Notes under the pieces: generated by a model
Databases searched by the model: none
Seen by the model: only the letters and a program-made list of their open reading frames with translations
What the model was told of the DNA's origin: nothing
Shown here: in pieces, positions 1 to 64,000 of the stretch
How positions within the stretch are numbered: the first letter of the stretch is position 1
Layout of the letters: every line of letters starts with the position of its first letter
Translations under genes and position numbers: made by a program
Assembly (NCBI GenBank): GCA_028279595.1
Contig: JANQNK010000020.1
Location: 32,001 to 96,000 of the forward strand
Source: Thermoplasmatota archaeon
GTDB lineage: Archaea > Thermoplasmatota > JAKEGO01
DNA: 64,000 bases
Direction: 5' to 3'

Positions 1-2
1 CC

Positions 3-809
3 GACGATGAGGAGCCAGAACCCAGGGAGGGCGGCATCAAACCGATCCCCCGGCGGACCTCGGACCTTCCAGTATGGAAGACGCGGTCGGGTCTAGCCGG
101 TATATTCCTTGTCATAGTTTTCATCCTGGCGCTGGCCCAGGCAATGATGATGATCGCAGCGGACGATGGTCCCGCCGAGGGAGGCGGAAGGGCCGACATC
201 CTCGGCACCGTCGTCGACACCGAGGGCTCGAAGGTCGTTGGGGCGATAGTCACCCTCGACGGGGGCGAGGTCGCCTACACCGACGGGAGCGGCTCGTTCT
301 ATTACGACAGCGTCAAGACGGGGGACCACACCATAGCCGTCGACGCGGATGGATACGAGACGTCCAGCTGGAGGACGACCGTATCTGGCTCGAACCGGTA
401 CGTCGTGATCACCGTGGGTCCGGTCGAGCGGAACGTCGACGACACCAGCGACCTCGAGAGGAGGGACAGCAGCATCCCCATGATAGCCCTGATCTTCGTT
501 CTGTTCGGAGGGATCGCCTTCGTCGGCGGCGTCTTCGCCCTGCGGGGCCTTGGCAGGACGATACCGATGATCGGAGCGGTGGCAGGGATGGTCTCCATCG
601 GTCTGTTCGCCGGAACGGTCCTCGCCGTCCTCGCTCTCATACTGCTGATATTCTCCGAGAAGGAGTTCGTCGAGATCCACAGGTGCGCGGCGTGCACCGG
701 GGTCATCGGCGGGGACCATACCTCCTGCAGCCAATGCGGTGCCGAGTACCACCCCGCGTGCGCCCGCGGCGAGGGCGAATGCGTCGTCTGCGGTAATGCC
801 CTGAGGTGA
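3..809 (+). CDS. Membrane protein (5' truncated): TM, carboxypeptidase-regulatory-like beta-sandwich, TMs, C-terminal C4HC3 RING/PHD-like zinc finger
   Basis: Frame of ORF 144..809 is open back to nt 3 and includes a TM (LAGIFLVIVFILALAQA); GTVVDTEG..GAIV..TDGSGSF..V.TGDHTI.V.ADGY fits CarboxypepD_reg; C-x2-C-x10-C-x2-C-x4-H-x2-C-x6-C-x2-C at 684-791. Confidence 0.7.
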   Translation, partial: DDEEPEPREGGIKPIPRRTSDLPVWKTRSGLAGIFLVIVFILALAQAMMMIAADDGPAEGGGRADILGTVVDTEGSKVVGAIVTLDGGEVAYTDGSGSFYYDSVKTGDHTIAVDADGYETSSWRTTVSGSNRYVVITVGPVERNVDDTSDLERRDSSIPMIALIFVLFGGIAFVGGVFALRGLGRTIPMIGAVAGMVSIGLFAGTVLAVLALILLIFSEKEFVEIHRCAACTGVIGGDHTSCSQCGAEYHPACARGEGECVVCGNALR

Positions 810-813
810 GCAC

Positions 814-1533
814 TTGTACGACGCAAGGTACAAGGTGCGGCGGATATCCCTCATCACCCTTTTCATAACGTTGATCGTAAATGCGATTTTCTTCCTCGCT
901 CCGCTCAGCGAGCCGGCGGACTCGGTCCACCTCGGCGAGGAGGGCGGTGCGAACATCGTCGACCAGAGCGAAAAGTTCGACGACATGAACCCGTTCGCCC
1001 GGTCCGTCTACCTGTTCGGCGACGCCACCTGTCATCAGAAGGCGAGCAGGTCGTTCTTCATCAACGGGAACCAGATGCCCGTCTGCGCCCGGGACGTCGG
1101 GATATACCTCGGACTCACGCTCGGTGTACTGGTATTCATGGTCTTCCCCCGCAGGTTCTCGATGTGGTGGCTTGCGATCGTGATAGCCCCCTTTGCCATA
1201 GACGGGATGGTCCAGCTCGTGACGGCATACGAGAGCAACAACGCCCTCCGGCTGATGACTGGCAGCATGTACGGCGGTATAATCGGAGTCTTCATCCTCA
1301 TGTCCATCAACGAGATCTACGACGTCAGGCTGAAACTGTTCGGACCGGAGAGATGGCTTCGGAGGAAATTGAGGATGCCCGAAAAGCCACCTGTGCTGTA
1401 CCAGTACAGGCCTCGGGAGCCGGAACGTCGCGAGAGGCCGTCCTCCGATGAGAAGCGGCCGCAGGCCGGACGAAGGAGGCGTGACCCTCCCCGCAGGAAG
1501 GGACCGGCCGGTCCCCGGACCGGGAAGGAATGA
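814..1533 (+). CDS. DUF2085-type membrane protein
   Basis: CHQKASRSFFINGNQMPVCARDVGIYLG signature; DG..QL....YES.N..R..TG motif; several TMs. Confidence 0.8.
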   Translation: MYDARYKVRRISLITLFITLIVNAIFFLAPLSEPADSVHLGEEGGANIVDQSEKFDDMNPFARSVYLFGDATCHQKASRSFFINGNQMPVCARDVGIYLGLTLGVLVFMVFPRRFSMWWLAIVIAPFAIDGMVQLVTAYESNNALRLMTGSMYGGIIGVFILMSINEIYDVRLKLFGPERWLRRKLRMPEKPPVLYQYRPREPERRERPSSDEKRPQAGRRRRDPPRRKGPAGPRTGKE

Positions 1534-1546
1534 GTTCTGAGAACTG

Positions 1547-1755
1547 GGATGTGTCCCGGCACTAACGGAGGCTTTCATCGGACGGTCTCCCGCTCTCGGC
1601 CACCTGACCCGCGCCGGGACTGTGTGGCGCAGGGGTTGGACCGTCATCATGCACGGGATTGTCCCAGTCAGACGGGGACCCATTTACTACGCCCTGTAGC
1701 CCCGCACTTGCCGCGAGAATCACGGATCATCCCGCTCTCCGAGGCGAGGCGGGCA
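1547..1755 (-). ncRNA. Multi-hairpin archaeal H/ACA guide RNA (pseudouridylation guide)
   Basis: Three consecutive hairpins on the minus strand, each followed by ACA (1695-97, 1621-23, 1550-52); K-turn boxes CTGA/ATGATGA in the middle hairpin; 10-bp basal stem in the 3' hairpin; TATA-like TATTAATA at 1773-1780. Confidence 0.75.
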
Positions 1756-1830
1756 TCGATTCGGAACGTTCGTATTAATAGGTGTCGATTGCCGACCAGT
1801 ATCCCAAAGTGTTAAATCGTCACCCTGCGA

Positions 1831-4422
1831 TTGCCAAACATGTTGGGACCCCAGCACGTGTTCGTCATGCTCCTGACCGTTATGATGATATCCATCGGAA
1901 CCGCGAGTGTGGAAGCCGATGAGGTGTATGATGAATACGATGTCTCGTTCGATAGTCCCACCTCCGTCACGGTGGAGTGGGAATGCTCCATCCAGCTCCT
2001 TACGGTCGATTCCTCGTTGCGTGACTGGGAGAACATCAAGTCAGAGAACCTCCAGGAGAATGCCTCCAGGATAGTGTTCGACAGCGCCAACCTCACCGCG
2101 TCCCGTTTCTACCTCTTCAGCCAGATATCCAACGGGACCGTGACCTGGGACGAGGATGTCATATCCTGCACCTTCACGATCACCCTTGGCAAGCGGACCT
2201 GGGCACTTGACGAGTACGACGTAGTCTCGATGGACGATGTCGTCGACGCCGCCCTCGAGATGGGCGGGAACGTCAGCATCTGGACCACGATCTGGGTCGA
2301 GGGAGAACACCACGCGAACGTCACCTTCGGCGTTGATTCCCTGGGAGACGATACCGGTGGGTCAGGTGCGTACATCATACCCACAAGGTACGTGAACAGG
2401 ACGGTGAACGCCCTCTCCGGTCCCAGGCAGTGGAACCGGTACTACGGGATCATGGGAAGGGGAGGAGTACAGATCGAGGACCCCTTCATCGACGCGGACA
2501 TCTACATGCCATCGATGAAGCTATACGAGCTCAACGGGACGGTCTCCTACGGCACCATCGACCTGTGGGACTACGGGATCGAACTGCCCGACACCATCAA
2601 CCTGACATCGATGAACGCCGGCGGTGTGCGGATCCTGGTGAACAACGGACTTGCCAATTGGACGGACATAATCGACGACGTCGCGGACGAGCTCGTCTAC
2701 GGCGGCATCGACATCGAGCGGGCCATCCGGGAAACCTTCAATAGCGATGGGTCGATAGCGGTCGATTTCGACCCGGATTCGATAGCGACCGTTCCGTACA
2801 CCAGGGGTCAGCTCGCGGCACAGGGGCCGATAGAACTGGACCTGCACAGTGCCGATGACGCACAGCTCTTCAACGAGGATGATGAGACATTGATGGGATT
2901 CCTCAACTCCGGGGCCAGGACCCGAATGGGGACCAATGCAGACCTCTCCGGATACGACTACAGGTTCATGTTCCGGGCTCCTTACGGGATCATTGCCGAA
3001 CCCGAGCTCGGCGAACAGGTCGGGAACTTCGCCAGGTGGAACGGCTCCGGATTCCTGAACACGTCCATGTGGTTGAGTTCGACCGATGCCCCTGGCGTCA
3101 TCCAGAACGACACGAACGTCATGATCGACATCGACATGAGCGACATATCCCTCCTCGGGATGAAGATGAACTACGAGTTGAACGCCGAGGGCCGCGTCAG
3201 GTGGATGCTCCTCGGACACGACCTCCGGAAGGGCGTCCCGCGGGACATGGAGATCGAGTACGTGAGCGCCGACCTCATCCGGATGATGTACGGGAAGGGC
3301 CTCATCAACGAGGAGGACATCGACAACATAACCCGCGAGATCCGCGAGGGCCTCGAGGAGGATAGCCCGTTCTCAGCGGGCATGGAGATCGAGGTCACGG
3401 GCTATGACGGCGAGTGGGACATCAACGACATGGACGGCCGTCCGGCCGTCGTTTTCACGATATACTCGAAGGGGGAGATGGGTCTCAGGGGCGGCGAGAA
3501 CGTCCTCCTGAACATGATATCGGTGCCCATCGAGTTCGAGCTCGCCTCTGTCGAGGGCTGGAACACGACATACAGTATATTGCTTCCCGAAGGCCTATCC
3601 GTGGCGAGCGTTGAGGTCTCCGACGGGGAGGTCACCAAGTCCACCGAGGGATTCAAGCACAGGGTAACCATCCGGATCCCCAGGGACGTCGAGAGCGTCA
3701 CCGTCAAGCTCAAGCTCAACGTGGGAATGATGTTCCTGATCAGCCAGTTCTGCATGTGCTTCCAGGGACTGCTCCTGATCGTCGTTCTCCTCGTCCTGGT
3801 CAAGGTCTGGAAGTACGTAAAGGAGAGAAGGGCCGAGAAGAAGGACGACGAGCTCATCGCCAAGGGACTGAAGGCGAAGGCAGCCATCGCCACCCTCAAG
3901 GCCGCCAAGGCCGCCGAGGAGCGGGGAGAGGAGCCTCCCGAGAAGGGTCCGCCTTCCGAGGATGATGAGGAGGTCGAGTTCAAGGAGGACGTTCCGGAGG
4001 AGGAACCCGAGGAGGAGGTCCCGCCGGAACCGGTCGAGCGGCGTCGGAGGCGGAGACCTGAGCCACCGGTCGAGGAACCCGAACCTGAGCCTGAGCCCGA
4101 GCCAGAGCCGGAACCCGAACCATCCGATGAACCCGATGAACCGCTTTATGAAGATGAGGAGCCAGAACCTCCCGCGGAGCCGGAACCTACCGCTGAAGCC
4201 GGAGGGCCAGCGGTGATGGGGAGGCCGGGACCTCAGACACCGGACCCCGAGGCGGTCAAGGCTGCCAAGGGAACCCCTCCGCCGGTGGCACCCGCCAAGT
4301 CCGATGTGGAGGAGGATGTCGAGGACGGACCGGAGGAAGAGGAGGCTCCCGAAGACGGATCCGACGACGAGGAACCGGCGGACGAGCCAGATTCCATCGA
4401 GGACACCTCGGAATGGTCCTGA
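1831..4422 (+). CDS. Large secreted, membrane-anchored hypothetical protein with acidic Pro/Glu-rich cytoplasmic tail
   Basis: Signal peptide, ~600-aa domain with many N-x-S/T sequons, TM near aa 640-660, then EPEPEP low-complexity tail; no family recognised. Confidence 0.7.
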   Translation: MPNMLGPQHVFVMLLTVMMISIGTASVEADEVYDEYDVSFDSPTSVTVEWECSIQLLTVDSSLRDWENIKSENLQENASRIVFDSANLTASRFYLFSQISNGTVTWDEDVISCTFTITLGKRTWALDEYDVVSMDDVVDAALEMGGNVSIWTTIWVEGEHHANVTFGVDSLGDDTGGSGAYIIPTRYVNRTVNALSGPRQWNRYYGIMGRGGVQIEDPFIDADIYMPSMKLYELNGTVSYGTIDLWDYGIELPDTINLTSMNAGGVRILVNNGLANWTDIIDDVADELVYGGIDIERAIRETFNSDGSIAVDFDPDSIATVPYTRGQLAAQGPIELDLHSADDAQLFNEDDETLMGFLNSGARTRMGTNADLSGYDYRFMFRAPYGIIAEPELGEQVGNFARWNGSGFLNTSMWLSSTDAPGVIQNDTNVMIDIDMSDISLLGMKMNYELNAEGRVRWMLLGHDLRKGVPRDMEIEYVSADLIRMMYGKGLINEEDIDNITREIREGLEEDSPFSAGMEIEVTGYDGEWDINDMDGRPAVVFTIYSKGEMGLRGGENVLLNMISVPIEFELASVEGWNTTYSILLPEGLSVASVEVSDGEVTKSTEGFKHRVTIRIPRDVESVTVKLKLNVGMMFLISQFCMCFQGLLLIVVLLVLVKVWKYVKERRAEKKDDELIAKGLKAKAAIATLKAAKAAEERGEEPPEKGPPSEDDEEVEFKEDVPEEEPEEEVPPEPVERRRRRRPEPPVEEPEPEPEPEPEPEPEPSDEPDEPLYEDEEPEPPAEPEPTAEAGGPAVMGRPGPQTPDPEAVKAAKGTPPPVAPAKSDVEEDVEDGPEEEEAPEDGSDDEEPADEPDSIEDTSEWS

Positions 4423-4520
4423 GGCCGTCCATTCCCATTGTTCGGCCCGAAGGACAAACTATTAATAAAGGTCCCCGATATGACCGTGTCCATCAGTCCA
4501 TTCGAACGGAGGAAGGGTAC

Positions 4521-4706
4521 TTGAAGTACACGCGATTCGAGAATGCCAGGATCATAGGCGCCCGCGCGCTCCAGATCTCGCTCAACGCCCCTATTCTCCT
4601 CGATATCCCCGATAACCTACTCGACCCACTGGCCATTGCCAGGATGGAGTTCGAGGCCGGCCTGATACCGATCACCACGAAGACCCGTACCGCCAAGGAG
4701 GCGTAG
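4521..4706 (+). CDS. rpoK: DNA-directed RNA polymerase subunit K (Rpo6)
   Basis: YTRFENARIIGARALQISLNAP...A..E...G.IP; TTG start at 4521 after GGAGGA. Confidence 0.95.
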   Translation: MKYTRFENARIIGARALQISLNAPILLDIPDNLLDPLAIARMEFEAGLIPITTKTRTAKEA

Positions 4707-4707
4707 G

Positions 4708-5310
4708 ATGACCGAAGACGACCTGTTGGTTCCAGAGAACGTATATCTCACGTCCGGCACGCATATTGGTACTCAGCAGAAGAGCGCTGACATGCTGCCC
4801 TTCATTTTCAAGGTGCGTGACGACGGCCTGTATGTGCTTGACATCAAGGAGACCGACCAGAGGATACGGATGGCTGCGGACTTCATATCGCAGTACGACC
4901 CGAAGAACGTCCTCGCGGTCGCCGCCCGCCAGTACGGCCAGAAACCGGTGAAGACCTTCGCCGACAACACTGGCATCCGGGCCATCCCGGGTCGTTTCAT
5001 CCCCGGAACCCTCACCAATCCCTCTATCAAGACCTACCAGGAGCCGGAACTGATCGTCCTTTCGGACCCGGCCACCGACACCCAGCCTCTCAACGAGGCG
5101 ATATCCATTGGGATCCCGGTCATCGCACTGTGCGACGCCAACAACGAGACCAAGTACGTCGACATGGTGATCCCGACGAACAACAAGGGGCGAAAGGCAC
5201 TCGCTCTGGTGTTCTACCTGCTGACACGCGAGGTCATGCTCAGTCAGGAGCGGATCTCCAGCCCCAGCGAGTTCGTCATGGATATCGAGGACTTCGAATC
5301 CCAGTTGTGA
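4708..5310 (+). CDS. rps2: 30S ribosomal protein S2 (uS2)
   Basis: YL.SGTHIGTQQK, GRFIPGTLTNP, IPTNNKG motifs; follows rpoK as usual in archaea. Confidence 0.97.
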   Translation: MTEDDLLVPENVYLTSGTHIGTQQKSADMLPFIFKVRDDGLYVLDIKETDQRIRMAADFISQYDPKNVLAVAARQYGQKPVKTFADNTGIRAIPGRFIPGTLTNPSIKTYQEPELIVLSDPATDTQPLNEAISIGIPVIALCDANNETKYVDMVIPTNNKGRKALALVFYLLTREVMLSQERISSPSEFVMDIEDFESQL

Positions 5311-5319
5311 GATGACCAG

Positions 5320-6084
5320 ATGCAGTTGTCCGTGCTCGCCAGCGGCAGTAACGCCAACGCAACTGTCGTCGTCGAGGATGGGCATGCGCTCGTGATCGAC
5401 TGCGGCCTCTCAGCCAGGGAGTTCTTGAAACGTCTGCACGGGGAGTTCGGAGAGGTCGACATCGATGCCATTCTCCTGACGCATGAACATTCGGACCATC
5501 TTTCCGGAGTGCGCCCGCTGGCCAGGAAGACCGGGACACAGCTCCATTCCGTGGCTGCGACCCTGGAGAAAGCTACGGGGACGGGTAGCCTGGAGGGCGT
5601 GGAGACCCGCGAGGTGGTCCAGATGGAACGCACGGAGATCGGTCCGTTCGTCGTCACCCCGATACCCGTCTCCCACGACGCCGTCGACCCGGTCGGATAC
5701 AGGGTCGAGTCCGGAGGAAAGGTAGTCACGGTGTCTACCGATCTCGGCTACGTCAACGACGAGCTGCGGGAGAGCCTGGTGGACAGCGATGTGGTCGTCC
5801 TGGAAGCCAACCACGACCTGGAGATGCTCCTCAACGGGTCATACCCCATCCATCTGATCGAGAGGATCGTCGGGATGAGGGGCCATCTGTCCAACGAGGA
5901 TTCCGCCGGAGGTATCGCCGAGGCCGGTCCGAGCGTGGCCTTCCTCGCCCACCTGAGCCAGGACAACAACACCCCCCAGAAGGCTGAGGCGACGGTCATC
6001 GAGACCCTCGAGGAAAGGGACGTCCAGACCGAGGTCTTCCTGACCTACCGGGACAGGGCAACGAAGGCCATTGACATACCCTGA
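5320..6084 (+). CDS. MBL-fold metallo-hydrolase (YycJ/WalJ-like)
   Basis: LASGS.AN, IDCG, THEHSDH, SHDA, TDLG, EANHD, GHLSN, AHLS..NN. Confidence 0.9.
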   Translation: MQLSVLASGSNANATVVVEDGHALVIDCGLSAREFLKRLHGEFGEVDIDAILLTHEHSDHLSGVRPLARKTGTQLHSVAATLEKATGTGSLEGVETREVVQMERTEIGPFVVTPIPVSHDAVDPVGYRVESGGKVVTVSTDLGYVNDELRESLVDSDVVVLEANHDLEMLLNGSYPIHLIERIVGMRGHLSNEDSAGGIAEAGPSVAFLAHLSQDNNTPQKAEATVIETLEERDVQTEVFLTYRDRATKAIDIP

Positions 6085-6186
6085 TTTCGACATCCGACGA
6101 ATTAAACGACAATTCTAATATACCCAATCGACCATATTTCGACACCGGACCAGCCATGGGCATCGGTCCGGCATGAGGTGATGATA

Positions 6187-7128
6187 ATGGCGAACGAAGG
6201 TTACGGCAAGGTTATCCTGTTCAACGAGCATTTCGTCGTCTACGGGATCCCGGCCATCGCATCGGCGGTGGACAGGAGCACGACCGCGACGGTGGAACCC
6301 TGCATGACGTCATGCGGGGGAGAGTTCATTCCGGGTGTGTATCTCGAGGACCAGAGGCCCGAGACCCCGGGTTACAAGGAGAGCAAGATCGACCAGCAGC
6401 GTGATTCCATCAGGTACATGCTCGAGGCCATGGACCTGGACCCGACGCCGAAGCCGATAAAGGTGACGCTCGGCGGGGAGCTCATGTGCGCGAGCGGGAT
6501 AGGAGCCAGTGCGGCATCCTGCACAGCGATGGCCCGTGCGCTTTCCGATTTCTACAGCCTCGATCTCGACGACGACAGGATAAACGAGATCGCATACCAG
6601 GGCGAGAGGGGCTACCACGGCACGCCCTCCGGCATCGACAACACGGCCGCGACCTTCGGCGGGCTCATCTGGTTCCGCAAGGAACCGCCCACGATGGACA
6701 GGATGAAGATGCCCCAGCAGGTCGAGGTGGTCATGGGCAACACCGGAAAGGTGGCGGACACGACCGCAGCCGTGGCCGGCGTCCGCGAGAGGCGTGAGCA
6801 GAACCCGGAGAAGTACGGCGCACTGTTCGACGAGGCGTCCGAGATGGCAGCGACCGCCCGTGAAGCCCTCAACGCCGGCGACCTGGAGAAGGTCGGCAGG
6901 CTCATGGACGAGAACCACAGGCTCCTGCAGGAGATCGAGGTCTCGAGTCCCGAGCTGGACCTCCTGGTGGACGTGGCTCGGGCCAACGGCGCCCTCGGCG
7001 CCAAGATGACCGGAGGCGGGCTCGGCGGAAACATGGTCGCCCTGACCCCGGGGAAAGAGCTCCAGGAGAAGGTCGCGAAGGCGATCGAAGCCGAGGGTTA
7101 CGCCGCACTCAGGACCAGGATCGGATGA
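6187..7128 (+). CDS. mvk: Mevalonate kinase
   Basis: GKVILFNEHFVVYG.PAIA, GHMP loop SGIGASAA, HG.PSGIDN, GAKMTGGG.GG; start could be 6178-6187. Confidence 0.92.
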   Translation: MANEGYGKVILFNEHFVVYGIPAIASAVDRSTTATVEPCMTSCGGEFIPGVYLEDQRPETPGYKESKIDQQRDSIRYMLEAMDLDPTPKPIKVTLGGELMCASGIGASAASCTAMARALSDFYSLDLDDDRINEIAYQGERGYHGTPSGIDNTAATFGGLIWFRKEPPTMDRMKMPQQVEVVMGNTGKVADTTAAVAGVRERREQNPEKYGALFDEASEMAATAREALNAGDLEKVGRLMDENHRLLQEIEVSSPELDLLVDVARANGALGAKMTGGGLGGNMVALTPGKELQEKVAKAIEAEGYAALRTRIG

Positions 7129-7139
7129 GGTGATCGGAT

Positions 7140-8450
7140 ATGAAGCTTAGACCGTTTCTTGAGAGGTTGGAGGAGAAAGGTGAATTGCTACGCGTGACCC
7201 GGGAGGTCGACGCGGAATACGAGATCGCCAACGTACTGAACTCGCTCGGCGAGAGGCCGACGATATTCGAGAACGTGAAGGGTTACGACATGCCGGTCTT
7301 CGGCGGGATCTGCGCCCATCGCGACTCGATTGGCGAGGGAATGAGTACGACCAAGGAGGGTATACTCGGCAAGCTCGTCGACGCCCTGCGGAACCCCGTC
7401 GAACCCGAGATGGTCACCGACGCTCCATGTCAGGAAGTGACCATGGACCCGGTCGACGTCGGGAAACTGCCGATACTCACACATCTTCCCGGCGACGGCG
7501 GACGCTACATGAGCGCCTCCGTCTGCATACTCAAGGACCCCGAGTCCGGAAGGAACGTCTCCTATCACAGGATGATGCAGCACGGTCCGGACAGATTCAC
7601 TGCCAGATTGATCAAGAAGCGTCAGACGAGGACGACCTACGACAAGTCCGAAGAGGATATCGAGTTCGCCATCTGCCTCGGCAGTTCCATTCCAGTACTG
7701 ATAGCCGCCTCTCTCGGACCTCCGTCCGGTGTGGACGAGCTCTCCATTGCCAATGCGATCGCGCCGACCGAACTCGTCAAGTGCAAGACCAAGGACCTCG
7801 AGGTCCCGGCGGACACCGAGATCGTCATGGAGGGCCGTATCACACGCGATGTTGGAGCGGAAGGACCATTCGTCGACCTCACCGAGACCAGGGACTTCGA
7901 GAGGCAGGAGCCCTTCGTAGTCATCGACGCCATAACCCACAGGAAGGACGCCATGTACCAGTGCCTCCTGCCCGGAAGGCTGGAGCACAAGACCCTCATG
8001 GGGATGCCGAAGGAACCCACGATCTACGACGAGGTCTCCAAGGTGGCGGACTGCAAGAACGTCTATGTTAACATGGGCGGCGGTTCCTGGCTCCACTCCA
8101 TAGTCCAGATCAACAAGAAGACCGAGGACGATCCCAAGGCTGCCATCGAGGCCGCATTCAAGGGCCACGGCTCGATGAAGCACGTCTGGGTGGTCGACGA
8201 GGACGTCGACATCTACGACCCGGTCTCCGTCGAATGGGCGATGGCGACCCGCTTCCAGGCGAGCATCGACATGTACGTCTGGGAGAAGCAGCCGGGCAGT
8301 TCCCTGGATCCAAGCGGATTCCACGAACCGGGCAAGAAGACCCAGGTGGACAAGGTCGGGTTCGACTGCACCAAGAGGAGCGACATCGACCCGGCCAAGT
8401 TCGTCAAGGTCGAGTACGGGGAAGTCGACACCGATGATTACGTCAGGTGA
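7140..8450 (+). CDS. UbiD-family prFMN decarboxylase, probable anhydromevalonate phosphate decarboxylase
   Basis: NVSYHRM, VPA.TEIVMEG, EGPF.D, VVDEDVD...VEWAMATR; clustered with mvk, AcnX and ubiX. Confidence 0.9.
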   Translation: MKLRPFLERLEEKGELLRVTREVDAEYEIANVLNSLGERPTIFENVKGYDMPVFGGICAHRDSIGEGMSTTKEGILGKLVDALRNPVEPEMVTDAPCQEVTMDPVDVGKLPILTHLPGDGGRYMSASVCILKDPESGRNVSYHRMMQHGPDRFTARLIKKRQTRTTYDKSEEDIEFAICLGSSIPVLIAASLGPPSGVDELSIANAIAPTELVKCKTKDLEVPADTEIVMEGRITRDVGAEGPFVDLTETRDFERQEPFVVIDAITHRKDAMYQCLLPGRLEHKTLMGMPKEPTIYDEVSKVADCKNVYVNMGGGSWLHSIVQINKKTEDDPKAAIEAAFKGHGSMKHVWVVDEDVDIYDPVSVEWAMATRFQASIDMYVWEKQPGSSLDPSGFHEPGKKTQVDKVGFDCTKRSDIDPAKFVKVEYGEVDTDDYVR

Positions 8451-8751
8451 GGGCCGAACGAGGGTCTGGCTCGAGGTGACCGAGGTCGGAGAGGACATCG
8501 TTATCACCTTAGGTGGTGGAGAGAGGTCTCACATCGGCGGAGTCGTTCTGAAGGTACCAGATGAAGAGGTCAGGACAATGCCCATCGGGACACACCGTGA
8601 CCTCGAGGTACTGATCCCCCTTGCAGAGGCTGCATACGAGAAGTACGGTAAGTCGATCGTCGTGGTCGGAGGGATCCATATCGATGACGCGACGAGGGAA
8701 GAGATCCTGGAGATAGTGGAGAACTGCAAGGACCTGGCATCCCAGCTCTGA
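8434..8751 (+). CDS. LpdD-like (PAC4-like) putative prenylated-flavin chaperone
   Basis: GEDIV..LGGG...HIGGV, HRD, VVGGIHIDDAT.EEI pattern; overlaps the ubiD stop. Confidence 0.7.
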   Translation: MITSGEGRTRVWLEVTEVGEDIVITLGGGERSHIGGVVLKVPDEEVRTMPIGTHRDLEVLIPLAEAAYEKYGKSIVVVGGIHIDDATREEILEIVENCKDLASQL

Positions 8752-8765
8752 TCTGAAGTGAGAAC

Positions 8766-9389
8766 ATGGAGACCATCATCCGGACGTTCGATGAGGGTGA
8801 CCTCGAAGAGGCATCCACCATAATGGCTGAATCGTTCGAGGCGAAGTTCACCAGGCTGGCCGACCTGTCGGTACCCGAGATCGCTGAACTTTCGGTCCAT
8901 CTCGGGATATCCTATCCGAGACCATTCCACGGGTACCTGGTCGCCCAGACGGGGGAGTCCGTTTCCGGCGTCATCGTGCTCAAATGGAAGGGGCAGGACA
9001 GACTGTCGATGCCCATGAGATGGCGAAAGGCCAGGAAGTTAGGGTTATGGAACGCGGTCAAGACACTATTCGGGATGATCCTGCTCGATACGTCCCCCAA
9101 GGCCGGGGAATGCTACATCGAGCATGTTGCCGTCTCGAGCGAGCACAGGGGCATGGGGATCGGGACGATGCTGATCGAGGAGGGTGAACGGATCGCCAGA
9201 CGGTCTGGTCTTCCCCTCTATTCACTGTATGTGGCCGAGTCCAATGAGGGAGCGGTAAGGCTCTATCAATCCTTGGGCTTTTCCATCGATAAAAGGGTCA
9301 AGAGTTGGCTCACGAAACGGATATTCGGAATTCCGGTCTGGTACAGGATGGTCAAGGCCCTCGATCAGGAGATAGACGATCGCCGATGA
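8766..9389 (+). CDS. GNAT N-acetyltransferase
   Basis: YIEHVAVSSEHRGMGIG motif A; N..A..LYQSLGF. Confidence 0.9.
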   Translation: METIIRTFDEGDLEEASTIMAESFEAKFTRLADLSVPEIAELSVHLGISYPRPFHGYLVAQTGESVSGVIVLKWKGQDRLSMPMRWRKARKLGLWNAVKTLFGMILLDTSPKAGECYIEHVAVSSEHRGMGIGTMLIEEGERIARRSGLPLYSLYVAESNEGAVRLYQSLGFSIDKRVKSWLTKRIFGIPVWYRMVKALDQEIDDRR

Positions 9390-9465
9390 CCCAGTCGGCG
9401 ATTCACAAAATATATAACCATCCTGCGCCACTGACGGGATTACCGCTCAAATGGGGGATAGAAGC

Positions 9466-10650
9466 ATGTATCTTACCAATGAACAGGAGGCGATGCTGAA
9501 CGGAGAGGACGGACCGGTGCTGGAGCGCATGTTCCGGCTTCTCGTCCGTCTCGGGGACATCTACGGAGCAGAGAGAATGATCCCTGTCGGTTCCGTGCAG
9601 GTCGCCGGAGTGTCGTTCAAGTCGATCGGACTTCCGGGAACCGATTTCCTCGAGGACATCGCGTCGAAGGGGGAGAAGGTCAAGGTGTTGACCTACCTCA
9701 ATCCAGCGGGCATGGACATCGAGGACTGGAAGGAACTAGGGTTCCCGGAGGAGTTCGCACAGAACCAGATGAGGATCATGGATGCGTTCCGCGAGATGGG
9801 CATCGTGGTCACGTCGACGTGCACGCCCTACCTGGCAGGGAACCTGCCCAGGTTCAGGGAGCATATCGCATGGTCCGAATCCTCGGCAGTGTCGTTCTCG
9901 AACTCTGTGATAGGTGCCCGGACGAACAGGGAGGGCGGTCCGTCCGCCCTCGCTGCAGCGCTTTGCGGGGTGACACCGGATTACGGGCTGCACAGGGACG
10001 AGAACAGGGCTCCGACAGTGGTGATCGACCTCGAGGCCGAACTGAAGTCGAATGCGAACTTCGGCGCCCTCGGATACCACGTCGGCAAGCTGGTCAAGAA
10101 CAAGATCCCCTACTTCAGGGGCATGGAGAACGCGAACACCGACCAGCTCAAGGCCCTAGGCGCGGCGATGGCAGCTTCGGGCGCGGTCGCCCTCTACTAC
10201 GTGGAGGACCTGACCCCCGAGGCGAACCAGCAGGACATCTCTGGATTGGAGACCTTCTCGGTGACGGATTCCGAGATCAAGGAGACCTATGCGACCCTGA
10301 GGACCGGGGAGGAGCCGGACATCGTGTTCCTCGGCTGCCCCCACGCTTCCCTAAGGGAGATCGCCGATGTTGCCGCACAGGTCGAGGGTAAGACCCTTAG
10401 AAAGCCTGTCTGGATAGCGACATCCCGCGTCATGAAGGAGGCTGCTATCAGGATGGGCTTCGACAAGACCATCGAGGCTGCTGGCGGAAGGATCGTCGCC
10501 GATACGTGCATGGTCGTCTCGCCCCTCGAGCAGATGGGCTACGGGACCACCGCTGTCAACTCCGGAAAGGCAGCGAACTACCTTCCTGGATTCTGCAAGC
10601 AGAAGGTCGTGTTCGCGGACATCGCGGACCTCGTCATGGAGGTGGAATGA
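9466..10650 (+). CDS. Aconitase X large subunit (phosphomevalonate dehydratase large subunit)
   Basis: MYLT.EQE.ML.GE.G, TCTPY, AWSESSAV, GARTNRE, LGCPH, DTCMVVSP, NSGKAA.Y; TATA-like ATATATAA at ~9410. Confidence 0.93.
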   Translation: MYLTNEQEAMLNGEDGPVLERMFRLLVRLGDIYGAERMIPVGSVQVAGVSFKSIGLPGTDFLEDIASKGEKVKVLTYLNPAGMDIEDWKELGFPEEFAQNQMRIMDAFREMGIVVTSTCTPYLAGNLPRFREHIAWSESSAVSFSNSVIGARTNREGGPSALAAALCGVTPDYGLHRDENRAPTVVIDLEAELKSNANFGALGYHVGKLVKNKIPYFRGMENANTDQLKALGAAMAASGAVALYYVEDLTPEANQQDISGLETFSVTDSEIKETYATLRTGEEPDIVFLGCPHASLREIADVAAQVEGKTLRKPVWIATSRVMKEAAIRMGFDKTIEAAGGRIVADTCMVVSPLEQMGYGTTAVNSGKAANYLPGFCKQKVVFADIADLVMEVE

Positions 10651-11033
10651 TGGAAGGAAGGAGCATCAGTCCGGGCAAGGCCGAGGGAGAGGCCATCGTC
10701 TCGACCGAGCCGATCGGGTTCTACGGAGGAATCGACGCCCAGACCGGGATAGTCATAGAGCAGGGACATCCCCTCGAGGGCGAGAGCGTCACCGGAAAGG
10801 TCCTGGTATTCCCGAACGGAAAGGGCTCGACGGTCGGGTCCTACGTCATCTACGGACTCGAGAAGAACGGTGTTGGTCCCGTGGCTATCGTCAACCAGGA
10901 GACCGAGACCATCGTCGCCACAGGTGCGATCCTCGCTGGTGTGCCATGCGTGGACGGCATCGACATCTCGACCATCAATACAGGCGACAAGCTTATTGTA
11001 GACGCCGACAACGGGACCGTCGAGGTCGCATGA
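10647..11033 (+). CDS. Aconitase X small/swivel subunit (DUF126; PMDh-S)
   Basis: G.AEGEA.VS..PIGFYGG.D..TG, GKGSTVGSY; ATGA overlap with the large subunit. Confidence 0.93.
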   Translation: MMEGRSISPGKAEGEAIVSTEPIGFYGGIDAQTGIVIEQGHPLEGESVTGKVLVFPNGKGSTVGSYVIYGLEKNGVGPVAIVNQETETIVATGAILAGVPCVDGIDISTINTGDKLIVDADNGTVEVA

Positions 11034-11587
11034 AGGACAGGATAATCGTCGGGATATCGGGCGCTTCCGCCCAGATGCTGGCCGTAGAGACTCTGAAGGC
11101 CTTGAAGGACACAGGCATCGAGATTCACCTCATCGCCACTGACACCGCGAAGGACATCATCGAGAAGGAGACGGAGTACTCCTGGGACTTCGTGGCCGAC
11201 CTGGCCGACGTCGTCCATTCCGACGATGATATGTTCGCATCGGTCGCCTCCGGTTCTTACCGGACCCTTGGAATGATAGTCGTCCCATGCAGCATGGCGA
11301 CCCTTGCTGAGATTGCGAACGGATTGGCGACCACACTTCTGACGAGAGCCGCGGACGTGACCCTGAAGGAGAGAAGGAAGTTAGTCCTCGTGACCAGGGA
11401 GACGCCGTTGAGCTACATCCATATCAAGAACATGTCGACCGTGACGAAGGCCGGCGGAGTGATCCTCCCGCCCATGTTCACCATGTACTCGAAACCGGGT
11501 TCGATAGAGGACATGGCCCGTCACATAGTCGGCAAGGTGCTGGACCAGTTCGACCTAGAACACGATCTCTACAGGCGATGGGAATGA
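11030..11587 (+). CDS. ubiX: UbiX flavin prenyltransferase
   Basis: IVGISGAS, ASGS, VPCSMATLA.IA.G, RAADVTLKERRKLVLV.RETP. Confidence 0.95.
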   Translation: MKDRIIVGISGASAQMLAVETLKALKDTGIEIHLIATDTAKDIIEKETEYSWDFVADLADVVHSDDDMFASVASGSYRTLGMIVVPCSMATLAEIANGLATTLLTRAADVTLKERRKLVLVTRETPLSYIHIKNMSTVTKAGGVILPPMFTMYSKPGSIEDMARHIVGKVLDQFDLEHDLYRRWE

Positions 11588-11898
11588 CCATCGAGATGAA
11601 CAGCAGCAGTCTGGAAGCACGCGTCATCAAATTGATCAGAGAGAAGTACCCGATAACGATGAAGCAGATGGCCAAGGAGCTTCACGTCTCGGACATGAAG
11701 GTCCGACGGGTGATCGGTCGACTCGCCCTTAGAGGGATCGTCGAGAAGGAGGTCCTTCCCGATGCGACCTACGTCCGATTGATCAGACACGATATCAAGT
11801 TCGTCGGACGGAAGGCGGACCAGATCCGTCCCATCAAGCACACCAGCACCAGGAGGGTCGTCGAGGAGCCTGAAGAGAACCAGAACATCTACCAATAG
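11578..11898 (+). CDS. Small winged helix-turn-helix protein
   Basis: LE.RVIKLI....PITMKQMAKEL.VS...VRR.I.RL..RGIVE; overlaps the end of ubiX. Confidence 0.7.
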   Translation: MGMTIEMNSSSLEARVIKLIREKYPITMKQMAKELHVSDMKVRRVIGRLALRGIVEKEVLPDATYVRLIRHDIKFVGRKADQIRPIKHTSTRRVVEEPEENQNIYQ

Positions 11899-11899
11899 A

Positions 11900-12232
11900 T
11901 CATTTTAAGAAACAAGGACAATCCTTTGACCTCAGGATAACGATCTGTTCATCTGGGGTATTGACATAATCCTCCTGCCTTTCGCTCCCCGTTGCCAACG
12001 CTTGTTCTAGCGGGCTCAGATGCCGATATCCCCTCAGTTCCATCTCCCTAACAAGGTCCTCATGGCGTAGATACAATGCTCTTTCCTTGCCCACCCATCT
12101 GAGGGTCTCTGGATGGTTCCTGTACCCCGTCCTTCCCTTGGTCAGGATCGACCAGATCGCATGGACCTCCCTGTGCTCTCCGAGAAGGTGCTGTCTGCAC
12201 AGGTGAGCCGGTTCGATGTCCCATACCCTCAT
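11900..12232 (-). CDS. Pyrimidine dimer DNA glycosylase / T4 endonuclease V-like protein
   Basis: MRVW.I.P..LCRQHLLGEHRE.H, HPET.RW, RH..L..EM..RGY.H.S. Confidence 0.85.
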   Translation of the reverse strand: MRVWDIEPAHLCRQHLLGEHREVHAIWSILTKGRTGYRNHPETLRWVGKERALYLRHEDLVREMELRGYRHLSPLEQALATGSERQEDYVNTPDEQIVILRSKDCPCFLK

Positions 12233-12318
12233 CGATCCCTCTGTCCGTGGAGCAATGATAAATACATTCCCTAAGACGGGGACCAACGATTAAGTATCCA
12301 CCAACCATACCTGGGTCG

Positions 12319-12957
12319 ATGCAAAGGACCATCAAGAAGGATTGGACCAGGAAGGAGCTCGACAACTACATTAAAGACATGAAGACGACCACCCTGGCGG
12401 CGAACATCACCGTCGAGGGTACCCATAGGGTACTTGACCTGAGTGAGATCGAGGAGATCCTTCGAGGTGCCGAGATCCTTGCCCAGCAGGACTGCTATTG
12501 CCGCGAGAAGATGGGCAACTGCAAGGAGCCCATGGACGGCTGCATCAACATCAACGAGGAAGCCAGGGACATGATCGACAAGGACAAGGGCCGGGAGGTG
12601 TCGGTGGAGGAGGCCCTCGAAGCGTTCGTCCGTACCTATGACGCAGGTTTCGTCTACATGGCGTACGAGTTCGAGAACCAGGACGGGATCGCTGTCATCT
12701 GTTCATGCTGTACCTGCTGCTGTCATTCTCTCTCTGCCGCCCTGAGGTTCGGTTACAGGGACCACGTGTTCAAGTCGAATCTCATCGCCCGTCAGGACAT
12801 CGATAAATGCAATGACTGCGGTCACTGCGTGGAGAGATGTCAGTTCGACGCCCGGGAGATGGTCGAGGGCACGCTGATCTACAACGAGCAGATGTGTTTC
12901 GGCTGCGGTCTGTGCATGACCTGTCCGCAGGACGCCATCACGATGGTCGAGCGCTAG
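12319..12957 (+). CDS. 4Fe-4S binding protein (Cys-rich N-domain plus 2x[4Fe-4S] ferredoxin)
   Basis: CYCR..C...C, ICSCCTCCC, CNDCGHCVERC, CFGCGLC..CP. Confidence 0.85.
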   Translation: MQRTIKKDWTRKELDNYIKDMKTTTLAANITVEGTHRVLDLSEIEEILRGAEILAQQDCYCREKMGNCKEPMDGCININEEARDMIDKDKGREVSVEEALEAFVRTYDAGFVYMAYEFENQDGIAVICSCCTCCCHSLSAALRFGYRDHVFKSNLIARQDIDKCNDCGHCVERCQFDAREMVEGTLIYNEQMCFGCGLCMTCPQDAITMVER

Positions 12958-12962
12958 AGTTC

Positions 12963-14402
12963 TCAGAGAAGTACTGTAAGTCCGTACGCCAACGCTGCCG
13001 TCGGAGCCGAGGCCAGAATTACCGCGATGCCGAGATGCTCAAGCTTCTTGATCCTGGACAGCGAGACGCCGTGAGCGATTATCGCCACGGCGACGAAGGC
13101 CTCGACGAGGGCGGCCGTGGGGAGCTCATGCATGTAAAGAGTGACAGAAAGGACCCCCATGGATGCACCGATCGAGAGCAGGGCCGCACCGTAGAGGATC
13201 CTCCTGATCGGCCAGTTCGAGCGGCTCATGATGATGAGGACAATGCCGACACCGGCGATCAGGAAGGCCACCGGGATGACCCTGGGGTCATCAATGTCGC
13301 TGAGAGCGTAGTAGGGAACGAATATGATAGAGTAGATCCCGGCACCGAGGGAGATCCCCCTCAGTCCTGGGATTCCTATCCCCCAACCCTTCCCGCTTAG
13401 GAGAACCGTCATCACACCGAGGACGAGCCATGCCTCGACGTGCCCTTGCTCCTGACCGGATGCGGGTATCATCGAGGCGATGCCCTGCAGTACGAGCATC
13501 GTCCCCGCGACGGACATCATCATCTCCCTGCTCCTCCTCTCCGGTAGGGCTTTGTAGAAGACGAACAGAGAGAACGCCATCAACGGGACCATTGGGGTGT
13601 CCGGATGCGAGAATCCCCTGATCAGATAAGATAGGTGGACCAACACGATCGCTGCTACAGCCATCGGCATCCATGTGATGCCAGCCCGTCTGCCGAGCTC
13701 CATCGTTCCCGATAGGAACATCAGTCCTGGAATGTAGGCCATGAGAAGTACCAGGGTGTTGTCGACGAGAATGAAGGTTGCGAGGAGCAGTGCGATCCCT
13801 GCCGGCAGGGTGACGGAGATCAATCCCTTCAGGATCTCCTCCTTCTGCGCAGCGATGTCACGCCAATCCATCCTATCACCGTAACCGGACGGTGGAGGTA
13901 CATCCCGGTGAGCATCATCCTCTGGAACTGACTCATCGTTCTCACTGGTATTTTCCTCATCATCGGGGAAATCCGGCTCCGGAGGAGGTACAGGTCGTCC
14001 GATGTCCTCACCGAGTTCCGATAGTTTGATGACCTGCAGGGGGCTGAAACCCGAGTTGACAGCGAAGGAGAACGGCACCTCCGCGCCATCGACAAAGACG
14101 GTGCAGGGGTCCAGGCCGTTCCTCAATTTGGTCGATTCCGACAGTCCGTCGGGTGTCAGGATATAGGACTTCTGGCTCCGGGCCTTGCCACGGATGCGCG
14201 AGAGCGTTACCTCCACGTGTCCCTTGTCGACCATCTTCGAGAGAACGATGGCCACGTAACCTCGCTTGATCGACGTCGCCTCGGCGATGCCGGACTGGGT
14301 GACCTCGGGCGGCCTCTCGTAGTCATCGGCGGACCGTATCCAATCCGAGAGGTGGAGGAGTATCTTCTCCTCGGCCGTCAGTCTCGGCAGTGACATCGGC
14401 AT
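12963..14402 (-). CDS. MarR-like wHTH domain fused to a polytopic membrane domain (~9 TM)
   Basis: TQSGIAEATSIKRGYVA..LSKM..KG.V...Y.LT..G; Pro/acidic linker; hydrophobic C-half; start uncertain (14396/14402 after GTATATAA, or 14579). Confidence 0.72.
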   Translation of the reverse strand: MPMSLPRLTAEEKILLHLSDWIRSADDYERPPEVTQSGIAEATSIKRGYVAIVLSKMVDKGHVEVTLSRIRGKARSQKSYILTPDGLSESTKLRNGLDPCTVFVDGAEVPFSFAVNSGFSPLQVIKLSELGEDIGRPVPPPEPDFPDDEENTSENDESVPEDDAHRDVPPPSGYGDRMDWRDIAAQKEEILKGLISVTLPAGIALLLATFILVDNTLVLLMAYIPGLMFLSGTMELGRRAGITWMPMAVAAIVLVHLSYLIRGFSHPDTPMVPLMAFSLFVFYKALPERRSREMMMSVAGTMLVLQGIASMIPASGQEQGHVEAWLVLGVMTVLLSGKGWGIGIPGLRGISLGAGIYSIIFVPYYALSDIDDPRVIPVAFLIAGVGIVLIIMSRSNWPIRRILYGAALLSIGASMGVLSVTLYMHELPTAALVEAFVAVAIIAHGVSLSRIKKLEHLGIAVILASAPTAALAYGLTVLL

Positions 14403-14593
14403 GTGGTAGCCCGTCAGGTCGTTATATACCTTATCGAAATCCCTTCCACGTCCTTCCCCGGAATATCTGGCCCGGGCTGAGAACCCTTCCGGTATCGTAC
14501 CGCTATGTCCGTGCAACTGCCCGTTGCGGTCCATCGTGGTCCCAGCTCTTTCCATGCCGAGAACGGCCGTTCCCGACATCCTTGATCACTTTC

Positions 14594-17500
14594 CTAGGCC
14601 GATGTTATCGTTATCTCTGGTGATTCCGCCCTCAATCCAGGCTGGTACATGTCGTATACGACCATCGAGGCAATGGTCGAGGTCGCCTCGAGGTCGGCCC
14701 TGATGGTGTACGGGATCTCGATCTCGGACCCCGGACCGATGGGCGTGATGTAGACGAGAACGGTTCCGTCGTCGTCTTCCCAGTTGTCTATATCGCCTTC
14801 CTCGATCATCGTGTCGAGGTCCCATGTCATCTGTTCGAACCCTGCGGGCGTTGGCATCTCGATGAGGATCATCTGGAGCGGGTCGGTTCCGTTGTACGTT
14901 ATCGACACGGTGCCGTTGACTATGTCACCCGTGCTCACGTTGACATCGCTCATGATCAGGTCGATATCGATCGGTAGTATGACCGGTTCGTAGGGCATGT
15001 AGTACGATGATATCAGCTGGAATGCGATCTGTCCGATGCTGGCGGATCCGATCGTAACATCGAACTCGTCGTCAACGTATGGCCTGAGATCGATGTACCG
15101 TGTCACTTCGGCGTTCTCCTCGGTAATTGTCTCCTCGTGGACCAGCGTTCCGTCGATCGACACGGAGACCGCCATCTCCTCGACATCTAGTATCGCCTGT
15201 CTCGCAATGGCCTGGAAAGCCACGACCGTGTCCCTGGTCCCGAAGAACCCTGTGGTCGTCCTGTGATTGAGGAGATACCTCGTCCCTGCCGTCGCATAGA
15301 ATGGTCTAAGGTCGTTAAGCGCCATGACGCAGTAACCGGTGGTCTCGACCACTTGAGGGGTCGAGCTCCAGCGCCAGTAGTAGCGGTCGTCGCTTCCCGA
15401 GTCGATCATCGTGTTGTCGGTTGTCCAGTAGGTCTCGTCACCGTCCACGATGGCCAGCTCCTTGAGCCTGTCCGCGATAGGAGTCGTCTGTGAGTGTCCC
15501 CGTTCCTCCAATACTATCAGGGATAGTGCGAGGGAGTAAGGATCGTCCCATATCTCGCTTAGATGAGAACCGATGTAGGCGACGGCGTCATCGAGTGCCG
15601 TTCCATCGTATCCGGAATAGATCAGGGACCTGGCGACATAAGCCGTCGTCGCAACGGTCTTCGTCTTCAGCACGTCCGGTGTGTACTCGTAAAAGCCCCA
15701 CTCGGGGAACGTGAACGAGCCGTCGGAATGCTGCAACTCCAGTATGAGTGCCTGCATGTCGGTGATGACCTTGTGGTCGACAGCGAATCCCGAGTCTATC
15801 GCGTCCTGGAACGTTATGAGGCCCCATGACGTGAGCCATGGGTGTGGCGCCCTGTCGGATGGGAACCATACGATGCCCCTCCCGGGTCCGTCCGGATTTT
15901 CCATGAGGAAGGTGAGCTCGTGGAGGATGCCCTGAACGACGATCTCCTCGTACTCACGCTTCTTGTCGTCGCCGATGCTGTCGTCGAGCAGCCTGTAGGC
16001 GATGACGTCCATTGCGAGAGTGGACATGCTCTGCTCTCCGCAGCCGCTGACATAGTGGATGTACTCCTCAGCACCGTCCATCGCTACAGCGTTCATCGAG
16101 CCCTGGAGCTTTATGTAGGCCATCTCGCTGCCAGGGACACGAAGCGGGTCCATCTCGATCGTGGTCTCGACGGTCATGTCGTCCTCGAGTATCCCGTTCG
16201 TGACGTTGTCGATCCTCAAACCGGTCGGTTCGACCCTGATCTTCCTGATCACGGAGTCCGAAAGGATGCCGTTCGTCGCATCGAGCCTCACTGAGGCCTC
16301 TCCGACCTCGTCCGCCACAAGGCGGAAGGAGATCGAGTCCACTGAGTTCGCGTCGACGACGACCGTTCCATCGGTTGCCCCGACGATGGTCATTCCCTCC
16401 GCAGATATGTCAAGTGCGATCGTTGACTGCTCATCGAGATAGTTGTAGACGAGAGCCTTCAGTTCGAACTCGTCGCCTAGAAGCGCCCTTACGGGAACGT
16501 CTGGCTCTACGAAGAAGTCCTGGAACACCGTGATCTCGATGTCGTCCGTTCCGATCCAGCCCTCCATGGTGGACGCAACGGTCTCCATGCTCCACGTGGT
16601 GATGGTGTCCGGTGCTGTCAGATCGATCGAGGCCATTCCGTTCTCATCTGTCTCTATCATCGGATTCCAGTACCACGTTTCAGGGAAGTACTTCCGTACG
16701 TGGGTCACGGATTTCCCACCGGCCGATGAGTAATCATCGCCGGATCCGGCCTGGGAACCGTTCCCGGCGCCCAATGCGTTCTCGGGAACACCGCCATCTG
16801 CTATGAAATCCCATTCATCCCAACCACCCCGCCATCCACCATCCTCCTTCTCGAGGAGCTCCCCGGAATCCTCATCCGCGCTGCTTGAGGGTGCGGACAT
16901 GTAGGAACCGATGCTGTCCTCAGAAGTCGGCGTGATGGTCTGGGTCATTATCGCTGCAGGCGGAAGTGCGACAAGAGCGACTGCAAGCATTGCATATGCT
17001 GACGCCGTCCTTGCCTTGCTGACGAGATACATGAATGCGATGACCAGGACGAGCCCTATCGAGAGGATGGCGGGGGCCATGCCCTCTGCCTGGAAGTCGA
17101 GCGCTTCGTTCGTATCGTGGATGTAGGCGCCGATCTGGACCTGTTCCTCTCCGCCCGTCGGCACGTAGCCATCGATGCCAGGGGCGGATTCCTCTCCGTC
17201 CATGTACCTGAAGACCTGGTAGACCTCCTCGTCCTCGTAGAGATCGGATGCCGTCATCCTCTGGGCGAGTTCGAACACCGAGGTATCGATGATCCTGATA
17301 CCGAGCGCTGCCTGGACCGGAAGGTCGTGCCTGTCGACGGAGATATCGACCGAGAGGTCGTCGCCGGGTTTCACCGTCGATGACGACGGTGTCGCTGATA
17401 CGGTCAGCGCATCGGGGTCGATGACCGCGACGAGTGCGCTGGAGGTGGCCGAAGAAAGGTCGTCCGCTATCCTGAGCGCCCTTACCTCGATGCCAGGGGC

Positions 17501-19024
17501 CATCTGCGGCGTGGTGGTGAACGAGAATGAACCGCTGCCCTCGGAAAGGTCGAACGTTCCTGAGCGGACACGGGTGCCAGACGTGAAAACGTCGTAATAC
17601 CCCTTCGTAGAGAGGCCACCGCTCGAAACGACGGAGAACGTTGCTATCTCCCCGACATCGTAAGAGTACATGCCGGGAACGATCTTGATCCCGTCCTTGA
17701 CGCCGTCCAGGTCCAGTACGTATTGCGCGGTCGTGTCGCCGTCGGTGACGTTCACCTCGATGTAACCGCGATGTTCGGGAACGGTGAAGGTTATCGGGGT
17801 CATCCCGAGGCTGTCCGTCTCGAGGTCCCATGAACCAACGACCTCGGGTCTTGGATACCACCAGCCTCTTGACTGATCGTCGTTCGGGTCCTCCCAGTCG
17901 TCGGAGTCGTATTCGAAGAGGTTGGCCTCGACAGATGCTTCCGCAGGTCGACCATCCGGATATGTCACTATCAACCAGTAGGTGGACTCAAGGCCGGCGA
18001 TGTTCCAGTCACCGACCACCGCGAGGGTCAGAGGCGACTGGAAGAACGATGTCGCCAACGTCTTCGTCTCGGTATGGTCCGCCGTGTCAGTTACTGTGAT
18101 GTTGAACAGGAACTGGTCGAATCCGGACCAGTTCGTTCCTGGTGTGAAGTCTACGATAAAGGTCCCGGAGAGTGAATCGCTCTCGAGGGTATTCAGCGAT
18201 GTGGAACCGTAATGGTCGTCGTGGCCGATGATCTCGACCTCGATCTCCCCCTCCACAGGCTGTCCGAACGAATAATCGATGGTCAGATCGAAGGTGATGT
18301 TATCTCCCGGAACGTACCATGCCTTGAGCCCGTCAGCGGCGATGATGAACTTGGGAAGGACGTAGCGGTCCACCTTGAGCGAGGCCTCCTCGAACTCGTC
18401 GCCGACCGTTGCCCGAACGGTGTACTCACCGAGGGGCATCAGGTCCGAGAGAGTGAAATCAAGTGCGGAAATCCCGTATGCGTTGACATCCAGCGTACCC
18501 TTGAAGACCTTGTCGCCCTCGGGTGAGAATATGTCGATCTCCACCGCATCGGTCGATGGCGTCCGTGTCGACCTTTCGAACGTCAGGAACCGCATGTGCA
18601 CGGTCTGGCCCGGTTGATAGATCGGCTTGTCGGTCTGGATGATAATTGAGACCGACCTCGACTCGACGACGCTCAGGGTCCCCGTGAATGAGCGTCCGTC
18701 AACGTTCACGACTATCGTGGCGTTCCCGATGGGCGGGATGAAATCGACGTTGGCGATCCCATCACCGTCGGTCTTGCCAGCGTACTTCTCGATCCCCGTT
18801 TCGGTGATTATCTCCACCAGGACCAGCTCTCCCTCGAGCGGTTCTCCGTCCAGGTCCTGAGCGATCACGGTCACCTTGTCCGACTCGTCGCTGCTGAGTT
18901 CCGACGGCATCATTACCGTCACGTCCGATTCGGAGGACCTGTAGACGTCGTCCAGACTGTCCACGAAAACGGCCGTTCCGACCAGGGCAAGGCAGAATAC
19001 GATGATTATCGTCCATCTCTTCAT
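14594..19024 (-). CDS. Alpha-2-macroglobulin / thioester-containing protein
   Basis: N-terminal signal or anchor; MG2 IQTDKPIYQPGQTV; VRKYFPETWYWNP; APDTITTW; thioester GCGEQ (16031-16045); GFFGTRDTVVAFQAIA; receptor-binding-type M.LIE...PAGF C-domain. Confidence 0.92.
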   Translation of the reverse strand: MKRWTIIIVFCLALVGTAVFVDSLDDVYRSSESDVTVMMPSELSSDESDKVTVIAQDLDGEPLEGELVLVEIITETGIEKYAGKTDGDGIANVDFIPPIGNATIVVNVDGRSFTGTLSVVESRSVSIIIQTDKPIYQPGQTVHMRFLTFERSTRTPSTDAVEIDIFSPEGDKVFKGTLDVNAYGISALDFTLSDLMPLGEYTVRATVGDEFEEASLKVDRYVLPKFIIAADGLKAWYVPGDNITFDLTIDYSFGQPVEGEIEVEIIGHDDHYGSTSLNTLESDSLSGTFIVDFTPGTNWSGFDQFLFNITVTDTADHTETKTLATSFFQSPLTLAVVGDWNIAGLESTYWLIVTYPDGRPAEASVEANLFEYDSDDWEDPNDDQSRGWWYPRPEVVGSWDLETDSLGMTPITFTVPEHRGYIEVNVTDGDTTAQYVLDLDGVKDGIKIVPGMYSYDVGEIATFSVVSSGGLSTKGYYDVFTSGTRVRSGTFDLSEGSGSFSFTTTPQMAPGIEVRALRIADDLSSATSSALVAVIDPDALTVSATPSSSTVKPGDDLSVDISVDRHDLPVQAALGIRIIDTSVFELAQRMTASDLYEDEEVYQVFRYMDGEESAPGIDGYVPTGGEEQVQIGAYIHDTNEALDFQAEGMAPAILSIGLVLVIAFMYLVSKARTASAYAMLAVALVALPPAAIMTQTITPTSEDSIGSYMSAPSSSADEDSGELLEKEDGGWRGGWDEWDFIADGGVPENALGAGNGSQAGSGDDYSSAGGKSVTHVRKYFPETWYWNPMIETDENGMASIDLTAPDTITTWSMETVASTMEGWIGTDDIEITVFQDFFVEPDVPVRALLGDEFELKALVYNYLDEQSTIALDISAEGMTIVGATDGTVVVDANSVDSISFRLVADEVGEASVRLDATNGILSDSVIRKIRVEPTGLRIDNVTNGILEDDMTVETTIEMDPLRVPGSEMAYIKLQGSMNAVAMDGAEEYIHYVSGCGEQSMSTLAMDVIAYRLLDDSIGDDKKREYEEIVVQGILHELTFLMENPDGPGRGIVWFPSDRAPHPWLTSWGLITFQDAIDSGFAVDHKVITDMQALILELQHSDGSFTFPEWGFYEYTPDVLKTKTVATTAYVARSLIYSGYDGTALDDAVAYIGSHLSEIWDDPYSLALSLIVLEERGHSQTTPIADRLKELAIVDGDETYWTTDNTMIDSGSDDRYYWRWSSTPQVVETTGYCVMALNDLRPFYATAGTRYLLNHRTTTGFFGTRDTVVAFQAIARQAILDVEEMAVSVSIDGTLVHEETITEENAEVTRYIDLRPYVDDEFDVTIGSASIGQIAFQLISSYYMPYEPVILPIDIDLIMSDVNVSTGDIVNGTVSITYNGTDPLQMILIEMPTPAGFEQMTWDLDTMIEEGDIDNWEDDDGTVLVYITPIGPGSEIEIPYTIRADLEATSTIASMVVYDMYQPGLRAESPEITITSA

Positions 19025-19260
19025 TTCGTTCACCCACCGCTTCTCTGTATAATCACGGACGACGAGGGTACAAATACCCCTTTCTGCTGCATGCAGCATG
19101 CAGGACCTGCCATCGGCGGTAATATTCTCCATCTCGACCGGTCATCCCAATTGCGTTTTTCGGTCGAATTCACACAAAAATCAACGATATATGGCGTATT
19201 TTCTCCAGTCAGTAATGCTTTTATACGCACAATGGCTTTTTCAACGGAGTGGTGGCGGTC

Positions 19261-19956
19261 ATGTTCAGGGACTGTATCAAGGGGTTGGACCGGGTGTTTC
19301 AGAGTGAAATCAAACCTGGCAAGACCATCCTTGTCACGGGCCCTCCTGGTTCTCTGAAATCGAGTTTCGTTCACGCCGTGATGAAGTCATATGTGGAGAA
19401 ATCCGGTGAGTTCGGACTCTTCACGACCCTCGAGCAGGACACCAGCTCCCATCTGGAGGGCATCGAATCCATCGGTCTGGGCCTTTCCAGGAACCTCCAG
19501 ATAACCGATTACAGCGAGATCCTCATGGACGAGTACGGGGGGAACTTCAACTACATGGAGTTCACCGAGATGATGATCGACCACTTCAAGGACCGCTACG
19601 GCGACAGGTTCTCGATATACGGTTTCGACTCCCTGGGTGCGCTCTATTCCATGATGCCAGATGTGAAGAATCCGCGCAAGTTCGCTTTCCAGTTCTTCTC
19701 GATGGTCAGGAAGCACAATCTGACGACCTTCATCATCCTGGAGAGCTCCCTCCAGGGCGATCCACTGACCATGGGGAACGAACCGTTCCTGGTGGACGGG
19801 ATATTCCATCTGGGTATCAAGAGGAACCGAGGTCACCTGACACGCTACTTCCAGGTCATCAAGATGCGCGCGACCAAACACAGCATGGACCCGTTCGCCA
19901 TCAAGGTGGACGACGGCGGCATCGAGATACTCGGACCCCTTCTCGACACCTCTTGA
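19261..19956 (+). CDS. KaiC/RAD55-like single-domain RecA-fold ATPase
   Basis: I.GLD, Walker A GPPGSLKS, TLEQ, FDSL, VDGI..L, R.FQVIKMRAT.H; start 19249 or 19261. Confidence 0.88.
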   Translation: MFRDCIKGLDRVFQSEIKPGKTILVTGPPGSLKSSFVHAVMKSYVEKSGEFGLFTTLEQDTSSHLEGIESIGLGLSRNLQITDYSEILMDEYGGNFNYMEFTEMMIDHFKDRYGDRFSIYGFDSLGALYSMMPDVKNPRKFAFQFFSMVRKHNLTTFIILESSLQGDPLTMGNEPFLVDGIFHLGIKRNRGHLTRYFQVIKMRATKHSMDPFAIKVDDGGIEILGPLLDTS

Positions 19957-19987
19957 ATTGGTCACGTTGATAACTGGCCGAAACTTC

Positions 19988-20015
19988 AGAATACCCTCAA
20001 CTGGGGGTTATTTCT
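19988..20015 (+). terminator. Hairpin downstream of the KaiC-like gene
   Basis: AGAATA-CCCTC-aact-GGGGG-TTATTTCT imperfect inverted repeat followed by T-rich sequence. Confidence 0.35.
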
Positions 20016-20039
20016 CATTTAATCCGTTAGAAATTAACC

Positions 20040-20117
20040 ATTGAAAGTTAATTATTCAATAATCACCCCTATTTTACTACGGTCTTTGGGATATATTTAT
20101 CTACTTTTGGATATATT
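20040..20117. promoter_or_regulatory. AT-rich promoter with candidate operators
   Basis: ATTGAA-N9-TTCAAT palindrome (20040-20060); GGATATATT direct repeat at 20089 and 20109. Confidence 0.4.
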
Positions 20118-20141
20118 CCTATTCACATAGATGGTGAGGCC

Positions 20142-20591
20142 ATGACGTTCGAACTTATGATGACAGACACGGCACCAGTCACCGACGAGAAGGATATGGA
20201 CCGGGCGCTCATCCGTTTCCTCGGTCAGATCGGCTATCTCGGCAAGAGATATTCGAAGAAGAGCAACGACGAGGTCAAGGACACCGTCGCATACCGTCTG
20301 GTCGCCGACTGCTTCCTCGGTCACCCCAACAGGGCGTGGCGCGTCGAGGAGATGACCGCCTACCTCGAGACCAGCGCACCCACCATCTACAGGCATCTCA
20401 ACAGGCTTCGCGGTCTGGACCTGATCGAGGAGGTCTACGCTGACGAGGAGAAGTCCAAGAAGGGCTACCGGGTCAGGTACGGAAACCTCGCCAAGGCCTG
20501 GTCCTTCCCAGAGGCTCACATCCGACTAGCCATGGACAACTTCAGGAAGAGCGTCGGACACATCCAGACTCTGATCGAGAGGGGGTCGTGA
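20142..20591 (+). CDS. wHTH transcriptional regulator
   Basis: VEEM..YL.TS.PTIYRHLNRL..LDLIEE; SD GGTGA upstream. Confidence 0.8.
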   Translation: MTFELMMTDTAPVTDEKDMDRALIRFLGQIGYLGKRYSKKSNDEVKDTVAYRLVADCFLGHPNRAWRVEEMTAYLETSAPTIYRHLNRLRGLDLIEEVYADEEKSKKGYRVRYGNLAKAWSFPEAHIRLAMDNFRKSVGHIQTLIERGS

Positions 20592-20854
20592 GAATGGACA
20601 TGGACCTCCAACTCGTGCCCGAGTCCAGATACCGTATCGAGTCGCTCGCCAGCCGCGACAATCCCATGGTCACGGAGGGCGCTTTCAAGGGATTCCTCCA
20701 CGTCGGGAATGGCGTCGTCGCCATCGCCCTTGACATGGATGACGGTCTCAGACGCGTCATCCCTACACACATGATACTTGCCATTGACATCCTCGAGGTC
20801 CCAGAGGCCCCCGAGGAGGAAGAGGAGAACGATTCCAAATCGTTCTACAGATAG
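20588..20854 (+). CDS. Small hypothetical protein
   Basis: GTGA overlap with the upstream gene; beta-rich sequence (EG.FKG..., R.IPTHMI.AIDIL) with acidic tail. Confidence 0.6.
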   Translation: MRMDMDLQLVPESRYRIESLASRDNPMVTEGAFKGFLHVGNGVVAIALDMDDGLRRVIPTHMILAIDILEVPEAPEEEEENDSKSFYR

Positions 20855-20867
20855 GGGACTGGTTCGA

Positions 20868-22511
20868 ATGCCGTCGGTGAAGTTCACCGTTGACGAGCTC
20901 GTTAGACTCTCCGGAGTCGACGACATGGAATTGGACGACATCATCGCGATCATCAAGATGATGGGCGCCGACCTCGGAGGGATCGAGGACGGCGTTATCG
21001 ACATGGAGTTCTTCCCGGACCGTCCGGACCTCTTCTCCGTTGAAGGCGTGGCCAGGGCCCTGACACAGTACGTATCCGGGGTCACGGAGTACCATCCCGT
21101 ATCACCTGGCGACATCGAGATGAGCGTCGACGCCAAGGTAGCCGACGTCCGTCCGTACGTCGTGGGCGGAGTGGTCCGCGGAGCGTCGCTTGACGATGAC
21201 GCAGTTCAATCCTTGATGTCGCTTCAGGAGAAGCTACACGCCACCATCGGACGCAACAGGAGCAAGGTCGCCATCGGCGTCCATGACCTGTCCAAGGTGA
21301 CCCCGCCCTTCAGGTACACCGCGGTCGAACCGGAAGGATTGAAGTTCATCCCACTCGGAAAGGAAGAGGAGATGAGTCCAGCAGACATTCTCGAGAGGCA
21401 CGAGAAGGGGATCGACTACGCCCACATCCTCGAGGACAAGTCCCTCTATCCCATGATACTGGACGCCAACGACGAGGTGCTCTCGTTCCCGCCGATAATC
21501 AACGGGACATTGACCACGGTCACCGAGGACACCACAGACCTCTTCATCGATTGCACCGGGAGCTCGTTCGAGGCGATCAGGACATGCCTGGATATCGTCT
21601 CCACATCGCTTGCGGAACATGGCGGAACTATAGAATCAGTTACGCTGCCTCCGATCGACGGAGCGCCGTGGCCATCCGAGCCGATCGTGACCCCGGTCGT
21701 CGAGGGCGAACCGATGACCGTAACCCACGACCACATCTCATCACTGGTCGGGACCGATCTGTCGCAGGAGGACGTGCTCACGTCACTTTCAAAGATGGGA
21801 TTGAAGGCGGAATTCCACGGCGACGATGTCGTCGTTACACCGCCCTCCTTCAGAGGGGACATCCTGCACCCTGTCGACATCATCGAGGACGTCGCCATCG
21901 GATACGGATACAACGACATACCGATGTCGCTCCCGAAGAACGCAACCCTCGGTCGCGAGTTCTCGAGGAACGACGTAATAAGAGCGCTGAGGTCCACCAT
22001 GGTCGGCCTCGGATTCCAGGAGATCGTCACCCTCCATCTGCGAGGACCGGAAGAGGAGTTCGACAGGATCAGAAGGGAGAGGACCGACGTACCTACGATA
22101 TCCAATCCCATCGGGGTTGAGACAAGCATCCTACGTGCGTCTCTGCTTCCGTCGATGCTCCGGATGCTCTCGGACAACAGGCACAGGCCATTGCCACAGA
22201 TGGTCTTCGAGATCGGACAGGTCTACCAGGGCAGCGAGCAAAGGACTGTCGCCGGATGGGCCGTCATAGACGCTTCCGCGGGATACACCCAGGCCAAGTC
22301 GAACATGGAAGCGATCATGAGGAACCTCTCATCGGCATTCAACATCAAATCGATGGAGGACCCCTCATACCTTGAGGGGCGACAAGCTGCACTGATGAAG
22401 GAAGGTACAACGATCGGCGGCTATGGCGAGGTGCATCCCGAGGTCCTCGAGAACTTCGAGCTCGGATACCCGACGATCAGCGGAGAATTCTATCTTGACG
22501 AGTTCTACTAG
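20868..22511 (+). CDS. pheT: Phenylalanine-tRNA ligase beta subunit
   Basis: PDRPDLFS.EG.ARAL, QEKLH..IGRNR.K.AIG.HD, SFPPIING, R.DILHP.D..ED.AI.YGY, GEVHP.VL.NF. Confidence 0.96.
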   Translation: MPSVKFTVDELVRLSGVDDMELDDIIAIIKMMGADLGGIEDGVIDMEFFPDRPDLFSVEGVARALTQYVSGVTEYHPVSPGDIEMSVDAKVADVRPYVVGGVVRGASLDDDAVQSLMSLQEKLHATIGRNRSKVAIGVHDLSKVTPPFRYTAVEPEGLKFIPLGKEEEMSPADILERHEKGIDYAHILEDKSLYPMILDANDEVLSFPPIINGTLTTVTEDTTDLFIDCTGSSFEAIRTCLDIVSTSLAEHGGTIESVTLPPIDGAPWPSEPIVTPVVEGEPMTVTHDHISSLVGTDLSQEDVLTSLSKMGLKAEFHGDDVVVTPPSFRGDILHPVDIIEDVAIGYGYNDIPMSLPKNATLGREFSRNDVIRALRSTMVGLGFQEIVTLHLRGPEEEFDRIRRERTDVPTISNPIGVETSILRASLLPSMLRMLSDNRHRPLPQMVFEIGQVYQGSEQRTVAGWAVIDASAGYTQAKSNMEAIMRNLSSAFNIKSMEDPSYLEGRQAALMKEGTTIGGYGEVHPEVLENFELGYPTISGEFYLDEFY

Positions 22512-22522
22512 AATTGAAAGGT

Positions 22523-23068
22523 TTACTCCTCGAACTTGTCCGAATAATAGGTCCTGACTATCCTGAGGACGTCCTTCCAGTTCTTCTTCTGGATCGGTAG
22601 GCCCTGAGCCCTCCGAGATTCTCCACCCCGCTCGAACTCCTTACCCTTCTCGAACTCGAATATCAGTTCGGGTCCGAATATCGGTGAAATTCTAGGGAGT
22701 ATCCTCGTCACGCTTTCCAGCTCGTATGTGAAGCTATCATCGACGGAGGAGACGATGTCACCGAACGTCATCTCTGCAAGGGCTGTATCGTTGAAGATCT
22801 GACCCTGGTCCAGCCCCTCCGTCAATCCCCGGTATATCTGTATCGTGTTCAAAACCCGGTGCCTGAAGAACGATGCGTAGAGGAACTTGGGCTCCCGACC
22901 TGTTCGCCCGCCACCTTCAGCCTGGATGAGAATGACCTTCAACGGATACTCGTCATCGCCTCCACCCTTCTCCTCCGGCTCGGCGATGTACTCCCAGCAG
23001 TTGTGACAGTAGTATCTCTTGTAAGCGGTGAGCCAGATCCCATCCTCGGCGCAACGCGGACACTCCAT
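22523..23068 (-). CDS. Hypothetical protein with N-terminal zinc ribbon
   Basis: MECPRC...W...Y.RYYCHNC..Y. Confidence 0.65.
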   Translation of the reverse strand: MECPRCAEDGIWLTAYKRYYCHNCWEYIAEPEEKGGGDDEYPLKVILIQAEGGGRTGREPKFLYASFFRHRVLNTIQIYRGLTEGLDQGQIFNDTALAEMTFGDIVSSVDDSFTYELESVTRILPRISPIFGPELIFEFEKGKEFERGGESRRAQGLPIQKKNWKDVLRIVRTYYSDKFEE

Positions 23069-23102
23069 CGTAACACGTATTGTTCTAAGATAATAAGAAA
23101 GT

Positions 23103-23223
23103 GCCTGACAGCGTTCCCGGTTTCCCGTGGGCTCTCGCACCACAGTACAGCCGGGAACGCGGGCGGGCTTAACTGCTGGGTTCGGATGAGACCAGGTGTT
23201 TCCCCACCGCTATGGCCGTCAGA
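23103..23223 (-). rRNA. rrf: 5S rRNA (unlinked)
   Basis: Reverse complement CTGACGGCCATAGCGG...CATCCGAACCCAGCAGTTAAG...GTACTG...GGGA...CTGTCAG; terminal helix closes; TTTATA ~25 nt upstream. Confidence 0.96.
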
Positions 23224-23258
23224 CAAGTTCCGTTAGAGGACGGTCCCGTATAAAAAGA

Positions 23259-26200
23259 TTATGCCGGTCCCTTCCTACGTGGTTTCCTTGCCTTTTTACC
23301 TGTACGAAGGACATCCTTGTATTCGTCAGTTATATGGCAGCCCCATTTCCGCTCTGAAGATACAACACCCTTCGCCTTCAGGTCCTTGACGTGATAGGCG
23401 ACCGTCGACTGCGTGATATCAAGACGTGAAGCCAGCTCTCTCTGCTTGATACCGGGCTGTTTAATGATCTGCATCACAACCCTCTTCTCTACGTCGCTCA
23501 GAACGACGTCTGGGACCCTGTAGCCGTAAGGATAGAACCTCCGATACATTCCATCCGGACGTGATTTGATGAAACCACCGGATTCGAGCACCCGCAGGTG
23601 GTATCCGGTGGTCCCGTTCTTCAGGTCGAGTTCCTTCTTGATCCTGTTGAAGTGGGAACCCGGATTCTCGTTGAGGTAGAGTACGATGCGACCCCTGGTC
23701 TCATGGTCGGTGATGGCTTCCTTCTTCAGTTTGGAATATAGTGGGAACAGGAGAGGGATAGCGAAGTAGCGTCCTCTGTCGATGGCCCACAGGCCTGCGA
23801 ATCCTGCTCCGAGGAGGCCGATGGAGGCTCCGACGAAGATCCATGTAACGAAGACCGGATCTGTGGAATCTCCAATATCATCGAGAGATATCGTCCCTCG
23901 CGCTGTTCCGGAGTTCAGTTTTTCGTTATCATCGGAATAGCTTGTCGCCGTGATGTTGAAGCTTACCGAACCGCTAGCATTCAATGGTACCAGCGCCGAG
24001 ATCCTAGCCTCTTTCTCGGAACCCGGTAGGATGTAAAGACTTTGATTGGTGATCGTGACCCATTCGCTATCGACCGTCAAACGGATCATCTGGGGAACGT
24101 TACCCTGATTTTCCACCGTAAGGTCATACTTGACCTTATCACCGGGATCGGCGCCGGACGTCAATCGGTTCAATCCCAGTGAGAAAGAATAATCGGCCCC
24201 ACTAGCTGTGACAGTTGTCTGTTCTGAACCGACCATCTGATCTTCGTGTAGAACGACGACCTCGAATGTATAATCTCCAGATTCGTTCAGTGAGACGCTG
24301 AATGTGAGATTCGTATAGCTCGTACCTGGGGAAAGGATCAAAACCTGAGACGAATTCTTAACTACGGCGTCTTCCCGCTTTGTATTCAATCTTACTGTAA
24401 GATTGGATTCATGAGGGATCCCCGAATGGTAACCAAGGGTGATCGTCACATTAAGGGATTCACCTGTGACCACGTACCCATCATAGGAGATGTCTGCTGT
24501 AACCTCGAGTGACCGATTGAGCCATTTCTCTGGTGGGCTGTACGGATCCATAAGGGGATAGGAGTCGATCGTGCCAGTACCGTTATGGATGTAGTACGGA
24601 ACATCACCGATTCCATCTTTATCATTGTCCTTTCCAGTATAGTCGCTCCAGTAGTTACCCTCAGATCCATCGTCCCACGTGGTGGCAATACCTACATTCG
24701 TAACCTGGTGACGATCCTCATTGTGAATATAGAAGTTATTATGATGAATTGTCGAGTTTATACAGGTCTTTGTAATGTAGAGCGCAAGTTCATCACCAAG
24801 TGTGAACTCATTGGCCCACACCATGGTATCGAGAGACGAATAATCGATGACGATACTGCTGTAGGTATCGGAGTTCCCACGGAACCTGTTGCTTGAGATG
24901 TTCGTGTCCTCCGAGTACAACAGGCGGACCCCCGTTTCGGAAGAACGAATCTCATTATCGACTATTCGGTTACCCTTGGATCTGTGAAGATATATCCCCC
25001 ACTCACAGGTCTCGATGGAATTGTTCATCAACAGGTTGTCGTCTGAATATATCAGTGAAATGCCAGAATAGGATTGGTTTGAGACCGTGTTCTCACGGAC
25101 GATGTTGTTCCGGCAGAATCCCATCTGTATGCCAATTCCCGAATGATTGACAAGATTCCCTTCGACGATCACATACTCACAGGCTGCCATTATTATATGG
25201 CGGGAGGTTCCGTTCACAACTCCTCCACTAGCATTCTTTACGTAGATTATCGGGCTGCCATCGATCTGGTTTGACTGATCGATACTGTGTGTGTTCCAGT
25301 TCGCTTTGTAATGTCCGTAGATGTTGATCCCACAGTTCGAAAAGGTATTATTCGATACTACGGTCCGATTCGAATGCCAGATGCCCAAACCATATTCTGC
25401 ATCGACGACACGATTGTGGATGATGCGATTATCATCGGACCACGCGATGTGGATTGACCGTCTTGAATCACTGAAACTACACGACTCGATCAGGTTCCCT
25501 TTCGCCCCGTCCTCAAGGGCGATCCCTCTCTCGATGTCGGATAAGTGGATATTCAGGAGCGAGCACTGATCAGAGTCCACCAATATTCCGTTCCGGGGTC
25601 TATACTTGGTGCCTTCCTCGATGCCAAGACCTTCGATCATTACGTTATTACTCTTTACCCAGACCACTGACATCTCCTCGTCCGAGCCCGCTTCCAGCGT
25701 GGTGTTGGATGAACCATTTCCTATGATATCCAACCTCTTTTCGATGATGATTGATTCCTCGTATTCACCAGCGTAGATGTTAATGATGTCAAAGTCTGTC
25801 GCATGTTCGAGTGCATCCTGGATCAACGAGAAATCAGCCCACGAACCATTGTCATCATCCACGATCCAGGTCTGTGGAATCATATCATTTGAGCCGGACC
25901 CATTCGGATTCATAAGAGGAAAAAGGTCCGCGATGAGCAAACTGCCGTTGATCACATAGGGTATATCGCCGATCCCATCGTTGTTCACGTCGGTCCCATT
26001 GTAATCCGACCAGTAATTGCCACGTTTTCCATGATGCCATGTAACGTTGTTACCGTCATCCTGAGCGTTCTCCGTGTTATCTATCAGAGCATTTTGATAG
26101 ATAATGCCATAGGTGTTGGACTCGTTCTGGTCTTTTACTCTTCCCCAGAGCTCGATACCTATCTTCGAATTGTTCTGGATCGTGTTGTTATTTATAATGA

Positions 26201-28718
26201 CGTCCGTGATGTCTCTGCCGGCACCGATCATGTTAGCATAGATTCCTATACCAATGTTCGAATTGTTCGAGAAGGTATTGTGATGGATATGGAGTTCATC
26301 TCCGAATCCCGTGACCCTCAATCCGTATTCGTTATTTTCACACGTATTATTGACGATCTCCAAGTCATCCGGCTTGTAGACATCGATACCTATCCAGGAA
26401 TTTCCGGCACAGATATTGTCGACCACTGTACTTCCACTCGATTCACCTACATATATCCCTACGAAGCAGTTCTCTAGATAGTTAGAACCGATCAACGAAT
26501 CATTGCCCCCACTTATGATTCCGGAGACTGAATCGGTACAGTTAAGAATGATGTTTTTTAACACGGTACAGTTCGATGACCACTGGATCCTGACACCGCC
26601 GCCATTTCCTTCGATATAATTTGCGTTTATTTCGCTCATCCACGATTCCCGGATAGCGATCCCCTTCTGAGTATTGTTAATGATAGTGCATTCATTGATC
26701 GTCAATTCGTCTACTCCTTCCGAGTTGATACCGTGATGACCGTTGTTCAGGATGGACGAATATGATATTGACACATCCTCTGAATCAAACAGGCCAATAC
26801 CACGATGATAACTATCCTGAATGACGCAGTTGAAGACTGTCACCACCTCGCTTTTATCAACCGTCAATCCGTACTGACCGCTGTTCGTGATAGTGACGTT
26901 CTCTAACCTGATCTGTGTGCTGTGCTTTACTAGCAGTGAGGATACCGGTCCATTCTCGGTCCAACCCCCTCCACCCATGATCGTTAGGTTAAAGACGGAA
27001 GCTCCATTGCTTCTTACCTTTAGTGCTGATTCATTCACGGCACCATTGATGATAGTTCCGGTTCCATTCCCACGTACGGTCAGCTGATCCTTCTCGAGTA
27101 TGACCGATTCGCCATATGTCCCCTCATATACGTAGATGATGTCTCCGGTCCATGAATTGTCGATCGCGTCCTGGATGCGAGTGAAATCTGCCCATGATCC
27201 ATTGTCGGCGTCGACTATCCACTTTCTCGGGTCCCTTGATGGATCGATATCGGGAATTGATCCATTCATCGGACGCATCAATGGATATTTATCCGATCGG
27301 TTACCATCTCCGTCGATGTGGTACGGTTTGTCTCCCACACCGTCTTCATCAGAATCATTACCGTTATAATCTGACCAGTAATTACCGTGTCTGTGATAGT
27401 ACCATGTGATGTTATGACCATCATCGACAGCTTGGTTAGTATTGTTAATGATTGAATTCTCGTAGATCACACCCCAGGCCCTGCTCATCTCCTCATCCTC
27501 GATCTCACCCCAGAGCTCGATACCGAGATTATCATTGTTGGCTATCGTGTTGTTCCAAATCACGAGATTTCTCAGCTCGGAGTCATCATTTTTAATCTGA
27601 GCATAGATACCAATTCCATTGACCGCACTGGTCGTGATGGTATTCTGAAAGACATCGACCTCGTCACCAATACCAATGATCCTCAATCCATCCTCACCAC
27701 TATCCACACATGTATTATTGATGATGTGGTAGTCCAATGGATTGTACACCTGGATACCAAGAAAACGATTGCCGTAACAGATGTTGTCACGCACTGTAAT
27801 GTTGACCGATTGTCGCGGCGAGATCCCGCTACTGCAATTGAAAATGTAGTTATCCTCAATCAAGGAATCCGAAACCTCCCAGAAATGAATACCAGAGTGA
27901 CTGCCGTTCATTACCACATTAGATCTAATTATAAATCTAGTCGTTTCACTGCCAATATTGATGCCACCGGAACTGTCCTCAACGTGATTGTCACTAATCA
28001 GCCCGATGTCCGAAAATCGGCTCTGGATCCCGTCATAGGTATTGTTTGCAACCAGGCAACCGCTGACCGTCAGATCGTCGGAATAACGTGCACAGATTCC
28101 GAGGTCGTAGTTATCTCTCACAGAGGTGTTTGAAACTGTTACAGCGTTCGAATTGACTATGTAAACGGCACGGTCGAGAATGAATTGGATAGTACAGTCG
28201 TGGATGATGACGTCCTCACTGTTCTCGACATATATACCGAAATATTCTCCATCTTTCACGGACACGTTGGTCAAATTGACATATTGGGCATGGTCAACAT
28301 ATACAGAAGGTATCGTAGCGTTACCACTCCCATCTTCCCCACCACCGAACACCGAAATATTCTCGATACCGATCGAATCGCCTTGGATATCAAGCACCGT
28401 CTCGCCAGATGTTCCATTTACGATACAAATATCAGATGCATTGCCCAGGATGGAGATGTCATTCTTGTCAACCAGGACCGATTCGTAGTAGATGCCTTCG
28501 AAAATACGGACATCATCCCCACCGGTCGAATTATCTATTGCGTCCTGTATCAACTGGAAGTCCGCCCAAGATCCGCTATCGTCATCGACGACCCAGGTTC
28601 TTCCTTGTGCGTCTGTGGACAGGACCAATAGAAGAACCAGGACCAAGGATACCGCTATCAATACCCTTCGATAGAGCCGGAAACCATCGCGATTGTCACT
28701 ATTTTCTTGTCCCCTCAT
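23259..28718 (-). CDS. Giant surface protein: 3 NosD/CASH beta-helix modules, Ig-like domains, TM, tandem wHTH
   Basis: Three W.VD.D.GSWADF..IQDA...GNYWSDY.G.D...DG.GD.PY modules; TM near aa 1630; R.RI..Y...NPG.HFN.IK..L....GT..YHL..LE and PGI.QRELA..L...QST..YH...L. Confidence 0.88.
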   Translation of the reverse strand: MRGQENSDNRDGFRLYRRVLIAVSLVLVLLLVLSTDAQGRTWVVDDDSGSWADFQLIQDAIDNSTGGDDVRIFEGIYYESVLVDKNDISILGNASDICIVNGTSGETVLDIQGDSIGIENISVFGGGEDGSGNATIPSVYVDHAQYVNLTNVSVKDGEYFGIYVENSEDVIIHDCTIQFILDRAVYIVNSNAVTVSNTSVRDNYDLGICARYSDDLTVSGCLVANNTYDGIQSRFSDIGLISDNHVEDSSGGINIGSETTRFIIRSNVVMNGSHSGIHFWEVSDSLIEDNYIFNCSSGISPRQSVNITVRDNICYGNRFLGIQVYNPLDYHIINNTCVDSGEDGLRIIGIGDEVDVFQNTITTSAVNGIGIYAQIKNDDSELRNLVIWNNTIANNDNLGIELWGEIEDEEMSRAWGVIYENSIINNTNQAVDDGHNITWYYHRHGNYWSDYNGNDSDEDGVGDKPYHIDGDGNRSDKYPLMRPMNGSIPDIDPSRDPRKWIVDADNGSWADFTRIQDAIDNSWTGDIIYVYEGTYGESVILEKDQLTVRGNGTGTIINGAVNESALKVRSNGASVFNLTIMGGGGWTENGPVSSLLVKHSTQIRLENVTITNSGQYGLTVDKSEVVTVFNCVIQDSYHRGIGLFDSEDVSISYSSILNNGHHGINSEGVDELTINECTIINNTQKGIAIRESWMSEINANYIEGNGGGVRIQWSSNCTVLKNIILNCTDSVSGIISGGNDSLIGSNYLENCFVGIYVGESSGSTVVDNICAGNSWIGIDVYKPDDLEIVNNTCENNEYGLRVTGFGDELHIHHNTFSNNSNIGIGIYANMIGAGRDITDVIINNNTIQNNSKIGIELWGRVKDQNESNTYGIIYQNALIDNTENAQDDGNNVTWHHGKRGNYWSDYNGTDVNNDGIGDIPYVINGSLLIADLFPLMNPNGSGSNDMIPQTWIVDDDNGSWADFSLIQDALEHATDFDIINIYAGEYEESIIIEKRLDIIGNGSSNTTLEAGSDEEMSVVWVKSNNVMIEGLGIEEGTKYRPRNGILVDSDQCSLLNIHLSDIERGIALEDGAKGNLIESCSFSDSRRSIHIAWSDDNRIIHNRVVDAEYGLGIWHSNRTVVSNNTFSNCGINIYGHYKANWNTHSIDQSNQIDGSPIIYVKNASGGVVNGTSRHIIMAACEYVIVEGNLVNHSGIGIQMGFCRNNIVRENTVSNQSYSGISLIYSDDNLLMNNSIETCEWGIYLHRSKGNRIVDNEIRSSETGVRLLYSEDTNISSNRFRGNSDTYSSIVIDYSSLDTMVWANEFTLGDELALYITKTCINSTIHHNNFYIHNEDRHQVTNVGIATTWDDGSEGNYWSDYTGKDNDKDGIGDVPYYIHNGTGTIDSYPLMDPYSPPEKWLNRSLEVTADISYDGYVVTGESLNVTITLGYHSGIPHESNLTVRLNTKREDAVVKNSSQVLILSPGTSYTNLTFSVSLNESGDYTFEVVVLHEDQMVGSEQTTVTASGADYSFSLGLNRLTSGADPGDKVKYDLTVENQGNVPQMIRLTVDSEWVTITNQSLYILPGSEKEARISALVPLNASGSVSFNITATSYSDDNEKLNSGTARGTISLDDIGDSTDPVFVTWIFVGASIGLLGAGFAGLWAIDRGRYFAIPLLFPLYSKLKKEAITDHETRGRIVLYLNENPGSHFNRIKKELDLKNGTTGYHLRVLESGGFIKSRPDGMYRRFYPYGYRVPDVVLSDVEKRVVMQIIKQPGIKQRELASRLDITQSTVAYHVKDLKAKGVVSSERKWGCHITDEYKDVLRTGKKARKPRRKGPA

Positions 28719-28832
28719 ACTCTCCCCTCGACACCGTTCTTACGATGCCGTCATTATATGAGGAGATTGGGTTACTTCTCGATAATTCTTGCGATAAGCC
28801 CGGTTCCTGCGTTTTTAAACGGGCTAATACCT

Positions 28833-31800
28833 TCACAGCTTGTCCTTCTGGTCCTTCAGGATGGTCCTGTATTCATCGGTAAGCTGACAGCCGGTCTTCC
28901 GCGAATATGTGACGATACCCTTCTCCTTCAGGTCCTTGACGTGATAGGTGATAGTGGATGCCGATATCTTGAGTTTGGTCGACAGCCTCTTCTGGCTGAT
29001 CCCTGGGTTCTTGATTATCTCCATCACTATTTTCTTCTCCATGTTCCCCAGGTGGACGTTCGGGATTGAGTAGCCGTGGGGGTAGAATCGGCGGTACATC
29101 CCGTCGGAGACCGACTTGATGAATCCGCCCTTCTCAAGGACCCTGAGGTGATACCCCGCGGTACCGTTCTTCAGGTCCAATTGTTTCTTGATCTTGTTGA
29201 AGTGAGCTCCTGGGTCATTATCGAGATACACTACGATCCTGCCTCGGATGTCGTGGTCTTGGATATTGTCTCTCTTGAGTTTAGAATAGAGCGGTGAAAG
29301 GAACGGTATTGCTAGATATCGACCACGATCGGTCGACCAGACGCCAACCAACCCGATGGCTCCAAGAGCCGTGACACCAAGGAATATCCATAACAACCCT
29401 ATCGGGTCGGCAGTGGGGTCTGAGACCGTTATTTCCACCGATGCTGAACCCGAGTTGTAGACCTCATCGTCCAAAGATATGCTCTCTGTCAGGATTGTGA
29501 AGTTGACCACACCTTCGGCTCCTGAAGGGATCGTTGCTGTCACCGTCGTTGTCCCCTCGGAATGAGGTAGAATGTAGATCGTTATGTTGTCGATTACTAT
29601 CCAATCCTCCTCGCACGATAATCTGAACCTTTGAGGGACATTCCCTTGATTCTCGATAGTAAGAGTATATTCGACTTCATCTTCTGGCTTCGCTTTTGAT
29701 GACGAGCGGTCCATCGTCACCTTGAACGAATGGTCCCTCACTTCGCTCAGGATGGCTGCCTCGGCTGTTTCGACCTCGACATCATCGTGAATGACCTTAC
29801 CCTTGAAGGTGTAGTTACCTGATTCGTTCAGGTAGAGTGATTGTTCCAATGTCTGATTCCACTGACCTACCGGAATAGTGATATTACCCTGGATGGTAGA
29901 ATAGTGCTCTCCATCGAGCTGGATTTCGATCTCGACCGTTGCATATGTTTCTTCAGGATCCGCTGAGGCTGACTCGAGGACGATGACCACGGTTATGGTC
30001 TCCCCCTTTATCGTTTCACCTATTGTCCAGATCTCGGAGGAAACATCAACTGATGTCCCTGGCTCCATCAACGGGTAGGGGTCTTTCGCACTGTCGTTCC
30101 CATCGAGGAAATAGGGGGTGTCACCGATACCGTCCCCATCGTCGTCCGACCCTGTATAATCAGACCAGTAGTTGCCTCTTTTCGCCATGTACCAATAATT
30201 GTACGTGGTGTCATCGAACCCCTGGGAGTAAGGTCCATTATTGGAATTGAACGAATTAAGACTCAGGGTATTGTTGCGGCTGTAGACCGGATCATGGAAG
30301 ATGTTCAGGTAACTCCTCACCACGATTCCATGCTCTCCATTTCCATCAATGCTATTATTGAGGATGAGGTTCCCATCACTTCGATAGACCTCGATCCCTG
30401 CAATGGTATTATTGAATATGTGATTCGATCCGATTACATTGTCATCGCTGTCTTCCAAATAGATACCCGTACCCAGCGTCTGATTTGGGAAATACCTCTC
30501 GTCATAATATGGTCCGGTACCCTGAACTTCACACCCAAGGATTCGAGACTCATTTCCCATTGAAATGTAGATAGCATATTGGTGATTATCGTTAAATGAA
30601 CATCTTTCAATTGCCGTGTATTCTCCACCAAATTGCGATACGCCTCTCACAAACCCAGTCACTGAGGACCTTGCCAGTGAGAAATTACTGGACTTGTACA
30701 ACTTAATCCCCGTCAATCCGGTTCCTTTTACGTCAACGTTCGAGACCGTGATGTTATTTGAGAATCCGATCTGAACGCTCGATAGGTTCATGATTTCATT
30801 CTCATTGAATATTGTGAAGTCTGTAACATTGGCAAGGATGAAACAGGATTGGAGTCCGGAGCCCATACCGCCCGTCCGATTTCTGATGTAACTCACTTCC
30901 CTACCATCCATGGTGTTCGAGTCGAATGTATGTGTCGTCCAGTCTTCAAGAACCTCACCAGTCATGATAATGGAGGCATTATCGAATTGATTCCTTTCAA
31001 TAGAAATCTCACGAGACCTATAGATGGTCAGTCCCTCCTTCAAATCGGTGAACCTGCAGCTAATAACCTTGACTCCCGACGATTCCTGGATATATATACC
31101 ATCATCGTCCCCGGAGGAGAAGGTGCAGTTGGAGATGATCCAATCATCACAGCGAGGTAGATAGATGCTCCATCCAGAGATGTCCTCAAAGACGGAATTC
31201 ACGATTCTACTGCCATCCCGACTTCCCCATATCCCGCGTGAATCCATAAAAATGCAATTCCGGACCAAGTTGTTGTTACCACTTAGATCAATTCCCCTGG
31301 TTCCGTTGTCAAATACAATATTTTCTATAAGACAGTCATCTGCATGAACGTGAATCCCATCTCGGTTACTGTTTTCAACTATTCGGAGGCCGATTAGACG
31401 CGTGTCATCTTCTAAGATACTGACGTAATTATGTCCGCAGATAATTCTTGACCGATGCGATTCGTTGCCAATGATCGTGACACTTTTTCGAGCGTCAAAA
31501 TCAACGTGATCACCATCGAAAGCTACTACGTAATCACCGTTATTTGCATTATCAATGGCAGCCCTGATCGCCTTATAGTCGTTCCACCAGCCGTCATCGT
31601 CGTCAACGACCCATACCTTGATTCCCTCAGCTTCGACGCCGTCCCACTCCTCGTCAATAGGATGATCGTCTGTGGCGCCCGTCTTTCCCAAGAGGATGTA
31701 TGGTTCTTCACTCTCATGATCCGACCAGAAGTTACCCGCGTCACCATTATCCCAAATGTTGAAATAACCATCGTCAAACGCCTGGCTCGAGTTTCCATTG

Positions 31801-34013
31801 TTATCGATGAAATTGTTGTGGTGGATCAAATTGTATGCGGATCCACCCTCTGACTGGATTCCGTACCCCTCATTGTACATGATGTCATTATAAATGATCT
31901 CGTTCACTGTAGCACCCTCATCAATGACAATACCGAGGGCATCCCCCATTCCATCGATTTGGTTGTTCGATATTTCATTGTAATGTATCTGGTTCCGGAT
32001 CGTGGTCCGTAGATTGATGCCAAATTTGTTATCTGAGATATTGTTGTAATTGACAACATTGAATCCACCCTGTTCTATGGTTATTCCAAATGAATTGTTC
32101 GTGATAAGGCAAGAGGAGATTTTATTATTCTTCCCGTGGATCTCGATACCACCGTATGTACAATTCCTTACCTCCAGATTGTTTAATGTGACGTGATCAC
32201 TGAAGACTATGATCCCGCTGCCTTCCGTACCCTGAATCATGAATTTTGCAATCTCTGTCCAGTCCGCGATTACAGTTATCACGATATTGTGGTCCTCAGC
32301 CCCGCCAACGATTCGGGTGGTCTCTGAACCATTTCCGATTAGGCGTACAGGCGTCTCGATCGTCAATGTCTCTCGATAAATACCATCATAAACGCGAATG
32401 ATCGAATCGGCGGCAGCATTGTCGATCGCATCCTGGATGGAAGAATAGTTCGCCCAAGACCCGCCATCGTCGTCGACTATAATATCACTGACGATCACAC
32501 TGCTGGACCATTGATACATCAATGGGTACCTGTCCTTAGAATCTGAATCGATGGTATATGAGGTGTCTCCAATACCGTCATCATTGTTATCTATTCCTGA
32601 ATAGTCGGACCAGAAATTCCCCTTCTTCCCGTTGTCCCATTGATTGGTTGACCCCTCATCCATCGCTTGAGGGCTCTTTTGACAGTCTATGAAATTATTA
32701 TGGTGGATTGCGTTATTGCTCGCTCCAGATCTTAATTCGACTCCTGTCTTATTTGAGTTTATTATTGTATTATAAGCAATCAGATGATCCTCGGAATTTG
32801 AGTATATTCCTTTAGACACATTGGAAAAAATACAACTGACAATCTTATTACCAATCCCTTCATACAGCAAGATGATGTTTCTCCCCCAGTGGTTCTCGAT
32901 CGTGCAATTATCTATTGTGTTGTTATCTGAGTCGTCACGAAACATAATTGCGTAAGTGTCTCGTACGACATCATAAATGGAGGTGTGGGTTACGATATTG
33001 TTTGTACTATAATAGAAGTTTATCCCTGCGCTTGATTCCCCCCATCGGTCTGCCCATAAGGTGCAATTACTTACGACATTATCATTTGCGTAACGAAGAT
33101 GGATCCCGCTCCAATTATTTCGATAGATCTCTGAATCCTCAATATGGCAATTCTCTGAAGACACTAATCGTATTCCAATTTGATTATGGTGTATACTGGA
33201 ATTCCTTATCGTAATGTTATCCGAATGAATTATTTCCATTCCGCTGTCTGCAAATGAAATATTCTGGTTCTCAATGATGACATTAGACGAATTTATTAAA
33301 AATATCTGGCCATATGTCTCATTTATCGTACCTCCAGTTAGATTCGTGAACCAAATGATCTCTCTTTCGTTCACATAGTTATTCGTGAGTGTAGTGGTGA
33401 AATAATCCTCGATCGCGTCCAGAAAAACTGAGATGCTGTTGTCCTTGAATGTACAATTGATGACTGATGCGTTACGACTATTTGAGATACGGATCCCGTA
33501 ATAAATGTTGGTCAGAAAACTACAATTCGATATTGTGTTGTTGTGACTGTAGAACATTGCCACACCATCATAATCATAGTCAATGAAAGTGCAATTGTGA
33601 ATCGTATTATTGTGTGAATTGTAGGCCGATGGGGGGCTACCTCTGAGATTGATAGCCTCTATCGTGAAATCGGATATATTGAGACTTCCATCGAGAACAT
33701 CGAATTCGTTATCTATGAACGTTCTGTTTCTGTCTTCTCCAATGATAGTCAGGGACTTCTTCATCTCCGGCATCCAGTAAGTTCCTTTTCGAACGATCAA
33801 CGTATCATGTTCGTTCACTTCCTGGTACGCCTGTGTCAGGTTCTTGAAGTCGTGGTCTGGTCCTCCAGCCTTGTCCACGATCCAAGTCTCACCTTCAACA
33901 TTATTACACAAGACTGTGATAGAAACCAAAATAAGGACCAAGGGTACTACTATGAGCACCCTGCGGTCCTTCAGGAAACCATCACCTTTGTCCACTGTTG
34001 CTTGTCCCCTCAT
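28833..34013 (-). CDS. Paralogous giant beta-helix surface protein with TM and tandem wHTH
   Basis: Same architecture; start placed at MRGQ (34013) by alignment with the paralogue's N-terminus (MRGQ......DGF...RRVLI). Confidence 0.88.
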   Translation of the reverse strand: MRGQATVDKGDGFLKDRRVLIVVPLVLILVSITVLCNNVEGETWIVDKAGGPDHDFKNLTQAYQEVNEHDTLIVRKGTYWMPEMKKSLTIIGEDRNRTFIDNEFDVLDGSLNISDFTIEAINLRGSPPSAYNSHNNTIHNCTFIDYDYDGVAMFYSHNNTISNCSFLTNIYYGIRISNSRNASVINCTFKDNSISVFLDAIEDYFTTTLTNNYVNEREIIWFTNLTGGTINETYGQIFLINSSNVIIENQNISFADSGMEIIHSDNITIRNSSIHHNQIGIRLVSSENCHIEDSEIYRNNWSGIHLRYANDNVVSNCTLWADRWGESSAGINFYYSTNNIVTHTSIYDVVRDTYAIMFRDDSDNNTIDNCTIENHWGRNIILLYEGIGNKIVSCIFSNVSKGIYSNSEDHLIAYNTIINSNKTGVELRSGASNNAIHHNNFIDCQKSPQAMDEGSTNQWDNGKKGNFWSDYSGIDNNDDGIGDTSYTIDSDSKDRYPLMYQWSSSVIVSDIIVDDDGGSWANYSSIQDAIDNAAADSIIRVYDGIYRETLTIETPVRLIGNGSETTRIVGGAEDHNIVITVIADWTEIAKFMIQGTEGSGIIVFSDHVTLNNLEVRNCTYGGIEIHGKNNKISSCLITNNSFGITIEQGGFNVVNYNNISDNKFGINLRTTIRNQIHYNEISNNQIDGMGDALGIVIDEGATVNEIIYNDIMYNEGYGIQSEGGSAYNLIHHNNFIDNNGNSSQAFDDGYFNIWDNGDAGNFWSDHESEEPYILLGKTGATDDHPIDEEWDGVEAEGIKVWVVDDDDGWWNDYKAIRAAIDNANNGDYVVAFDGDHVDFDARKSVTIIGNESHRSRIICGHNYVSILEDDTRLIGLRIVENSNRDGIHVHADDCLIENIVFDNGTRGIDLSGNNNLVRNCIFMDSRGIWGSRDGSRIVNSVFEDISGWSIYLPRCDDWIISNCTFSSGDDDGIYIQESSGVKVISCRFTDLKEGLTIYRSREISIERNQFDNASIIMTGEVLEDWTTHTFDSNTMDGREVSYIRNRTGGMGSGLQSCFILANVTDFTIFNENEIMNLSSVQIGFSNNITVSNVDVKGTGLTGIKLYKSSNFSLARSSVTGFVRGVSQFGGEYTAIERCSFNDNHQYAIYISMGNESRILGCEVQGTGPYYDERYFPNQTLGTGIYLEDSDDNVIGSNHIFNNTIAGIEVYRSDGNLILNNSIDGNGEHGIVVRSYLNIFHDPVYSRNNTLSLNSFNSNNGPYSQGFDDTTYNYWYMAKRGNYWSDYTGSDDDGDGIGDTPYFLDGNDSAKDPYPLMEPGTSVDVSSEIWTIGETIKGETITVVIVLESASADPEETYATVEIEIQLDGEHYSTIQGNITIPVGQWNQTLEQSLYLNESGNYTFKGKVIHDDVEVETAEAAILSEVRDHSFKVTMDRSSSKAKPEDEVEYTLTIENQGNVPQRFRLSCEEDWIVIDNITIYILPHSEGTTTVTATIPSGAEGVVNFTILTESISLDDEVYNSGSASVEITVSDPTADPIGLLWIFLGVTALGAIGLVGVWSTDRGRYLAIPFLSPLYSKLKRDNIQDHDIRGRIVVYLDNDPGAHFNKIKKQLDLKNGTAGYHLRVLEKGGFIKSVSDGMYRRFYPHGYSIPNVHLGNMEKKIVMEIIKNPGISQKRLSTKLKISASTITYHVKDLKEKGIVTYSRKTGCQLTDEYRTILKDQKDKL

Positions 34014-34155
34014 GCTATCCCTCATCGGGATTTCTATCTTTCCGTGCTTATATGTGCAGATTGGTTCAGTCATCGAAACTCATAGGACTTTCGGTCGAAT
34101 TATCGGAAATGTTCACGTATATTACTAAATACCCCCAGTGTTTACGTTCGTTCAG

Positions 34156-34911
34156 ATGCTTGCGGTGAAGGGGCTCACCAAGTGGTACGAGGGTTCGAGC
34201 AAAGCTGCAGTGGACAAGCTTTTTTTCCAGGCCAAGAAGGGAGAGATCGTAGGAGTTCTCGGTACCAACGGTGCCGGAAAGACCACAACGCTCTCGGTTA
34301 TCGCAGGATTGCTGCCTCCGACCCAGGGCGACGTCACCGTTTCTGGATACAGCGTCTCGCGGGACCCTCTTCTCGTCAAGAAGAGGATCGGATACATGCC
34401 CGAGAACCCACATCTTTACGAACGTCTTACCGGATGGGAGTTCCTGAGACTCATCATCGACCTACGCGGTGTCGACCGCGAGAAGGGCGAGAAGTTCATG
34501 TCCGAGTTGGGAACATACATCGAGCTCTACGACCGCCTTGACGACTTCGTAAGCACTTATTCGAAGGGAATGATCCAGAAGCTGGCATTCATGGCCGCAG
34601 TCGGCCACAGGCCGAAGGTGCTACTCCTGGACGAGCCTTTCTCCGGTATAGATCCGGTCGCGTCGAGGAAGATGCGCGAGTGGGTCCGGGGCTATTCCAA
34701 GAAGGGCCACACCGTACTTCTCAGCACCCACATAATCGACCTGGCGCAGCGGATGTGCGACAGGGTCGTGATCATCCACGAGGGCAAGAAGGTGGAGCAT
34801 GGGACGATCCCGGAGATCGTGGGGCGGGCGGAGGTCGAGCACCTCGAGGACGCTTTCATCCATGTTATCGGGAGGAAACGCAGTGAGAACGGAGTCCCTA
34901 CTACATGCTGA
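34156..34911 (+). CDS. ABC transporter ATP-binding protein
   Basis: GTNGAGKTT, YSKGM signature, LLLDEP, STH. Confidence 0.93.
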   Translation: MLAVKGLTKWYEGSSKAAVDKLFFQAKKGEIVGVLGTNGAGKTTTLSVIAGLLPPTQGDVTVSGYSVSRDPLLVKKRIGYMPENPHLYERLTGWEFLRLIIDLRGVDREKGEKFMSELGTYIELYDRLDDFVSTYSKGMIQKLAFMAAVGHRPKVLLLDEPFSGIDPVASRKMREWVRGYSKKGHTVLLSTHIIDLAQRMCDRVVIIHEGKKVEHGTIPEIVGRAEVEHLEDAFIHVIGRKRSENGVPTTC

Positions 34912-36442
34912 TGTCCTCGCGACATGGCGTCTCCTCAATTACAGACTGCAGAAGCATGCCATTCTCTCAGCCTTCATAATCGTCTCCGTCGTGGGATTGT
35001 CCTACCTGATAGTATGGGGTATCCTTGTCATCATGGATGGAGGCGTTGAACTGGGCCTCACTCGCCGGGACACCATGCTGCTGATGTTCGGCATCATGCT
35101 GGCACGATCGATCACGTACACCTACAACCGTTTCCTCAAGTCCCGGGAGATGCAATACATAATGTCGTCCCCGGTCCCCGAGAGGGACCTCGCGTTCAAC
35201 AGGCTCCAGCTCAACTTCATACTCCTCGGAACCCTCTTCACCATAGCCCTGGGACTGTTCTGGAGCTCGATATTGATCGCCGGGACACAGGGGCTGGGTC
35301 CCGGGAACCTACCTCCCACCCTGATCTACGAACTGCTCGTGTTGTTCGCCCTTGCACTGTTCTTCGGGTACTCGATACCGGTGAAGGTCCAGGTCAGGCC
35401 GGTTAAACGGGCAACTGTCCTGTTGCTGCCCGAGATCTACACGGGATTCCTGCTGTTCCTCGTCCTGCCGATATCCGGGGACAGGATCGCTCCGGACCCG
35501 GTCTATCTTGTCATGATATCGATAACCCTCGTCATCGGGCTCGAATCCTTCTTCATGGCGATCCCCCTCGCGAAGACGGGATGGGCGAGACAGACCATGA
35601 AGATGGGCGCCTCGAGACCGATGAGGGCGCCGGTGCATTTCTCCAGGAGCGCCCACAGGTTCTGGGGGTCTCGGCTGTCGAGCCTCGTCACCAAGGAGGT
35701 CAAGATCGTGCTCAGGGAGAAGGAGTTCGTCGGGAACCTTCTGGTATCCGTGTCGATAGTCGTGCTGGTCGCTGTGACATTCCTATACTTCCCCCTCGAC
35801 CTCGCATCGGGCATGGAGGGGAACAGCTACCTCGTCTATCCTATGCTGATCGGCTTCTCACTCTACCTGATCGGCGTCCTCATGGGCGCGCTGACGAACC
35901 TTTCCATGGTGGGGATCGAGGGGAAGGCGATGTGGAACCTCAAGGTCCTGCCCATCCTCGGATGGGAGGTGATGTGGTCCAAGGCCATTGCGACGTTCCT
36001 GGTCGCCTGGCCGGTGATGATGGCCGCAGCTCTCACGGTTCCTTTACTTGGACAGTACCCGATCGCTGTCACTGTCTTCTTCGCTGTGGAGGCAAACGCG
36101 TTCCTGCTCGCCTTCATCGGACTCGGCTCCTGGGCCTCTGCCGCTTACCCTAGCTTCGACGACATGGAGCACGGGATGCCTGACATCCTCATACAGATAC
36201 TCATGCTCATCTTCACGTTCATCGTGGCCATCTTCATCGGGGCCATCCCCGCGATAATAATGAGAGCGGACCACCTCTACGGCCTGTTCGCGTGCATGGT
36301 CGCACTCCTTTTCAGTATCGTCATTTTCGAGCTCGGCGTCCGGGGCGGCGCCTACAGATACGAGCTGATCGACGCCGAGGTCTACTCGGGCGGCGTGAAC
36401 TACGTCGGGAAGAAGGGAAAGTTCATCGACTACAGGTATTGA
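34883..36442 (+). CDS. ABC exporter permease (~12-14 TM)
   Basis: Overlaps the ATPase; GTG start after GGAGGA; KE.K...RE and EGK.MW.LK.LP motifs. Confidence 0.8.
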   Translation: MRTESLLHADVLATWRLLNYRLQKHAILSAFIIVSVVGLSYLIVWGILVIMDGGVELGLTRRDTMLLMFGIMLARSITYTYNRFLKSREMQYIMSSPVPERDLAFNRLQLNFILLGTLFTIALGLFWSSILIAGTQGLGPGNLPPTLIYELLVLFALALFFGYSIPVKVQVRPVKRATVLLLPEIYTGFLLFLVLPISGDRIAPDPVYLVMISITLVIGLESFFMAIPLAKTGWARQTMKMGASRPMRAPVHFSRSAHRFWGSRLSSLVTKEVKIVLREKEFVGNLLVSVSIVVLVAVTFLYFPLDLASGMEGNSYLVYPMLIGFSLYLIGVLMGALTNLSMVGIEGKAMWNLKVLPILGWEVMWSKAIATFLVAWPVMMAAALTVPLLGQYPIAVTVFFAVEANAFLLAFIGLGSWASAAYPSFDDMEHGMPDILIQILMLIFTFIVAIFIGAIPAIIMRADHLYGLFACMVALLFSIVIFELGVRGGAYRYELIDAEVYSGGVNYVGKKGKFIDYRY

Positions 36443-36541
36443 GAACGATACCTTTGCAGAAACGGTGATTTTCAGAACGATGGTTTGACACTTGACGACC
36501 TAAGACAATAGGTGGGGGGCCGAAGCCCCCCTGAGTTGCGT

Positions 36542-38009
<1,468 letters not shown>

Positions 38010-38249
38010 TGTCTCTCTCGTTTGGGAAATGCCCGCGGCTTCATGCTGTACGCACTCACCACATTGTCTTTATTATATCTGGTTCGGTCGTCAAGTGTCG
38101 GATCCGAGAGGGCACGGTTTACACCGGATTTCTCGGACCCCCATCTGAGGGACTGCGTGGAACCGAGACGCTCATGGGTCGCAGGATGCGAACTCACGCC
38201 TCAAGCCGGAGCAGTCCATGTCCTATGAGGACTATCCCCTCACAGGGCC

Positions 38250-38270
38250 ATCTCATATAAATGATTTTCT
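38250..38270 (-). promoter_or_regulatory. Candidate 16S promoter (BRE/TATA)
   Basis: Minus strand GAAAATCATTTATATG ~245 nt upstream of the mature 16S 5' end. Confidence 0.5.
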
Positions 38271-38400
38271 CTTATTACCCTTTCGGTGGAAGGGACCTGA
38301 TACCGTCTTTCGTCGAAGAAATGAGGGTATGAGAATCCCGCTTCCCGTTGTTGCTGAAATCGTTATATACGGATTGGCCTATTCCGGCAGAGGGGATCAC

Positions 38401-39162
38401 ATGGGACTGATAGACGATACTCCACCGATGGAATGGGGAATTATCAAGATTATAGTGGTGCTGCTATGCGTAGGACTGTTCTTCGCGCCATTCCTACCAT
38501 GGATGTGGGAGGACAACGAGATCTTCGATTTCAACAAGGAATGGGACGGGCTTGATGATGACATGTATGCTAATCCGTCGATATCCTACACCGTATGGCT
38601 AATAACGCTATTCGCACTCATCTTCCTGTTCATCGGCTACGAGATCAGTATCGACATCGATGGTGATAGGAAACGGATGAACGAACTTATTGCAGCCATG
38701 CTATTCTTCATCCTATTCATTCTCTCTGCCAGCTTCTACTACAAACTCAATGACATCAGCGAGGACTGGGCCTCTCAATCTGGTGTGGATGTCGGTGTAG
38801 GGATCGGCCTCGTATTGGTCGTGATCGCAGCGTTCCTGAACATGATCCTCTGCACTGTACTCTGGAAGCAGAAGGTGGACGAGGATTTCTTCGCTTCGAG
38901 GGAAAAACCCGTCAAGGAGACGACACCTGCTGTGGAACCCACCCCCAAGCCGGCTCCGCAACCGGTACCCGAACCCAGACCTGAACCAGTGCCAGAACCT
39001 GTCGTGGAGGCAAAGCCTGAACCTGCACCAGTGCCGCAGGCCGCTCCTCCGGCAAAGGCGGCTGAGGATGAAGGTCTCTCCAAGACTGCCGCGTTCAAGA
39101 AGGAGATCGAGAAGGACGACAAGCTGCCACCGCCGCCATGGATCAAAAGGGAAGAGGACTGA
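38401..39162 (+). CDS. 4-TM membrane protein with Pro-rich cytoplasmic tail
   Basis: Four hydrophobic segments, then PEPRPEPVPEP...KLPPPPWI; TTATAT at ~38363. Confidence 0.7.
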   Translation: MGLIDDTPPMEWGIIKIIVVLLCVGLFFAPFLPWMWEDNEIFDFNKEWDGLDDDMYANPSISYTVWLITLFALIFLFIGYEISIDIDGDRKRMNELIAAMLFFILFILSASFYYKLNDISEDWASQSGVDVGVGIGLVLVVIAAFLNMILCTVLWKQKVDEDFFASREKPVKETTPAVEPTPKPAPQPVPEPRPEPVPEPVVEAKPEPAPVPQAAPPAKAAEDEGLSKTAAFKKEIEKDDKLPPPPWIKREED

Positions 39163-39669
39163 TCAGGCCGTACCGTTGGCATAGTAGTAGACTTCTACGT
39201 GCATGTCGTAGGGAGTACCCAGTGCTGCGTATGCTACGGCGGTCGCTGTATATTCACCGTAACCGAACCGCTTCATGATGTCGAGCTCGCGCAGGATGAT
39301 GGATTCCTCGCTGCTCGGATTACCGGATGTCGCGGACCCTCCATCAGCTCCCTCGAGGGTCAGGTCGAGGTCCTCCGATCCGGTGATGCCCGATCCCGAG
39401 AGGTTCACGATGACCTTGAAGGCGCCCTCGTCCACGTCGAAGGTGTGCTCTCCGTTCATTCCGATCCCGACTATGCCGCTGGCGACACCGGAGAAATCGT
39501 ACTCCTCGACGGTGAACTCCTTCTTGGTATTCGAGTCGTCAGAGCTGCCGCCGCTGCTTCCCTTGTCGTCATCGTTCTCCGGAGCCGTCGCGACCGCCAC
39601 CGCTAGGACGAGTACGAGAATGATGGCGGCGAGGACCTTCGTGTTCCGGAGGATGGGTTTGATGTCCAT
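39163..39669 (-). CDS. Secreted/anchored hypothetical protein (pre-peptidase C-terminal-like beta-sandwich)
   Basis: N-terminal TM; V.LSG.......DLDL.L.G.DG..A.SG...SEE.I pattern. Confidence 0.6.
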   Translation of the reverse strand: MDIKPILRNTKVLAAIILVLVLAVAVATAPENDDDKGSSGGSSDDSNTKKEFTVEEYDFSGVASGIVGIGMNGEHTFDVDEGAFKVIVNLSGSGITGSEDLDLTLEGADGGSATSGNPSSEESIILRELDIMKRFGYGEYTATAVAYAALGTPYDMHVEVYYYANGTA

Positions 39670-39935
39670 CGGGAATGCATCTAGAACACCGGTAATAATG
39701 TTTTCCGTCCACACGAGGCGATACGACGCGCTCGCCAGTTCCTCTGTATACTGGCAACGCGCCTCACCGGGCCCGCAGGTGGTGTCCTGGGCATCGTCGC
39801 TGGCTGGCAACGCGTTTCACCCGATCGGTATGGGATGCCACGGCCTACTTCCCTCCGTATGGCATCTTAAAATGGATGGTCAGGAAACATTGCCACCGGC
39901 ACTTTTATATCCTTACAGATATCCACGTTCGAGAG

Positions 39936-40964
39936 ATGAAGATCGTCCACAGGGACCTCTCCAAGAACGAGGTCGTGGTGATAGTCGAGAACGACGACGA
40001 CCTCTGGGCACTGAACAACATCGTCCGGCCCGGGGACGTCGTGCACGCAAGCACCTACCGGAAGGAGGAGCGGGCGTCCGACAAGCTGCGGCCCGAGAAA
40101 TCGGAGAGGAAACGGGTCTACATAGGGCTCGAGGTGGAGAAGGTCGAGTTCCATCAGTTCTCCGGAGATCTCAGGATACACGGTCTGATCGTCGAGGCAG
40201 CCTGGGACGTCGGTTCGTATCACACACTGATCGTGGGCGCGGGAACCAAGCTCAAGATGGTCCGCAGGTTCACCGGCCTCGACATGAAGATCCTGGAGGA
40301 GAGCGTCGCCGATGCAAAGAGGCCGGATGTGACGTTCATTTCCATGGACGACGAGCTCGCCACCGTAGCATTCATGTCGAAGAGAGGGATCCAGCAGGTC
40401 TGTGATATCCCTGGACCTGGATCAGGGAAGATGTTCAAGGTCAAGACCGATGACAGTTACTTCGCCGAGGTCGCCACTGCAGTGGAGAACGTCGAGACGG
40501 AGTTCATCGTGCTCGTCGGTCCCGGCTTCACCAAGGAATCCTTCATGAAGTTCGTGAAGGAGAAGCAGCTCCTGTCCGGAAAGAAGCTCCACGCCGAGGC
40601 CGCCGGTGCTGCCGGCATGTCAGGCATCAACGAGGTCCTGAAGAAGGGCGCCCTTTCACGGTTCCTGAAGGACTCGAGGACCGGGGACGAGCTACAGGCG
40701 GTCGAGAGGGTCCTCGGAGCCATCTCGGGCGGTGGTGACGCCGCCTACGGATTCGTCGAGGTCAGGAAGGCCCTCGAGATGGGCGCTGTCGATATGCTGT
40801 TGATCATGGACCACATGGTCCGGGAGGGCTCCGGCGACGAGCTGTTCAGGCTCGCGCGGGGGACGAACTCCAGTACACTGGTCGTATCCTCCGGCCACGA
40901 TGGCGGCCGGAAGCTCGATGGTCTAGGCGGCGTGGCGGCGCTGCTGAGATACAGCATAGGTTGA
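39936..40964 (+). CDS. pelA: mRNA surveillance protein Pelota
   Basis: E..DDLWAL.NIV.PGD.V, VE.VEF, LRI.G.I, GSYHT, GPGF.K, GG.AALLRY. Confidence 0.95.
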   Translation: MKIVHRDLSKNEVVVIVENDDDLWALNNIVRPGDVVHASTYRKEERASDKLRPEKSERKRVYIGLEVEKVEFHQFSGDLRIHGLIVEAAWDVGSYHTLIVGAGTKLKMVRRFTGLDMKILEESVADAKRPDVTFISMDDELATVAFMSKRGIQQVCDIPGPGSGKMFKVKTDDSYFAEVATAVENVETEFIVLVGPGFTKESFMKFVKEKQLLSGKKLHAEAAGAAGMSGINEVLKKGALSRFLKDSRTGDELQAVERVLGAISGGGDAAYGFVEVRKALEMGAVDMLLIMDHMVREGSGDELFRLARGTNSSTLVVSSGHDGGRKLDGLGGVAALLRYSIG

Positions 40965-40973
40965 GGTGGTGTT

Positions 40974-41342
40974 ATGGGAGAACGGCACATCAACAAACTG
41001 GATGCAAAGCTCGCAACCGTCGGCGTCGACGTTCCGGCGAGGATCGAACTCCTCGGCGATTCGATAGAGCTCGAGAACAGACTGTTCGAATCCCTCAAGC
41101 TGTCGGAGGACCATCCCGAACGGGTCGCTTTCCGAAGGGAGATGTCCGTTCACATGGTCGAACTCCGCCGGGCCCTCTCTGCGGCCGAGGACGAGGTCAG
41201 GGCCGAGGACCTGCTCCTCAAGGGACGGATCCTGAAGAAGGTGCTTTTCATCCTGGACTCAAAGGACGACCTCGGACCGCATCGCGACAACGAGGACGTC
41301 AAGCGATGGATCGACTTCGTCGACAAGATAAAACATGATTGA
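40974..41342 (+). CDS. DUF5788-like conserved archaeal protein
   Basis: ATVG..VP..IEL.G..IEL and D.KRW..FVDKI; SD GAGGTG upstream. Confidence 0.6.
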   Translation: MGERHINKLDAKLATVGVDVPARIELLGDSIELENRLFESLKLSEDHPERVAFRREMSVHMVELRRALSAAEDEVRAEDLLLKGRILKKVLFILDSKDDLGPHRDNEDVKRWIDFVDKIKHD

Positions 41343-41392
41343 CCCCCTTTAGCGATCATTGTGAAGGGTCAGTGAATAAACGATATCGAGCG

Positions 41393-42586
41393 TCAGGCTT
41401 CCCGAGGCGGACCGAGTGTCGCAGCCCTCCGCGCTATCAGGAACACGGCCAGGTGCTCAGGTACGGAGTTCTCACCTGCGTTGAGGACGTGGTCGACACC
41501 CTTCATCCTCATCGAGAACGGCTCCTTCAGATGTAAGGTGACCTCCTCATCGCCGAACGCCACCGCCTGGTCAAGCGGTTCGAACGTCCTGAAGGCGTCG
41601 ATGTCCAGCTCCACCACACGGAGCCCGGTCTTTCCGTGGAGTGATCCAGGCACCCTGATCAGTCGTTTGATATCCGTCGTCACGGGTTCGTCCGCCTCGC
41701 CCATCGCCTCCATGCGGCCGCGTTCGACGACCGCCTTGACGAATGGCATTACTGGGAACCTGTCGGGGAAGATGTCGATGTTCCCGGCGGACAGGTCGTC
41801 CTTCCAGTCCGACGCCAGTCTGTCGAGTATCTGTTCCCCGCTCTTCTTCCCGATTCCCTCGAGCGATGTGATCTCCTTGAGGGCCTCGTCACGCGGAAGG
41901 GACGAGATACGTTCGAGGTCCGCTATCACGGCCCGGGTGATCCGACCGCCCCATCCCGGATGGTCGATCGAGGGAAGCCTGTACGTGAACTTCTCCTTCG
42001 TGTATCGTCCCCGGGTCGTCGAATCGATGGCTATCTTCTTGAGAAGGATGTCGAGGTTCAGTCCGCGACCTGAGATGTAGTCGATGATCTCCCTCCTCGC
42101 TCCCGAGGAGAGCGGCAGGATGTCCGGTCGGGACACGTGGAGATGGTATCCCCGACCGCCCGAGAAGACGAGCCTGACATGCTCCTCCTCGATCCCCAGG
42201 TCGCCGAGGACGAAGTCGTCGAGGAGCTTTGCCATCTCACGGCGTACGGCGGAGAGCATCTCCTCGTAGGTCATCGTCTCGGCTCCGGGAAGGTGGTCCG
42301 AATCCAGATCGAAGATGAGGTCCGCTCCGAGCCAGCCCTTCTCCACCATACGCCTGGCCGAAGGTTCCGTGTAATAGGCCGTGGAGTAGTATGCATGGGC
42401 GGGGACCTCCTTCGAGAAGAACCTGTTGACGTTCTCCGTTGACGAGAACGCCATGTGGCGGACCATGTAGCCTCCACCGAAGAACATGAACCCCCATTCA
42501 CGCCTGCCAAATCGCGGAGGGACCTCGGGATTGTTCCGACCGTAGTGGTCCGAGAATCTCCTCTGCAGGAACTTGATCTCCTCCAT
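41393..42586 (-). CDS. priS: DNA primase small (catalytic) subunit
   Basis: RREWGF, RH..F, P.HAYYSTAYY..P, GADLIFDLD.DH, FSGGRGYH, D..VTTD.KRLIR.PGSLHGK. Confidence 0.96.
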   Translation of the reverse strand: MEEIKFLQRRFSDHYGRNNPEVPPRFGRREWGFMFFGGGYMVRHMAFSSTENVNRFFSKEVPAHAYYSTAYYTEPSARRMVEKGWLGADLIFDLDSDHLPGAETMTYEEMLSAVRREMAKLLDDFVLGDLGIEEEHVRLVFSGGRGYHLHVSRPDILPLSSGARREIIDYISGRGLNLDILLKKIAIDSTTRGRYTKEKFTYRLPSIDHPGWGGRITRAVIADLERISSLPRDEALKEITSLEGIGKKSGEQILDRLASDWKDDLSAGNIDIFPDRFPVMPFVKAVVERGRMEAMGEADEPVTTDIKRLIRVPGSLHGKTGLRVVELDIDAFRTFEPLDQAVAFGDEEVTLHLKEPFSMRMKGVDHVLNAGENSVPEHLAVFLIARRAATLGPPREA

Positions 42587-42597
42587 ACCGATCGCCG

Positions 42598-42822
42598 TCA
42601 GAGTATCCTTTTCAACAGGTCCTCGTCGAGGGCGACGTAGAGCACTATCATCACGACGGCGAGCCCCGTCGATAGGACGGCGAACCACTTCACCTTGTCG
42701 GCAAGGTCCTCGAAGGACACCGCGATGTACACGTACGCCATGACGATCGCGATGAACGTGAATGCAATGCCCCCACTGAGGAAACTGCGCCTGAACGCAG
42801 CCCTCTGTCTGTTCGGTCTCAT
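42598..42822 (-). CDS. Small 2-TM membrane protein
   Basis: Two hydrophobic helices; directly upstream of priS. Confidence 0.55.
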   Translation of the reverse strand: MRPNRQRAAFRRSFLSGGIAFTFIAIVMAYVYIAVSFEDLADKVKWFAVLSTGLAVVMIVLYVALDEDLLKRIL

Positions 42823-42897
42823 GAACTTACTATTCCTGGCTCAATAGATAAAACTAACTGTAAAGGGAGCCAGTATCTGGACCTTCACAAATGGACC

Positions 42898-43758
42898 TCA
42901 GAGCGTGCCATTTAGGCGTTTGATGACGTCCCGCGCTCCTTGGCCGTAGGTCGGATGGGTCAGGGCCATCTCGATGTTCGCCTCGAGCCATCCCGTCACG
43001 GTCCCCGAGTCGAAGCGGCGACCCTCGAACCTGTAGCCGTAGACGTCCCGCTCCTCGATGATCATGTCGATCGCGTCACTCAGCTGTATCTCCCCGCCGT
43101 GTCCCTCGCCTGTCCTGTCGAACGCGTCGAAGATCTCGGGCGGGAGTATGTACCGTCCTATAAGAGCGAGGTCGGATGCCGCCTCCTCCGCAGGAGGCTT
43201 CTCCACGACGTTGTGGACCTGGTAGAGCCTGTCGTCCATGTGCGTCGCCGTGGCGACGCCGTATCGCGAGATCTCCTCCTTCGGCATCTGCTCGAGCGAT
43301 AGGATCGGAGCATCCAGCTTCCGGTGCATGTCGAGGAGCTGTCCGATGGCGGGCTTCTCGGATACGATGATGTCGTCGGGGAGCATTACAGCGAAGGGTT
43401 CGTTGCCGATGAACTCCCGGGCGTGGTTGATGGCGTCCCCGAGTCCCGCGGGTACCTTCTGGCGGATGTAATGGATGTGCGACATGCATCCGATCTGGAG
43501 GACCTCGTTGAAGTGCTCGTCCTTCTCCTTCTCCTTGAGGTAGAACTCGAGCTCCAGGGACCGGTCGAAGTGGTCCTCTATGGCCTGCTTCCACCGGCTG
43601 GTGATTATGAGGATGTCCTTGATCCCCGCGGCGATGGCCTCCTCCACGACGTACTGTATCGCGGGCTTGTCCACGAGCGGGACCATCTCCTTGGGCAACG
43701 CCTTGGTCGCGGGCAGGAACCTCGTCCCCAGGCCCGCGGCCGGTATGACCGCCTTCAT
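42898..43758 (-). CDS. galU: UTP-glucose-1-phosphate uridylyltransferase
   Basis: KAVIPAAGLGTRFLPATK..PKEM, IEDHFD, VEKP, GEIQL.DAI. Confidence 0.93.
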   Translation of the reverse strand: MKAVIPAAGLGTRFLPATKALPKEMVPLVDKPAIQYVVEEAIAAGIKDILIITSRWKQAIEDHFDRSLELEFYLKEKEKDEHFNEVLQIGCMSHIHYIRQKVPAGLGDAINHAREFIGNEPFAVMLPDDIIVSEKPAIGQLLDMHRKLDAPILSLEQMPKEEISRYGVATATHMDDRLYQVHNVVEKPPAEEAASDLALIGRYILPPEIFDAFDRTGEGHGGEIQLSDAIDMIIEERDVYGYRFEGRRFDSGTVTGWLEANIEMALTHPTYGQGARDVIKRLNGTL

Positions 43759-43861
43759 TGTGACTACCAACCAGAAGGGTTATAAAAGCGTTATCCCCGG
43801 ATGCGACGGGACCCTGGCTGCGACGGAATCGTCCCTACTGTCATGAAAGTAAAGTACAGGT

Positions 43862-44452
43862 TCAGATGTCCAGTCCCTCGTCCCTGAGGAACTCGCGCAT
43901 GTCCTTCTCCGTGACCCTCCTGTACTCGTAGAACTCGGTGGGGTCGAACCAGTAGCCCTCCTTCGAGAGGAACTCCTTCTGTTCCTCGAGCAGTCTGAGA
44001 TGGACGACCTCCTCGATGACTATCTTCTCTAGTGCAACGATGAGGTCAAGGTCCTCGGTGTCGTCCAGCATGGCCTGGTAGTGGTCTATGGACCGCCTCT
44101 CGGCGGACATCGCCATGTTGAGGGCGTCCCCGACCGTGGTCCCGCCGAACGACCTGTCGATAGCCGCGCGCTGGAACCGTTTGTTCCGTTCGAACTCCTC
44201 CGTCACCTGGGGGAAGATGGGGATATGCCGGATCTCGATCTCCTCGGGGCGGAAGAACTTGACCTTGTTCTTGAAGGCCTCCCGCATCTCTATGAAGGTG
44301 GCCTTGTGCCTCACCTCATCGCCGGCAAGGGCGACGAACATCTTCTTGACGAGGCCCGGGCCAACGGAGTTGGCCTTGTCGGTGTAGAATGTATAGCCGT
44401 CCTCCTCGAGCTGGATGGCCTCCTCGATCTTTGAAAGCACGTGTTCCTTCAT
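43862..44452 (-). CDS. Ferritin-like / rubrerythrin diiron domain protein
   Basis: AI.LE..G..FY; LA.DE.RH; A..AE..S...Y; EE..H. Confidence 0.85.
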   Translation of the reverse strand: MKEHVLSKIEEAIQLEEDGYTFYTDKANSVGPGLVKKMFVALAGDEVRHKATFIEMREAFKNKVKFFRPEEIEIRHIPIFPQVTEEFERNKRFQRAAIDRSFGGTTVGDALNMAMSAERRSIDHYQAMLDDTEDLDLIVALEKIVIEEVVHLRLLEEQKEFLSKEGYWFDPTEFYEYRRVTEKDMREFLRDEGLDI

Positions 44453-44562
44453 AGCTGCCCCGCCCCCTCATTGCCCCTGCCATACATAACACTTTTTCCA
44501 TATGCCGCCAGGCGATGTCACCATCCAACTGATTATATATCCTCCGACCGTATCTCCGTTCG

Positions 44563-45531
44563 ATGGACGCGATACGGATAAGGGGACTCCGACGCTCCTT
44601 CGGCGATGTCAAGGCATTGGACGGCCTTGACCTATCGGTGCCGGAGGGCTCGTTCTTCGGTTTCCTCGGTCCGAACGGTGCCGGGAAGACCACCACCATA
44701 GCGGTGCTGTCGACGGTCCTGGTCCCCGACACCGGCAAGGTCTCGGTGAACGGGTACGATCTGGGAAAGGACCCGATCGATGTTCGCCGGTCCATCGGTC
44801 TCATGATCGAGAATCCAGGCTTCTATCCGGACCAGACCGTCCTCGACAACCTCCTGAACCATGCTGCATTCTACAAGTTGAAGAACGCGGAGAAATCCTC
44901 GCGGGGACTCCTGAAGGCCCTGGACCTCTCGAGCGTGAAGAACCGCAAGGCCGGCGGTCTGTCATTCGGGATGCGCAAGAGACTCGCCCTTGCCCAGGCG
45001 CTCCTCACCAGGCCGAAGATACTTCTGCTGGACGAGCCGATGACCGGCCTCGATCCGGAGGGGATAGCCCTCGCCCGGGACCTCCTGAAGGACGCCAACG
45101 AGTCCGGTGCGACGATCTTCATGTCCACTCACATACTGTCCGAGGTGGAGGCAGTCTGCGATCGTGTCGCCATCGTGAGGCGGGGCCGCAACATCGCCCA
45201 GGGCACACCGGCCGAGATCAAGGCCCTGCTTCCCGACGGTGCAGGGCACTTCATCGAGTTCCATGCCGTTATCGGGCGCGAGGGCGTGCCGCGGGAGATC
45301 CACGATATCGGAAGGGTCTCGTTCCATCCCATGGGCTTCGTCCTCCACGGGTTCAAGGGGGCGCCGGAGGATGTCTCGGCAGCGGTGAACGACATCCTGG
45401 TCAGCCACGAGATCAGGGTATCGGGTCTATACCACCGGGTGACCAGCCTGGAGGACGCCTACCTCGACCTCGTTGACGCCAGGTCAAGGAAGGGAAAGGC
45501 CAGGCCGAGGACGAGACGGCCTTCGAAATGA
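44563..45531 (+). CDS. ABC transporter ATP-binding protein
   Basis: GPNGAGKTT, LSFGM, LLLDEP, STH, SLED.YL. Confidence 0.93.
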   Translation: MDAIRIRGLRRSFGDVKALDGLDLSVPEGSFFGFLGPNGAGKTTTIAVLSTVLVPDTGKVSVNGYDLGKDPIDVRRSIGLMIENPGFYPDQTVLDNLLNHAAFYKLKNAEKSSRGLLKALDLSSVKNRKAGGLSFGMRKRLALAQALLTRPKILLLDEPMTGLDPEGIALARDLLKDANESGATIFMSTHILSEVEAVCDRVAIVRRGRNIAQGTPAEIKALLPDGAGHFIEFHAVIGREGVPREIHDIGRVSFHPMGFVLHGFKGAPEDVSAAVNDILVSHEIRVSGLYHRVTSLEDAYLDLVDARSRKGKARPRTRRPSK

Positions 45532-45592
45532 TCGACAGGTACCTCTTCTTCAGATAACAATCGTTTTATTCCAGTAACCTTCATTCCGGCCG

Positions 45593-46150
45593 ATGTTCCC
45601 GCTCGGGCACCTCGGCATCACACTCGGCATCGCCATCGCCCTGGTCAAGGTACGGCCGACCCTCGAACGGCGGCTGGACCTGCGATTCGTGCTTTTCGGT
45701 GCGATACTGCCCGACGTCATCGACAAGTTGTTCGGACACGTGATCCTCGCGGGAACCCTCGACAACGGACGTCTGGTCGGTCACTCGGCGCTTTTCGCCA
45801 TCGTCTTCCTTGCCGTCGGGATCCTGATCGCATCGGACCGACTGACCTCGATCGGGTTCGCATCCGGTGTCCATCTCGGTCTGGACCTGATGTGGTACCT
45901 GCCTTCGACCCTTTTCTGGCCCGCATATGGGTTCGGATTCCCCGCCGAGGACTTCGAGGTCTACGACTGGTTCGCGACACTGGTCAGGGACCCTGTCGTC
46001 CAGGCCGGCGAGGTGATCGGCGGCATCATCCTACTCTGGTTCGTCCTCCGGCATGGTCTCTACAGGATCGATCGGATACGGGAATTCCTGTTCAGGGGCG
46101 TCCTGGTCAGACAGCGACCTCGGCCGCGTACCAGAAGTAGATCAGCATGA
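45593..46150 (+). CDS. Membrane-bound metal-dependent hydrolase (YdjM-like)
   Basis: M...GH, GA.LPD.IDK, R..GHS, H..LD, WP motifs. Confidence 0.85.
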   Translation: MFPLGHLGITLGIAIALVKVRPTLERRLDLRFVLFGAILPDVIDKLFGHVILAGTLDNGRLVGHSALFAIVFLAVGILIASDRLTSIGFASGVHLGLDLMWYLPSTLFWPAYGFGFPAEDFEVYDWFATLVRDPVVQAGEVIGGIILLWFVLRHGLYRIDRIREFLFRGVLVRQRPRPRTRSRSA

Positions 46151-48107
46151 GACCGGCGATCATCATCACGATGCCGCTCACCCTCTCGATGGTCTTCATG
46201 TGCTTCTTCATGAAGTCAATGATCTTGGTCCTCGAACCGGCTATCAGTGCGGTGAACGTCACCATCAGCACGCCCATCCCGAGGCCGTAGAGGAGGACGA
46301 CCATGAAGCCTGCGAAGATGCCGCCCTGGGCGATCCCCACCGTCAGAATGAGGATGAAGAGCGGTGCGACACATGCCGAGGATGCGGCCGCGTAGACCAA
46401 CCCGTATGTGAACAGACCGAAGGCTCCCTGCTCCTCCGAGTCGAGCTTCACGTCCTTCCCGGTGACCCTGGACAATCCCTTCTCGGCCGTCTCCTTGGAG
46501 ACGAAACCGCCTGTCAAGCCCTTGATCATCTGGTAGATCTTGCCGGCGATATCCTTCAATGGAGTGGTGATGTAGTGGAACGGGATGTCGATGTCCCGGA
46601 ACATGGCGAAACCGAAGGCGAGGATCATGAGACCCATCACTAGGCCGATGTAGCCGAGATAACCGAATATGAAGTATCCGAATATTCCCACTATCAATCC
46701 AATTATGCCGAAGAACAGAAACATACCCATCGCAGGAATGGTCCCTTGGATGGCGCCGCGTCTCATCGCCCTCCTGATGTCCGCCTCCTCCTCGTCCTTC
46801 GAGTCCATCGTTACGTAGTAGGACATATAGGCTGGCATGAGCGGGTAGGCGCACGGTGAGAAGAACGTCACCATCCCCGCAACGAAGGCGAGGCCGAAGA
46901 CACCGAGGGAGACGACCGCCTGCCTTTCAGCTCGCCCCTCCTTTACCTTGTCGATCTCCTCGCTGAGCTTATCGGCGTCGGCGTGGCTGCTCTTGAACGT
47001 GACATATCCCTCTTTGTCGATTATGAAGTAGGTCGGATACAGGTCGACACTGTATTCCACGGTGACCTCTGGATCTATCTGACCGAAGACCCACTCCGCC
47101 CCTACCTCCTCCTTGAGGTCGCGAAGGTCGGACCTTTCCTGCGATCCTTCGACATCGCTCACTGATAGGATGACGATGTCATCCCCGTACTTCTCGTAGA
47201 CCTCCTTGAGGTGAGGCATCCCCTTCCGACAGCCGGGACAATCGGCGAACATGAAGTCCAATACGACGATCTTCTCTCCCCTGTAATCGCTGAGGTTGAC
47301 CCTGTCCCCGTCAAGCGTCCTGATCTGGAAGTCGGGCGCCCTCTCGACCGCGAAGAGCGGCCATATGACGAAGACACCTATCAAGAGTACCACGACGGCG
47401 ATGGCGCCTATCGTCAGGGGAGTCCTTCTCCTGTCGATGAAGTCCATGAATCCCGGTGACGTCCCAGCACCTGCCACGGGTGCAGCGGGTTTCGGTTCCT
47501 CCTCGGGCATTGGAACGGGTTCCTCCTTGACCGGTGGGGTCTCAACGGGCGTCGGTTCGACGACCGGTTCCGGTTTGGGTTCGGGTGCAGGTCTCAAGGT
47601 AGGCGCTTCGACCGGTGCACCGGTAATGTGCGGCGGCGGAGGCAGCTTGCCCTGCTCCCTCTGGATGTGGGGCGGGGGCGGTGGAGAACCCGGGGGTTGC
47701 ACCGGCGGTGCCTCCTTTACCGGTTCTGGTGCCGGCGGCGGAGCCTCCTTCACCGGCTCGGGCGTTGTGGCAGCCTTCGCTGGCTCGGGTGGTGCCGGCG
47801 GCTCCGGAGGTGGAGCGACCTTTGCCGGTTCTGGCGGTGGCGGCGTCGATGTGGCCTTTGCGGGCTCTGGCACGCTCTCGACCTTCGGGGTTGGAGGTGG
47901 GACCGTACCACGGCCGCCTTCAGACATCATCTTGCCGAGCTTCGCCTTGATCCACTGGGCTCCGGTGGTCCCGACCGGCCTTATCATGGCCAGGTCCAGG
48001 ACGTCCGCCTTCTGAAGGTCCTCCACTGTCGTGTAACCAGCCAGGACTAGAGCGTCTGCAGCCTCCCGGTCTATGGCCAGGACCTCCATCAAGTCTTCTG
48101 CCCTCAA
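46107..48107 (-). CDS. Fusion: HhH domain, Pro-rich linker, TM, thioredoxin-like (CPGC), CcdA/DsbD membrane domain
   Basis: A.AL..AGY.TVEDL..A...DL..I..VG...A..I; APDF...LDG....LSDY.G...VLDF...CPGC; FFSPC.YPL.P.Y and C.AP.F. Confidence 0.85.
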   Translation of the reverse strand: MRAEDLMEVLAIDREAADALVLAGYTTVEDLQKADVLDLAMIRPVGTTGAQWIKAKLGKMMSEGGRGTVPPPTPKVESVPEPAKATSTPPPPEPAKVAPPPEPPAPPEPAKAATTPEPVKEAPPPAPEPVKEAPPVQPPGSPPPPPHIQREQGKLPPPPHITGAPVEAPTLRPAPEPKPEPVVEPTPVETPPVKEEPVPMPEEEPKPAAPVAGAGTSPGFMDFIDRRRTPLTIGAIAVVVLLIGVFVIWPLFAVERAPDFQIRTLDGDRVNLSDYRGEKIVVLDFMFADCPGCRKGMPHLKEVYEKYGDDIVILSVSDVEGSQERSDLRDLKEEVGAEWVFGQIDPEVTVEYSVDLYPTYFIIDKEGYVTFKSSHADADKLSEEIDKVKEGRAERQAVVSLGVFGLAFVAGMVTFFSPCAYPLMPAYMSYYVTMDSKDEEEADIRRAMRRGAIQGTIPAMGMFLFFGIIGLIVGIFGYFIFGYLGYIGLVMGLMILAFGFAMFRDIDIPFHYITTPLKDIAGKIYQMIKGLTGGFVSKETAEKGLSRVTGKDVKLDSEEQGAFGLFTYGLVYAAASSACVAPLFILILTVGIAQGGIFAGFMVVLLYGLGMGVLMVTFTALIAGSRTKIIDFMKKHMKTIERVSGIVMMIAGLMLIYFWYAAEVAV

Positions 48108-48164
48108 GACATCACTGCGGCTAGGTAAGGTACAATCTTTAAAAACCTTTTTCCGAAGGAGGTC

Positions 48165-49046
48165 TCAGTTCTCGGTCCTCCGGGTGACCTTGATGAGCCC
48201 CTTCCGGTGGGCCAGATAAAGTCCTGCCGGAATGGCGATCAGTATGAGCAGGACCAAGAACGGCCTGTCCTCCACGATGTTCCCGTCTTCGCTCGAACCA
48301 CCTCGTTCCATGGCCACCTTATCGGAGATCGAAACCCTCTTCAGGGAGACCTCGTAGACAGGCCTGTCATGGGTCCCTCTCAGCGACGCGGGTAGCGGAG
48401 CTGTGTTGTTGGCGTCGGTGTCGGTCCAGACCTGTGCCATCTCTCGTACATGGTTCAGTCCCTCGACGACCACTCCGAAGACAGTATACCCGTTCTCCGG
48501 GGGTGTCCTGTTCTGTCTCTCGGCATGGTCGAGCTGGTGCTGGGGGCCGTCGCAGATGTAGAACTGGCTCTCGGCGGAGTCGGGATCCACACTTCGAGCC
48601 ATTCCGACCGCACCATCCACATGTGTCAATTCGGGGTGCGGTTCCAGGTCGACGGTCTCGCCACTACCGTCATTTAAAGGATCGTTGGCGTCCGGGTCGC
48701 CACCCTGGCAGACGAAATCGTCGATTATCCTGTGGAAGATCGTACCATCGTAGAATCCACGCTCAGCCAGCTTGATGAAGTTCTCGGTGTGCCTCGGAGC
48801 CCTGAACTCGTAGAGCTCGAATACGATGGTTCCGTCCACCCAGTCGGGATTGAGGAGCTTGAAGTTGTTCAGCGGATCGTCATAATCAGGCCTTGTGAGC
48901 GTATACCTGACCTCGAGTGTGGCATACCTGTTCTCCCACCAGATCCCGTCGCTTTCCTCCACCTTTCGCTCCGAGGTTGCCGCTGCTGGCATGGCCAGCG
49001 AGCACAGGACAAGGATAGCCATCGCCAGTGCTGGCGTTCGGAGCAT
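48165..49046 (-). CDS. Secreted, C-terminally anchored cyclophilin-type PPIase
   Basis: AP....NF..L...GFYDG..FHRII..FV.QGGD, GAVGMAR...PDSA.SQFYI, YTVFG.V..G; signal peptide and C-terminal TM. Confidence 0.92.
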   Translation of the reverse strand: MLRTPALAMAILVLCSLAMPAAATSERKVEESDGIWWENRYATLEVRYTLTRPDYDDPLNNFKLLNPDWVDGTIVFELYEFRAPRHTENFIKLAERGFYDGTIFHRIIDDFVCQGGDPDANDPLNDGSGETVDLEPHPELTHVDGAVGMARSVDPDSAESQFYICDGPQHQLDHAERQNRTPPENGYTVFGVVVEGLNHVREMAQVWTDTDANNTAPLPASLRGTHDRPVYEVSLKRVSISDKVAMERGGSSEDGNIVEDRPFLVLLILIAIPAGLYLAHRKGLIKVTRRTEN

Positions 49047-49210
49047 GGACCATCATTTCACCGAGATTACTTAAACATAATGGGAACCACGCCAAATTCA
49101 GATACTGTATGACATTGATGATGAAAGTCTCTATGATGCATGGGTACCCAGCTCACGATTAGCTCAGAGAGCGACAACACCCTTTTGTAATGATGTAGCG
49201 ATTCGAAATC

Positions 49211-50470
49211 ATGAGCGTGCTCATCCGCGGCGTACGGCTCGACGGGAAGAATGTGGACATCTACTGCGAGGACGACAGGATAACCGAGATCGGATCGGTG
49301 TCCGTCGAGGCGGACCATGTCATCGACGGGAGCGACAAGGCAGCCATTCCAGGGCTTGTCAACACACACACGCACGCGGCGATGACCCTATTCCGTTCAC
49401 ACGGGAACGACCTCCCTCTGATGACATGGCTCTCGGAGAAGATATGGCCCATCGAGGCCCATCTCAATGCTGACGACATCTACTGGGGCACTCGTTTGGC
49501 GTGTCTTGAAATGATCAAGACCGGGACCACGGCGTTCAACGACATGTACTATCACGTCGGAGCGACCGCCCGGGCTGTCGACGATTCAGGTATTCGCGGC
49601 GTCATCAGCGCGGTCTTCTTCAACATGCTCGATACAGGCGATATCGATGCGGCCATCAAGGGAATGACGGACCAAGTGAACGAGATCCGGTCCGTCGGCT
49701 GTGACAGGGCCGTTCCAGCACTTGGTCCACATGCCCCGTATACCGTTAGCGACGAAGCCCTCGGCGCCATAGGAGACCTTTCAGAAAAGGAGGACCTGCT
49801 GGTCCATTTCCATCTGGCGGAGACGGAGAAGGAGATCAATGATTACAAGGAGCGTACAGGCGAGTACCTGGTCCCCCGGATGGAGGAGATCGGCCTTCTG
49901 TCTCCCAGGATGATAGCCGCTCACAGCGTCTGGGTATCTCCAGAGGACTTGGACATCATGGCCAGGAACGGCGTCACCGCGTCTCACTGCCCGATCTCGA
50001 ACATGAAGCTCTCTGTCGGACGAGCCCTTCCGTATCCCGAAATGATGGCAAGGGGGATCCCCGTCACCCTTGGCACCGACGGCTGCGCATCCAACAACGA
50101 CCTCGACATGTTCGAGACGATGAAGTTTGCTGCACTCCTTCAGAAGCATGCGACCAACGATCCCACTGCGCTTCCGGCACACGAGGCTCTCCTCATGGCG
50201 ACCAGGGCTGGAGCGGCTGCCCTGAGTATAGATACTGGCGAGATCGTGGTAGGAAGGAAGGCCGACATCGTGCTCATCGACCTGAAGAGGCCGGAGATGG
50301 TACCCGGGCACGACCTCGTGTCCAATATCGTCTATTCGGCGAACGGGTCCTGTGTCAATACGACCATCTGCGACGGCCAGGTCCTGATGATGGACCGGAT
50401 CGTCGAGGGCGAGGCCGAGGTCCTTCAGAAGGCGGCCGAGGCTGCGAACGACCTCTTCTGCCGTGAATAG
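49211..50470 (+). CDS. Amidohydrolase, MTA/SAH/5'-deoxyadenosine deaminase family
   Basis: PGLVNTHTH, TGTT.FNDMY, PHAPY, H.HLAET, AHSV, HCP.SNMKL, GTDG.ASNN. Confidence 0.9.
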   Translation: MSVLIRGVRLDGKNVDIYCEDDRITEIGSVSVEADHVIDGSDKAAIPGLVNTHTHAAMTLFRSHGNDLPLMTWLSEKIWPIEAHLNADDIYWGTRLACLEMIKTGTTAFNDMYYHVGATARAVDDSGIRGVISAVFFNMLDTGDIDAAIKGMTDQVNEIRSVGCDRAVPALGPHAPYTVSDEALGAIGDLSEKEDLLVHFHLAETEKEINDYKERTGEYLVPRMEEIGLLSPRMIAAHSVWVSPEDLDIMARNGVTASHCPISNMKLSVGRALPYPEMMARGIPVTLGTDGCASNNDLDMFETMKFAALLQKHATNDPTALPAHEALLMATRAGAAALSIDTGEIVVGRKADIVLIDLKRPEMVPGHDLVSNIVYSANGSCVNTTICDGQVLMMDRIVEGEAEVLQKAAEAANDLFCRE

Positions 50471-50507
50471 ACGCGCTCGACGCCGACGTTGTCGGGCGTC
50501 AACGCGT
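50471..50507 (+). terminator. Stem-loop immediately after the amidohydrolase stop
   Basis: ACGCG..GACGCCGAC-gtt-GTCGG.CGTC..CGCGT inverted repeat. Confidence 0.35.
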
Positions 50508-50565
50508 CTCACCGATTCCGGATGGGGGTGCCAAGCGATTTATACGGCGGGAACATTCGGTAGAC

Positions 50566-50943
50566 ATGAGGTTCATACAGACAGACGACGCTCCAGCACC
50601 GGTCGGTCCTTATTCCCAGGCCGTCGAGGCGAACGGCTTTCTTTACCTTTCAGGTCAGCTTGGCATCGATCCCGAGACCGGGGAGATGGCCACGGACGTG
50701 AGGGGCCAGGCGGCCCAGGTGTTCGCCAACATAGGAGCCGTCCTGGCAGCGGCCGGTCTCGGACCGAACGATGTCGTCAGGGTGAACGCCTTCCTTGCCG
50801 ACATGGACGATTTCAAGGCATTCAACGAGATCTATTCCGACTTCTTCGGCGAGCACAGACCTGCGAGGGCAGCGATACAGGCCGCGAGACTACCCCTCGA
50901 CTCCCTGATCGAGGTCGAGGCCGTAGCGAGAACCCCTGAATGA
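50566..50943 (+). CDS. ridA: RidA/YjgF enamine deaminase
   Basis: AP..VGPYSQAV, LYLSGQ, N.IY..FF....PAR, LP....IE.EA. Confidence 0.92.
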   Translation: MRFIQTDDAPAPVGPYSQAVEANGFLYLSGQLGIDPETGEMATDVRGQAAQVFANIGAVLAAAGLGPNDVVRVNAFLADMDDFKAFNEIYSDFFGEHRPARAAIQAARLPLDSLIEVEAVARTPE

Positions 50944-51091
50944 GGATACGGGCGGGTCGTCAGGCCCACATATCAGATTCTCATGGATCCCGCGAAATAG
51001 TCGAATTCGGAGCGGATTTTGGTACTTGTCGATGATCGCTCCTCCCGAAAGGGCTTAATACCCCTATCTGAGTGCAGGGCCGGTGTGACAC

Positions 51092-51706
51092 ATGAATGTC
51101 AACGTCGCGATGAACCGATGGGACCTCTCGGTCCGTCGGTACCATGCCTGGAAGCATGAGACCACGTATGTGAACATGACGCTGCTGGCGCTCGCCTTCG
51201 CGGCCCTGACCGGACTGGGTGCCTTCATAAAGGTCTACACCCCGATCTCACCGATACCGTTCACAGCGCAGACCTTCTTCGTCCTCATGTCGGGAGTGCT
51301 TCTCGGAAAGTACTGGGGAGCGTACAGCCAGATGCTCTACATCGGCATCGGTGTCGCCGGAGTACCCTGGTTCGTTGGAGGTGCCTCCGGGGCCGAGGTT
51401 CTGACGGGAGCGACCGCAGGCTACCTGTTCGGGTTCGTTCTCGCATCCGCCTTCCTCGGATGGATGACCGAGGGCGGTATCCAGAACAGGGAGACCAAGT
51501 CCCTGGTCGGACTCAATATCGTAGCATCCCTGATCATCCTGACGAGCGGCACCTTCGGGCTCGTGGCCCTCGGGTTCACACTCGAGCAGGCGATCCTCTT
51601 CGGATTCCTTCCGTTCCTCGTGACGGACGGTATAAAGTCGTTCGTCGCGGGCGGTACCTCCGTGATGATGACCTCGCGATTACCCTATGGAAGGATCACG
51701 GAGTGA
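51092..51706 (+). CDS. bioY: Biotin transporter BioY
   Basis: P.PFT.Q...V..SG.LLG...G..SQ..Y...G..G.P.F; T.GYL.GF; PF...D..K. Confidence 0.9.
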   Translation: MNVNVAMNRWDLSVRRYHAWKHETTYVNMTLLALAFAALTGLGAFIKVYTPISPIPFTAQTFFVLMSGVLLGKYWGAYSQMLYIGIGVAGVPWFVGGASGAEVLTGATAGYLFGFVLASAFLGWMTEGGIQNRETKSLVGLNIVASLIILTSGTFGLVALGFTLEQAILFGFLPFLVTDGIKSFVAGGTSVMMTSRLPYGRITE

Positions 51707-51888
51707 GCCAGGACAAGGGGGCGGATGCGAATGATGTCCGTCCCTACCCCTATATCCAGCATATCGATGATTCCCGGCCAGTATGTTCCTAATCGATACC
51801 ATTATAGTACTGAACTGTATCCCAAAATCGTCGAGACAGAGGGGGTGGGAACCTGAATGGACTGTTCGCTGATAGGAAGATAGTCGCA

Positions 51889-52953
51889 TTGGTGATGACG
51901 CTCGTACTGTTGGTCGTGATGATTGCAGGCCAGACCTATTTCTACGAGGACCCGGTCGAGGAGGAAGAGGACACCGGTGGCCTCGTCAGGGTCTACGACA
52001 GCCGCACGAAGATGGGCACCGTCGTGTCGATAATCGTTTACGCCGAGAGCGAGGAGGACGGACTGCGGGCGATCAATAAAGCGTTCAGTATGTTCGATAG
52101 CGTCGAACACCGTGCGACCCGGTACAATGAGAGTTCGGAGCTGATGCAGCTCAATCTCAATGGAACCATGCCGTATGCCTCACCCCATCTCGAGGAAATG
52201 TTTGAGGCTGCCATCGAATTCGGCAACCTCACCGATGGGGCGTTCGATGTGACCGTCCTGCCCTTGATCGACCTATGGTCTTACGATCCGGAGGCACCAG
52301 TACAGTTCTGGGACCTTAACGAATCTGAACAGATGACTGCCATCAATGACACGATGCCTTACATCGGTTGGGATAAGATAGAGATAATCGATCACAGCAC
52401 GACTACCAGGAACGTTACCATCCAATACGAGTCCAAGAAGATGTCCTGCACCCTCGACGGGATCGCAAAAGGCTACGCCGTCGACCGAGCCTTGTGGTCC
52501 TTAGCCCAATTGCACGGGATCGAACATGCCCTGGTGAACGCTGGCGGCGACATCGGGACCATTGGTACAAAGGCGAACGGAGACCTTTGGACCATCGCAA
52601 TGGAGAATCCCGAGAACGTCTCCGAGTTCATCATCAACGTTGAAGTTGATGGGATGGCTGTCGCGACCTCCGGCAACTACAGAAGGTTCTACGACCCGAA
52701 CGAATCCGTCGGACATATACTCGATCCATCCACTGGATACTCGGCCACGGAGAGCATGAGCGTAATGATAATCGCGGAGGACGCAACGACCGCCGATGCA
52801 CTGGCGACCGGCGTATTCGTCATGGGTCCGACAGATGGGATGGCGCTCATCGACACGCTCGACGACGTCGAAGCGCTCATCATCGGAGATGATAGCACCA
52901 TATACACTTCAGAAGGACTTACTGACTACGGCGAACTGGGGGTGGATGAATGA
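51889..52953 (+). CDS. apbE: FAD:protein FMN transferase (ApbE)
   Basis: MGT, SEL..LN, GAFD.T, GIAKGYAVD, NAGGD, ATSGNY, HI.DP.TG, AD.LAT; frame open further upstream (possible CTG start at 51853). Confidence 0.93.
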   Translation: MVMTLVLLVVMIAGQTYFYEDPVEEEEDTGGLVRVYDSRTKMGTVVSIIVYAESEEDGLRAINKAFSMFDSVEHRATRYNESSELMQLNLNGTMPYASPHLEEMFEAAIEFGNLTDGAFDVTVLPLIDLWSYDPEAPVQFWDLNESEQMTAINDTMPYIGWDKIEIIDHSTTTRNVTIQYESKKMSCTLDGIAKGYAVDRALWSLAQLHGIEHALVNAGGDIGTIGTKANGDLWTIAMENPENVSEFIINVEVDGMAVATSGNYRRFYDPNESVGHILDPSTGYSATESMSVMIIAEDATTADALATGVFVMGPTDGMALIDTLDDVEALIIGDDSTIYTSEGLTDYGELGVDE

Positions 52954-54275
52954 GCCTCGCAGCGATGTTCACGAAGAGCAAGGGCGTACATCCGCCCGAG
53001 AACAAGGTGACGGCGAACAAGAAGATCGAGAAGATGCCCCTCCCCAAGGTGGTCTATCTGCCGGTCGCCCAGCACATCGGCGCTCCGGCGAAGGTGATAG
53101 TGAAGCGGGGAGAGGAGGTCAAGACCGGACAGGTCATCGCCGAGGCCGGAGGATACGTCTCGGCTCCGATACACGCCACCGTGTCCGGGAAGGTCTCCAA
53201 GATAACCCAGGGGATCCACTTCGTGTCAGGAAAGCCGATGGACATCGTGGTCATCGAGTCCGACGGGAACGACGAGTGGGTGGAACTGGACAAGAAAACG
53301 AACCTCAGCGACATGGACAACGAGGAGATCCTCAAGCGCATCTGGGATGCCGGCCTGGTAGGAATGGGCGGCGCGACGTTCCCGACGCATGTCAAGCTCA
53401 AGCCTCCCAAGGACAAGCCCATTGACACGCTCATAATCAACGGGGCCGAGTGCGAGCCCTGGATAACCTCCGACAACCGCGTGATGCTCGAGAAGGGCGA
53501 GAAGGTCCTGAAGGGCGTCCGCGTGATGTTGAAGCTGATCCCCGCCAAGAAGGCCATCATAGCGATCGAGAAGAACAAGCCCGAGGCCATCGCCCATATG
53601 AAGAAGCTCGTCGCCAAGTCGAGGATGAAGAAGGTCGAAGTACTCGGCCTCCCGACCCAGTATCCGATGGGCGGCGAGAAGACGATGACCAAGGAGATAC
53701 TGGACAGGGAGGTCCCGATCCTCGGTCTTCCGCTCGACATCGGGGTCGTCGTTCAGAACGTCTCCACCTGCGTCGCCATCAGTGAGGCCGTCTTCGACGG
53801 CAAGCCGATGGTCGAGAGGGTCATGACCGTTACGGGGATGGTCAAGAAGCCGAAGAACCTCCTCGTGAGGTTCGGCACGCCGGTCGAGGACCTGATCGAG
53901 CACTGCGGAGGCATGAAGGACGAGGCCGATGAGATCATCTTCGGCGGGCCCATGATGGGAATAACCCAGTACACTCTCGACACTCCCGTCCAGAAGGGCA
54001 CGAACTGCGTCCTGATCAAGAAGAACACGAAGGCCGACGAGCGCAACTGCATCCGCTGCGCCAACTGCGTCAACACCTGCCCCATGGAGCTCATGCCGAC
54101 ACTCTACGTCGCCTACGCGAAGAAGAAGATGTGGGAGGAGGCCGAGGCGGCCTTCGTCGACGACTGCATGGAGTGCGGCTCCTGCGCGTACGCGTGTCCT
54201 GCAAGCATCCCGATCGTTCAGTACATCAAACTTGCCAAAGCTGAGCTTGGCAAGATAAGGAGGGCGAAGAAATGA
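52950..54275 (+). CDS. rnfC: Rnf complex subunit C
   Basis: QHIGAP, HA.VSG.V, GMGGA.FPT.VK, NGAECEP, YP.G.EK, GGPMMG, two CxxCxxCxxxCP motifs. Confidence 0.96.
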   Translation: MSLAAMFTKSKGVHPPENKVTANKKIEKMPLPKVVYLPVAQHIGAPAKVIVKRGEEVKTGQVIAEAGGYVSAPIHATVSGKVSKITQGIHFVSGKPMDIVVIESDGNDEWVELDKKTNLSDMDNEEILKRIWDAGLVGMGGATFPTHVKLKPPKDKPIDTLIINGAECEPWITSDNRVMLEKGEKVLKGVRVMLKLIPAKKAIIAIEKNKPEAIAHMKKLVAKSRMKKVEVLGLPTQYPMGGEKTMTKEILDREVPILGLPLDIGVVVQNVSTCVAISEAVFDGKPMVERVMTVTGMVKKPKNLLVRFGTPVEDLIEHCGGMKDEADEIIFGGPMMGITQYTLDTPVQKGTNCVLIKKNTKADERNCIRCANCVNTCPMELMPTLYVAYAKKKMWEEAEAAFVDDCMECGSCAYACPASIPIVQYIKLAKAELGKIRRAKK

Positions 54276-55273
54276 CGGCCGACGAGAAGGAGGTCGGGAG
54301 GACCTTCAAGGGTTCGACCAGTCCTCACGTGAAATCGACAACGTCCGTCGAGAGGATCATGTACCTCGTCATCATCGCCCTGCTGTTCCCGACTGCCGGC
54401 GCTGTCTACTACTTCGGTGTCTACGTCATATTCATCGTGATCACCGCGGTGGTCACCGCCATACTTGTCGAGTACATCTCGAAGATGCTCCGGAAGCGCC
54501 CCTTCGTGATGGACGGAAGCGCCATCATCACCGGTCTGCTACTCGCCCTGGTACTTCCACCGAGGATACCACTGTGGGCCGTCGCCATCGGCGCCGGCAT
54601 CGCCATCGCGATCGCAAAGGAGGCCTTCGGAGGACTCGGCCAGAACGTCTTCAATCCCGCTCTCGTTGGAAGGGCCTTCCTGACAGTGAGCTTCGCGGGA
54701 CTGATGACCAAGTGGGTCGCTCCCGTCGATTCCCCGACCGCGGATGCGGTCACGGGTGCAACGCCCCTCGGTGATGGGTTCGAGCGCTCGGTCGACTCGA
54801 GCCTCTACTGGGACATGTTCATCGGTAACACCGGCGGCTCCCTTGGCGAGACATCCGCCCTGCTGATATTGATCGGTGCGGCCATCCTTCTGGTGTTCAA
54901 GGTCATCAACTGGAGGATCCCGGCCGTCTACATCGGCACGGTGTTCGTGTTCACCGCAGTCCTTGGCGAGGACCCGATCTTCCATGTTCTCGCGGGCGGT
55001 CTGATGCTCGGAGCCTTCTTCATGGCCACCGACTACGCCACGGCACCCCTGACGAACAGAGGCAAGTGCATCTTCGCACTGGGCGCCGGCCTCCTGGTGG
55101 TGGCCATACGACTCTATGGCAGCCTGCCCGAGGGTGTCCTCTTCTCGATACTGATAATGAACGGGTTCACCCCGCTCATCGACAGGTACACCATCCCGAA
55201 ACCGTACGGCTACGTCCCGCCTCCCGAAGAGGATGACGGGAAGGAAGAGAAGAAGAAGGAGGGATCCAAGTGA
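54272..55273 (+). CDS. rnfD: Rnf complex subunit D
   Basis: SPH, FGGLGQN.FNPA..GR, FMN site DAVTGATPL, GSLGETS, FMATD. Confidence 0.96.
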   Translation: MTADEKEVGRTFKGSTSPHVKSTTSVERIMYLVIIALLFPTAGAVYYFGVYVIFIVITAVVTAILVEYISKMLRKRPFVMDGSAIITGLLLALVLPPRIPLWAVAIGAGIAIAIAKEAFGGLGQNVFNPALVGRAFLTVSFAGLMTKWVAPVDSPTADAVTGATPLGDGFERSVDSSLYWDMFIGNTGGSLGETSALLILIGAAILLVFKVINWRIPAVYIGTVFVFTAVLGEDPIFHVLAGGLMLGAFFMATDYATAPLTNRGKCIFALGAGLLVVAIRLYGSLPEGVLFSILIMNGFTPLIDRYTIPKPYGYVPPPEEDDGKEEKKKEGSK

Positions 55274-56037
55274 CAGGGATCAGCAAGGACGAGATCGTCC
55301 CGGTCCTCTTCCTTACGATCGTTGTCTGTGTTGCGGTGATCGCCCTCACGATAACGAACTCCATCACGAAGGACCTCATCGAGGAGCAGAAGGAGATCGA
55401 GATCAAGGAGAACCTCGAGAAGCTCTTCCCCGAGATGGACGACTTCGAGGAGGACGACGACGAGGAGTTCTACATCGTCTACCAGGGCAACAATCTCACG
55501 AACGGGACCGTCATTGGATTCGCGTTCACCGTCGAGGGTGAAGGATACGGCGGCACCATCGAGATGCTCGCCGGGATCGAGGCCTACTCATATCTGGCGA
55601 CCGAGAGGATCGGAGGCCAGGAGTTCAGTTACACCGTCACGCCGGACTTCGAACCCGCTGCCGATAACTGGACTGAGAGCGAGTTCCCCAACGGTACCAA
55701 GGTGTTCGAAGTGGACGACAACAACGGGTCCTACAAGATATTCGTCGAGAGGTCACCTCTCAATGAGACAGAGATCGACATGGTGACACTTCGTGGTTTG
55801 AGGATCGTCTTCCACGCCGAGACCCCCGGTCTTGGAGCGAAGATAACCGATGACGACTTCCTGAACCAGTTCAAGGGGATCGCACTCGGAGACCTTTCAC
55901 TCACGGCGGATGGAGGCGAGGTGGATGCCATCTCCGGCGCTACCATCAGTTCCGAGGCTGTGACCGATGGAGTTTATGACACCGTGAAGTCCAAGGTGAA
56001 GAAGATCAGCAAGTGGCTAGAGGAGGTGGACGCATGA
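55270..56037 (+). CDS. rnfG: Rnf complex subunit G (with insertion)
   Basis: N-terminal TM, GYGG.I, H.ETPGLG, FMN site DAISGATISS. Confidence 0.93.
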   Translation: MTGISKDEIVPVLFLTIVVCVAVIALTITNSITKDLIEEQKEIEIKENLEKLFPEMDDFEEDDDEEFYIVYQGNNLTNGTVIGFAFTVEGEGYGGTIEMLAGIEAYSYLATERIGGQEFSYTVTPDFEPAADNWTESEFPNGTKVFEVDDNNGSYKIFVERSPLNETEIDMVTLRGLRIVFHAETPGLGAKITDDDFLNQFKGIALGDLSLTADGGEVDAISGATISSEAVTDGVYDTVKSKVKKISKWLEEVDA

Positions 56038-56765
56038 CCGACGACAAGGTCTGCACGGTCTGCGGCGACGCGGAGTGCAAGGAGGGCCATCAGGTCTGTC
56101 ACACCTGCTTCAGCATGGCCCAGGCCGAGGACTTCGCCGCGCCCGCGAAGGATGGAGGTTTCATGGAGACCTTCAGGAAGGGGATCACTACCACGAACCC
56201 GGTGTTCATCCTGCTTCTGGGTCTCTGTCCGACACTTGCTGTCAGCACATCGCTCGACAACGCGTTCGGGATGAGCGCTGCCGTCATGTTCGTGCTTCTC
56301 GGTTCGAACATCATAGTCTCGATGATACGGAAGTGGGTCCCGGACATCGTTCGGATACCGACGTTCATCGTGATCATCGCGACCTTCGTGACGATAATCC
56401 ACCTGTCGATGCAGGCATTCGTGCCTCCGCTCAGCAAATCGCTCGGGATTTACGTACCGCTCATCGTCGTGAACTGCATCATCCTCGGCCGCGCTGAGGC
56501 GTTCGCATCCAAGAACGGTCCGTTGCAGAGCCTCTCCGACGCATTCGGGATCGGCATCGGCTTCGCCGGTGCGATCGTGCTGATATCGTTCTTCAGGCAG
56601 CTGCTGGGCACCGGGATACTGGAGCTGTTCGGGACCAAGCTCGTCGAGGTCCCAGGCCTCGTCGACCACCCGATGAACATATTCGTTCTCCCGATGGGAG
56701 CGTTCATGGTGCTTGGATTGGCGCTTGCGGCCTTCCGCTACATGGGGGTGATGGAAAATGAGTGA
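56034..56765 (+). CDS. rnfE: Rnf complex subunit E (Cys-rich N-extension)
   Basis: NP....LGLCP.LAV, RIP.FI.IIA, PLIVVNC.ILGRAE; ATG at 56034 after GGAGGTG. Confidence 0.95.
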   Translation: MTDDKVCTVCGDAECKEGHQVCHTCFSMAQAEDFAAPAKDGGFMETFRKGITTTNPVFILLLGLCPTLAVSTSLDNAFGMSAAVMFVLLGSNIIVSMIRKWVPDIVRIPTFIVIIATFVTIIHLSMQAFVPPLSKSLGIYVPLIVVNCIILGRAEAFASKNGPLQSLSDAFGIGIGFAGAIVLISFFRQLLGTGILELFGTKLVEVPGLVDHPMNIFVLPMGAFMVLGLALAAFRYMGVMENE

Positions 56766-57333
56766 CCTTATATCGATCTTCATCGGCATGGCGCTGATCA
56801 ACAACTTCATCCTGACGAAGTTCCTCGGGCTCTGCCCGTTCTTCGGCGTCTCGAAGAAGCTCAACGCGGCGATATCCATGGGGCTCGCGGTGATGGTGGT
56901 GATGCTGGCGGCATCGCTCGTCACCTGGGTCATCTACTACCAGATATTGCTGGTGTACGAGATCGAGTACATGCAGATCGTCATCTACATACTCGTGATC
57001 GCATCGCTCGTCCAGATCATCGAGATGGCCATCAAGCGCACCAACATCCAGCTCTACAACGCTCTCGGGATCTACCTCCCGCTGATAACGACGAACTGCG
57101 CTGTTCTCGGCGTCACGTTCATCAACACTCAGGAGGGATTCGGACTCGTTGAGGCGCTCGTAGCCGCTCTCGGTGCAGGATTCGGCTTCACCCTCGTCCT
57201 GGGCATGATGTCCGGGATCAGGGAGAGGCTCGAACTCGCCGACGTTCCAGAGTCCTTCAGGGGGATACCGGTCGCGTTCCTCGTCGCCATGATACTCGGA
57301 CTTGCGTTCCTCGGCTTCGGAGGGATAGTATGA
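56758..57333 (+). CDS. rnfA: Rnf complex subunit A
   Basis: NN..L..FLG.CPF.GVS, LGIYLPLITTNCAVLG, IRE. Confidence 0.96.
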   Translation: MSDLISIFIGMALINNFILTKFLGLCPFFGVSKKLNAAISMGLAVMVVMLAASLVTWVIYYQILLVYEIEYMQIVIYILVIASLVQIIEMAIKRTNIQLYNALGIYLPLITTNCAVLGVTFINTQEGFGLVEALVAALGAGFGFTLVLGMMSGIRERLELADVPESFRGIPVAFLVAMILGLAFLGFGGIV

Positions 57334-58145
57334 TCGACGGTCTGACCCTGATCATCATCGTGATCCTGACCCTGGTCGGGCTCGGATGCGGAATCGCCAT
57401 CTTCATCTTCAACCGGATCCTGCCGGAGGAGAGCGAGACACTGAAGGCGACCGCGAAGATTGCCGAGGTTCTTCCGGGGGCGAACTGCGGAGCCTGCGGA
57501 CAGCCCGGATGCTTCGCCTACGCCCAGGCCCTCGCCGCGGATCCTGAATCCTTCAAGGACCAGCCGTGCAAGATAGCCCTCAACGACGACCAGTGCGTCG
57601 CGGACCTCGAGAACGTCCTCGGGATGGAGCTCGACGCCGGAACGCCGGTGAAGGCCGTCGTCCATTGCGTCGGGAAGAGCGAGATCCTGTTCAACTACAA
57701 GGGAGTTGGAACCTGCAAGTCGGCTGCCCAGCTCTCCGGAGGATACAAGAAGTGCGCCTTCGGATGCATCGGGCTCGGTGACTGCCTCCGAGCCTGTCCC
57801 TACGACGCCTATACGATCGACGAGGAGAGGAATGTGGCCATCGTCGACTGGGACAAGTGCGTCGGCTGCGGCCTCTGTGTGCCGGAGTGTCCTCACGGAC
57901 TCATCGAGCTCGTTCCGAATGACACCGCACAGTTCCTCGGCTGCTCGTACACTACACTGCTCCCCATTCCTGGACGGGAGCGCTGCGAGCAGGCCTGCAT
58001 CAAGTGCCGGAAGTGCGTCAGAGCGGACGAGGAGGGTCGGGTGACGTGGAACGACGAGAGGATACTTCCGAACATCCCGTCGGTCGCGGTCCCGGAATCC
58101 GTAACGGAGTGCCCGCCGCAGGTCATTATTAAAACGGGCAAGTGA
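57330..58145 (+). CDS. rnfB: Rnf complex subunit B
   Basis: LPGANCGACG.PGC, C..GCIG.GDC...CP, CVGCG.C...CP. Confidence 0.94.
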   Translation: MIDGLTLIIIVILTLVGLGCGIAIFIFNRILPEESETLKATAKIAEVLPGANCGACGQPGCFAYAQALAADPESFKDQPCKIALNDDQCVADLENVLGMELDAGTPVKAVVHCVGKSEILFNYKGVGTCKSAAQLSGGYKKCAFGCIGLGDCLRACPYDAYTIDEERNVAIVDWDKCVGCGLCVPECPHGLIELVPNDTAQFLGCSYTTLLPIPGRERCEQACIKCRKCVRADEEGRVTWNDERILPNIPSVAVPESVTECPPQVIIKTGK

Positions 58146-58146
58146 A

Positions 58147-58171
58147 TCACCCTTTCCGAAAGGGGGTTGAT
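58147..58171 (+). terminator. Hairpin after rnfB
   Basis: ATCA-CCCTTT-CCG-AAAGGG-GG-TTGAT. Confidence 0.35.
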
Positions 58172-58176
58172 CTCAC

Positions 58177-58929
58177 ATGCAGTACGACCTGAAGGACAAG
58201 GTGGCAGTTGTAACGGGAGCATCGCGGGGTATAGGACGAGGCATCGCCCTCGAGCTCGCAAAGAGCGGTGCGTCCGTGATCGGAACCTTCATCACCCATA
58301 ACGAGGCGGCCAACGGGGTCAAGGGCGAGATCGAAGCGCTCGGTGGAGAGGCCGACATGATGCTCGCCGACGTCTCCCTCGAACAGGACGTCAAGAACCT
58401 CAGGGACCGCGTCATCGATTCCTATGGCTCCGTCCACTTCGTGGTGAACAATGCCGGGATCCATCAGCATCTCAAGTCGTGGGAGTTGACCCTCGAGGAC
58501 TGGAACCGGATCATATCAACGAACCTTACGGGAACGTTCCTTATGTCGAAGGCGTTCACTGTGGACATGAAGATGAGGAAGTACGGCAGGATAGTCAACA
58601 TCTCGTCATGTGCGTCGTACACCGGCACGGACCACGAGGTCCATTACGCCGCCTCCAAGGGCGGTATCAACTCCTTTACCAAGTCGCTCGCCCTTGAGCT
58701 CTCACCCTTCGGGATCAATGTGAACGCGGTCTCCCCGGGATTCATCGACACGGACATGCTCGTCTGGGACTCCGATGAGCAGAGGGCTGATACCGAGGCC
58801 ACGATCCCTCTCCAGCGGATCGGCGAACCAGCAGACATAGGGCACATGGTGGCTTTCCTCTGCTCACCTGGCGCCGACTACATCACTGGTCAGATGTTCC
58901 ATGTGAACGGCGGCCTCGTGATGCCCTAG
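58177..58929 (+). CDS. Classical SDR oxidoreductase (FabG-like)
   Basis: TGASRGIG, NNAG, NISS, YAASK, PG.IDT. Confidence 0.92.
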   Translation: MQYDLKDKVAVVTGASRGIGRGIALELAKSGASVIGTFITHNEAANGVKGEIEALGGEADMMLADVSLEQDVKNLRDRVIDSYGSVHFVVNNAGIHQHLKSWELTLEDWNRIISTNLTGTFLMSKAFTVDMKMRKYGRIVNISSCASYTGTDHEVHYAASKGGINSFTKSLALELSPFGINVNAVSPGFIDTDMLVWDSDEQRADTEATIPLQRIGEPADIGHMVAFLCSPGADYITGQMFHVNGGLVMP

Positions 58930-60929
58930 TACGCCGACCTTCTCCTGAGAAGCAATGCCGCGATGAGAGCGATCAATATGACGATGGCTAGTCCAGAGAT
59001 CAGCGCAGCGTCGAACTCATCTTGCTTTTCAGCGACCTTGTACGTGAACGAGCAGCAGCCCGCCTTCATCGTATGGAACATGGCCCCCCTCGAGTCATCC
59101 GTCTCGAAGTAGAACTCCACCACCGTTCCCGCATCCTGCCCGGGGATCCAGCCCTTGTACGAATCACCTGATCCCGAGAGGTCCCTCGCATGCCATTCTC
59201 CACCATCCACCCTGTAATACACCTTCACTCCGTTAACGTCGAGGTTGGTGGCATTCCCCACGGTGACCTTGAGCGGGAACGACTTGCCGTCGTCCACCTC
59301 GGTCATTTCCTGATCATAGGCGATGTAGGGTGCATCCACGTCAAGGTCATGGTAGCCGTTGTCCCTGCCGACCTTCGCCTCGTTCGCGATCCTGCTGATA
59401 TAGAGGTTGCATCCAAGGAGCATCCTGCAGGTCGGAATGATCATCTCCTCGAGGGGGTGGAAGCCGCCCTGAGAACCAGTATTCAATTCCATAGTGTAGG
59501 ACAGCGTTCCGTGGGCCCCGTACATGTAGTCCCCCCATTCTCCGGAGACCTTGTATCCGCCCTGGTCCTTCCATGAGCCGTAATCGGTGATGTCCATCAT
59601 CCGCGTACCGACCGTCCTCAACAGCCCTTCATGCTCGGGGTCCTCGTACGTGTAGCCCCATGGCCAGATGACGAGTGCGCTGTACGAGTGATAGGACATA
59701 GCCATGATGACGTTCGATTTACCGTCGTGATAGTCCGGCCTGTCCCCGTCTGGGTATTCCTCTGCGTCCTCGTCGACGATGTCGAGCTTCTTCATGAGTT
59801 CCCGGATCGCCTGGGTCTCGGGTTCCGTGAACCCTCCGTCCTTGTCCTCGTCAACCATGCCGTCGCCGTCGTCGTCCCGGCCGTTCCAGTAATCCTCGTC
59901 GACGCCGTCCGGGTCGTATATCCGGTTGCCCGTGATCGGGTCAACACCGACGAAGCTGTCCCCGTCCTGGTCGACGTCGTCGTCTGGTCCCCTGTACTGT
60001 CCGTCCCACTCGTTCCGGGAGTCCGATACGACGGTCACGCCGTTGGTGTCGACGACGTAACCCTTCTCGTTCCTGTTCCACTCGAAGGGGTAGTTCCTGT
60101 TGAGGTCAACGCCGTCGGTGTTGCTGTTGAAGGATCCGTCGCCGCTGCTCCTCTTCCCGCCGTTTATGCTCTGGTCCCGCTGGTTCTTGCGCCATCCCCC
60201 GCCATCGCCGGGTTCCGAGATGGTCCTGTCGTACTCGTAGCCGTCGGGATTGAGCATGGGCACGACCCAGATCTCCCGGTGATTGACCAGGTATGTTGCC
60301 AACGCCTCGCTGGCGTCCTCGTCGATGCCCTCGTCGATAAGGCCGTCGCCGTCGTTGTCGTGGCCGTCCATTCGCGCAACGGTTTCGTTGTCCCCGTCGT
60401 CATCCTCACCGTCGCCGTCGTCGTCGATCCCGTTGAGGGGGTCCTCGTTCAGGAGCCCGTCCATGTCGTTGTCGATAGGAGATGAATCGTAGTAGTGTAC
60501 CAGGTACTCGATGAAGTACAGGCATACGCTCAGGCTCATCCATTCCCTGGCATGATGCAGGCCGACGATCAATATGTCCTCCTCGTCGGGGTCGTTGTAC
60601 CATATGTCCTCGACGTCCTGGCCGTCGGATATCTTGACCCCCCAGATGGATCGATCGTACCAGGTCGCGCCGTTGTCAGTCATCTCCGAAAGGTCGGTAA
60701 TGCTCACGATATCCGGGTTGTACATGGCGAGCATCTGGAGTCTTGTCGTCACCTCATCGTACGAAGGATATTCCAGGAACCCCTCGTCGATCGGATAGAC
60801 GATGGTGGAATTACCCTCCTCCTCCATCGCCGTGCGGTCATTCCGATGGCTCGTTACCGACAGAGACGTCGCCGGGACGGCAGCAGTGCTGAGAAGCAGT
60901 AGGGCGATCAAGAGGGCCCCAGACCTCAT
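58926..60929 (-). CDS. Secreted, membrane-anchored M14 zinc carboxypeptidase with acidic DxDGDG repeats
   Basis: HHAREW, P.LNPDG, WRKN, GVDLNRN, EPET, SYHSY, catalytic E in TMEL; C-terminal TM followed by RRR. Confidence 0.9.
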   Translation of the reverse strand: MRSGALLIALLLLSTAAVPATSLSVTSHRNDRTAMEEEGNSTIVYPIDEGFLEYPSYDEVTTRLQMLAMYNPDIVSITDLSEMTDNGATWYDRSIWGVKISDGQDVEDIWYNDPDEEDILIVGLHHAREWMSLSVCLYFIEYLVHYYDSSPIDNDMDGLLNEDPLNGIDDDGDGEDDDGDNETVARMDGHDNDGDGLIDEGIDEDASEALATYLVNHREIWVVPMLNPDGYEYDRTISEPGDGGGWRKNQRDQSINGGKRSSGDGSFNSNTDGVDLNRNYPFEWNRNEKGYVVDTNGVTVVSDSRNEWDGQYRGPDDDVDQDGDSFVGVDPITGNRIYDPDGVDEDYWNGRDDDGDGMVDEDKDGGFTEPETQAIRELMKKLDIVDEDAEEYPDGDRPDYHDGKSNVIMAMSYHSYSALVIWPWGYTYEDPEHEGLLRTVGTRMMDITDYGSWKDQGGYKVSGEWGDYMYGAHGTLSYTMELNTGSQGGFHPLEEMIIPTCRMLLGCNLYISRIANEAKVGRDNGYHDLDVDAPYIAYDQEMTEVDDGKSFPLKVTVGNATNLDVNGVKVYYRVDGGEWHARDLSGSGDSYKGWIPGQDAGTVVEFYFETDDSRGAMFHTMKAGCCSFTYKVAEKQDEFDAALISGLAIVILIALIAALLLRRRSAY

Positions 60930-60979
60930 GATGCTGTCAGGTGATGGATTCTATTAAAACGTTTCGAGCCAGGATGTGT

Positions 60980-63900
60980 TCAATACTCGCTCCATTCCTT
61001 GACTGGCAGTTCATCGAAATCATGCACTTGAAGCGCCTCGATCAACCTCTCGGTCAACCTGAGGTTCGTGAACAGGGGTACCTCGTTGTCGATGGCAGCC
61101 CTGCGGATCAGGTAATCGTTGGAGAGCTCCTCCTCCTCGTTGTTCTTCGGTATGTTGATGACCATGCCGATCTTGCCGTTGCTGATGTGTTCTATGCTGT
61201 TCGGCTTGCCGCCGTCCAGGGGCCATCTCAGCGTTTCGGTGTCGAACCCGTTCCTCCTCATGAAACGGGCTGTGCCGGACGTGGCATAGAACCGATACCC
61301 CATCTCCTTCATCTTCGTCAGTGCTGGTAGGAACGCCCTCTTGGTCTCTATCGGTCCAGTGGATATCAGCACGGTCTTTCCGTTCATCTTCAGCCCGACG
61401 GAGCGTAGCGCTGACAGCAGGGCTTCCTCCATGTCGTGCCCGAAGCAGGCTACCTCTCCCGTGGATGCCATGGCCACACCCATGGTCGGGTCCGCCCCCT
61501 TCAGTCTGGAGAAGGAGAACTGTGCAGCCTTGACACCGACCAGGTCGAGGTCCAATGCCGACCCTTCCACCCTGCTCACGGGCTCTCCGAGGATCGCCTT
61601 CGTGGCAATGTCTATGAAGTTTTTCCTCAGCACCTTCGAGGCGAACGGGAAGGTCCTCGACGCCCTGAGGTTGCACTCGATCACCTTCAGCCTGTTCTCC
61701 TGAGCGATGAACTGGATGTTGAACGGTCCTGTGATGTCGAGGGCCGATACGATCTTTCTGGCGGACTGTTTGATCCTTCGGGTCGTCTCGACGTAGAGCC
61801 TCTGTGGCGGGATAACGACCGTAGCGTCACCGGAATGGACACCGGCGTTCTCTACGTGCTCACCTATCGCGTAGAGGAGGATCTCGCCGTTGGAGGCCAC
61901 CCCGTCGAACTCGACCTCCTTGGCGTTCTCGATGAACTTGGAGACGACGACCGGCGTCTCCGGGTTGACATCCGTCGCCCTGGTGAGGTATGCATCGAGG
62001 CTCTCTCTGTCCCAAACCACCGCCATGGCTGCGCCCGAGAGGACGTAGGACGGTCTTATCATGACGGGGAATCCGACCCTGTCAGCGAACACCGCCGCCT
62101 CCCGGATACTGCTCGCCTCGGTCCACTGAGGCTGGTCGATCTCGAGTCTGTCCAGGAGCGACGAGAACTTGTTCCTGTCCTCGGCCCTGTCTATGTCCAC
62201 CGGCGACGTCCCCAGTATCCTGACTCCCTTCTTGTGGAGCATCGGAGCCAGCGTGTTCGGCTCCTGCCCGCCCATAGATACGATGACACCCTCGGGGAGC
62301 TCGAACTCGTAGATGTCCAGAACCCTCTCGAGGGACAGCTCCTCGAAGTAGAGCCTGTCGCAGATGTCGTAGTCGGTGGAGACCGTCTCCGGATTGCAGT
62401 TGACCATTATCGTGAGATAACCGCAGGCCCTGGCGGTCCTAACGGCGTTCACGCAGCACCAGTCGAACTCCACGCTGGAGCCGATGCGATAGGATCCGCC
62501 CCCGAGCACCATCGCCGCACCCGCCCGCGGCTCAACGTCGTGGTCGGTGCCGGAATATGTCATGTAGAGGTAGTTCGTGGTCGCCGGGTATTCCGCGGCC
62601 AGGGTGTCGATCTGCTTGATGACGGGAAGTATCCCGTACTTCTTCCGCAGCGACCTGACCTTCGCCTGCGTCGAGCCTGTGGCCAGCGCTATCTGGAGGT
62701 CGCTGAAGCCGAGCCTCTTCGCCCGTTTCAGGACGTCAGGCCACGGAGTGCCCTTCTTCCGGCCTGTCAGCTCCTTCCTCATGGCGCCGATGGCAGCGAT
62801 CCGGTGGAGGAACCATCGGTCGATGTACGTCCTGTCATGGACCTCGTCGATGGTCAGACCGTCGGACAACGCCTCGGCCACTGCGAACACCCTCCTCTCC
62901 GTCGGGCTCGCCAGTTCCGCATCGAGGTCCTCGAACTCGAACCTGTTGAGGACCAGCCCGTTCATTCCTGTCCCGATCATCCTCAGGGCCTTCTGGAGGG
63001 CCTCCTCGAAGGTCCTGCCGATGGCCATGACCTCTCCGACGCTCTTCATCTGGGATCCGATGCAGGTATCCACCCACCTGAATCGTTCGAGGTCCCATCG
63101 CGGGACCTTGACGACGACGTAATCGAGGGCCGGCTCGAAGAAGGCGACGGTGGAACCGGTCACAGTGTTGGGTATGGATGCCAATGACGCCCCGACCGCC
63201 AGGTGGGCGGCGACTGCGGCGAGAGGATAGCCTGTGGCCTTGCTTGCGAGCGCGGATGAACGTGAAAGACGGGCGTTGACCTCTATGACGCGGTAGTCGT
63301 TGCTGAACGGATCCAGCCCGTACTGGATGTTGCACTCTCCGACGATGCCTAGGTGCCTCACCGTCCTGATGGCGACCTCCCTGAGCATGTGGTACTCATC
63401 GTTCGTCAGCGTCTGGCTCGGCGCCACGACGATGCTCTCTCCGGTGTGAATACCCATGGGATCGAGGTTCTCCATGTTGCAGACGGTGATGCAGTTGTCA
63501 TAGGAGTCCCGTACGACCTCGTACTCGACCTCCTTCCATCCTTCGAGGAATTCCTCTACAAGGACCTGGGGGGCCGTGGCCAGCGCAGCCTTCGCTATCG
63601 AGTTGAGCTCCCGTGCGTTCCTGGCAACCCCGCTCCCCATCCCTCCGAGGGCGTAGGCGGAACGGACCATGACCGGGAAACCGATCCTCTCGGCGGCTGC
63701 CGAAGCCTGCTTGACCGTTGTACAGGCCTTCGACCTCGCTGTCTTGACGTCGATCTCGTCAAGGCGCTTGACGAACCGTTCCCTGTCCTCCGTGTCCTTG
63801 ATGGATTCGATCGGAGTTCCCAGGACCTCGACCTTGAAGCGCTTGAGGACCCCGGAGTCGTTCAGCTCCACACCGACGTTCAGACCGGTCTGGCCTCCGA

Positions 63901-64000
63901 ATCCTAGCAGGATGCCGTCGGGGCGTTCACGCTCGATCACCCTTGCGACGGTATCGTGGTCGACCGGCAGCAGGTACAACCTGTCCGCCATCCCCTCCGA
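60980..64000 (-). CDS. carB: Carbamoyl-phosphate synthase large subunit (5' truncated by window edge)
   Basis: GGQTGLN, GWKEVEYEV.RD, MG.HTGES, EVNARLSRSSALASKATGYP, EFDWC, NCNPETVSTD, C-terminal MGS domain. Confidence 0.98.
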   Translation of the reverse strand, partial: SEGMADRLYLLPVDHDTVARVIERERPDGILLGFGGQTGLNVGVELNDSGVLKRFKVEVLGTPIESIKDTEDRERFVKRLDEIDVKTARSKACTTVKQASAAAERIGFPVMVRSAYALGGMGSGVARNARELNSIAKAALATAPQVLVEEFLEGWKEVEYEVVRDSYDNCITVCNMENLDPMGIHTGESIVVAPSQTLTNDEYHMLREVAIRTVRHLGIVGECNIQYGLDPFSNDYRVIEVNARLSRSSALASKATGYPLAAVAAHLAVGASLASIPNTVTGSTVAFFEPALDYVVVKVPRWDLERFRWVDTCIGSQMKSVGEVMAIGRTFEEALQKALRMIGTGMNGLVLNRFEFEDLDAELASPTERRVFAVAEALSDGLTIDEVHDRTYIDRWFLHRIAAIGAMRKELTGRKKGTPWPDVLKRAKRLGFSDLQIALATGSTQAKVRSLRKKYGILPVIKQIDTLAAEYPATTNYLYMTYSGTDHDVEPRAGAAMVLGGGSYRIGSSVEFDWCCVNAVRTARACGYLTIMVNCNPETVSTDYDICDRLYFEELSLERVLDIYEFELPEGVIVSMGGQEPNTLAPMLHKKGVRILGTSPVDIDRAEDRNKFSSLLDRLEIDQPQWTEASSIREAAVFADRVGFPVMIRPSYVLSGAAMAVVWDRESLDAYLTRATDVNPETPVVVSKFIENAKEVEFDGVASNGEILLYAIGEHVENAGVHSGDATVVIPPQRLYVETTRRIKQSARKIVSALDITGPFNIQFIAQENRLKVIECNLRASRTFPFASKVLRKNFIDIATKAILGEPVSRVEGSALDLDLVGVKAAQFSFSRLKGADPTMGVAMASTGEVACFGHDMEEALLSALRSVGLKMNGKTVLISTGPIETKRAFLPALTKMKEMGYRFYATSGTARFMRRNGFDTETLRWPLDGGKPNSIEHISNGKIGMVINIPKNNEEEELSNDYLIRRAAIDNEVPLFTNLRLTERLIEALQVHDFDELPVKEWSEY

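Follow-up and report, generated by a model that had tools for sequence, protein, structure and literature searches.

Introduction

Among the described thioester-containing proteins (TEPs), human CD109 is a GPI-anchored protease inhibitor (PDB 8s3o, 9fx2). ECAM (YfhM) of E. coli and the A2M of Salmonella are monomeric periplasmic lipoproteins that trap proteases and guard the cell envelope, and they belong to an operon with PBP1C. In alpha-2-macroglobulin (A2M) the slot between the two halves of the MG6 domain carries the bait region, and C3 has its anaphylatoxin domain there; in C3 and CD109 a histidine drives hydroxyl-directed transacylation.

Archaeal versions were known before this work. 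Makarova et al. 2021 (PMC8416519) describe archaeal A2M homologues with a signal peptide, a thioester domain (TED) and an intact CxEQ motif, propose that they act in defence or conflict, and give no functional data. The paper covers 27 proteins from arCOG genomes, with mainly Halobacteria and Methanomicrobia named, and the accessible part of its supplement contains no Thermoplasmata entry, transmembrane hairpin or partner with a winged helix-turn-helix (wHTH) and membrane domain. An archaeal A2M with an intact motif, as put forward in an earlier reading made from the sequence alone (the sequence-only reading), is thus not new; its statement that no archaeal member has been functionally characterised agrees with the searchable literature, where we found no functional study. 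Here we describe how a locus from an uncultured Thermoplasmata archaeon, which encodes a complete relative of this animal protease trap, compares with these systems.

Results

A complete thioester protein of CD109-like type

The 64,000-nucleotide stretch of DNA analysed here, referred to as the window, carries a gene for an A2M/TEP-like thioester protein at 14594..19024, on the minus strand like every feature given below. It encodes 1,476 aa from M37, as judged from the ORF list and translation, Pfam and homologues. The reading frame continues upstream to a first ATG at 19132 (14594..19132, 1512 aa); residue numbers count from that ATG, placing M37 at 19024. The start at 19024 (MKRWTIIIVF...) is more likely than that at 19132, because the hydrophobic signal or anchor opens there, as in homologues, and a TATA-like ATTATA lies ~26 nt upstream. 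Hydropathy predicts a signal peptide or signal anchor at 18950..19024 (aa 37-61), and an N-terminal hydrophobic segment is present in nearly all 120 homologues compared. The TATA-like box, read directly as GATTATACA at 19046..19054, ~26 nt upstream of the ATG, is a weak signal that would fit an archaeal promoter with a short or absent leader.

Six Pfam domains score above their gathering cut-offs: MG2 (aa 163-246, 4.5e-18), MG3 (4.4e-07), A2M_BRD (PF07703; 17267..17689, aa 482-622, 2e-14, profile positions 1-140 of 140), A2M (PF00207, 9e-21 over aa 819-907; 16412..16687, aa 816-907, with the FPETW motif), TED_complement (PF07678; 15203..16102, aa 1011-1310, 2.9e-22) and, at the C-terminus, A2M_recep (MG8; PF07677; 14624..14875, aa 1420-1503, 3.3e-06, 28.1 bits, cut-off 21.7). 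All six, the MG-series domains (MG2, MG3, A2M_BRD, A2M, A2M_recep) among them, follow the canonical order. FPETW (16673-16687), PDTITTW (16592-16612) and GCGEQ (aa 1030-1034, 16045..16031) are exact matches at the positions reported earlier, and R-x-x-F-P-E-T-W is invariant across the family. A full-length A2M/C3-superfamily protein of about 1,476 aa, as proposed by the sequence-only reading, is therefore confirmed, including the MG2, A2M, TED_complement and A2M_recep domains for which it suggested a Pfam scan. A family search returned 559 homologues, and those with a named source come from Thermoplasmata MAGs.

The motif and the family alignment predict a thioester bond between Cys1031 and Gln1034 (GCGEQ, 16031..16045). 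V-[ST]-G-C-G-E-Q-S is unchanged in 114/114 family members. Because GCGEQS is invariant in a family only 31-37% identical overall, its conservation, together with that of many invariant TED residues, argues for selection on thioester function. The TED aligns with those of C3d and CD109, and a HMMER alignment to CD109 sets Tyr1148 (15689..15691) against the catalytic His of CD109/C3. A His of the hydroxyl-reactive C3/C4B/TEP1 type was not found ~110 residues past the thioester, where Tyr1148 aligns with a register uncertain by +/-1-2. At this position the family has Tyr in 103 and Trp in 8 of 114 members, in a register that may be 1-2 residues off. This replacement may give the protein a reactivity different from that of every characterised member.

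Searching the PDB by sequence gives frog A2M, CD109, A2ML1, C3 and human A2M as the top matches, with the eukaryotic A2M/CD109/C3 matches at E 1e-48 to 1e-34. Against CD109 and the eukaryotic A2M/A2ML1/TEP1/C3 group the scores are only about 159-169 bits. A Foldseek search with the AF2 model of MG5-MG7 ranks human CD109 first (E 7e-16), then C4, C5 and A2M, and places ECAM 47th. Judged from sequence and predicted fold, the protein is a eukaryote-like (CD109-like) TEP and not of the E. coli ECAM type. Pfam reports no bacterial-type MG domain families in it and no match to the ANA/ANATO or C345C/NTR domains of complement C3/C4/C5.

The comparison with E. coli drawn by the sequence-only reading also stands: YfhM reads GCLEQ and yfhM adjoins pbpC, whereas the archaeal locus has no PBP1C gene and no transglycosylase (PF00912) was found in its 86%-complete genome. 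Its view of GCGEQ as a metazoan hallmark does not. A hairpin-less prokaryotic 'CD109-like' group, with at least 4,746 matches to a Hadarchaeota relative, occurs in Methanolobus, Methanococcoides, ANME-2, Hadarchaeota and Planctomycetota, and all of the best 120 of these matches carry GCGEQ and FPETW. This group scores 404 bits against human CD109, compared with 159 bits for the window protein.

A predicted transmembrane hairpin in the bait slot

Two features distinguish the window protein, a transmembrane hairpin in the bait slot and a dedicated wHTH-membrane partner gene. A2M_BRD, modelled by AF2 at pLDDT above 90, is the last domain ahead of the slot. It is followed by a disordered linker (17117..17257, aa 626-672, pLDDT below 50) whose pairwise identity in the family averages 32.7%. 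Hydropathy and AF2 then predict a transmembrane helical hairpin at 16940..17113 (aa 674-731), with hydrophobic cores at ~685-705 and 712-733 and the basic loop SKARTAS between them; the model has helices at 674-706 and 710-731 joined by a 3-residue turn, at pLDDT 73-84 with flanks below 50. The loop is K/R-rich over the 24 aligned homologues. At 22.8% identity in the family, the hairpin ranks with the protein's least conserved segments.

Between hairpin and FPETW lies a hypervariable, acidic, Gly/Ser-rich linker (16712..16936, aa 733-807, pLDDT below 40), presumed to be the exposed bait. In the family it varies from 50 to 158 aa and contains 18% D/E and 41% G/S/T/P/N; its identity is 21%, whereas the folded domains show 41-60%. 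In variability and disorder the slot linkers are bait-like.

The hairpin is seen in every clade member that has the region on its contig and is missing from six hairpin-less relatives. All 27 hairpin proteins in our tree form one branch, 26 of them apparently from Thermoplasmatota, and the branch has a support of 98 with the hairpin columns left out. The window protein has the two adjacent helices, the basic loop and the position 50-160 aa before FPETW that define this clade, and the phylogeny called for by the sequence-only reading places it inside the branch; by BLASTP it is far from ECAM. The hairpin-less 'CD109-like' group is the sister of the clade. The clade is centred on Thermoplasmatota, where its distribution is patchy (26/301 sampled genomes). 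The branch leading to the window protein is long, and apart from the other member of its genus-level pair its closest relatives share only 28-37% identity with it.

A membrane-embedded winged-helix partner

Downstream of the A2M gene, a conserved partner gene encodes 479 aa (12963..14402); its frame is open to 14579, and the start at M60 (14402) fits the homologue in locus L002. The N-terminal 100 residues (14103..14402) are predicted to form a MarR-like wHTH (AF2 pLDDT about 95) that matches AF1382 (2qvo) by VIA with Z 12.4 and rmsd 2.1 over 85 aligned residues, and MarR proteins with Z about 11. HTH_Crp_2 is recognised in 28 of 34 partner homologues, whereas the window copy on its own scores 20 bits, short of the 27 that Pfam requires. 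AF2 and hydropathy predict a polytopic membrane domain of 11 transmembrane helices (12969..13865, aa 180-478; pLDDT about 80-95), which matches no Pfam family. A TATA-like TATATAA at 14422..14428, ~23 nt upstream of the ATG at 14402 by direct reading, weakly suggests that the gene has a promoter of its own.

Hairpin-clade loci were counted as usable if their contig runs on for 1.5 kb or more past the A2M gene; a partner homologue lies downstream of A2M in 40/52 of these, and an adjacent partner is missing in 12/52. None occurs at the six hairpin-less loci (0/6). In 301 sampled Thermoplasmatota genomes, all 11 full-length partner matches listed are in A2M-positive genomes, 4 of them on different contigs. 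Across Thermoplasmatota, STAND (AAA_16+TPR) signalling ATPases carry the same wHTH as their N-terminal domain. Most simply, the partner would be a specific regulator of A2M with a predicted DNA-binding domain.

Neighbours of the A2M gene in the window are this partner gene and one for a KaiC-like ATPase. The M14 carboxypeptidase gene at 58926-60929 named by the sequence-only reading is real, but the link to A2M that it drew from it is unsupported, since the conserved neighbour of A2M is the putative regulator and not a peptidase; the two genes are 40 kb apart. That reading left out the most unusual traits of the locus, the bait-slot hairpin and the dedicated partner.

Discussion

Taken as a whole, the locus probably encodes a CD109-like TEP of a Thermoplasmatota-centred clade, stitched into the membrane as a covalent protease trap and served by a dedicated wHTH partner; the most likely function of the A2M protein itself would be that of a membrane-tethered covalent protease trap. 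The signal or anchor would place MG1-MG6a outside the cell, the hairpin would cross the membrane and return with its basic loop in the cytoplasm, and MG6b-MG7-CUB-TED-MG8 would again lie outside. On a wall-less or S-layer cell surface, an attacking protease would cut the exposed variable linker of the stitched protein, and by analogy with A2M/CD109 its body would rearrange. The Cys1031-Gln1034 thioester would then be uncovered and capture the protease covalently at the membrane; because Tyr replaces His at the catalytic position, we propose that amines would be its direct targets, as they are for A2M and C4A. The split MG6 domain would hold both halves together, still anchored. The gene is inherited along with the downstream gene for the membrane-embedded MarR-like wHTH protein. 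The protein may also be coupled to transcription, as suggested by a planctomycete in which an ECF sigma gene stands beside a gene that fuses an anti-sigma domain to an A2M with a hairpin of this kind.

That coupling could be the main role. It is conceivable, although we hold it rather unlikely, that A2M serves chiefly as the extracellular input to a signalling device made of two proteins, with trapping perhaps secondary: cleavage or rearrangement of the ectodomain would be passed through the hairpin to the partner's polytopic domain and its cytoplasmic wHTH, changing transcription. The partner's membrane module is confined to genomes with hairpin A2Ms (the 11 full-length matches listed), even when the genes are unlinked, and the partner adjoins hairpin A2Ms, never the six hairpin-less ones. 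With 11 transmembrane helices and short loops, it lacks an ectodomain of its own and would need a co-sensor, and its wHTH doubles as the N-terminus of STAND signalling ATPases across the phylum. An independent parallel exists in a Sedimentisphaerales genome, with the ECF sigma gene directly upstream of the fusion. Contact between partner and A2M is a supposition, however, and plain transcriptional control of A2M would also give an adjacent, lineage-specific regulator. With its low identity (22.8%), the hairpin looks more like a passive anchor than like a specific interface between helices, and the neighbouring partner is absent at 12 of the 52 usable loci.

The thioester could instead attach the cell covalently to foreign surfaces, viruses, prey or host cells, or substrates, on the model of C3/TEP opsonins and Gram-positive thioester adhesins. 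The TED is complete and its motif invariant, giant beta-helix surface proteins are encoded near A2M in the window and in two related loci, and Makarova et al. 2021 (PMC8416519) put archaeal homologues in inter-microbial-conflict loci. We nevertheless regard covalent tagging or adhesion as improbable: Tyr replaces the His that lets C3/C4B/TEP1-type proteins acylate surface hydroxyls, mid-chain stitching to the cell's own membrane would limit reach, and it is the protease-inhibitor branch (A2M, CD109, A2ML1) that shares the domain order and variable bait-like linker and supplies the best matches in sequence and fold. An inert S-layer-associated scaffold of Ig-like MG domains, with the thioester motif an unreactive relic, is very improbable. 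Archaeal surface proteins often are stacked Ig-like domains, but the NCBIfam match to the S-layer protein SlaB (23 bits) is far under its cut-off of 700 bits and spans one MG domain only, and a relic is at odds with GCGEQS and many TED residues remaining invariant at 31-37% family identity.

Compared with known systems, the membrane-tethered trap that we favour shares with CD109 and eukaryotic A2M/A2ML1/TEP1/C3 the order MG1-6, bait slot, MG7, CUB, TED, MG8, as well as GCGEQ and FPETW. It is predicted to be membrane-attached like CD109, yet where CD109 has a C-terminal GPI anchor it would use the mid-chain hairpin of its bait slot, and it differs from this group in its Tyr at the catalytic His position and in its dedicated partner. 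Unlike complement C3/C4/C5, it ends with MG8 and has its slot filled by the hairpin. Prokaryotic 'CD109-like' proteins, such as the A-macroglobulin-like protein of Methanolobus psychrophilus R15, share its Pfam domain set and N-terminal signal; they are 28-30% identical to it, lack a hairpin (2 of the best 120 have a hydrophobic segment at the slot) and have no partner gene (0/6 loci).

By analogy, the best functional parallel would be bacterial ECAM/Salmonella A2M, each being on this reading a monomeric trap tethered to a membrane and guarding a cell envelope. In sequence the two are far apart, with a best BLASTP segment of only 44 bits, GCGEQ in place of CLEQ, and a hairpin in place of a lipoprotein anchor; the window protein's N-terminus (...IIIVFCLALVG) has no [GAS]-C lipobox. 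A parallel in control comes from Sedimentisphaerales genome G301 (locus L072), where the ECF sigma gene precedes a fusion of zf-HC2, one transmembrane helix and a full A2M that our tree places outside the archaeal hairpin clade. Like the window protein, this A2M is eukaryote-like, carries a double transmembrane segment in its bait slot, with a linker and VRxYFPET after it, and is physically tied to a transcription-control device; unlike it, it is bacterial, reads GCFEQ and is coupled through a zf-HC2 anti-sigma fusion instead of a separate wHTH membrane protein.

Gene and genomic context

The single long open reading frame of the region (14594..19132, minus strand) encodes the thioester protein. 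Translation from Met37 (MKRWTIIIVFCLALVGTAVFV; gene at 14594-19024, minus strand) is preferred because a hydrophobic signal/anchor begins there, almost all homologues start alike and a TATA-like box, GATTATACA, lies ~26 nt 5′ of the ATG at 19024; the start at 19132 was set aside on the basis of the homologue N-termini and this box, and residue numbers count from 19132. Membership of the A2M family, as proposed from the sequence-only reading, is borne out by Pfam: MG2, MG3, A2M_BRD, A2M, TED_complement and A2M_recep follow one another in the canonical order, each scoring above its gathering threshold. Exact matches to FPETW (16687..16673; aa 816), PDTITTW (16612..16592) and the thioester motif GCGEQ (16045..16031) are present on the minus strand. 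Identity as the S-layer protein SlaB was dismissed at 23 bits versus a cut-off of 700.

The host genome (21 contigs totalling 2.29 Mb; completeness 86%, contamination 0.2%) carries one gene with a thioester domain (TED), the window A2M, whose named relatives are Thermoplasmata/Thermoplasmatota MAGs. The protein is strongly acidic (D+E 16.9%, K 1.9%) and shares a long branch with the 83%-identical P0002; composition and branch may reflect a salt-adapted lineage as its source. Of 301 genomes, made up of the window's own and 300 evenly drawn from Thermoplasmatota species, the A2M profile matched 26, in 22 of 137 genera, and the distribution is patchy.

Divergent to the A2M gene is a single-domain KaiC-like ATPase (19249-19956, plus strand), which was rejected as a module member: an A2M-adjacent homologue was found only in L002, the locus of the closest relative (83% identical), and in 0 of 65 other loci. 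Further along, a low-GC island (42-49% versus 57-61% around it) encodes two giant tandem proteins of 1,819 and 1,746 aa (23259-28718 and 28833-34073, minus strand). Pfam, run on the first of these, found NosD/beta-helix repeats and two C-terminal winged helices (HTH_HVO_0163_N, MarR_2), and L002 and the related locus L003 likewise have giant beta-helix/NosD proteins close to their A2M modules. The M14 zinc carboxypeptidase noted earlier at 58926-60929 (minus strand, 667 aa) is upheld by Pfam at 6.9e-44; it lies 40 kb from the A2M gene, and the conserved A2M neighbours include no peptidases. The window also encodes a 666-aa fusion of AhpC/Redoxin-type thioredoxin-fold domains to a DsbD-like transmembrane domain (46107-48107, minus strand) and an 863-aa ORF (1831-4422, plus strand) with no Pfam match at E <1e-4.

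A hydrophobic hairpin and variable linker in the bait slot

The slot that holds the bait in A2M and the anaphylatoxin in C3 contains, in the window protein, two adjacent hydrophobic helices with cores at ~aa 685-705 and 712-733, between A2M_BRD (aa 482-622) and FPETW. They are joined via the basic loop SKARTAS; loop charge across the family was judged from the alignment view, because hydrophobic zones that ran too long in some rows distorted the 114-sequence statistic. AlphaFold2, run on aa 476-936 with 75 homologues, gives pLDDT >90 for the MG domains on either side of the slot, pairs helices 674-706 and 710-731 as a hairpin at pLDDT 73-84, and predicts disorder on both flanks of the hairpin, at aa 626-672 and 733-807. 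In Foldseek searches the folded parts matched human CD109 best (E 7e-16), with E. coli YfhM (ECAM) at rank 47. The export signal at the N-terminus, the even helix count and the K/R residues of the loop make one topology the simplest, in which both halves of the protein would lie outside the cell and the hairpin loop in the cytoplasm.

Both GCGEQ and FPETW are retained in all 120 best homologues, nearly all of which also show a hydrophobic zone, single or double, 50-160 residues before FPETW. Identity within the family (114 members) is lowest in the hairpin (22.8%) and in the linker that follows it (21%); in the MG and TED domains it is 41-60%. Linker length ranges from 50 to 158 aa, and the linker contains 18% D/E and 41% G/S/T/P/N. 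This variability matches the behaviour of bait regions, and the linker is the presumed bait.

The hairpin is absent from six relatives at 28-30% identity (2 Altiarchaeota, 2 Hadarchaeota, 1 "Thermococci" and 1 Sedimentisphaerales). The 27 hairpin proteins grouped on one branch (support 98) in a 49-sequence FastTree phylogeny, and the outcome was the same with the hairpin and bait columns deleted. We claim neither a direction nor a date for the hairpin change, since the tree was built quickly with FastTree, has ECAM on a very long branch as its outgroup and leaves out eukaryotes.

A winged-helix membrane protein encoded downstream

Directly downstream of the A2M gene lies the gene for a 479-aa partner protein (12963-14402, minus strand), its start placed from L002 and from a TATATAA box. 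The N-terminus folds as a MarR-like winged helix (wHTH; AlphaFold2 pLDDT ~95), with VIA matches at Z 12.4 to AF1382 and ~11 to MarR proteins, and HTH_Crp_2 is found in 28 of 34 partner homologues. A disordered linker follows, which in most homologues carries a CPxC...CPxCG zinc ribbon, and then a C-terminal part with 11 predicted transmembrane helices. That membrane region has no Pfam family; the wHTH was the only part of the partner to be matched in structure searches with Foldseek (against the PDB) and VIA (pdb_via_wide), and an atlas fold search with the partner retrieved only Thermoplasmatota STAND/wHTH clusters at TM <0.4. An ESM-feature search with the membrane part pointed to GT-C glycosyltransferases (STT3/PMT) at 0.78, below the shuffled-sequence level and so a weak lead.

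With a profile built from four partner sequences, a homologue was found downstream of A2M in 40 of the 52 hairpin-clade loci with at least 1.5 kb of downstream sequence, and in 0 of 6 hairpin-less loci. Among the matches listed from the 301 genomes, all 11 full-length partners fall in genomes that also have the A2M, and in four cases the two genes are on different contigs; 298 further, weaker matches are assumed to be wHTH-only. The wHTH alone (14103-14402, minus strand, in the window; another example is G000:C11:138555-139022) occurs in 174 of 301 genomes, often in 3-4 copies per genome and mostly N-terminal to ORFs of 750-1,000 aa that an atlas search identifies as STAND AAA_16+TPR ATPases, so that it looks like a lineage-wide output domain. 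In L003 a wHTH-NB-ARC/TPR gene lies divergently upstream of A2M, and a similar partner-profile match lies upstream of A2M in another related locus, L006. L003, which comes from a distant relative, also has, between its A2M and partner genes, a 95-aa ORF with two hydrophobic segments (10479-10766, plus strand) that is not in the window.

Trapping and sensing

In C3 and CD109 a catalytic His directs transacylation to hydroxyl groups. HMMER alignment to CD109 places this His at Tyr1148, in a register that may be off by a residue or two; among 114 relatives, 103 have Tyr there and 8 have Trp. As judged from C4A/C4B and A2M, an activated thioester that lacks the His is predicted to react directly with amines, which is inhibitor-type chemistry, and the Tyr predicts the same for the window protein. 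Together, family membership and anatomy suggest that the protein is probably a membrane-stitched covalent protease trap. A protease would cut the exposed variable linker, the A2M body would rearrange, and the thioester would then capture the protease at the cell surface. The trapped complex would remain anchored, as MG6 is common to both chains and at least one helix would still be attached. Use of the thioester for adhesion or opsonization appears improbable beside such a trap, and a role as an inert scaffold appears more improbable still.

The main rival, which overlaps with trapping, has the A2M serve as ectodomain in a signalling pair that it forms with its partner, and we regard it as a tentative reading. 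Bait cleavage might be relayed through the hairpin to a membrane-tethered transcription factor, so that one circuit both traps the attacking protease and alters expression, and planctomycetes might have reached the same logic separately via an anti-sigma fusion; this fuller scheme is possible, though we would not favour it. Complex prediction with the A2M hairpin segment (A2 residues 186-266) and the partner membrane domain (A3 residues 175-479) scored 0.00, which counts for neither binding nor non-binding. The planctomycete case comes from a Sedimentisphaerales genome (L072:6254-11640, minus strand), where an ECF sigma gene (Sigma70_r2, r4_2, ECF) is followed immediately by the gene for a fusion protein of 1,602 aa, made up of a zf-HC2 anti-sigma domain, one transmembrane helix and a full A2M with GCFEQ and a double transmembrane zone at aa 799-852, between the BRD and A2M domains. 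A second A2M of that genome (L073, 1,644 aa) has neither hairpin nor anti-sigma domain. In the tree the L072 A2M groups with this paralogue, outside the archaeal hairpin clade, and the hairpin trait has therefore changed at least twice. The planctomycete A2M is joined to an anti-sigma domain by fusion; the archaeal proteins go with a separate wHTH-membrane partner. Hairpin A2Ms thus show two different ties to transcription factors, one in Bacteria and one in Archaea, which raises the probability of sensing without proving it.

Significance and relation to known thioester proteins

Animal innate immunity depends centrally on thioester proteins (A2M, CD109, complement C3/C4, insect TEPs), whose history in prokaryotes is still sketchy. 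The locus belongs to a family of over 500 archaeal proteins in which the eukaryote-like machinery is complete; in this family the trigger region is rebuilt as a membrane-spanning hairpin followed by a hypervariable linker, with a family-specific, membrane-bound and putatively DNA-binding partner. If the protein is a protease trap, it shows how such a trap is kept on the surface of a single-membrane cell; should the partner read the state of the trap, the pair would couple simple damage sensing to a response, and the anti-sigma-A2M fusion suggests that bacteria arrived at that solution separately. Thioester macroglobulins would then be a recurrent prokaryotic sensor of envelope damage, beyond their role as inhibitors. 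Under either reading, the module poses a tractable question of how bait cleavage is mechanically read out.

The sequence matches among solved structures are headed by eukaryotic proteins: frog A2M (1.3e-48), then CD109, A2ML1, C3, human A2M, C4 and TEP1. The distance from the E. coli type and the lack of a PBP1C partner proposed earlier both hold: YfhM of E. coli K-12, which has GCLEQ in place of GCGEQ and adjoins pbpC, gives a best BLASTP segment of 44 bits, and no transglycosylase was found in the window's genome (86% complete). GCGEQ does not survive as an animal signature. With a hairpin-less Hadarchaeota relative as the query, at least 4,746 prokaryotic CD109-like proteins were found, the best 120 of which all have GCGEQ and FPETW; the group spans Methanolobus (including M. 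psychrophilus R15), Methanococcoides, ANME-2, Micrarchaeota and Planctomycetota, and many members carry the JGI label "CD109 antigen". By bit scores to PDB chains, our measure against eukaryotic TEPs, this group reaches 404 bits with human CD109, whereas the window protein reaches 159.

An archaeal A2M with GCGEQ is real, as first read, but not new as a kind: archaeal homologues with intact CxEQ were reported earlier, without functional work (Makarova et al. 2021, PMC8416519). The searchable full-text literature yielded no functional study of an archaeal A2M member, no account of a membrane hairpin inside a bait region and no instance of the hairpin-plus-partner variant. What sets the window gene apart from the known thioester proteins is the membrane hairpin in its bait slot together with a dedicated wHTH-membrane partner.

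Follow-up and report, generated by a model that had tools for sequence, protein, structure and literature searches.

A predicted membrane hairpin in the MG6 insert of an archaeal thioester protein, encoded next to a putative membrane-bound regulator

The gene at 14594-19024 on the reverse strand of the analysed window (64,000 nucleotides of contig JANQNK010000020.1, from a Thermoplasmatota archaeon) encodes a thioester protein of 1,476 amino acids with the A2M/CD109/C3 fold. Inside the insert that splits its MG6 domain, it carries two in-frame hydrophobic stretches joined by a basic loop (16943-17080; coordinates refer to the reverse strand unless stated otherwise), as an earlier note on this DNA had read. 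The resulting hairpin precedes the bait rather than replacing it. We lean slightly towards the reading that the protein is a membrane-integral trap whose bait would be cut by a protease outside the cell, that would conjugate this protease and stay on the cell, and whose gene would be controlled by the product of the next gene (the partner), which probably responds to the trap's state.

The protein is an intact, eukaryote-type member of the alpha-macroglobulin/thioester protein superfamily. Pfam matches were obtained for MG2, MG3, A2M_BRD (residues 445-585), A2M (782-870), TED (974-1273) and A2M_recep; the top relatives in a PDB sequence search were Xenopus A2M, CD109, A2ML1 and C3, and a Foldseek search with the AlphaFold model placed C4b, CD109 and C3b on top. 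These three sources together show the MG ring with a split MG6, the TED inserted in a CUB domain and the C-terminal MG8. The relatives that carry names are almost all MAGs of Thermoplasmata. The thioester motif Cys994-Gly-Glu-Gln997 (16031-16042, within the TED) was invariant in 120 of 120 homologues (33-50% identity, one closer relative aside). Where a catalytic His would be expected there is Tyr1111, and ~85% of the family likewise have Tyr there, from which we infer that conjugation by the predicted thioester would be amine-directed. There are three Cys in the entire protein, none of them within the MG6 insert. The N-terminus holds a hydrophobic helix (18953-19009), either a signal anchor or a signal peptide, with basic residues ahead of it (on average 4.4 Lys/Arg in the family).

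The trigger machinery was compared with that of A2ML1, in which the LNK and the bait form a single MG6 insert. The bait of A2ML1 ends in a plug (Arg730-Pro734), which is held in a channel with walls formed by the MG2-MG3 linker (Tyr214-Pro217) and retracts once the bait is cleaved (PMC9156758). All these elements have a counterpart in the window protein: i) the linker motif Tyr220-Pro223 (18353-18364), in which Tyr220 and Pro223 are invariant among 82 sequences and correspond to Tyr214-Pro217 of A2ML1; ii) the LNK region, residues 580-624 (17150-17284), seen in the conserved columns and in both AlphaFold models as conserved helices followed by a flexible loop; iii) a bait-like region, residues 694-775 (16697-16942), that is rich in Gly, Asp, Ser, Ala, Glu and Pro, is disordered (pLDDT <50 for residues 686-770), and is variable in sequence with a length of 55-105 in 90% of the members; and iv) the plug Arg776-Pro780 (16682-16696), in which Arg776, Phe779 and Pro780 are invariant and which aligns with Arg730-Pro734 of A2ML1. 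The insert is bounded by the first half of MG6, residues 540-579 (17285-17404; AlphaFold strands with pLDDT >90), and by the second half, residues 782-817 (16571-16678; Pfam and AlphaFold). A disordered and variable bait of the exposed type thus stands directly before a conserved plug, as in the A2M-type protease inhibitors. By these conserved motifs and the analogy with A2ML1 a bait-triggered thioester trap is fairly likely; some monomeric members of the family have complement-like roles rather than a role in protease trapping (PMC9156758).

The hairpin lies between the A2M_BRD and A2M matches, in the chain order MG6a, LNK, stalk, TM1, loop, TM2, disordered linker, plug and MG6b. The stalk (residues 625-647; 17081-17149; Ala640 kept in 74 of 82 sequences) is continuous with TM1 from residue 637 onwards. 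TM1 (residues 648-667; 17021-17080) is predicted to run out-to-in, the loop of seven residues (668-674; 17000-17020) is predicted to be cytoplasmic and TM2 (residues 675-693; 16943-16999) is predicted to run in-to-out. Both AlphaFold models gave a helix over residues 637-669, a turn, a second helix from 673 (673-685) and disorder over 686-770. The Kyte-Doolittle 19-mer peaks were 2.49 for TM1, 1.87 for TM2 and 2.53 for the N-terminal helix, with the rest of the protein at or below 1.21. Insertion energies, calculated with an approximate Hessa-type biological-hydrophobicity score, were -1.6 and +0.5 kcal/mol for TM1 and TM2, with family medians of -1.8 and -1.7; on this scale the TM2 of the window protein, which holds two prolines, is marginal.

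The helix pair is kept by the homologues. Hydrophobic segments were retained at this site in 120 of 120 homologues, and exactly two helices were predicted on the insertion scale in 173 of 175 family sequences (sets that overlap between databases). Because these sequences and a protein of 83% identity from another sample share the pair, it is neither a chance occurrence nor an assembly artefact. The loop (median ~4 residues between the predicted helices in the family) is conserved only as Lys/Arg: at least one was present in 172 of 173 members, with means of 3.2 Lys/Arg versus 0.16 Asp/Glu, and the segment past TM2 is net acidic. Since the two halves of MG6 must share one side of the membrane, an even number of crossings is expected, and in the distant prokaryotic relatives the number of bait helices was even (2, 4, 6 or 8) in 32 and odd in 6 (binomial p=2e-5, kin not being independent). 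The topology that follows, with the loop inside and both flanks of the hairpin outside, is strongly supported by computation and we hold it highly probable. Of the acidic Gly/Ser-rich linkers that had been proposed for both flanks, the one on the C-terminal side (694-775) was recovered as disordered, poorly conserved and bait-like; the N-terminal side (580-647) proved to be the LNK followed by the stalk helix. Similarly, the proposal that the trap is pinned to the membrane through its trigger holds in so far as a conserved hairpin in the MG6 insert tethers the intact trap, but this hairpin is located upstream of the bait and distinct from it. Neither objection foreseen in the earlier note, helices that are buried and soluble or that homologues lack, holds.

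The neighbouring downstream gene, also on the reverse strand (12963-14402), encodes a winged helix (Pfam MarR_2/Crp-like HTH), a linker and a series of membrane helices. Its likely start is at 14402 or 14396, not at 14579, with a TATA-like element near 14421-14430. HTH matches were found in 27 of 33 relatives and 9-11 membrane helices in 30 of 33; a Zn ribbon occurs in the linker of 21 of the 33 and is absent from the window copy. By sequence, the partner has the layout of a one-component regulator, i.e. membrane helices fused to a DNA-binding domain that is predicted to be cytoplasmic. It adjoins the trap gene in 75 of the 102 loci for which downstream DNA was available, versus none of 40 outgroup loci (the locus sets overlap). 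Of 401 phylum genomes searched, 21 had the close trap type and 13 the membrane domain of the partner; these 13 span 8 families and all belong to the 21, and none of the 8 genomes carrying only the other trap type had the domain. The partner persists unlinked from the trap in four genomes (G005, G016, G093 and G189) and probably in a fifth (G402). Eight of the 21 trap genomes, which are incomplete MAGs, yielded no match to the membrane domain; the trap may therefore be able to function on its own. The 10-helix domain matched no Pfam family and no solved structure, and the partner gave no usable match in the ESM Atlas; a complex prediction for the hairpin (residues 622-701) with this domain returned a score of 0.00 with an uncertain fold for the partner, and so speaks neither for nor against an interaction. 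The divergently oriented KaiC-like gene (19249-19956) was considered as a further part of the module and rejected, as no homologue was found in the 52 other loci examined.

The upstream regions of the trap genes were searched without a presupposed motif, and a palindrome with core RCATGY emerged. Upstream of the window gene it forms an operator-like site (19087-19103, both strands) that consists of a perfect 10-mer (19087-19096) and an overlapping partial copy, and a degenerate TATA-like box, identified from the aligned promoters, follows 10 nt downstream (19069-19076). The positions of the two elements make 19024 the likely start of the gene; the start of the longest ORF (19132) lies upstream of them. 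This class of palindrome was found in 32 of 38 partner-linked promoters (1.2 expected), in none of 25 outgroup promoters and in none of 38 control stretches from mid-locus; it mostly ends 8-11 nt ahead of the TATA element and is frequently doubled. It was absent from the trap copies of Hydrothermarchaeota and UBA202, in whose genomes the partner was not matched, and from the upstream regions of the unlinked partner genes (0 of 5). A search for a wider regulon in the genome of the window yielded 5 matches to palindrome plus TATA, versus 6-9 at control spacings.

Site and recognition helix of the partner vary together to some extent. The site variant with C at +3, to which that of the window belongs, has three origins on the tree, each accompanied by a Gly after the invariant Arg of the recognition helix, and in one additional Gly lineage the site is unchanged; an Arg preceding the invariant Arg accompanies the commonest site variant in 28 of 30 cases. 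This covariation rests on 3-4 events and was not significant in a sign test (too few independent pairs). The winged helix has many paralogues (in 194 of the 401 genomes), so that another one could bind the palindrome. In archaea, a site just upstream of the TFB element suits an activator, as for Ptr2 and TFB-RF1, and activation by the partner at this palindrome would suit the arrangement; repression may also occur. Given the co-inheritance and the conservation of the putative site, control of the trap promoter by the partner appears likely.

A second connection to transcription appears in bacterial relatives. A cytoplasmic N-terminal extension of at least 70 residues was accompanied by bait helices in 13 of 13 cases, versus 19 of 53 without the extension (kin not independent), and several of the extensions show, when read by eye, the zinc anti-sigma pattern His-x3-Cys-x2-Cys; Pfam returned nothing for them at E 0.01 and one weak match to zf-HC2. 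An ECF sigma gene was located directly upstream of the extended relatives in 4 of the 4 loci checked, and no such gene was found beside one hairpin-less relative and two multi-helix relatives that lack the extension. Since two unrelated transcription outputs are tied to the members with bait helices, a role in signalling has to be taken seriously, and this is the main reason for doing so. The link between protease attack and signalling that the earlier note had suggested can therefore be retained in altered form: it draws on the co-inherited regulator, the promoter palindrome and the bacterial anti-sigma fusions, and not on the loop, which carries no signalling domain.

Combining these data, we propose the following sequence of events. 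The chain would be inserted with its N-terminus inside, leaving MG1-MG6a and the LNK outside; TM1 would pass inward, the basic loop would be cytoplasmic and TM2 would pass outward, so that bait, MG6b, MG7, CUB, TED and MG8 would again be outside and the halves of MG6 could fold together. A protease outside the cell would cut the disordered bait between TM2 and Arg776, upon which the plug would retract and the exposed thioester would link the protease. Because the hairpin would remain on the N-terminal chain, the spent trap and its catch would be kept on the cell. The winged helix of the partner would control the trap gene by binding the palindrome that precedes the TATA box, and the regulator would sense in the membrane, via the hairpin or the N-terminal helix, what state the trap is in, such that expression replaces the spent trap. 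Whether the signal passes through the membrane helices of the trap is close to evenly balanced, tilting to the negative. Conservation of the hairpin residues is weak, with a mean column identity of 29% and a single column above 90%, which is below the expectation for a specific interface.

The main alternative is that the hairpin serves as an anchor only, i.e. as a second membrane tether that replaces a lipid anchor, and that the partner regulates the gene but senses a different input, via its own 10-helix domain. The distribution of anchors among the relatives is complementary and speaks for it. In a tree without outgroup all members with the hairpin fall into one clade (support 1.0); its sister group, made up of Methanosarcinales and bacteria, has no hairpin and retains the catalytic His (C3-like in the Methanosarcinales). 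A lipobox was found in 22 of 38 members of this sister group versus 0 of 148 of the hairpin family, and in the other type found in Thermoplasmatota a C-terminal helix is present while bait helices are missing. Other anchors are thus present in hairpin-less relatives, and the need for an anchor would be enough to account for the hairpin. The low conservation of its helices points the same way, as do the six-helix and four-helix relatives checked, which had no regulator gene alongside, and the trap copies from genomes without a partner match (e.g. those of Hydrothermarchaeota and UBA202), which still carry the hairpin and show that anchoring alone can maintain it. Against this stand the N-terminal helix that the protein already has, the restriction of the partner membrane domain to genomes with the hairpin type, the confinement of the bacterial anti-sigma fusions to members with bait helices, and a face of TM1 (Trp, Leu, Gly, Gly, Leu) that is partly conserved. 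Taken together, we consider a pure anchor rather unlikely, though the most serious competitor of a trap that reports to its regulator.

The earlier note had further proposed that cleavage of the bait releases or exposes a membrane fragment, which could signal, for instance through intramembrane proteolysis of TM2. Once the bait is cut, TM2 would be left as an N-in helix whose outside part is a short stub, the geometry of site-2-protease substrates, and TM2 holds a Pro in 42 of 146 members (versus 8-9 for TM0 and TM1). Release does not fit the chain order: one cut in the bait would leave the hairpin attached to the LNK on the N-terminal chain, and so nothing would be released from the membrane. 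Moreover, the loop is too short and variable for a payload, 104 of the 146 TM2 helices lack Pro, and no protease gene was recognised among the conserved neighbours (most neighbour clusters being unannotated), all of which makes signalling by a fragment improbable.

Still less probable is that TM2 acts as an internal signal peptide, with signal peptidase or prepilin peptidase generating two chains as furin does for C3. Basic residues do precede TM2, and the last helix of three bacterial relatives resembles the N-terminal helix of type IV pilins (Pfam gave no confirmation), but among 173 members neither Ala-x-Ala after TM2 (15 versus 11.9 in shuffled sequences) nor the class III motif before it (30 versus 33.1) was enriched, and a cut right after TM2 should free the end of the bait and fire the trigger early, as judged from the A2ML1 mechanism (PMC9156758). 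Finally, a buried, soluble helical pair at the position of the helical anaphylatoxin domain of C3 (PMC9156758) is hardly credible for helices without cysteines and almost without charges (2-4.5% of positions) that are hydrophobic on all faces and substitute freely while keeping their hydrophobicity, with a positive-inside bias and a number that varies by twos up to eight.

The preferred reading, a membrane-integral trap, has partial parallels in several known systems. Human CD109 (PDB 8s3o, 9fx2, 9fx3), the second-best PDB match by both sequence and fold, is likewise a monomeric, surface-tethered thioester protein with the eukaryote-type layout of eight MG domains. Cleavage of its bait exposes the thioester, its GPI anchor is on the furin-separated MG8, and it is shed on activation (PMC12927315). 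In the window protein, by contrast, the anchor is the hairpin within the MG6 insert, which belongs to the N-terminal chain, and the trap should therefore be retained; the protein has no C-terminal hydrophobic segment, GPI anchor or basic cluster before MG8, and carries Tyr at the His position. With human A2ML1 and A2M (PDB 7q1y, 6tav) it shares LNK and bait in MG6, the plug and channel motifs and the thioester motif, whereas those proteins are soluble, without membrane helices between LNK and bait and without a linked regulator. Its MG6 insert sits at the anaphylatoxin position of C3 and C4, the top Foldseek matches; the window protein lacks their anaphylatoxin cysteines, C345C domain, tetra-Arg processing site and catalytic His. 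ECAM/YfhM of E. coli and the Salmonella A2M are prokaryotic, membrane-tethered, covalent protease traps (PMC4498604). As bacterial type I A2Ms they differ in having ten MG domains with two extra ones at the N-terminus, an N-terminal anchor with a lipobox, another thioester motif and a link to Pbp1C, whereas the window protein has no lipobox, an MG2 match from residue 126 and winged-helix and KaiC-like genes as neighbours; the bacterial A2Ms were absent from its best 60 sequence matches and ranked 37 and lower by fold.

The alpha-macroglobulins described in the literature searched are either soluble proteins or attached by one of their ends. A 2026 review names only animals and Gram-negative bacteria as their hosts and mentions no archaea or transmembrane forms (PMC12939704). 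Our search returned no description of membrane helices in an MG6 insert, of members in Thermoplasmata or of a link to a regulator, an older mention being possible. Membrane-based control of a cytoplasmic DNA-binding or anti-sigma domain, in which a second membrane protein and proteolysis often provide the input, is familiar from regulators of the ToxR/CadC type, archaeal ArnR and the ECF sigma/anti-sigma pairs; among membrane-bound one-component and ECF systems the search found none that uses a thioester macroglobulin as sensor.

A polytopic, animal-like member in an archaeon, with the full trigger machinery, shows an MG6 insert to be capable of spanning the membrane, and the hairpin represents a way to retain the spent trap on the cell. 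We tentatively suggest, at a confidence short of even, that the thioester proteins with bait helices may be undescribed protease receptors of prokaryotes, in which membrane helices would couple the conformational switch of the macroglobulin to transcription. In Thermoplasmata the output would be the winged-helix membrane protein; in bacteria, as a separate case, it would be the fused anti-sigma domain and its ECF sigma factor. Should the connection to the regulator prove real, the switch of A2M and complement would serve as a prokaryotic receptor for proteolytic attack, with a defined operator, and this would bear on the roles of the ancestors of complement and CD109.

Divergent from the gene for the thioester protein with two membrane helices before its bait (the trap gene, hairpin type) lies a gene encoding a KaiC-like ATPase (window 19249-19956, +), which, among the other loci compared, accompanies the trap gene only in the close relative L188. 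Elsewhere the window contains: two giant ORFs in tandem, of 1,819 aa (23259-28718, -) and 1,746 aa (28833-34073, -), the former of which contains repeated modules, with a hydrophobic helix late in the chain and a basic C-terminal region, and a co-oriented cluster of UbiD-, aconitase X- and UbiX-like ORFs (6178-11898, +).

Beyond the window, a second copy of its variant of the operator-like palindrome was found in the same genome (C18:139754, +), with a TATA-like element following after 9 nt. Directly downstream of this copy no ORF of more than 80 aa was found, and the combined occurrence of palindrome and TATA-like element is not above chance. The genome also encodes three paralogues of the winged-helix domain found in the partner, the membrane protein encoded next to the trap gene; these are fused to other proteins of 870-950 aa (C4:80846-87265 and C11:136392-139046, three in total over both regions).

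One hairpin-type gene (L033, with its close relative L021) was found in a Hydrothermarchaeota MAG and is positioned in the tree inside the Thermoplasmata sequences; neither partner nor palindrome was found with it. A horizontal transfer of the gene is possible. On a complete MAG chromosome (G406), the trap gene appears to be split into two pieces (L055 and L184) ~0.87 Mb apart, the 3' piece still adjoining the partner; this split is a rearrangement or a misassembly.

Thermoplasmatota also possess a second type of thioester protein (L094:3694-10851, L097:2444-10009 and L099:3721-8865). It is 1,700-2,560 aa long, lacks bait helices and has a membrane helix at the C-terminus; in one genome (G189) it is encoded ~6 kb away from the hairpin type. 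A sister group of the hairpin family, also made up of thioester proteins (L060-L086), occurs in Methanolobus, Methanococcoides, Methanoperedens, Micrarchaeota and some bacteria, its hosts including cultured methanogens; many of its members are lipoproteins, and the C3-like catalytic His is present.

In three bacterial relatives (P0189, P0227 and P0247) the last bait helix, together with the residues after it, is reminiscent of the helix at the N-terminus of type IV pilins. The P0189 cluster belongs to the Verrucomicrobiota and P0189 itself is annotated by JGI as a pseudopilin; a Pfam search did not confirm the pilin-like helix. Going by this resemblance, prepilin peptidase might split these proteins into two chains.
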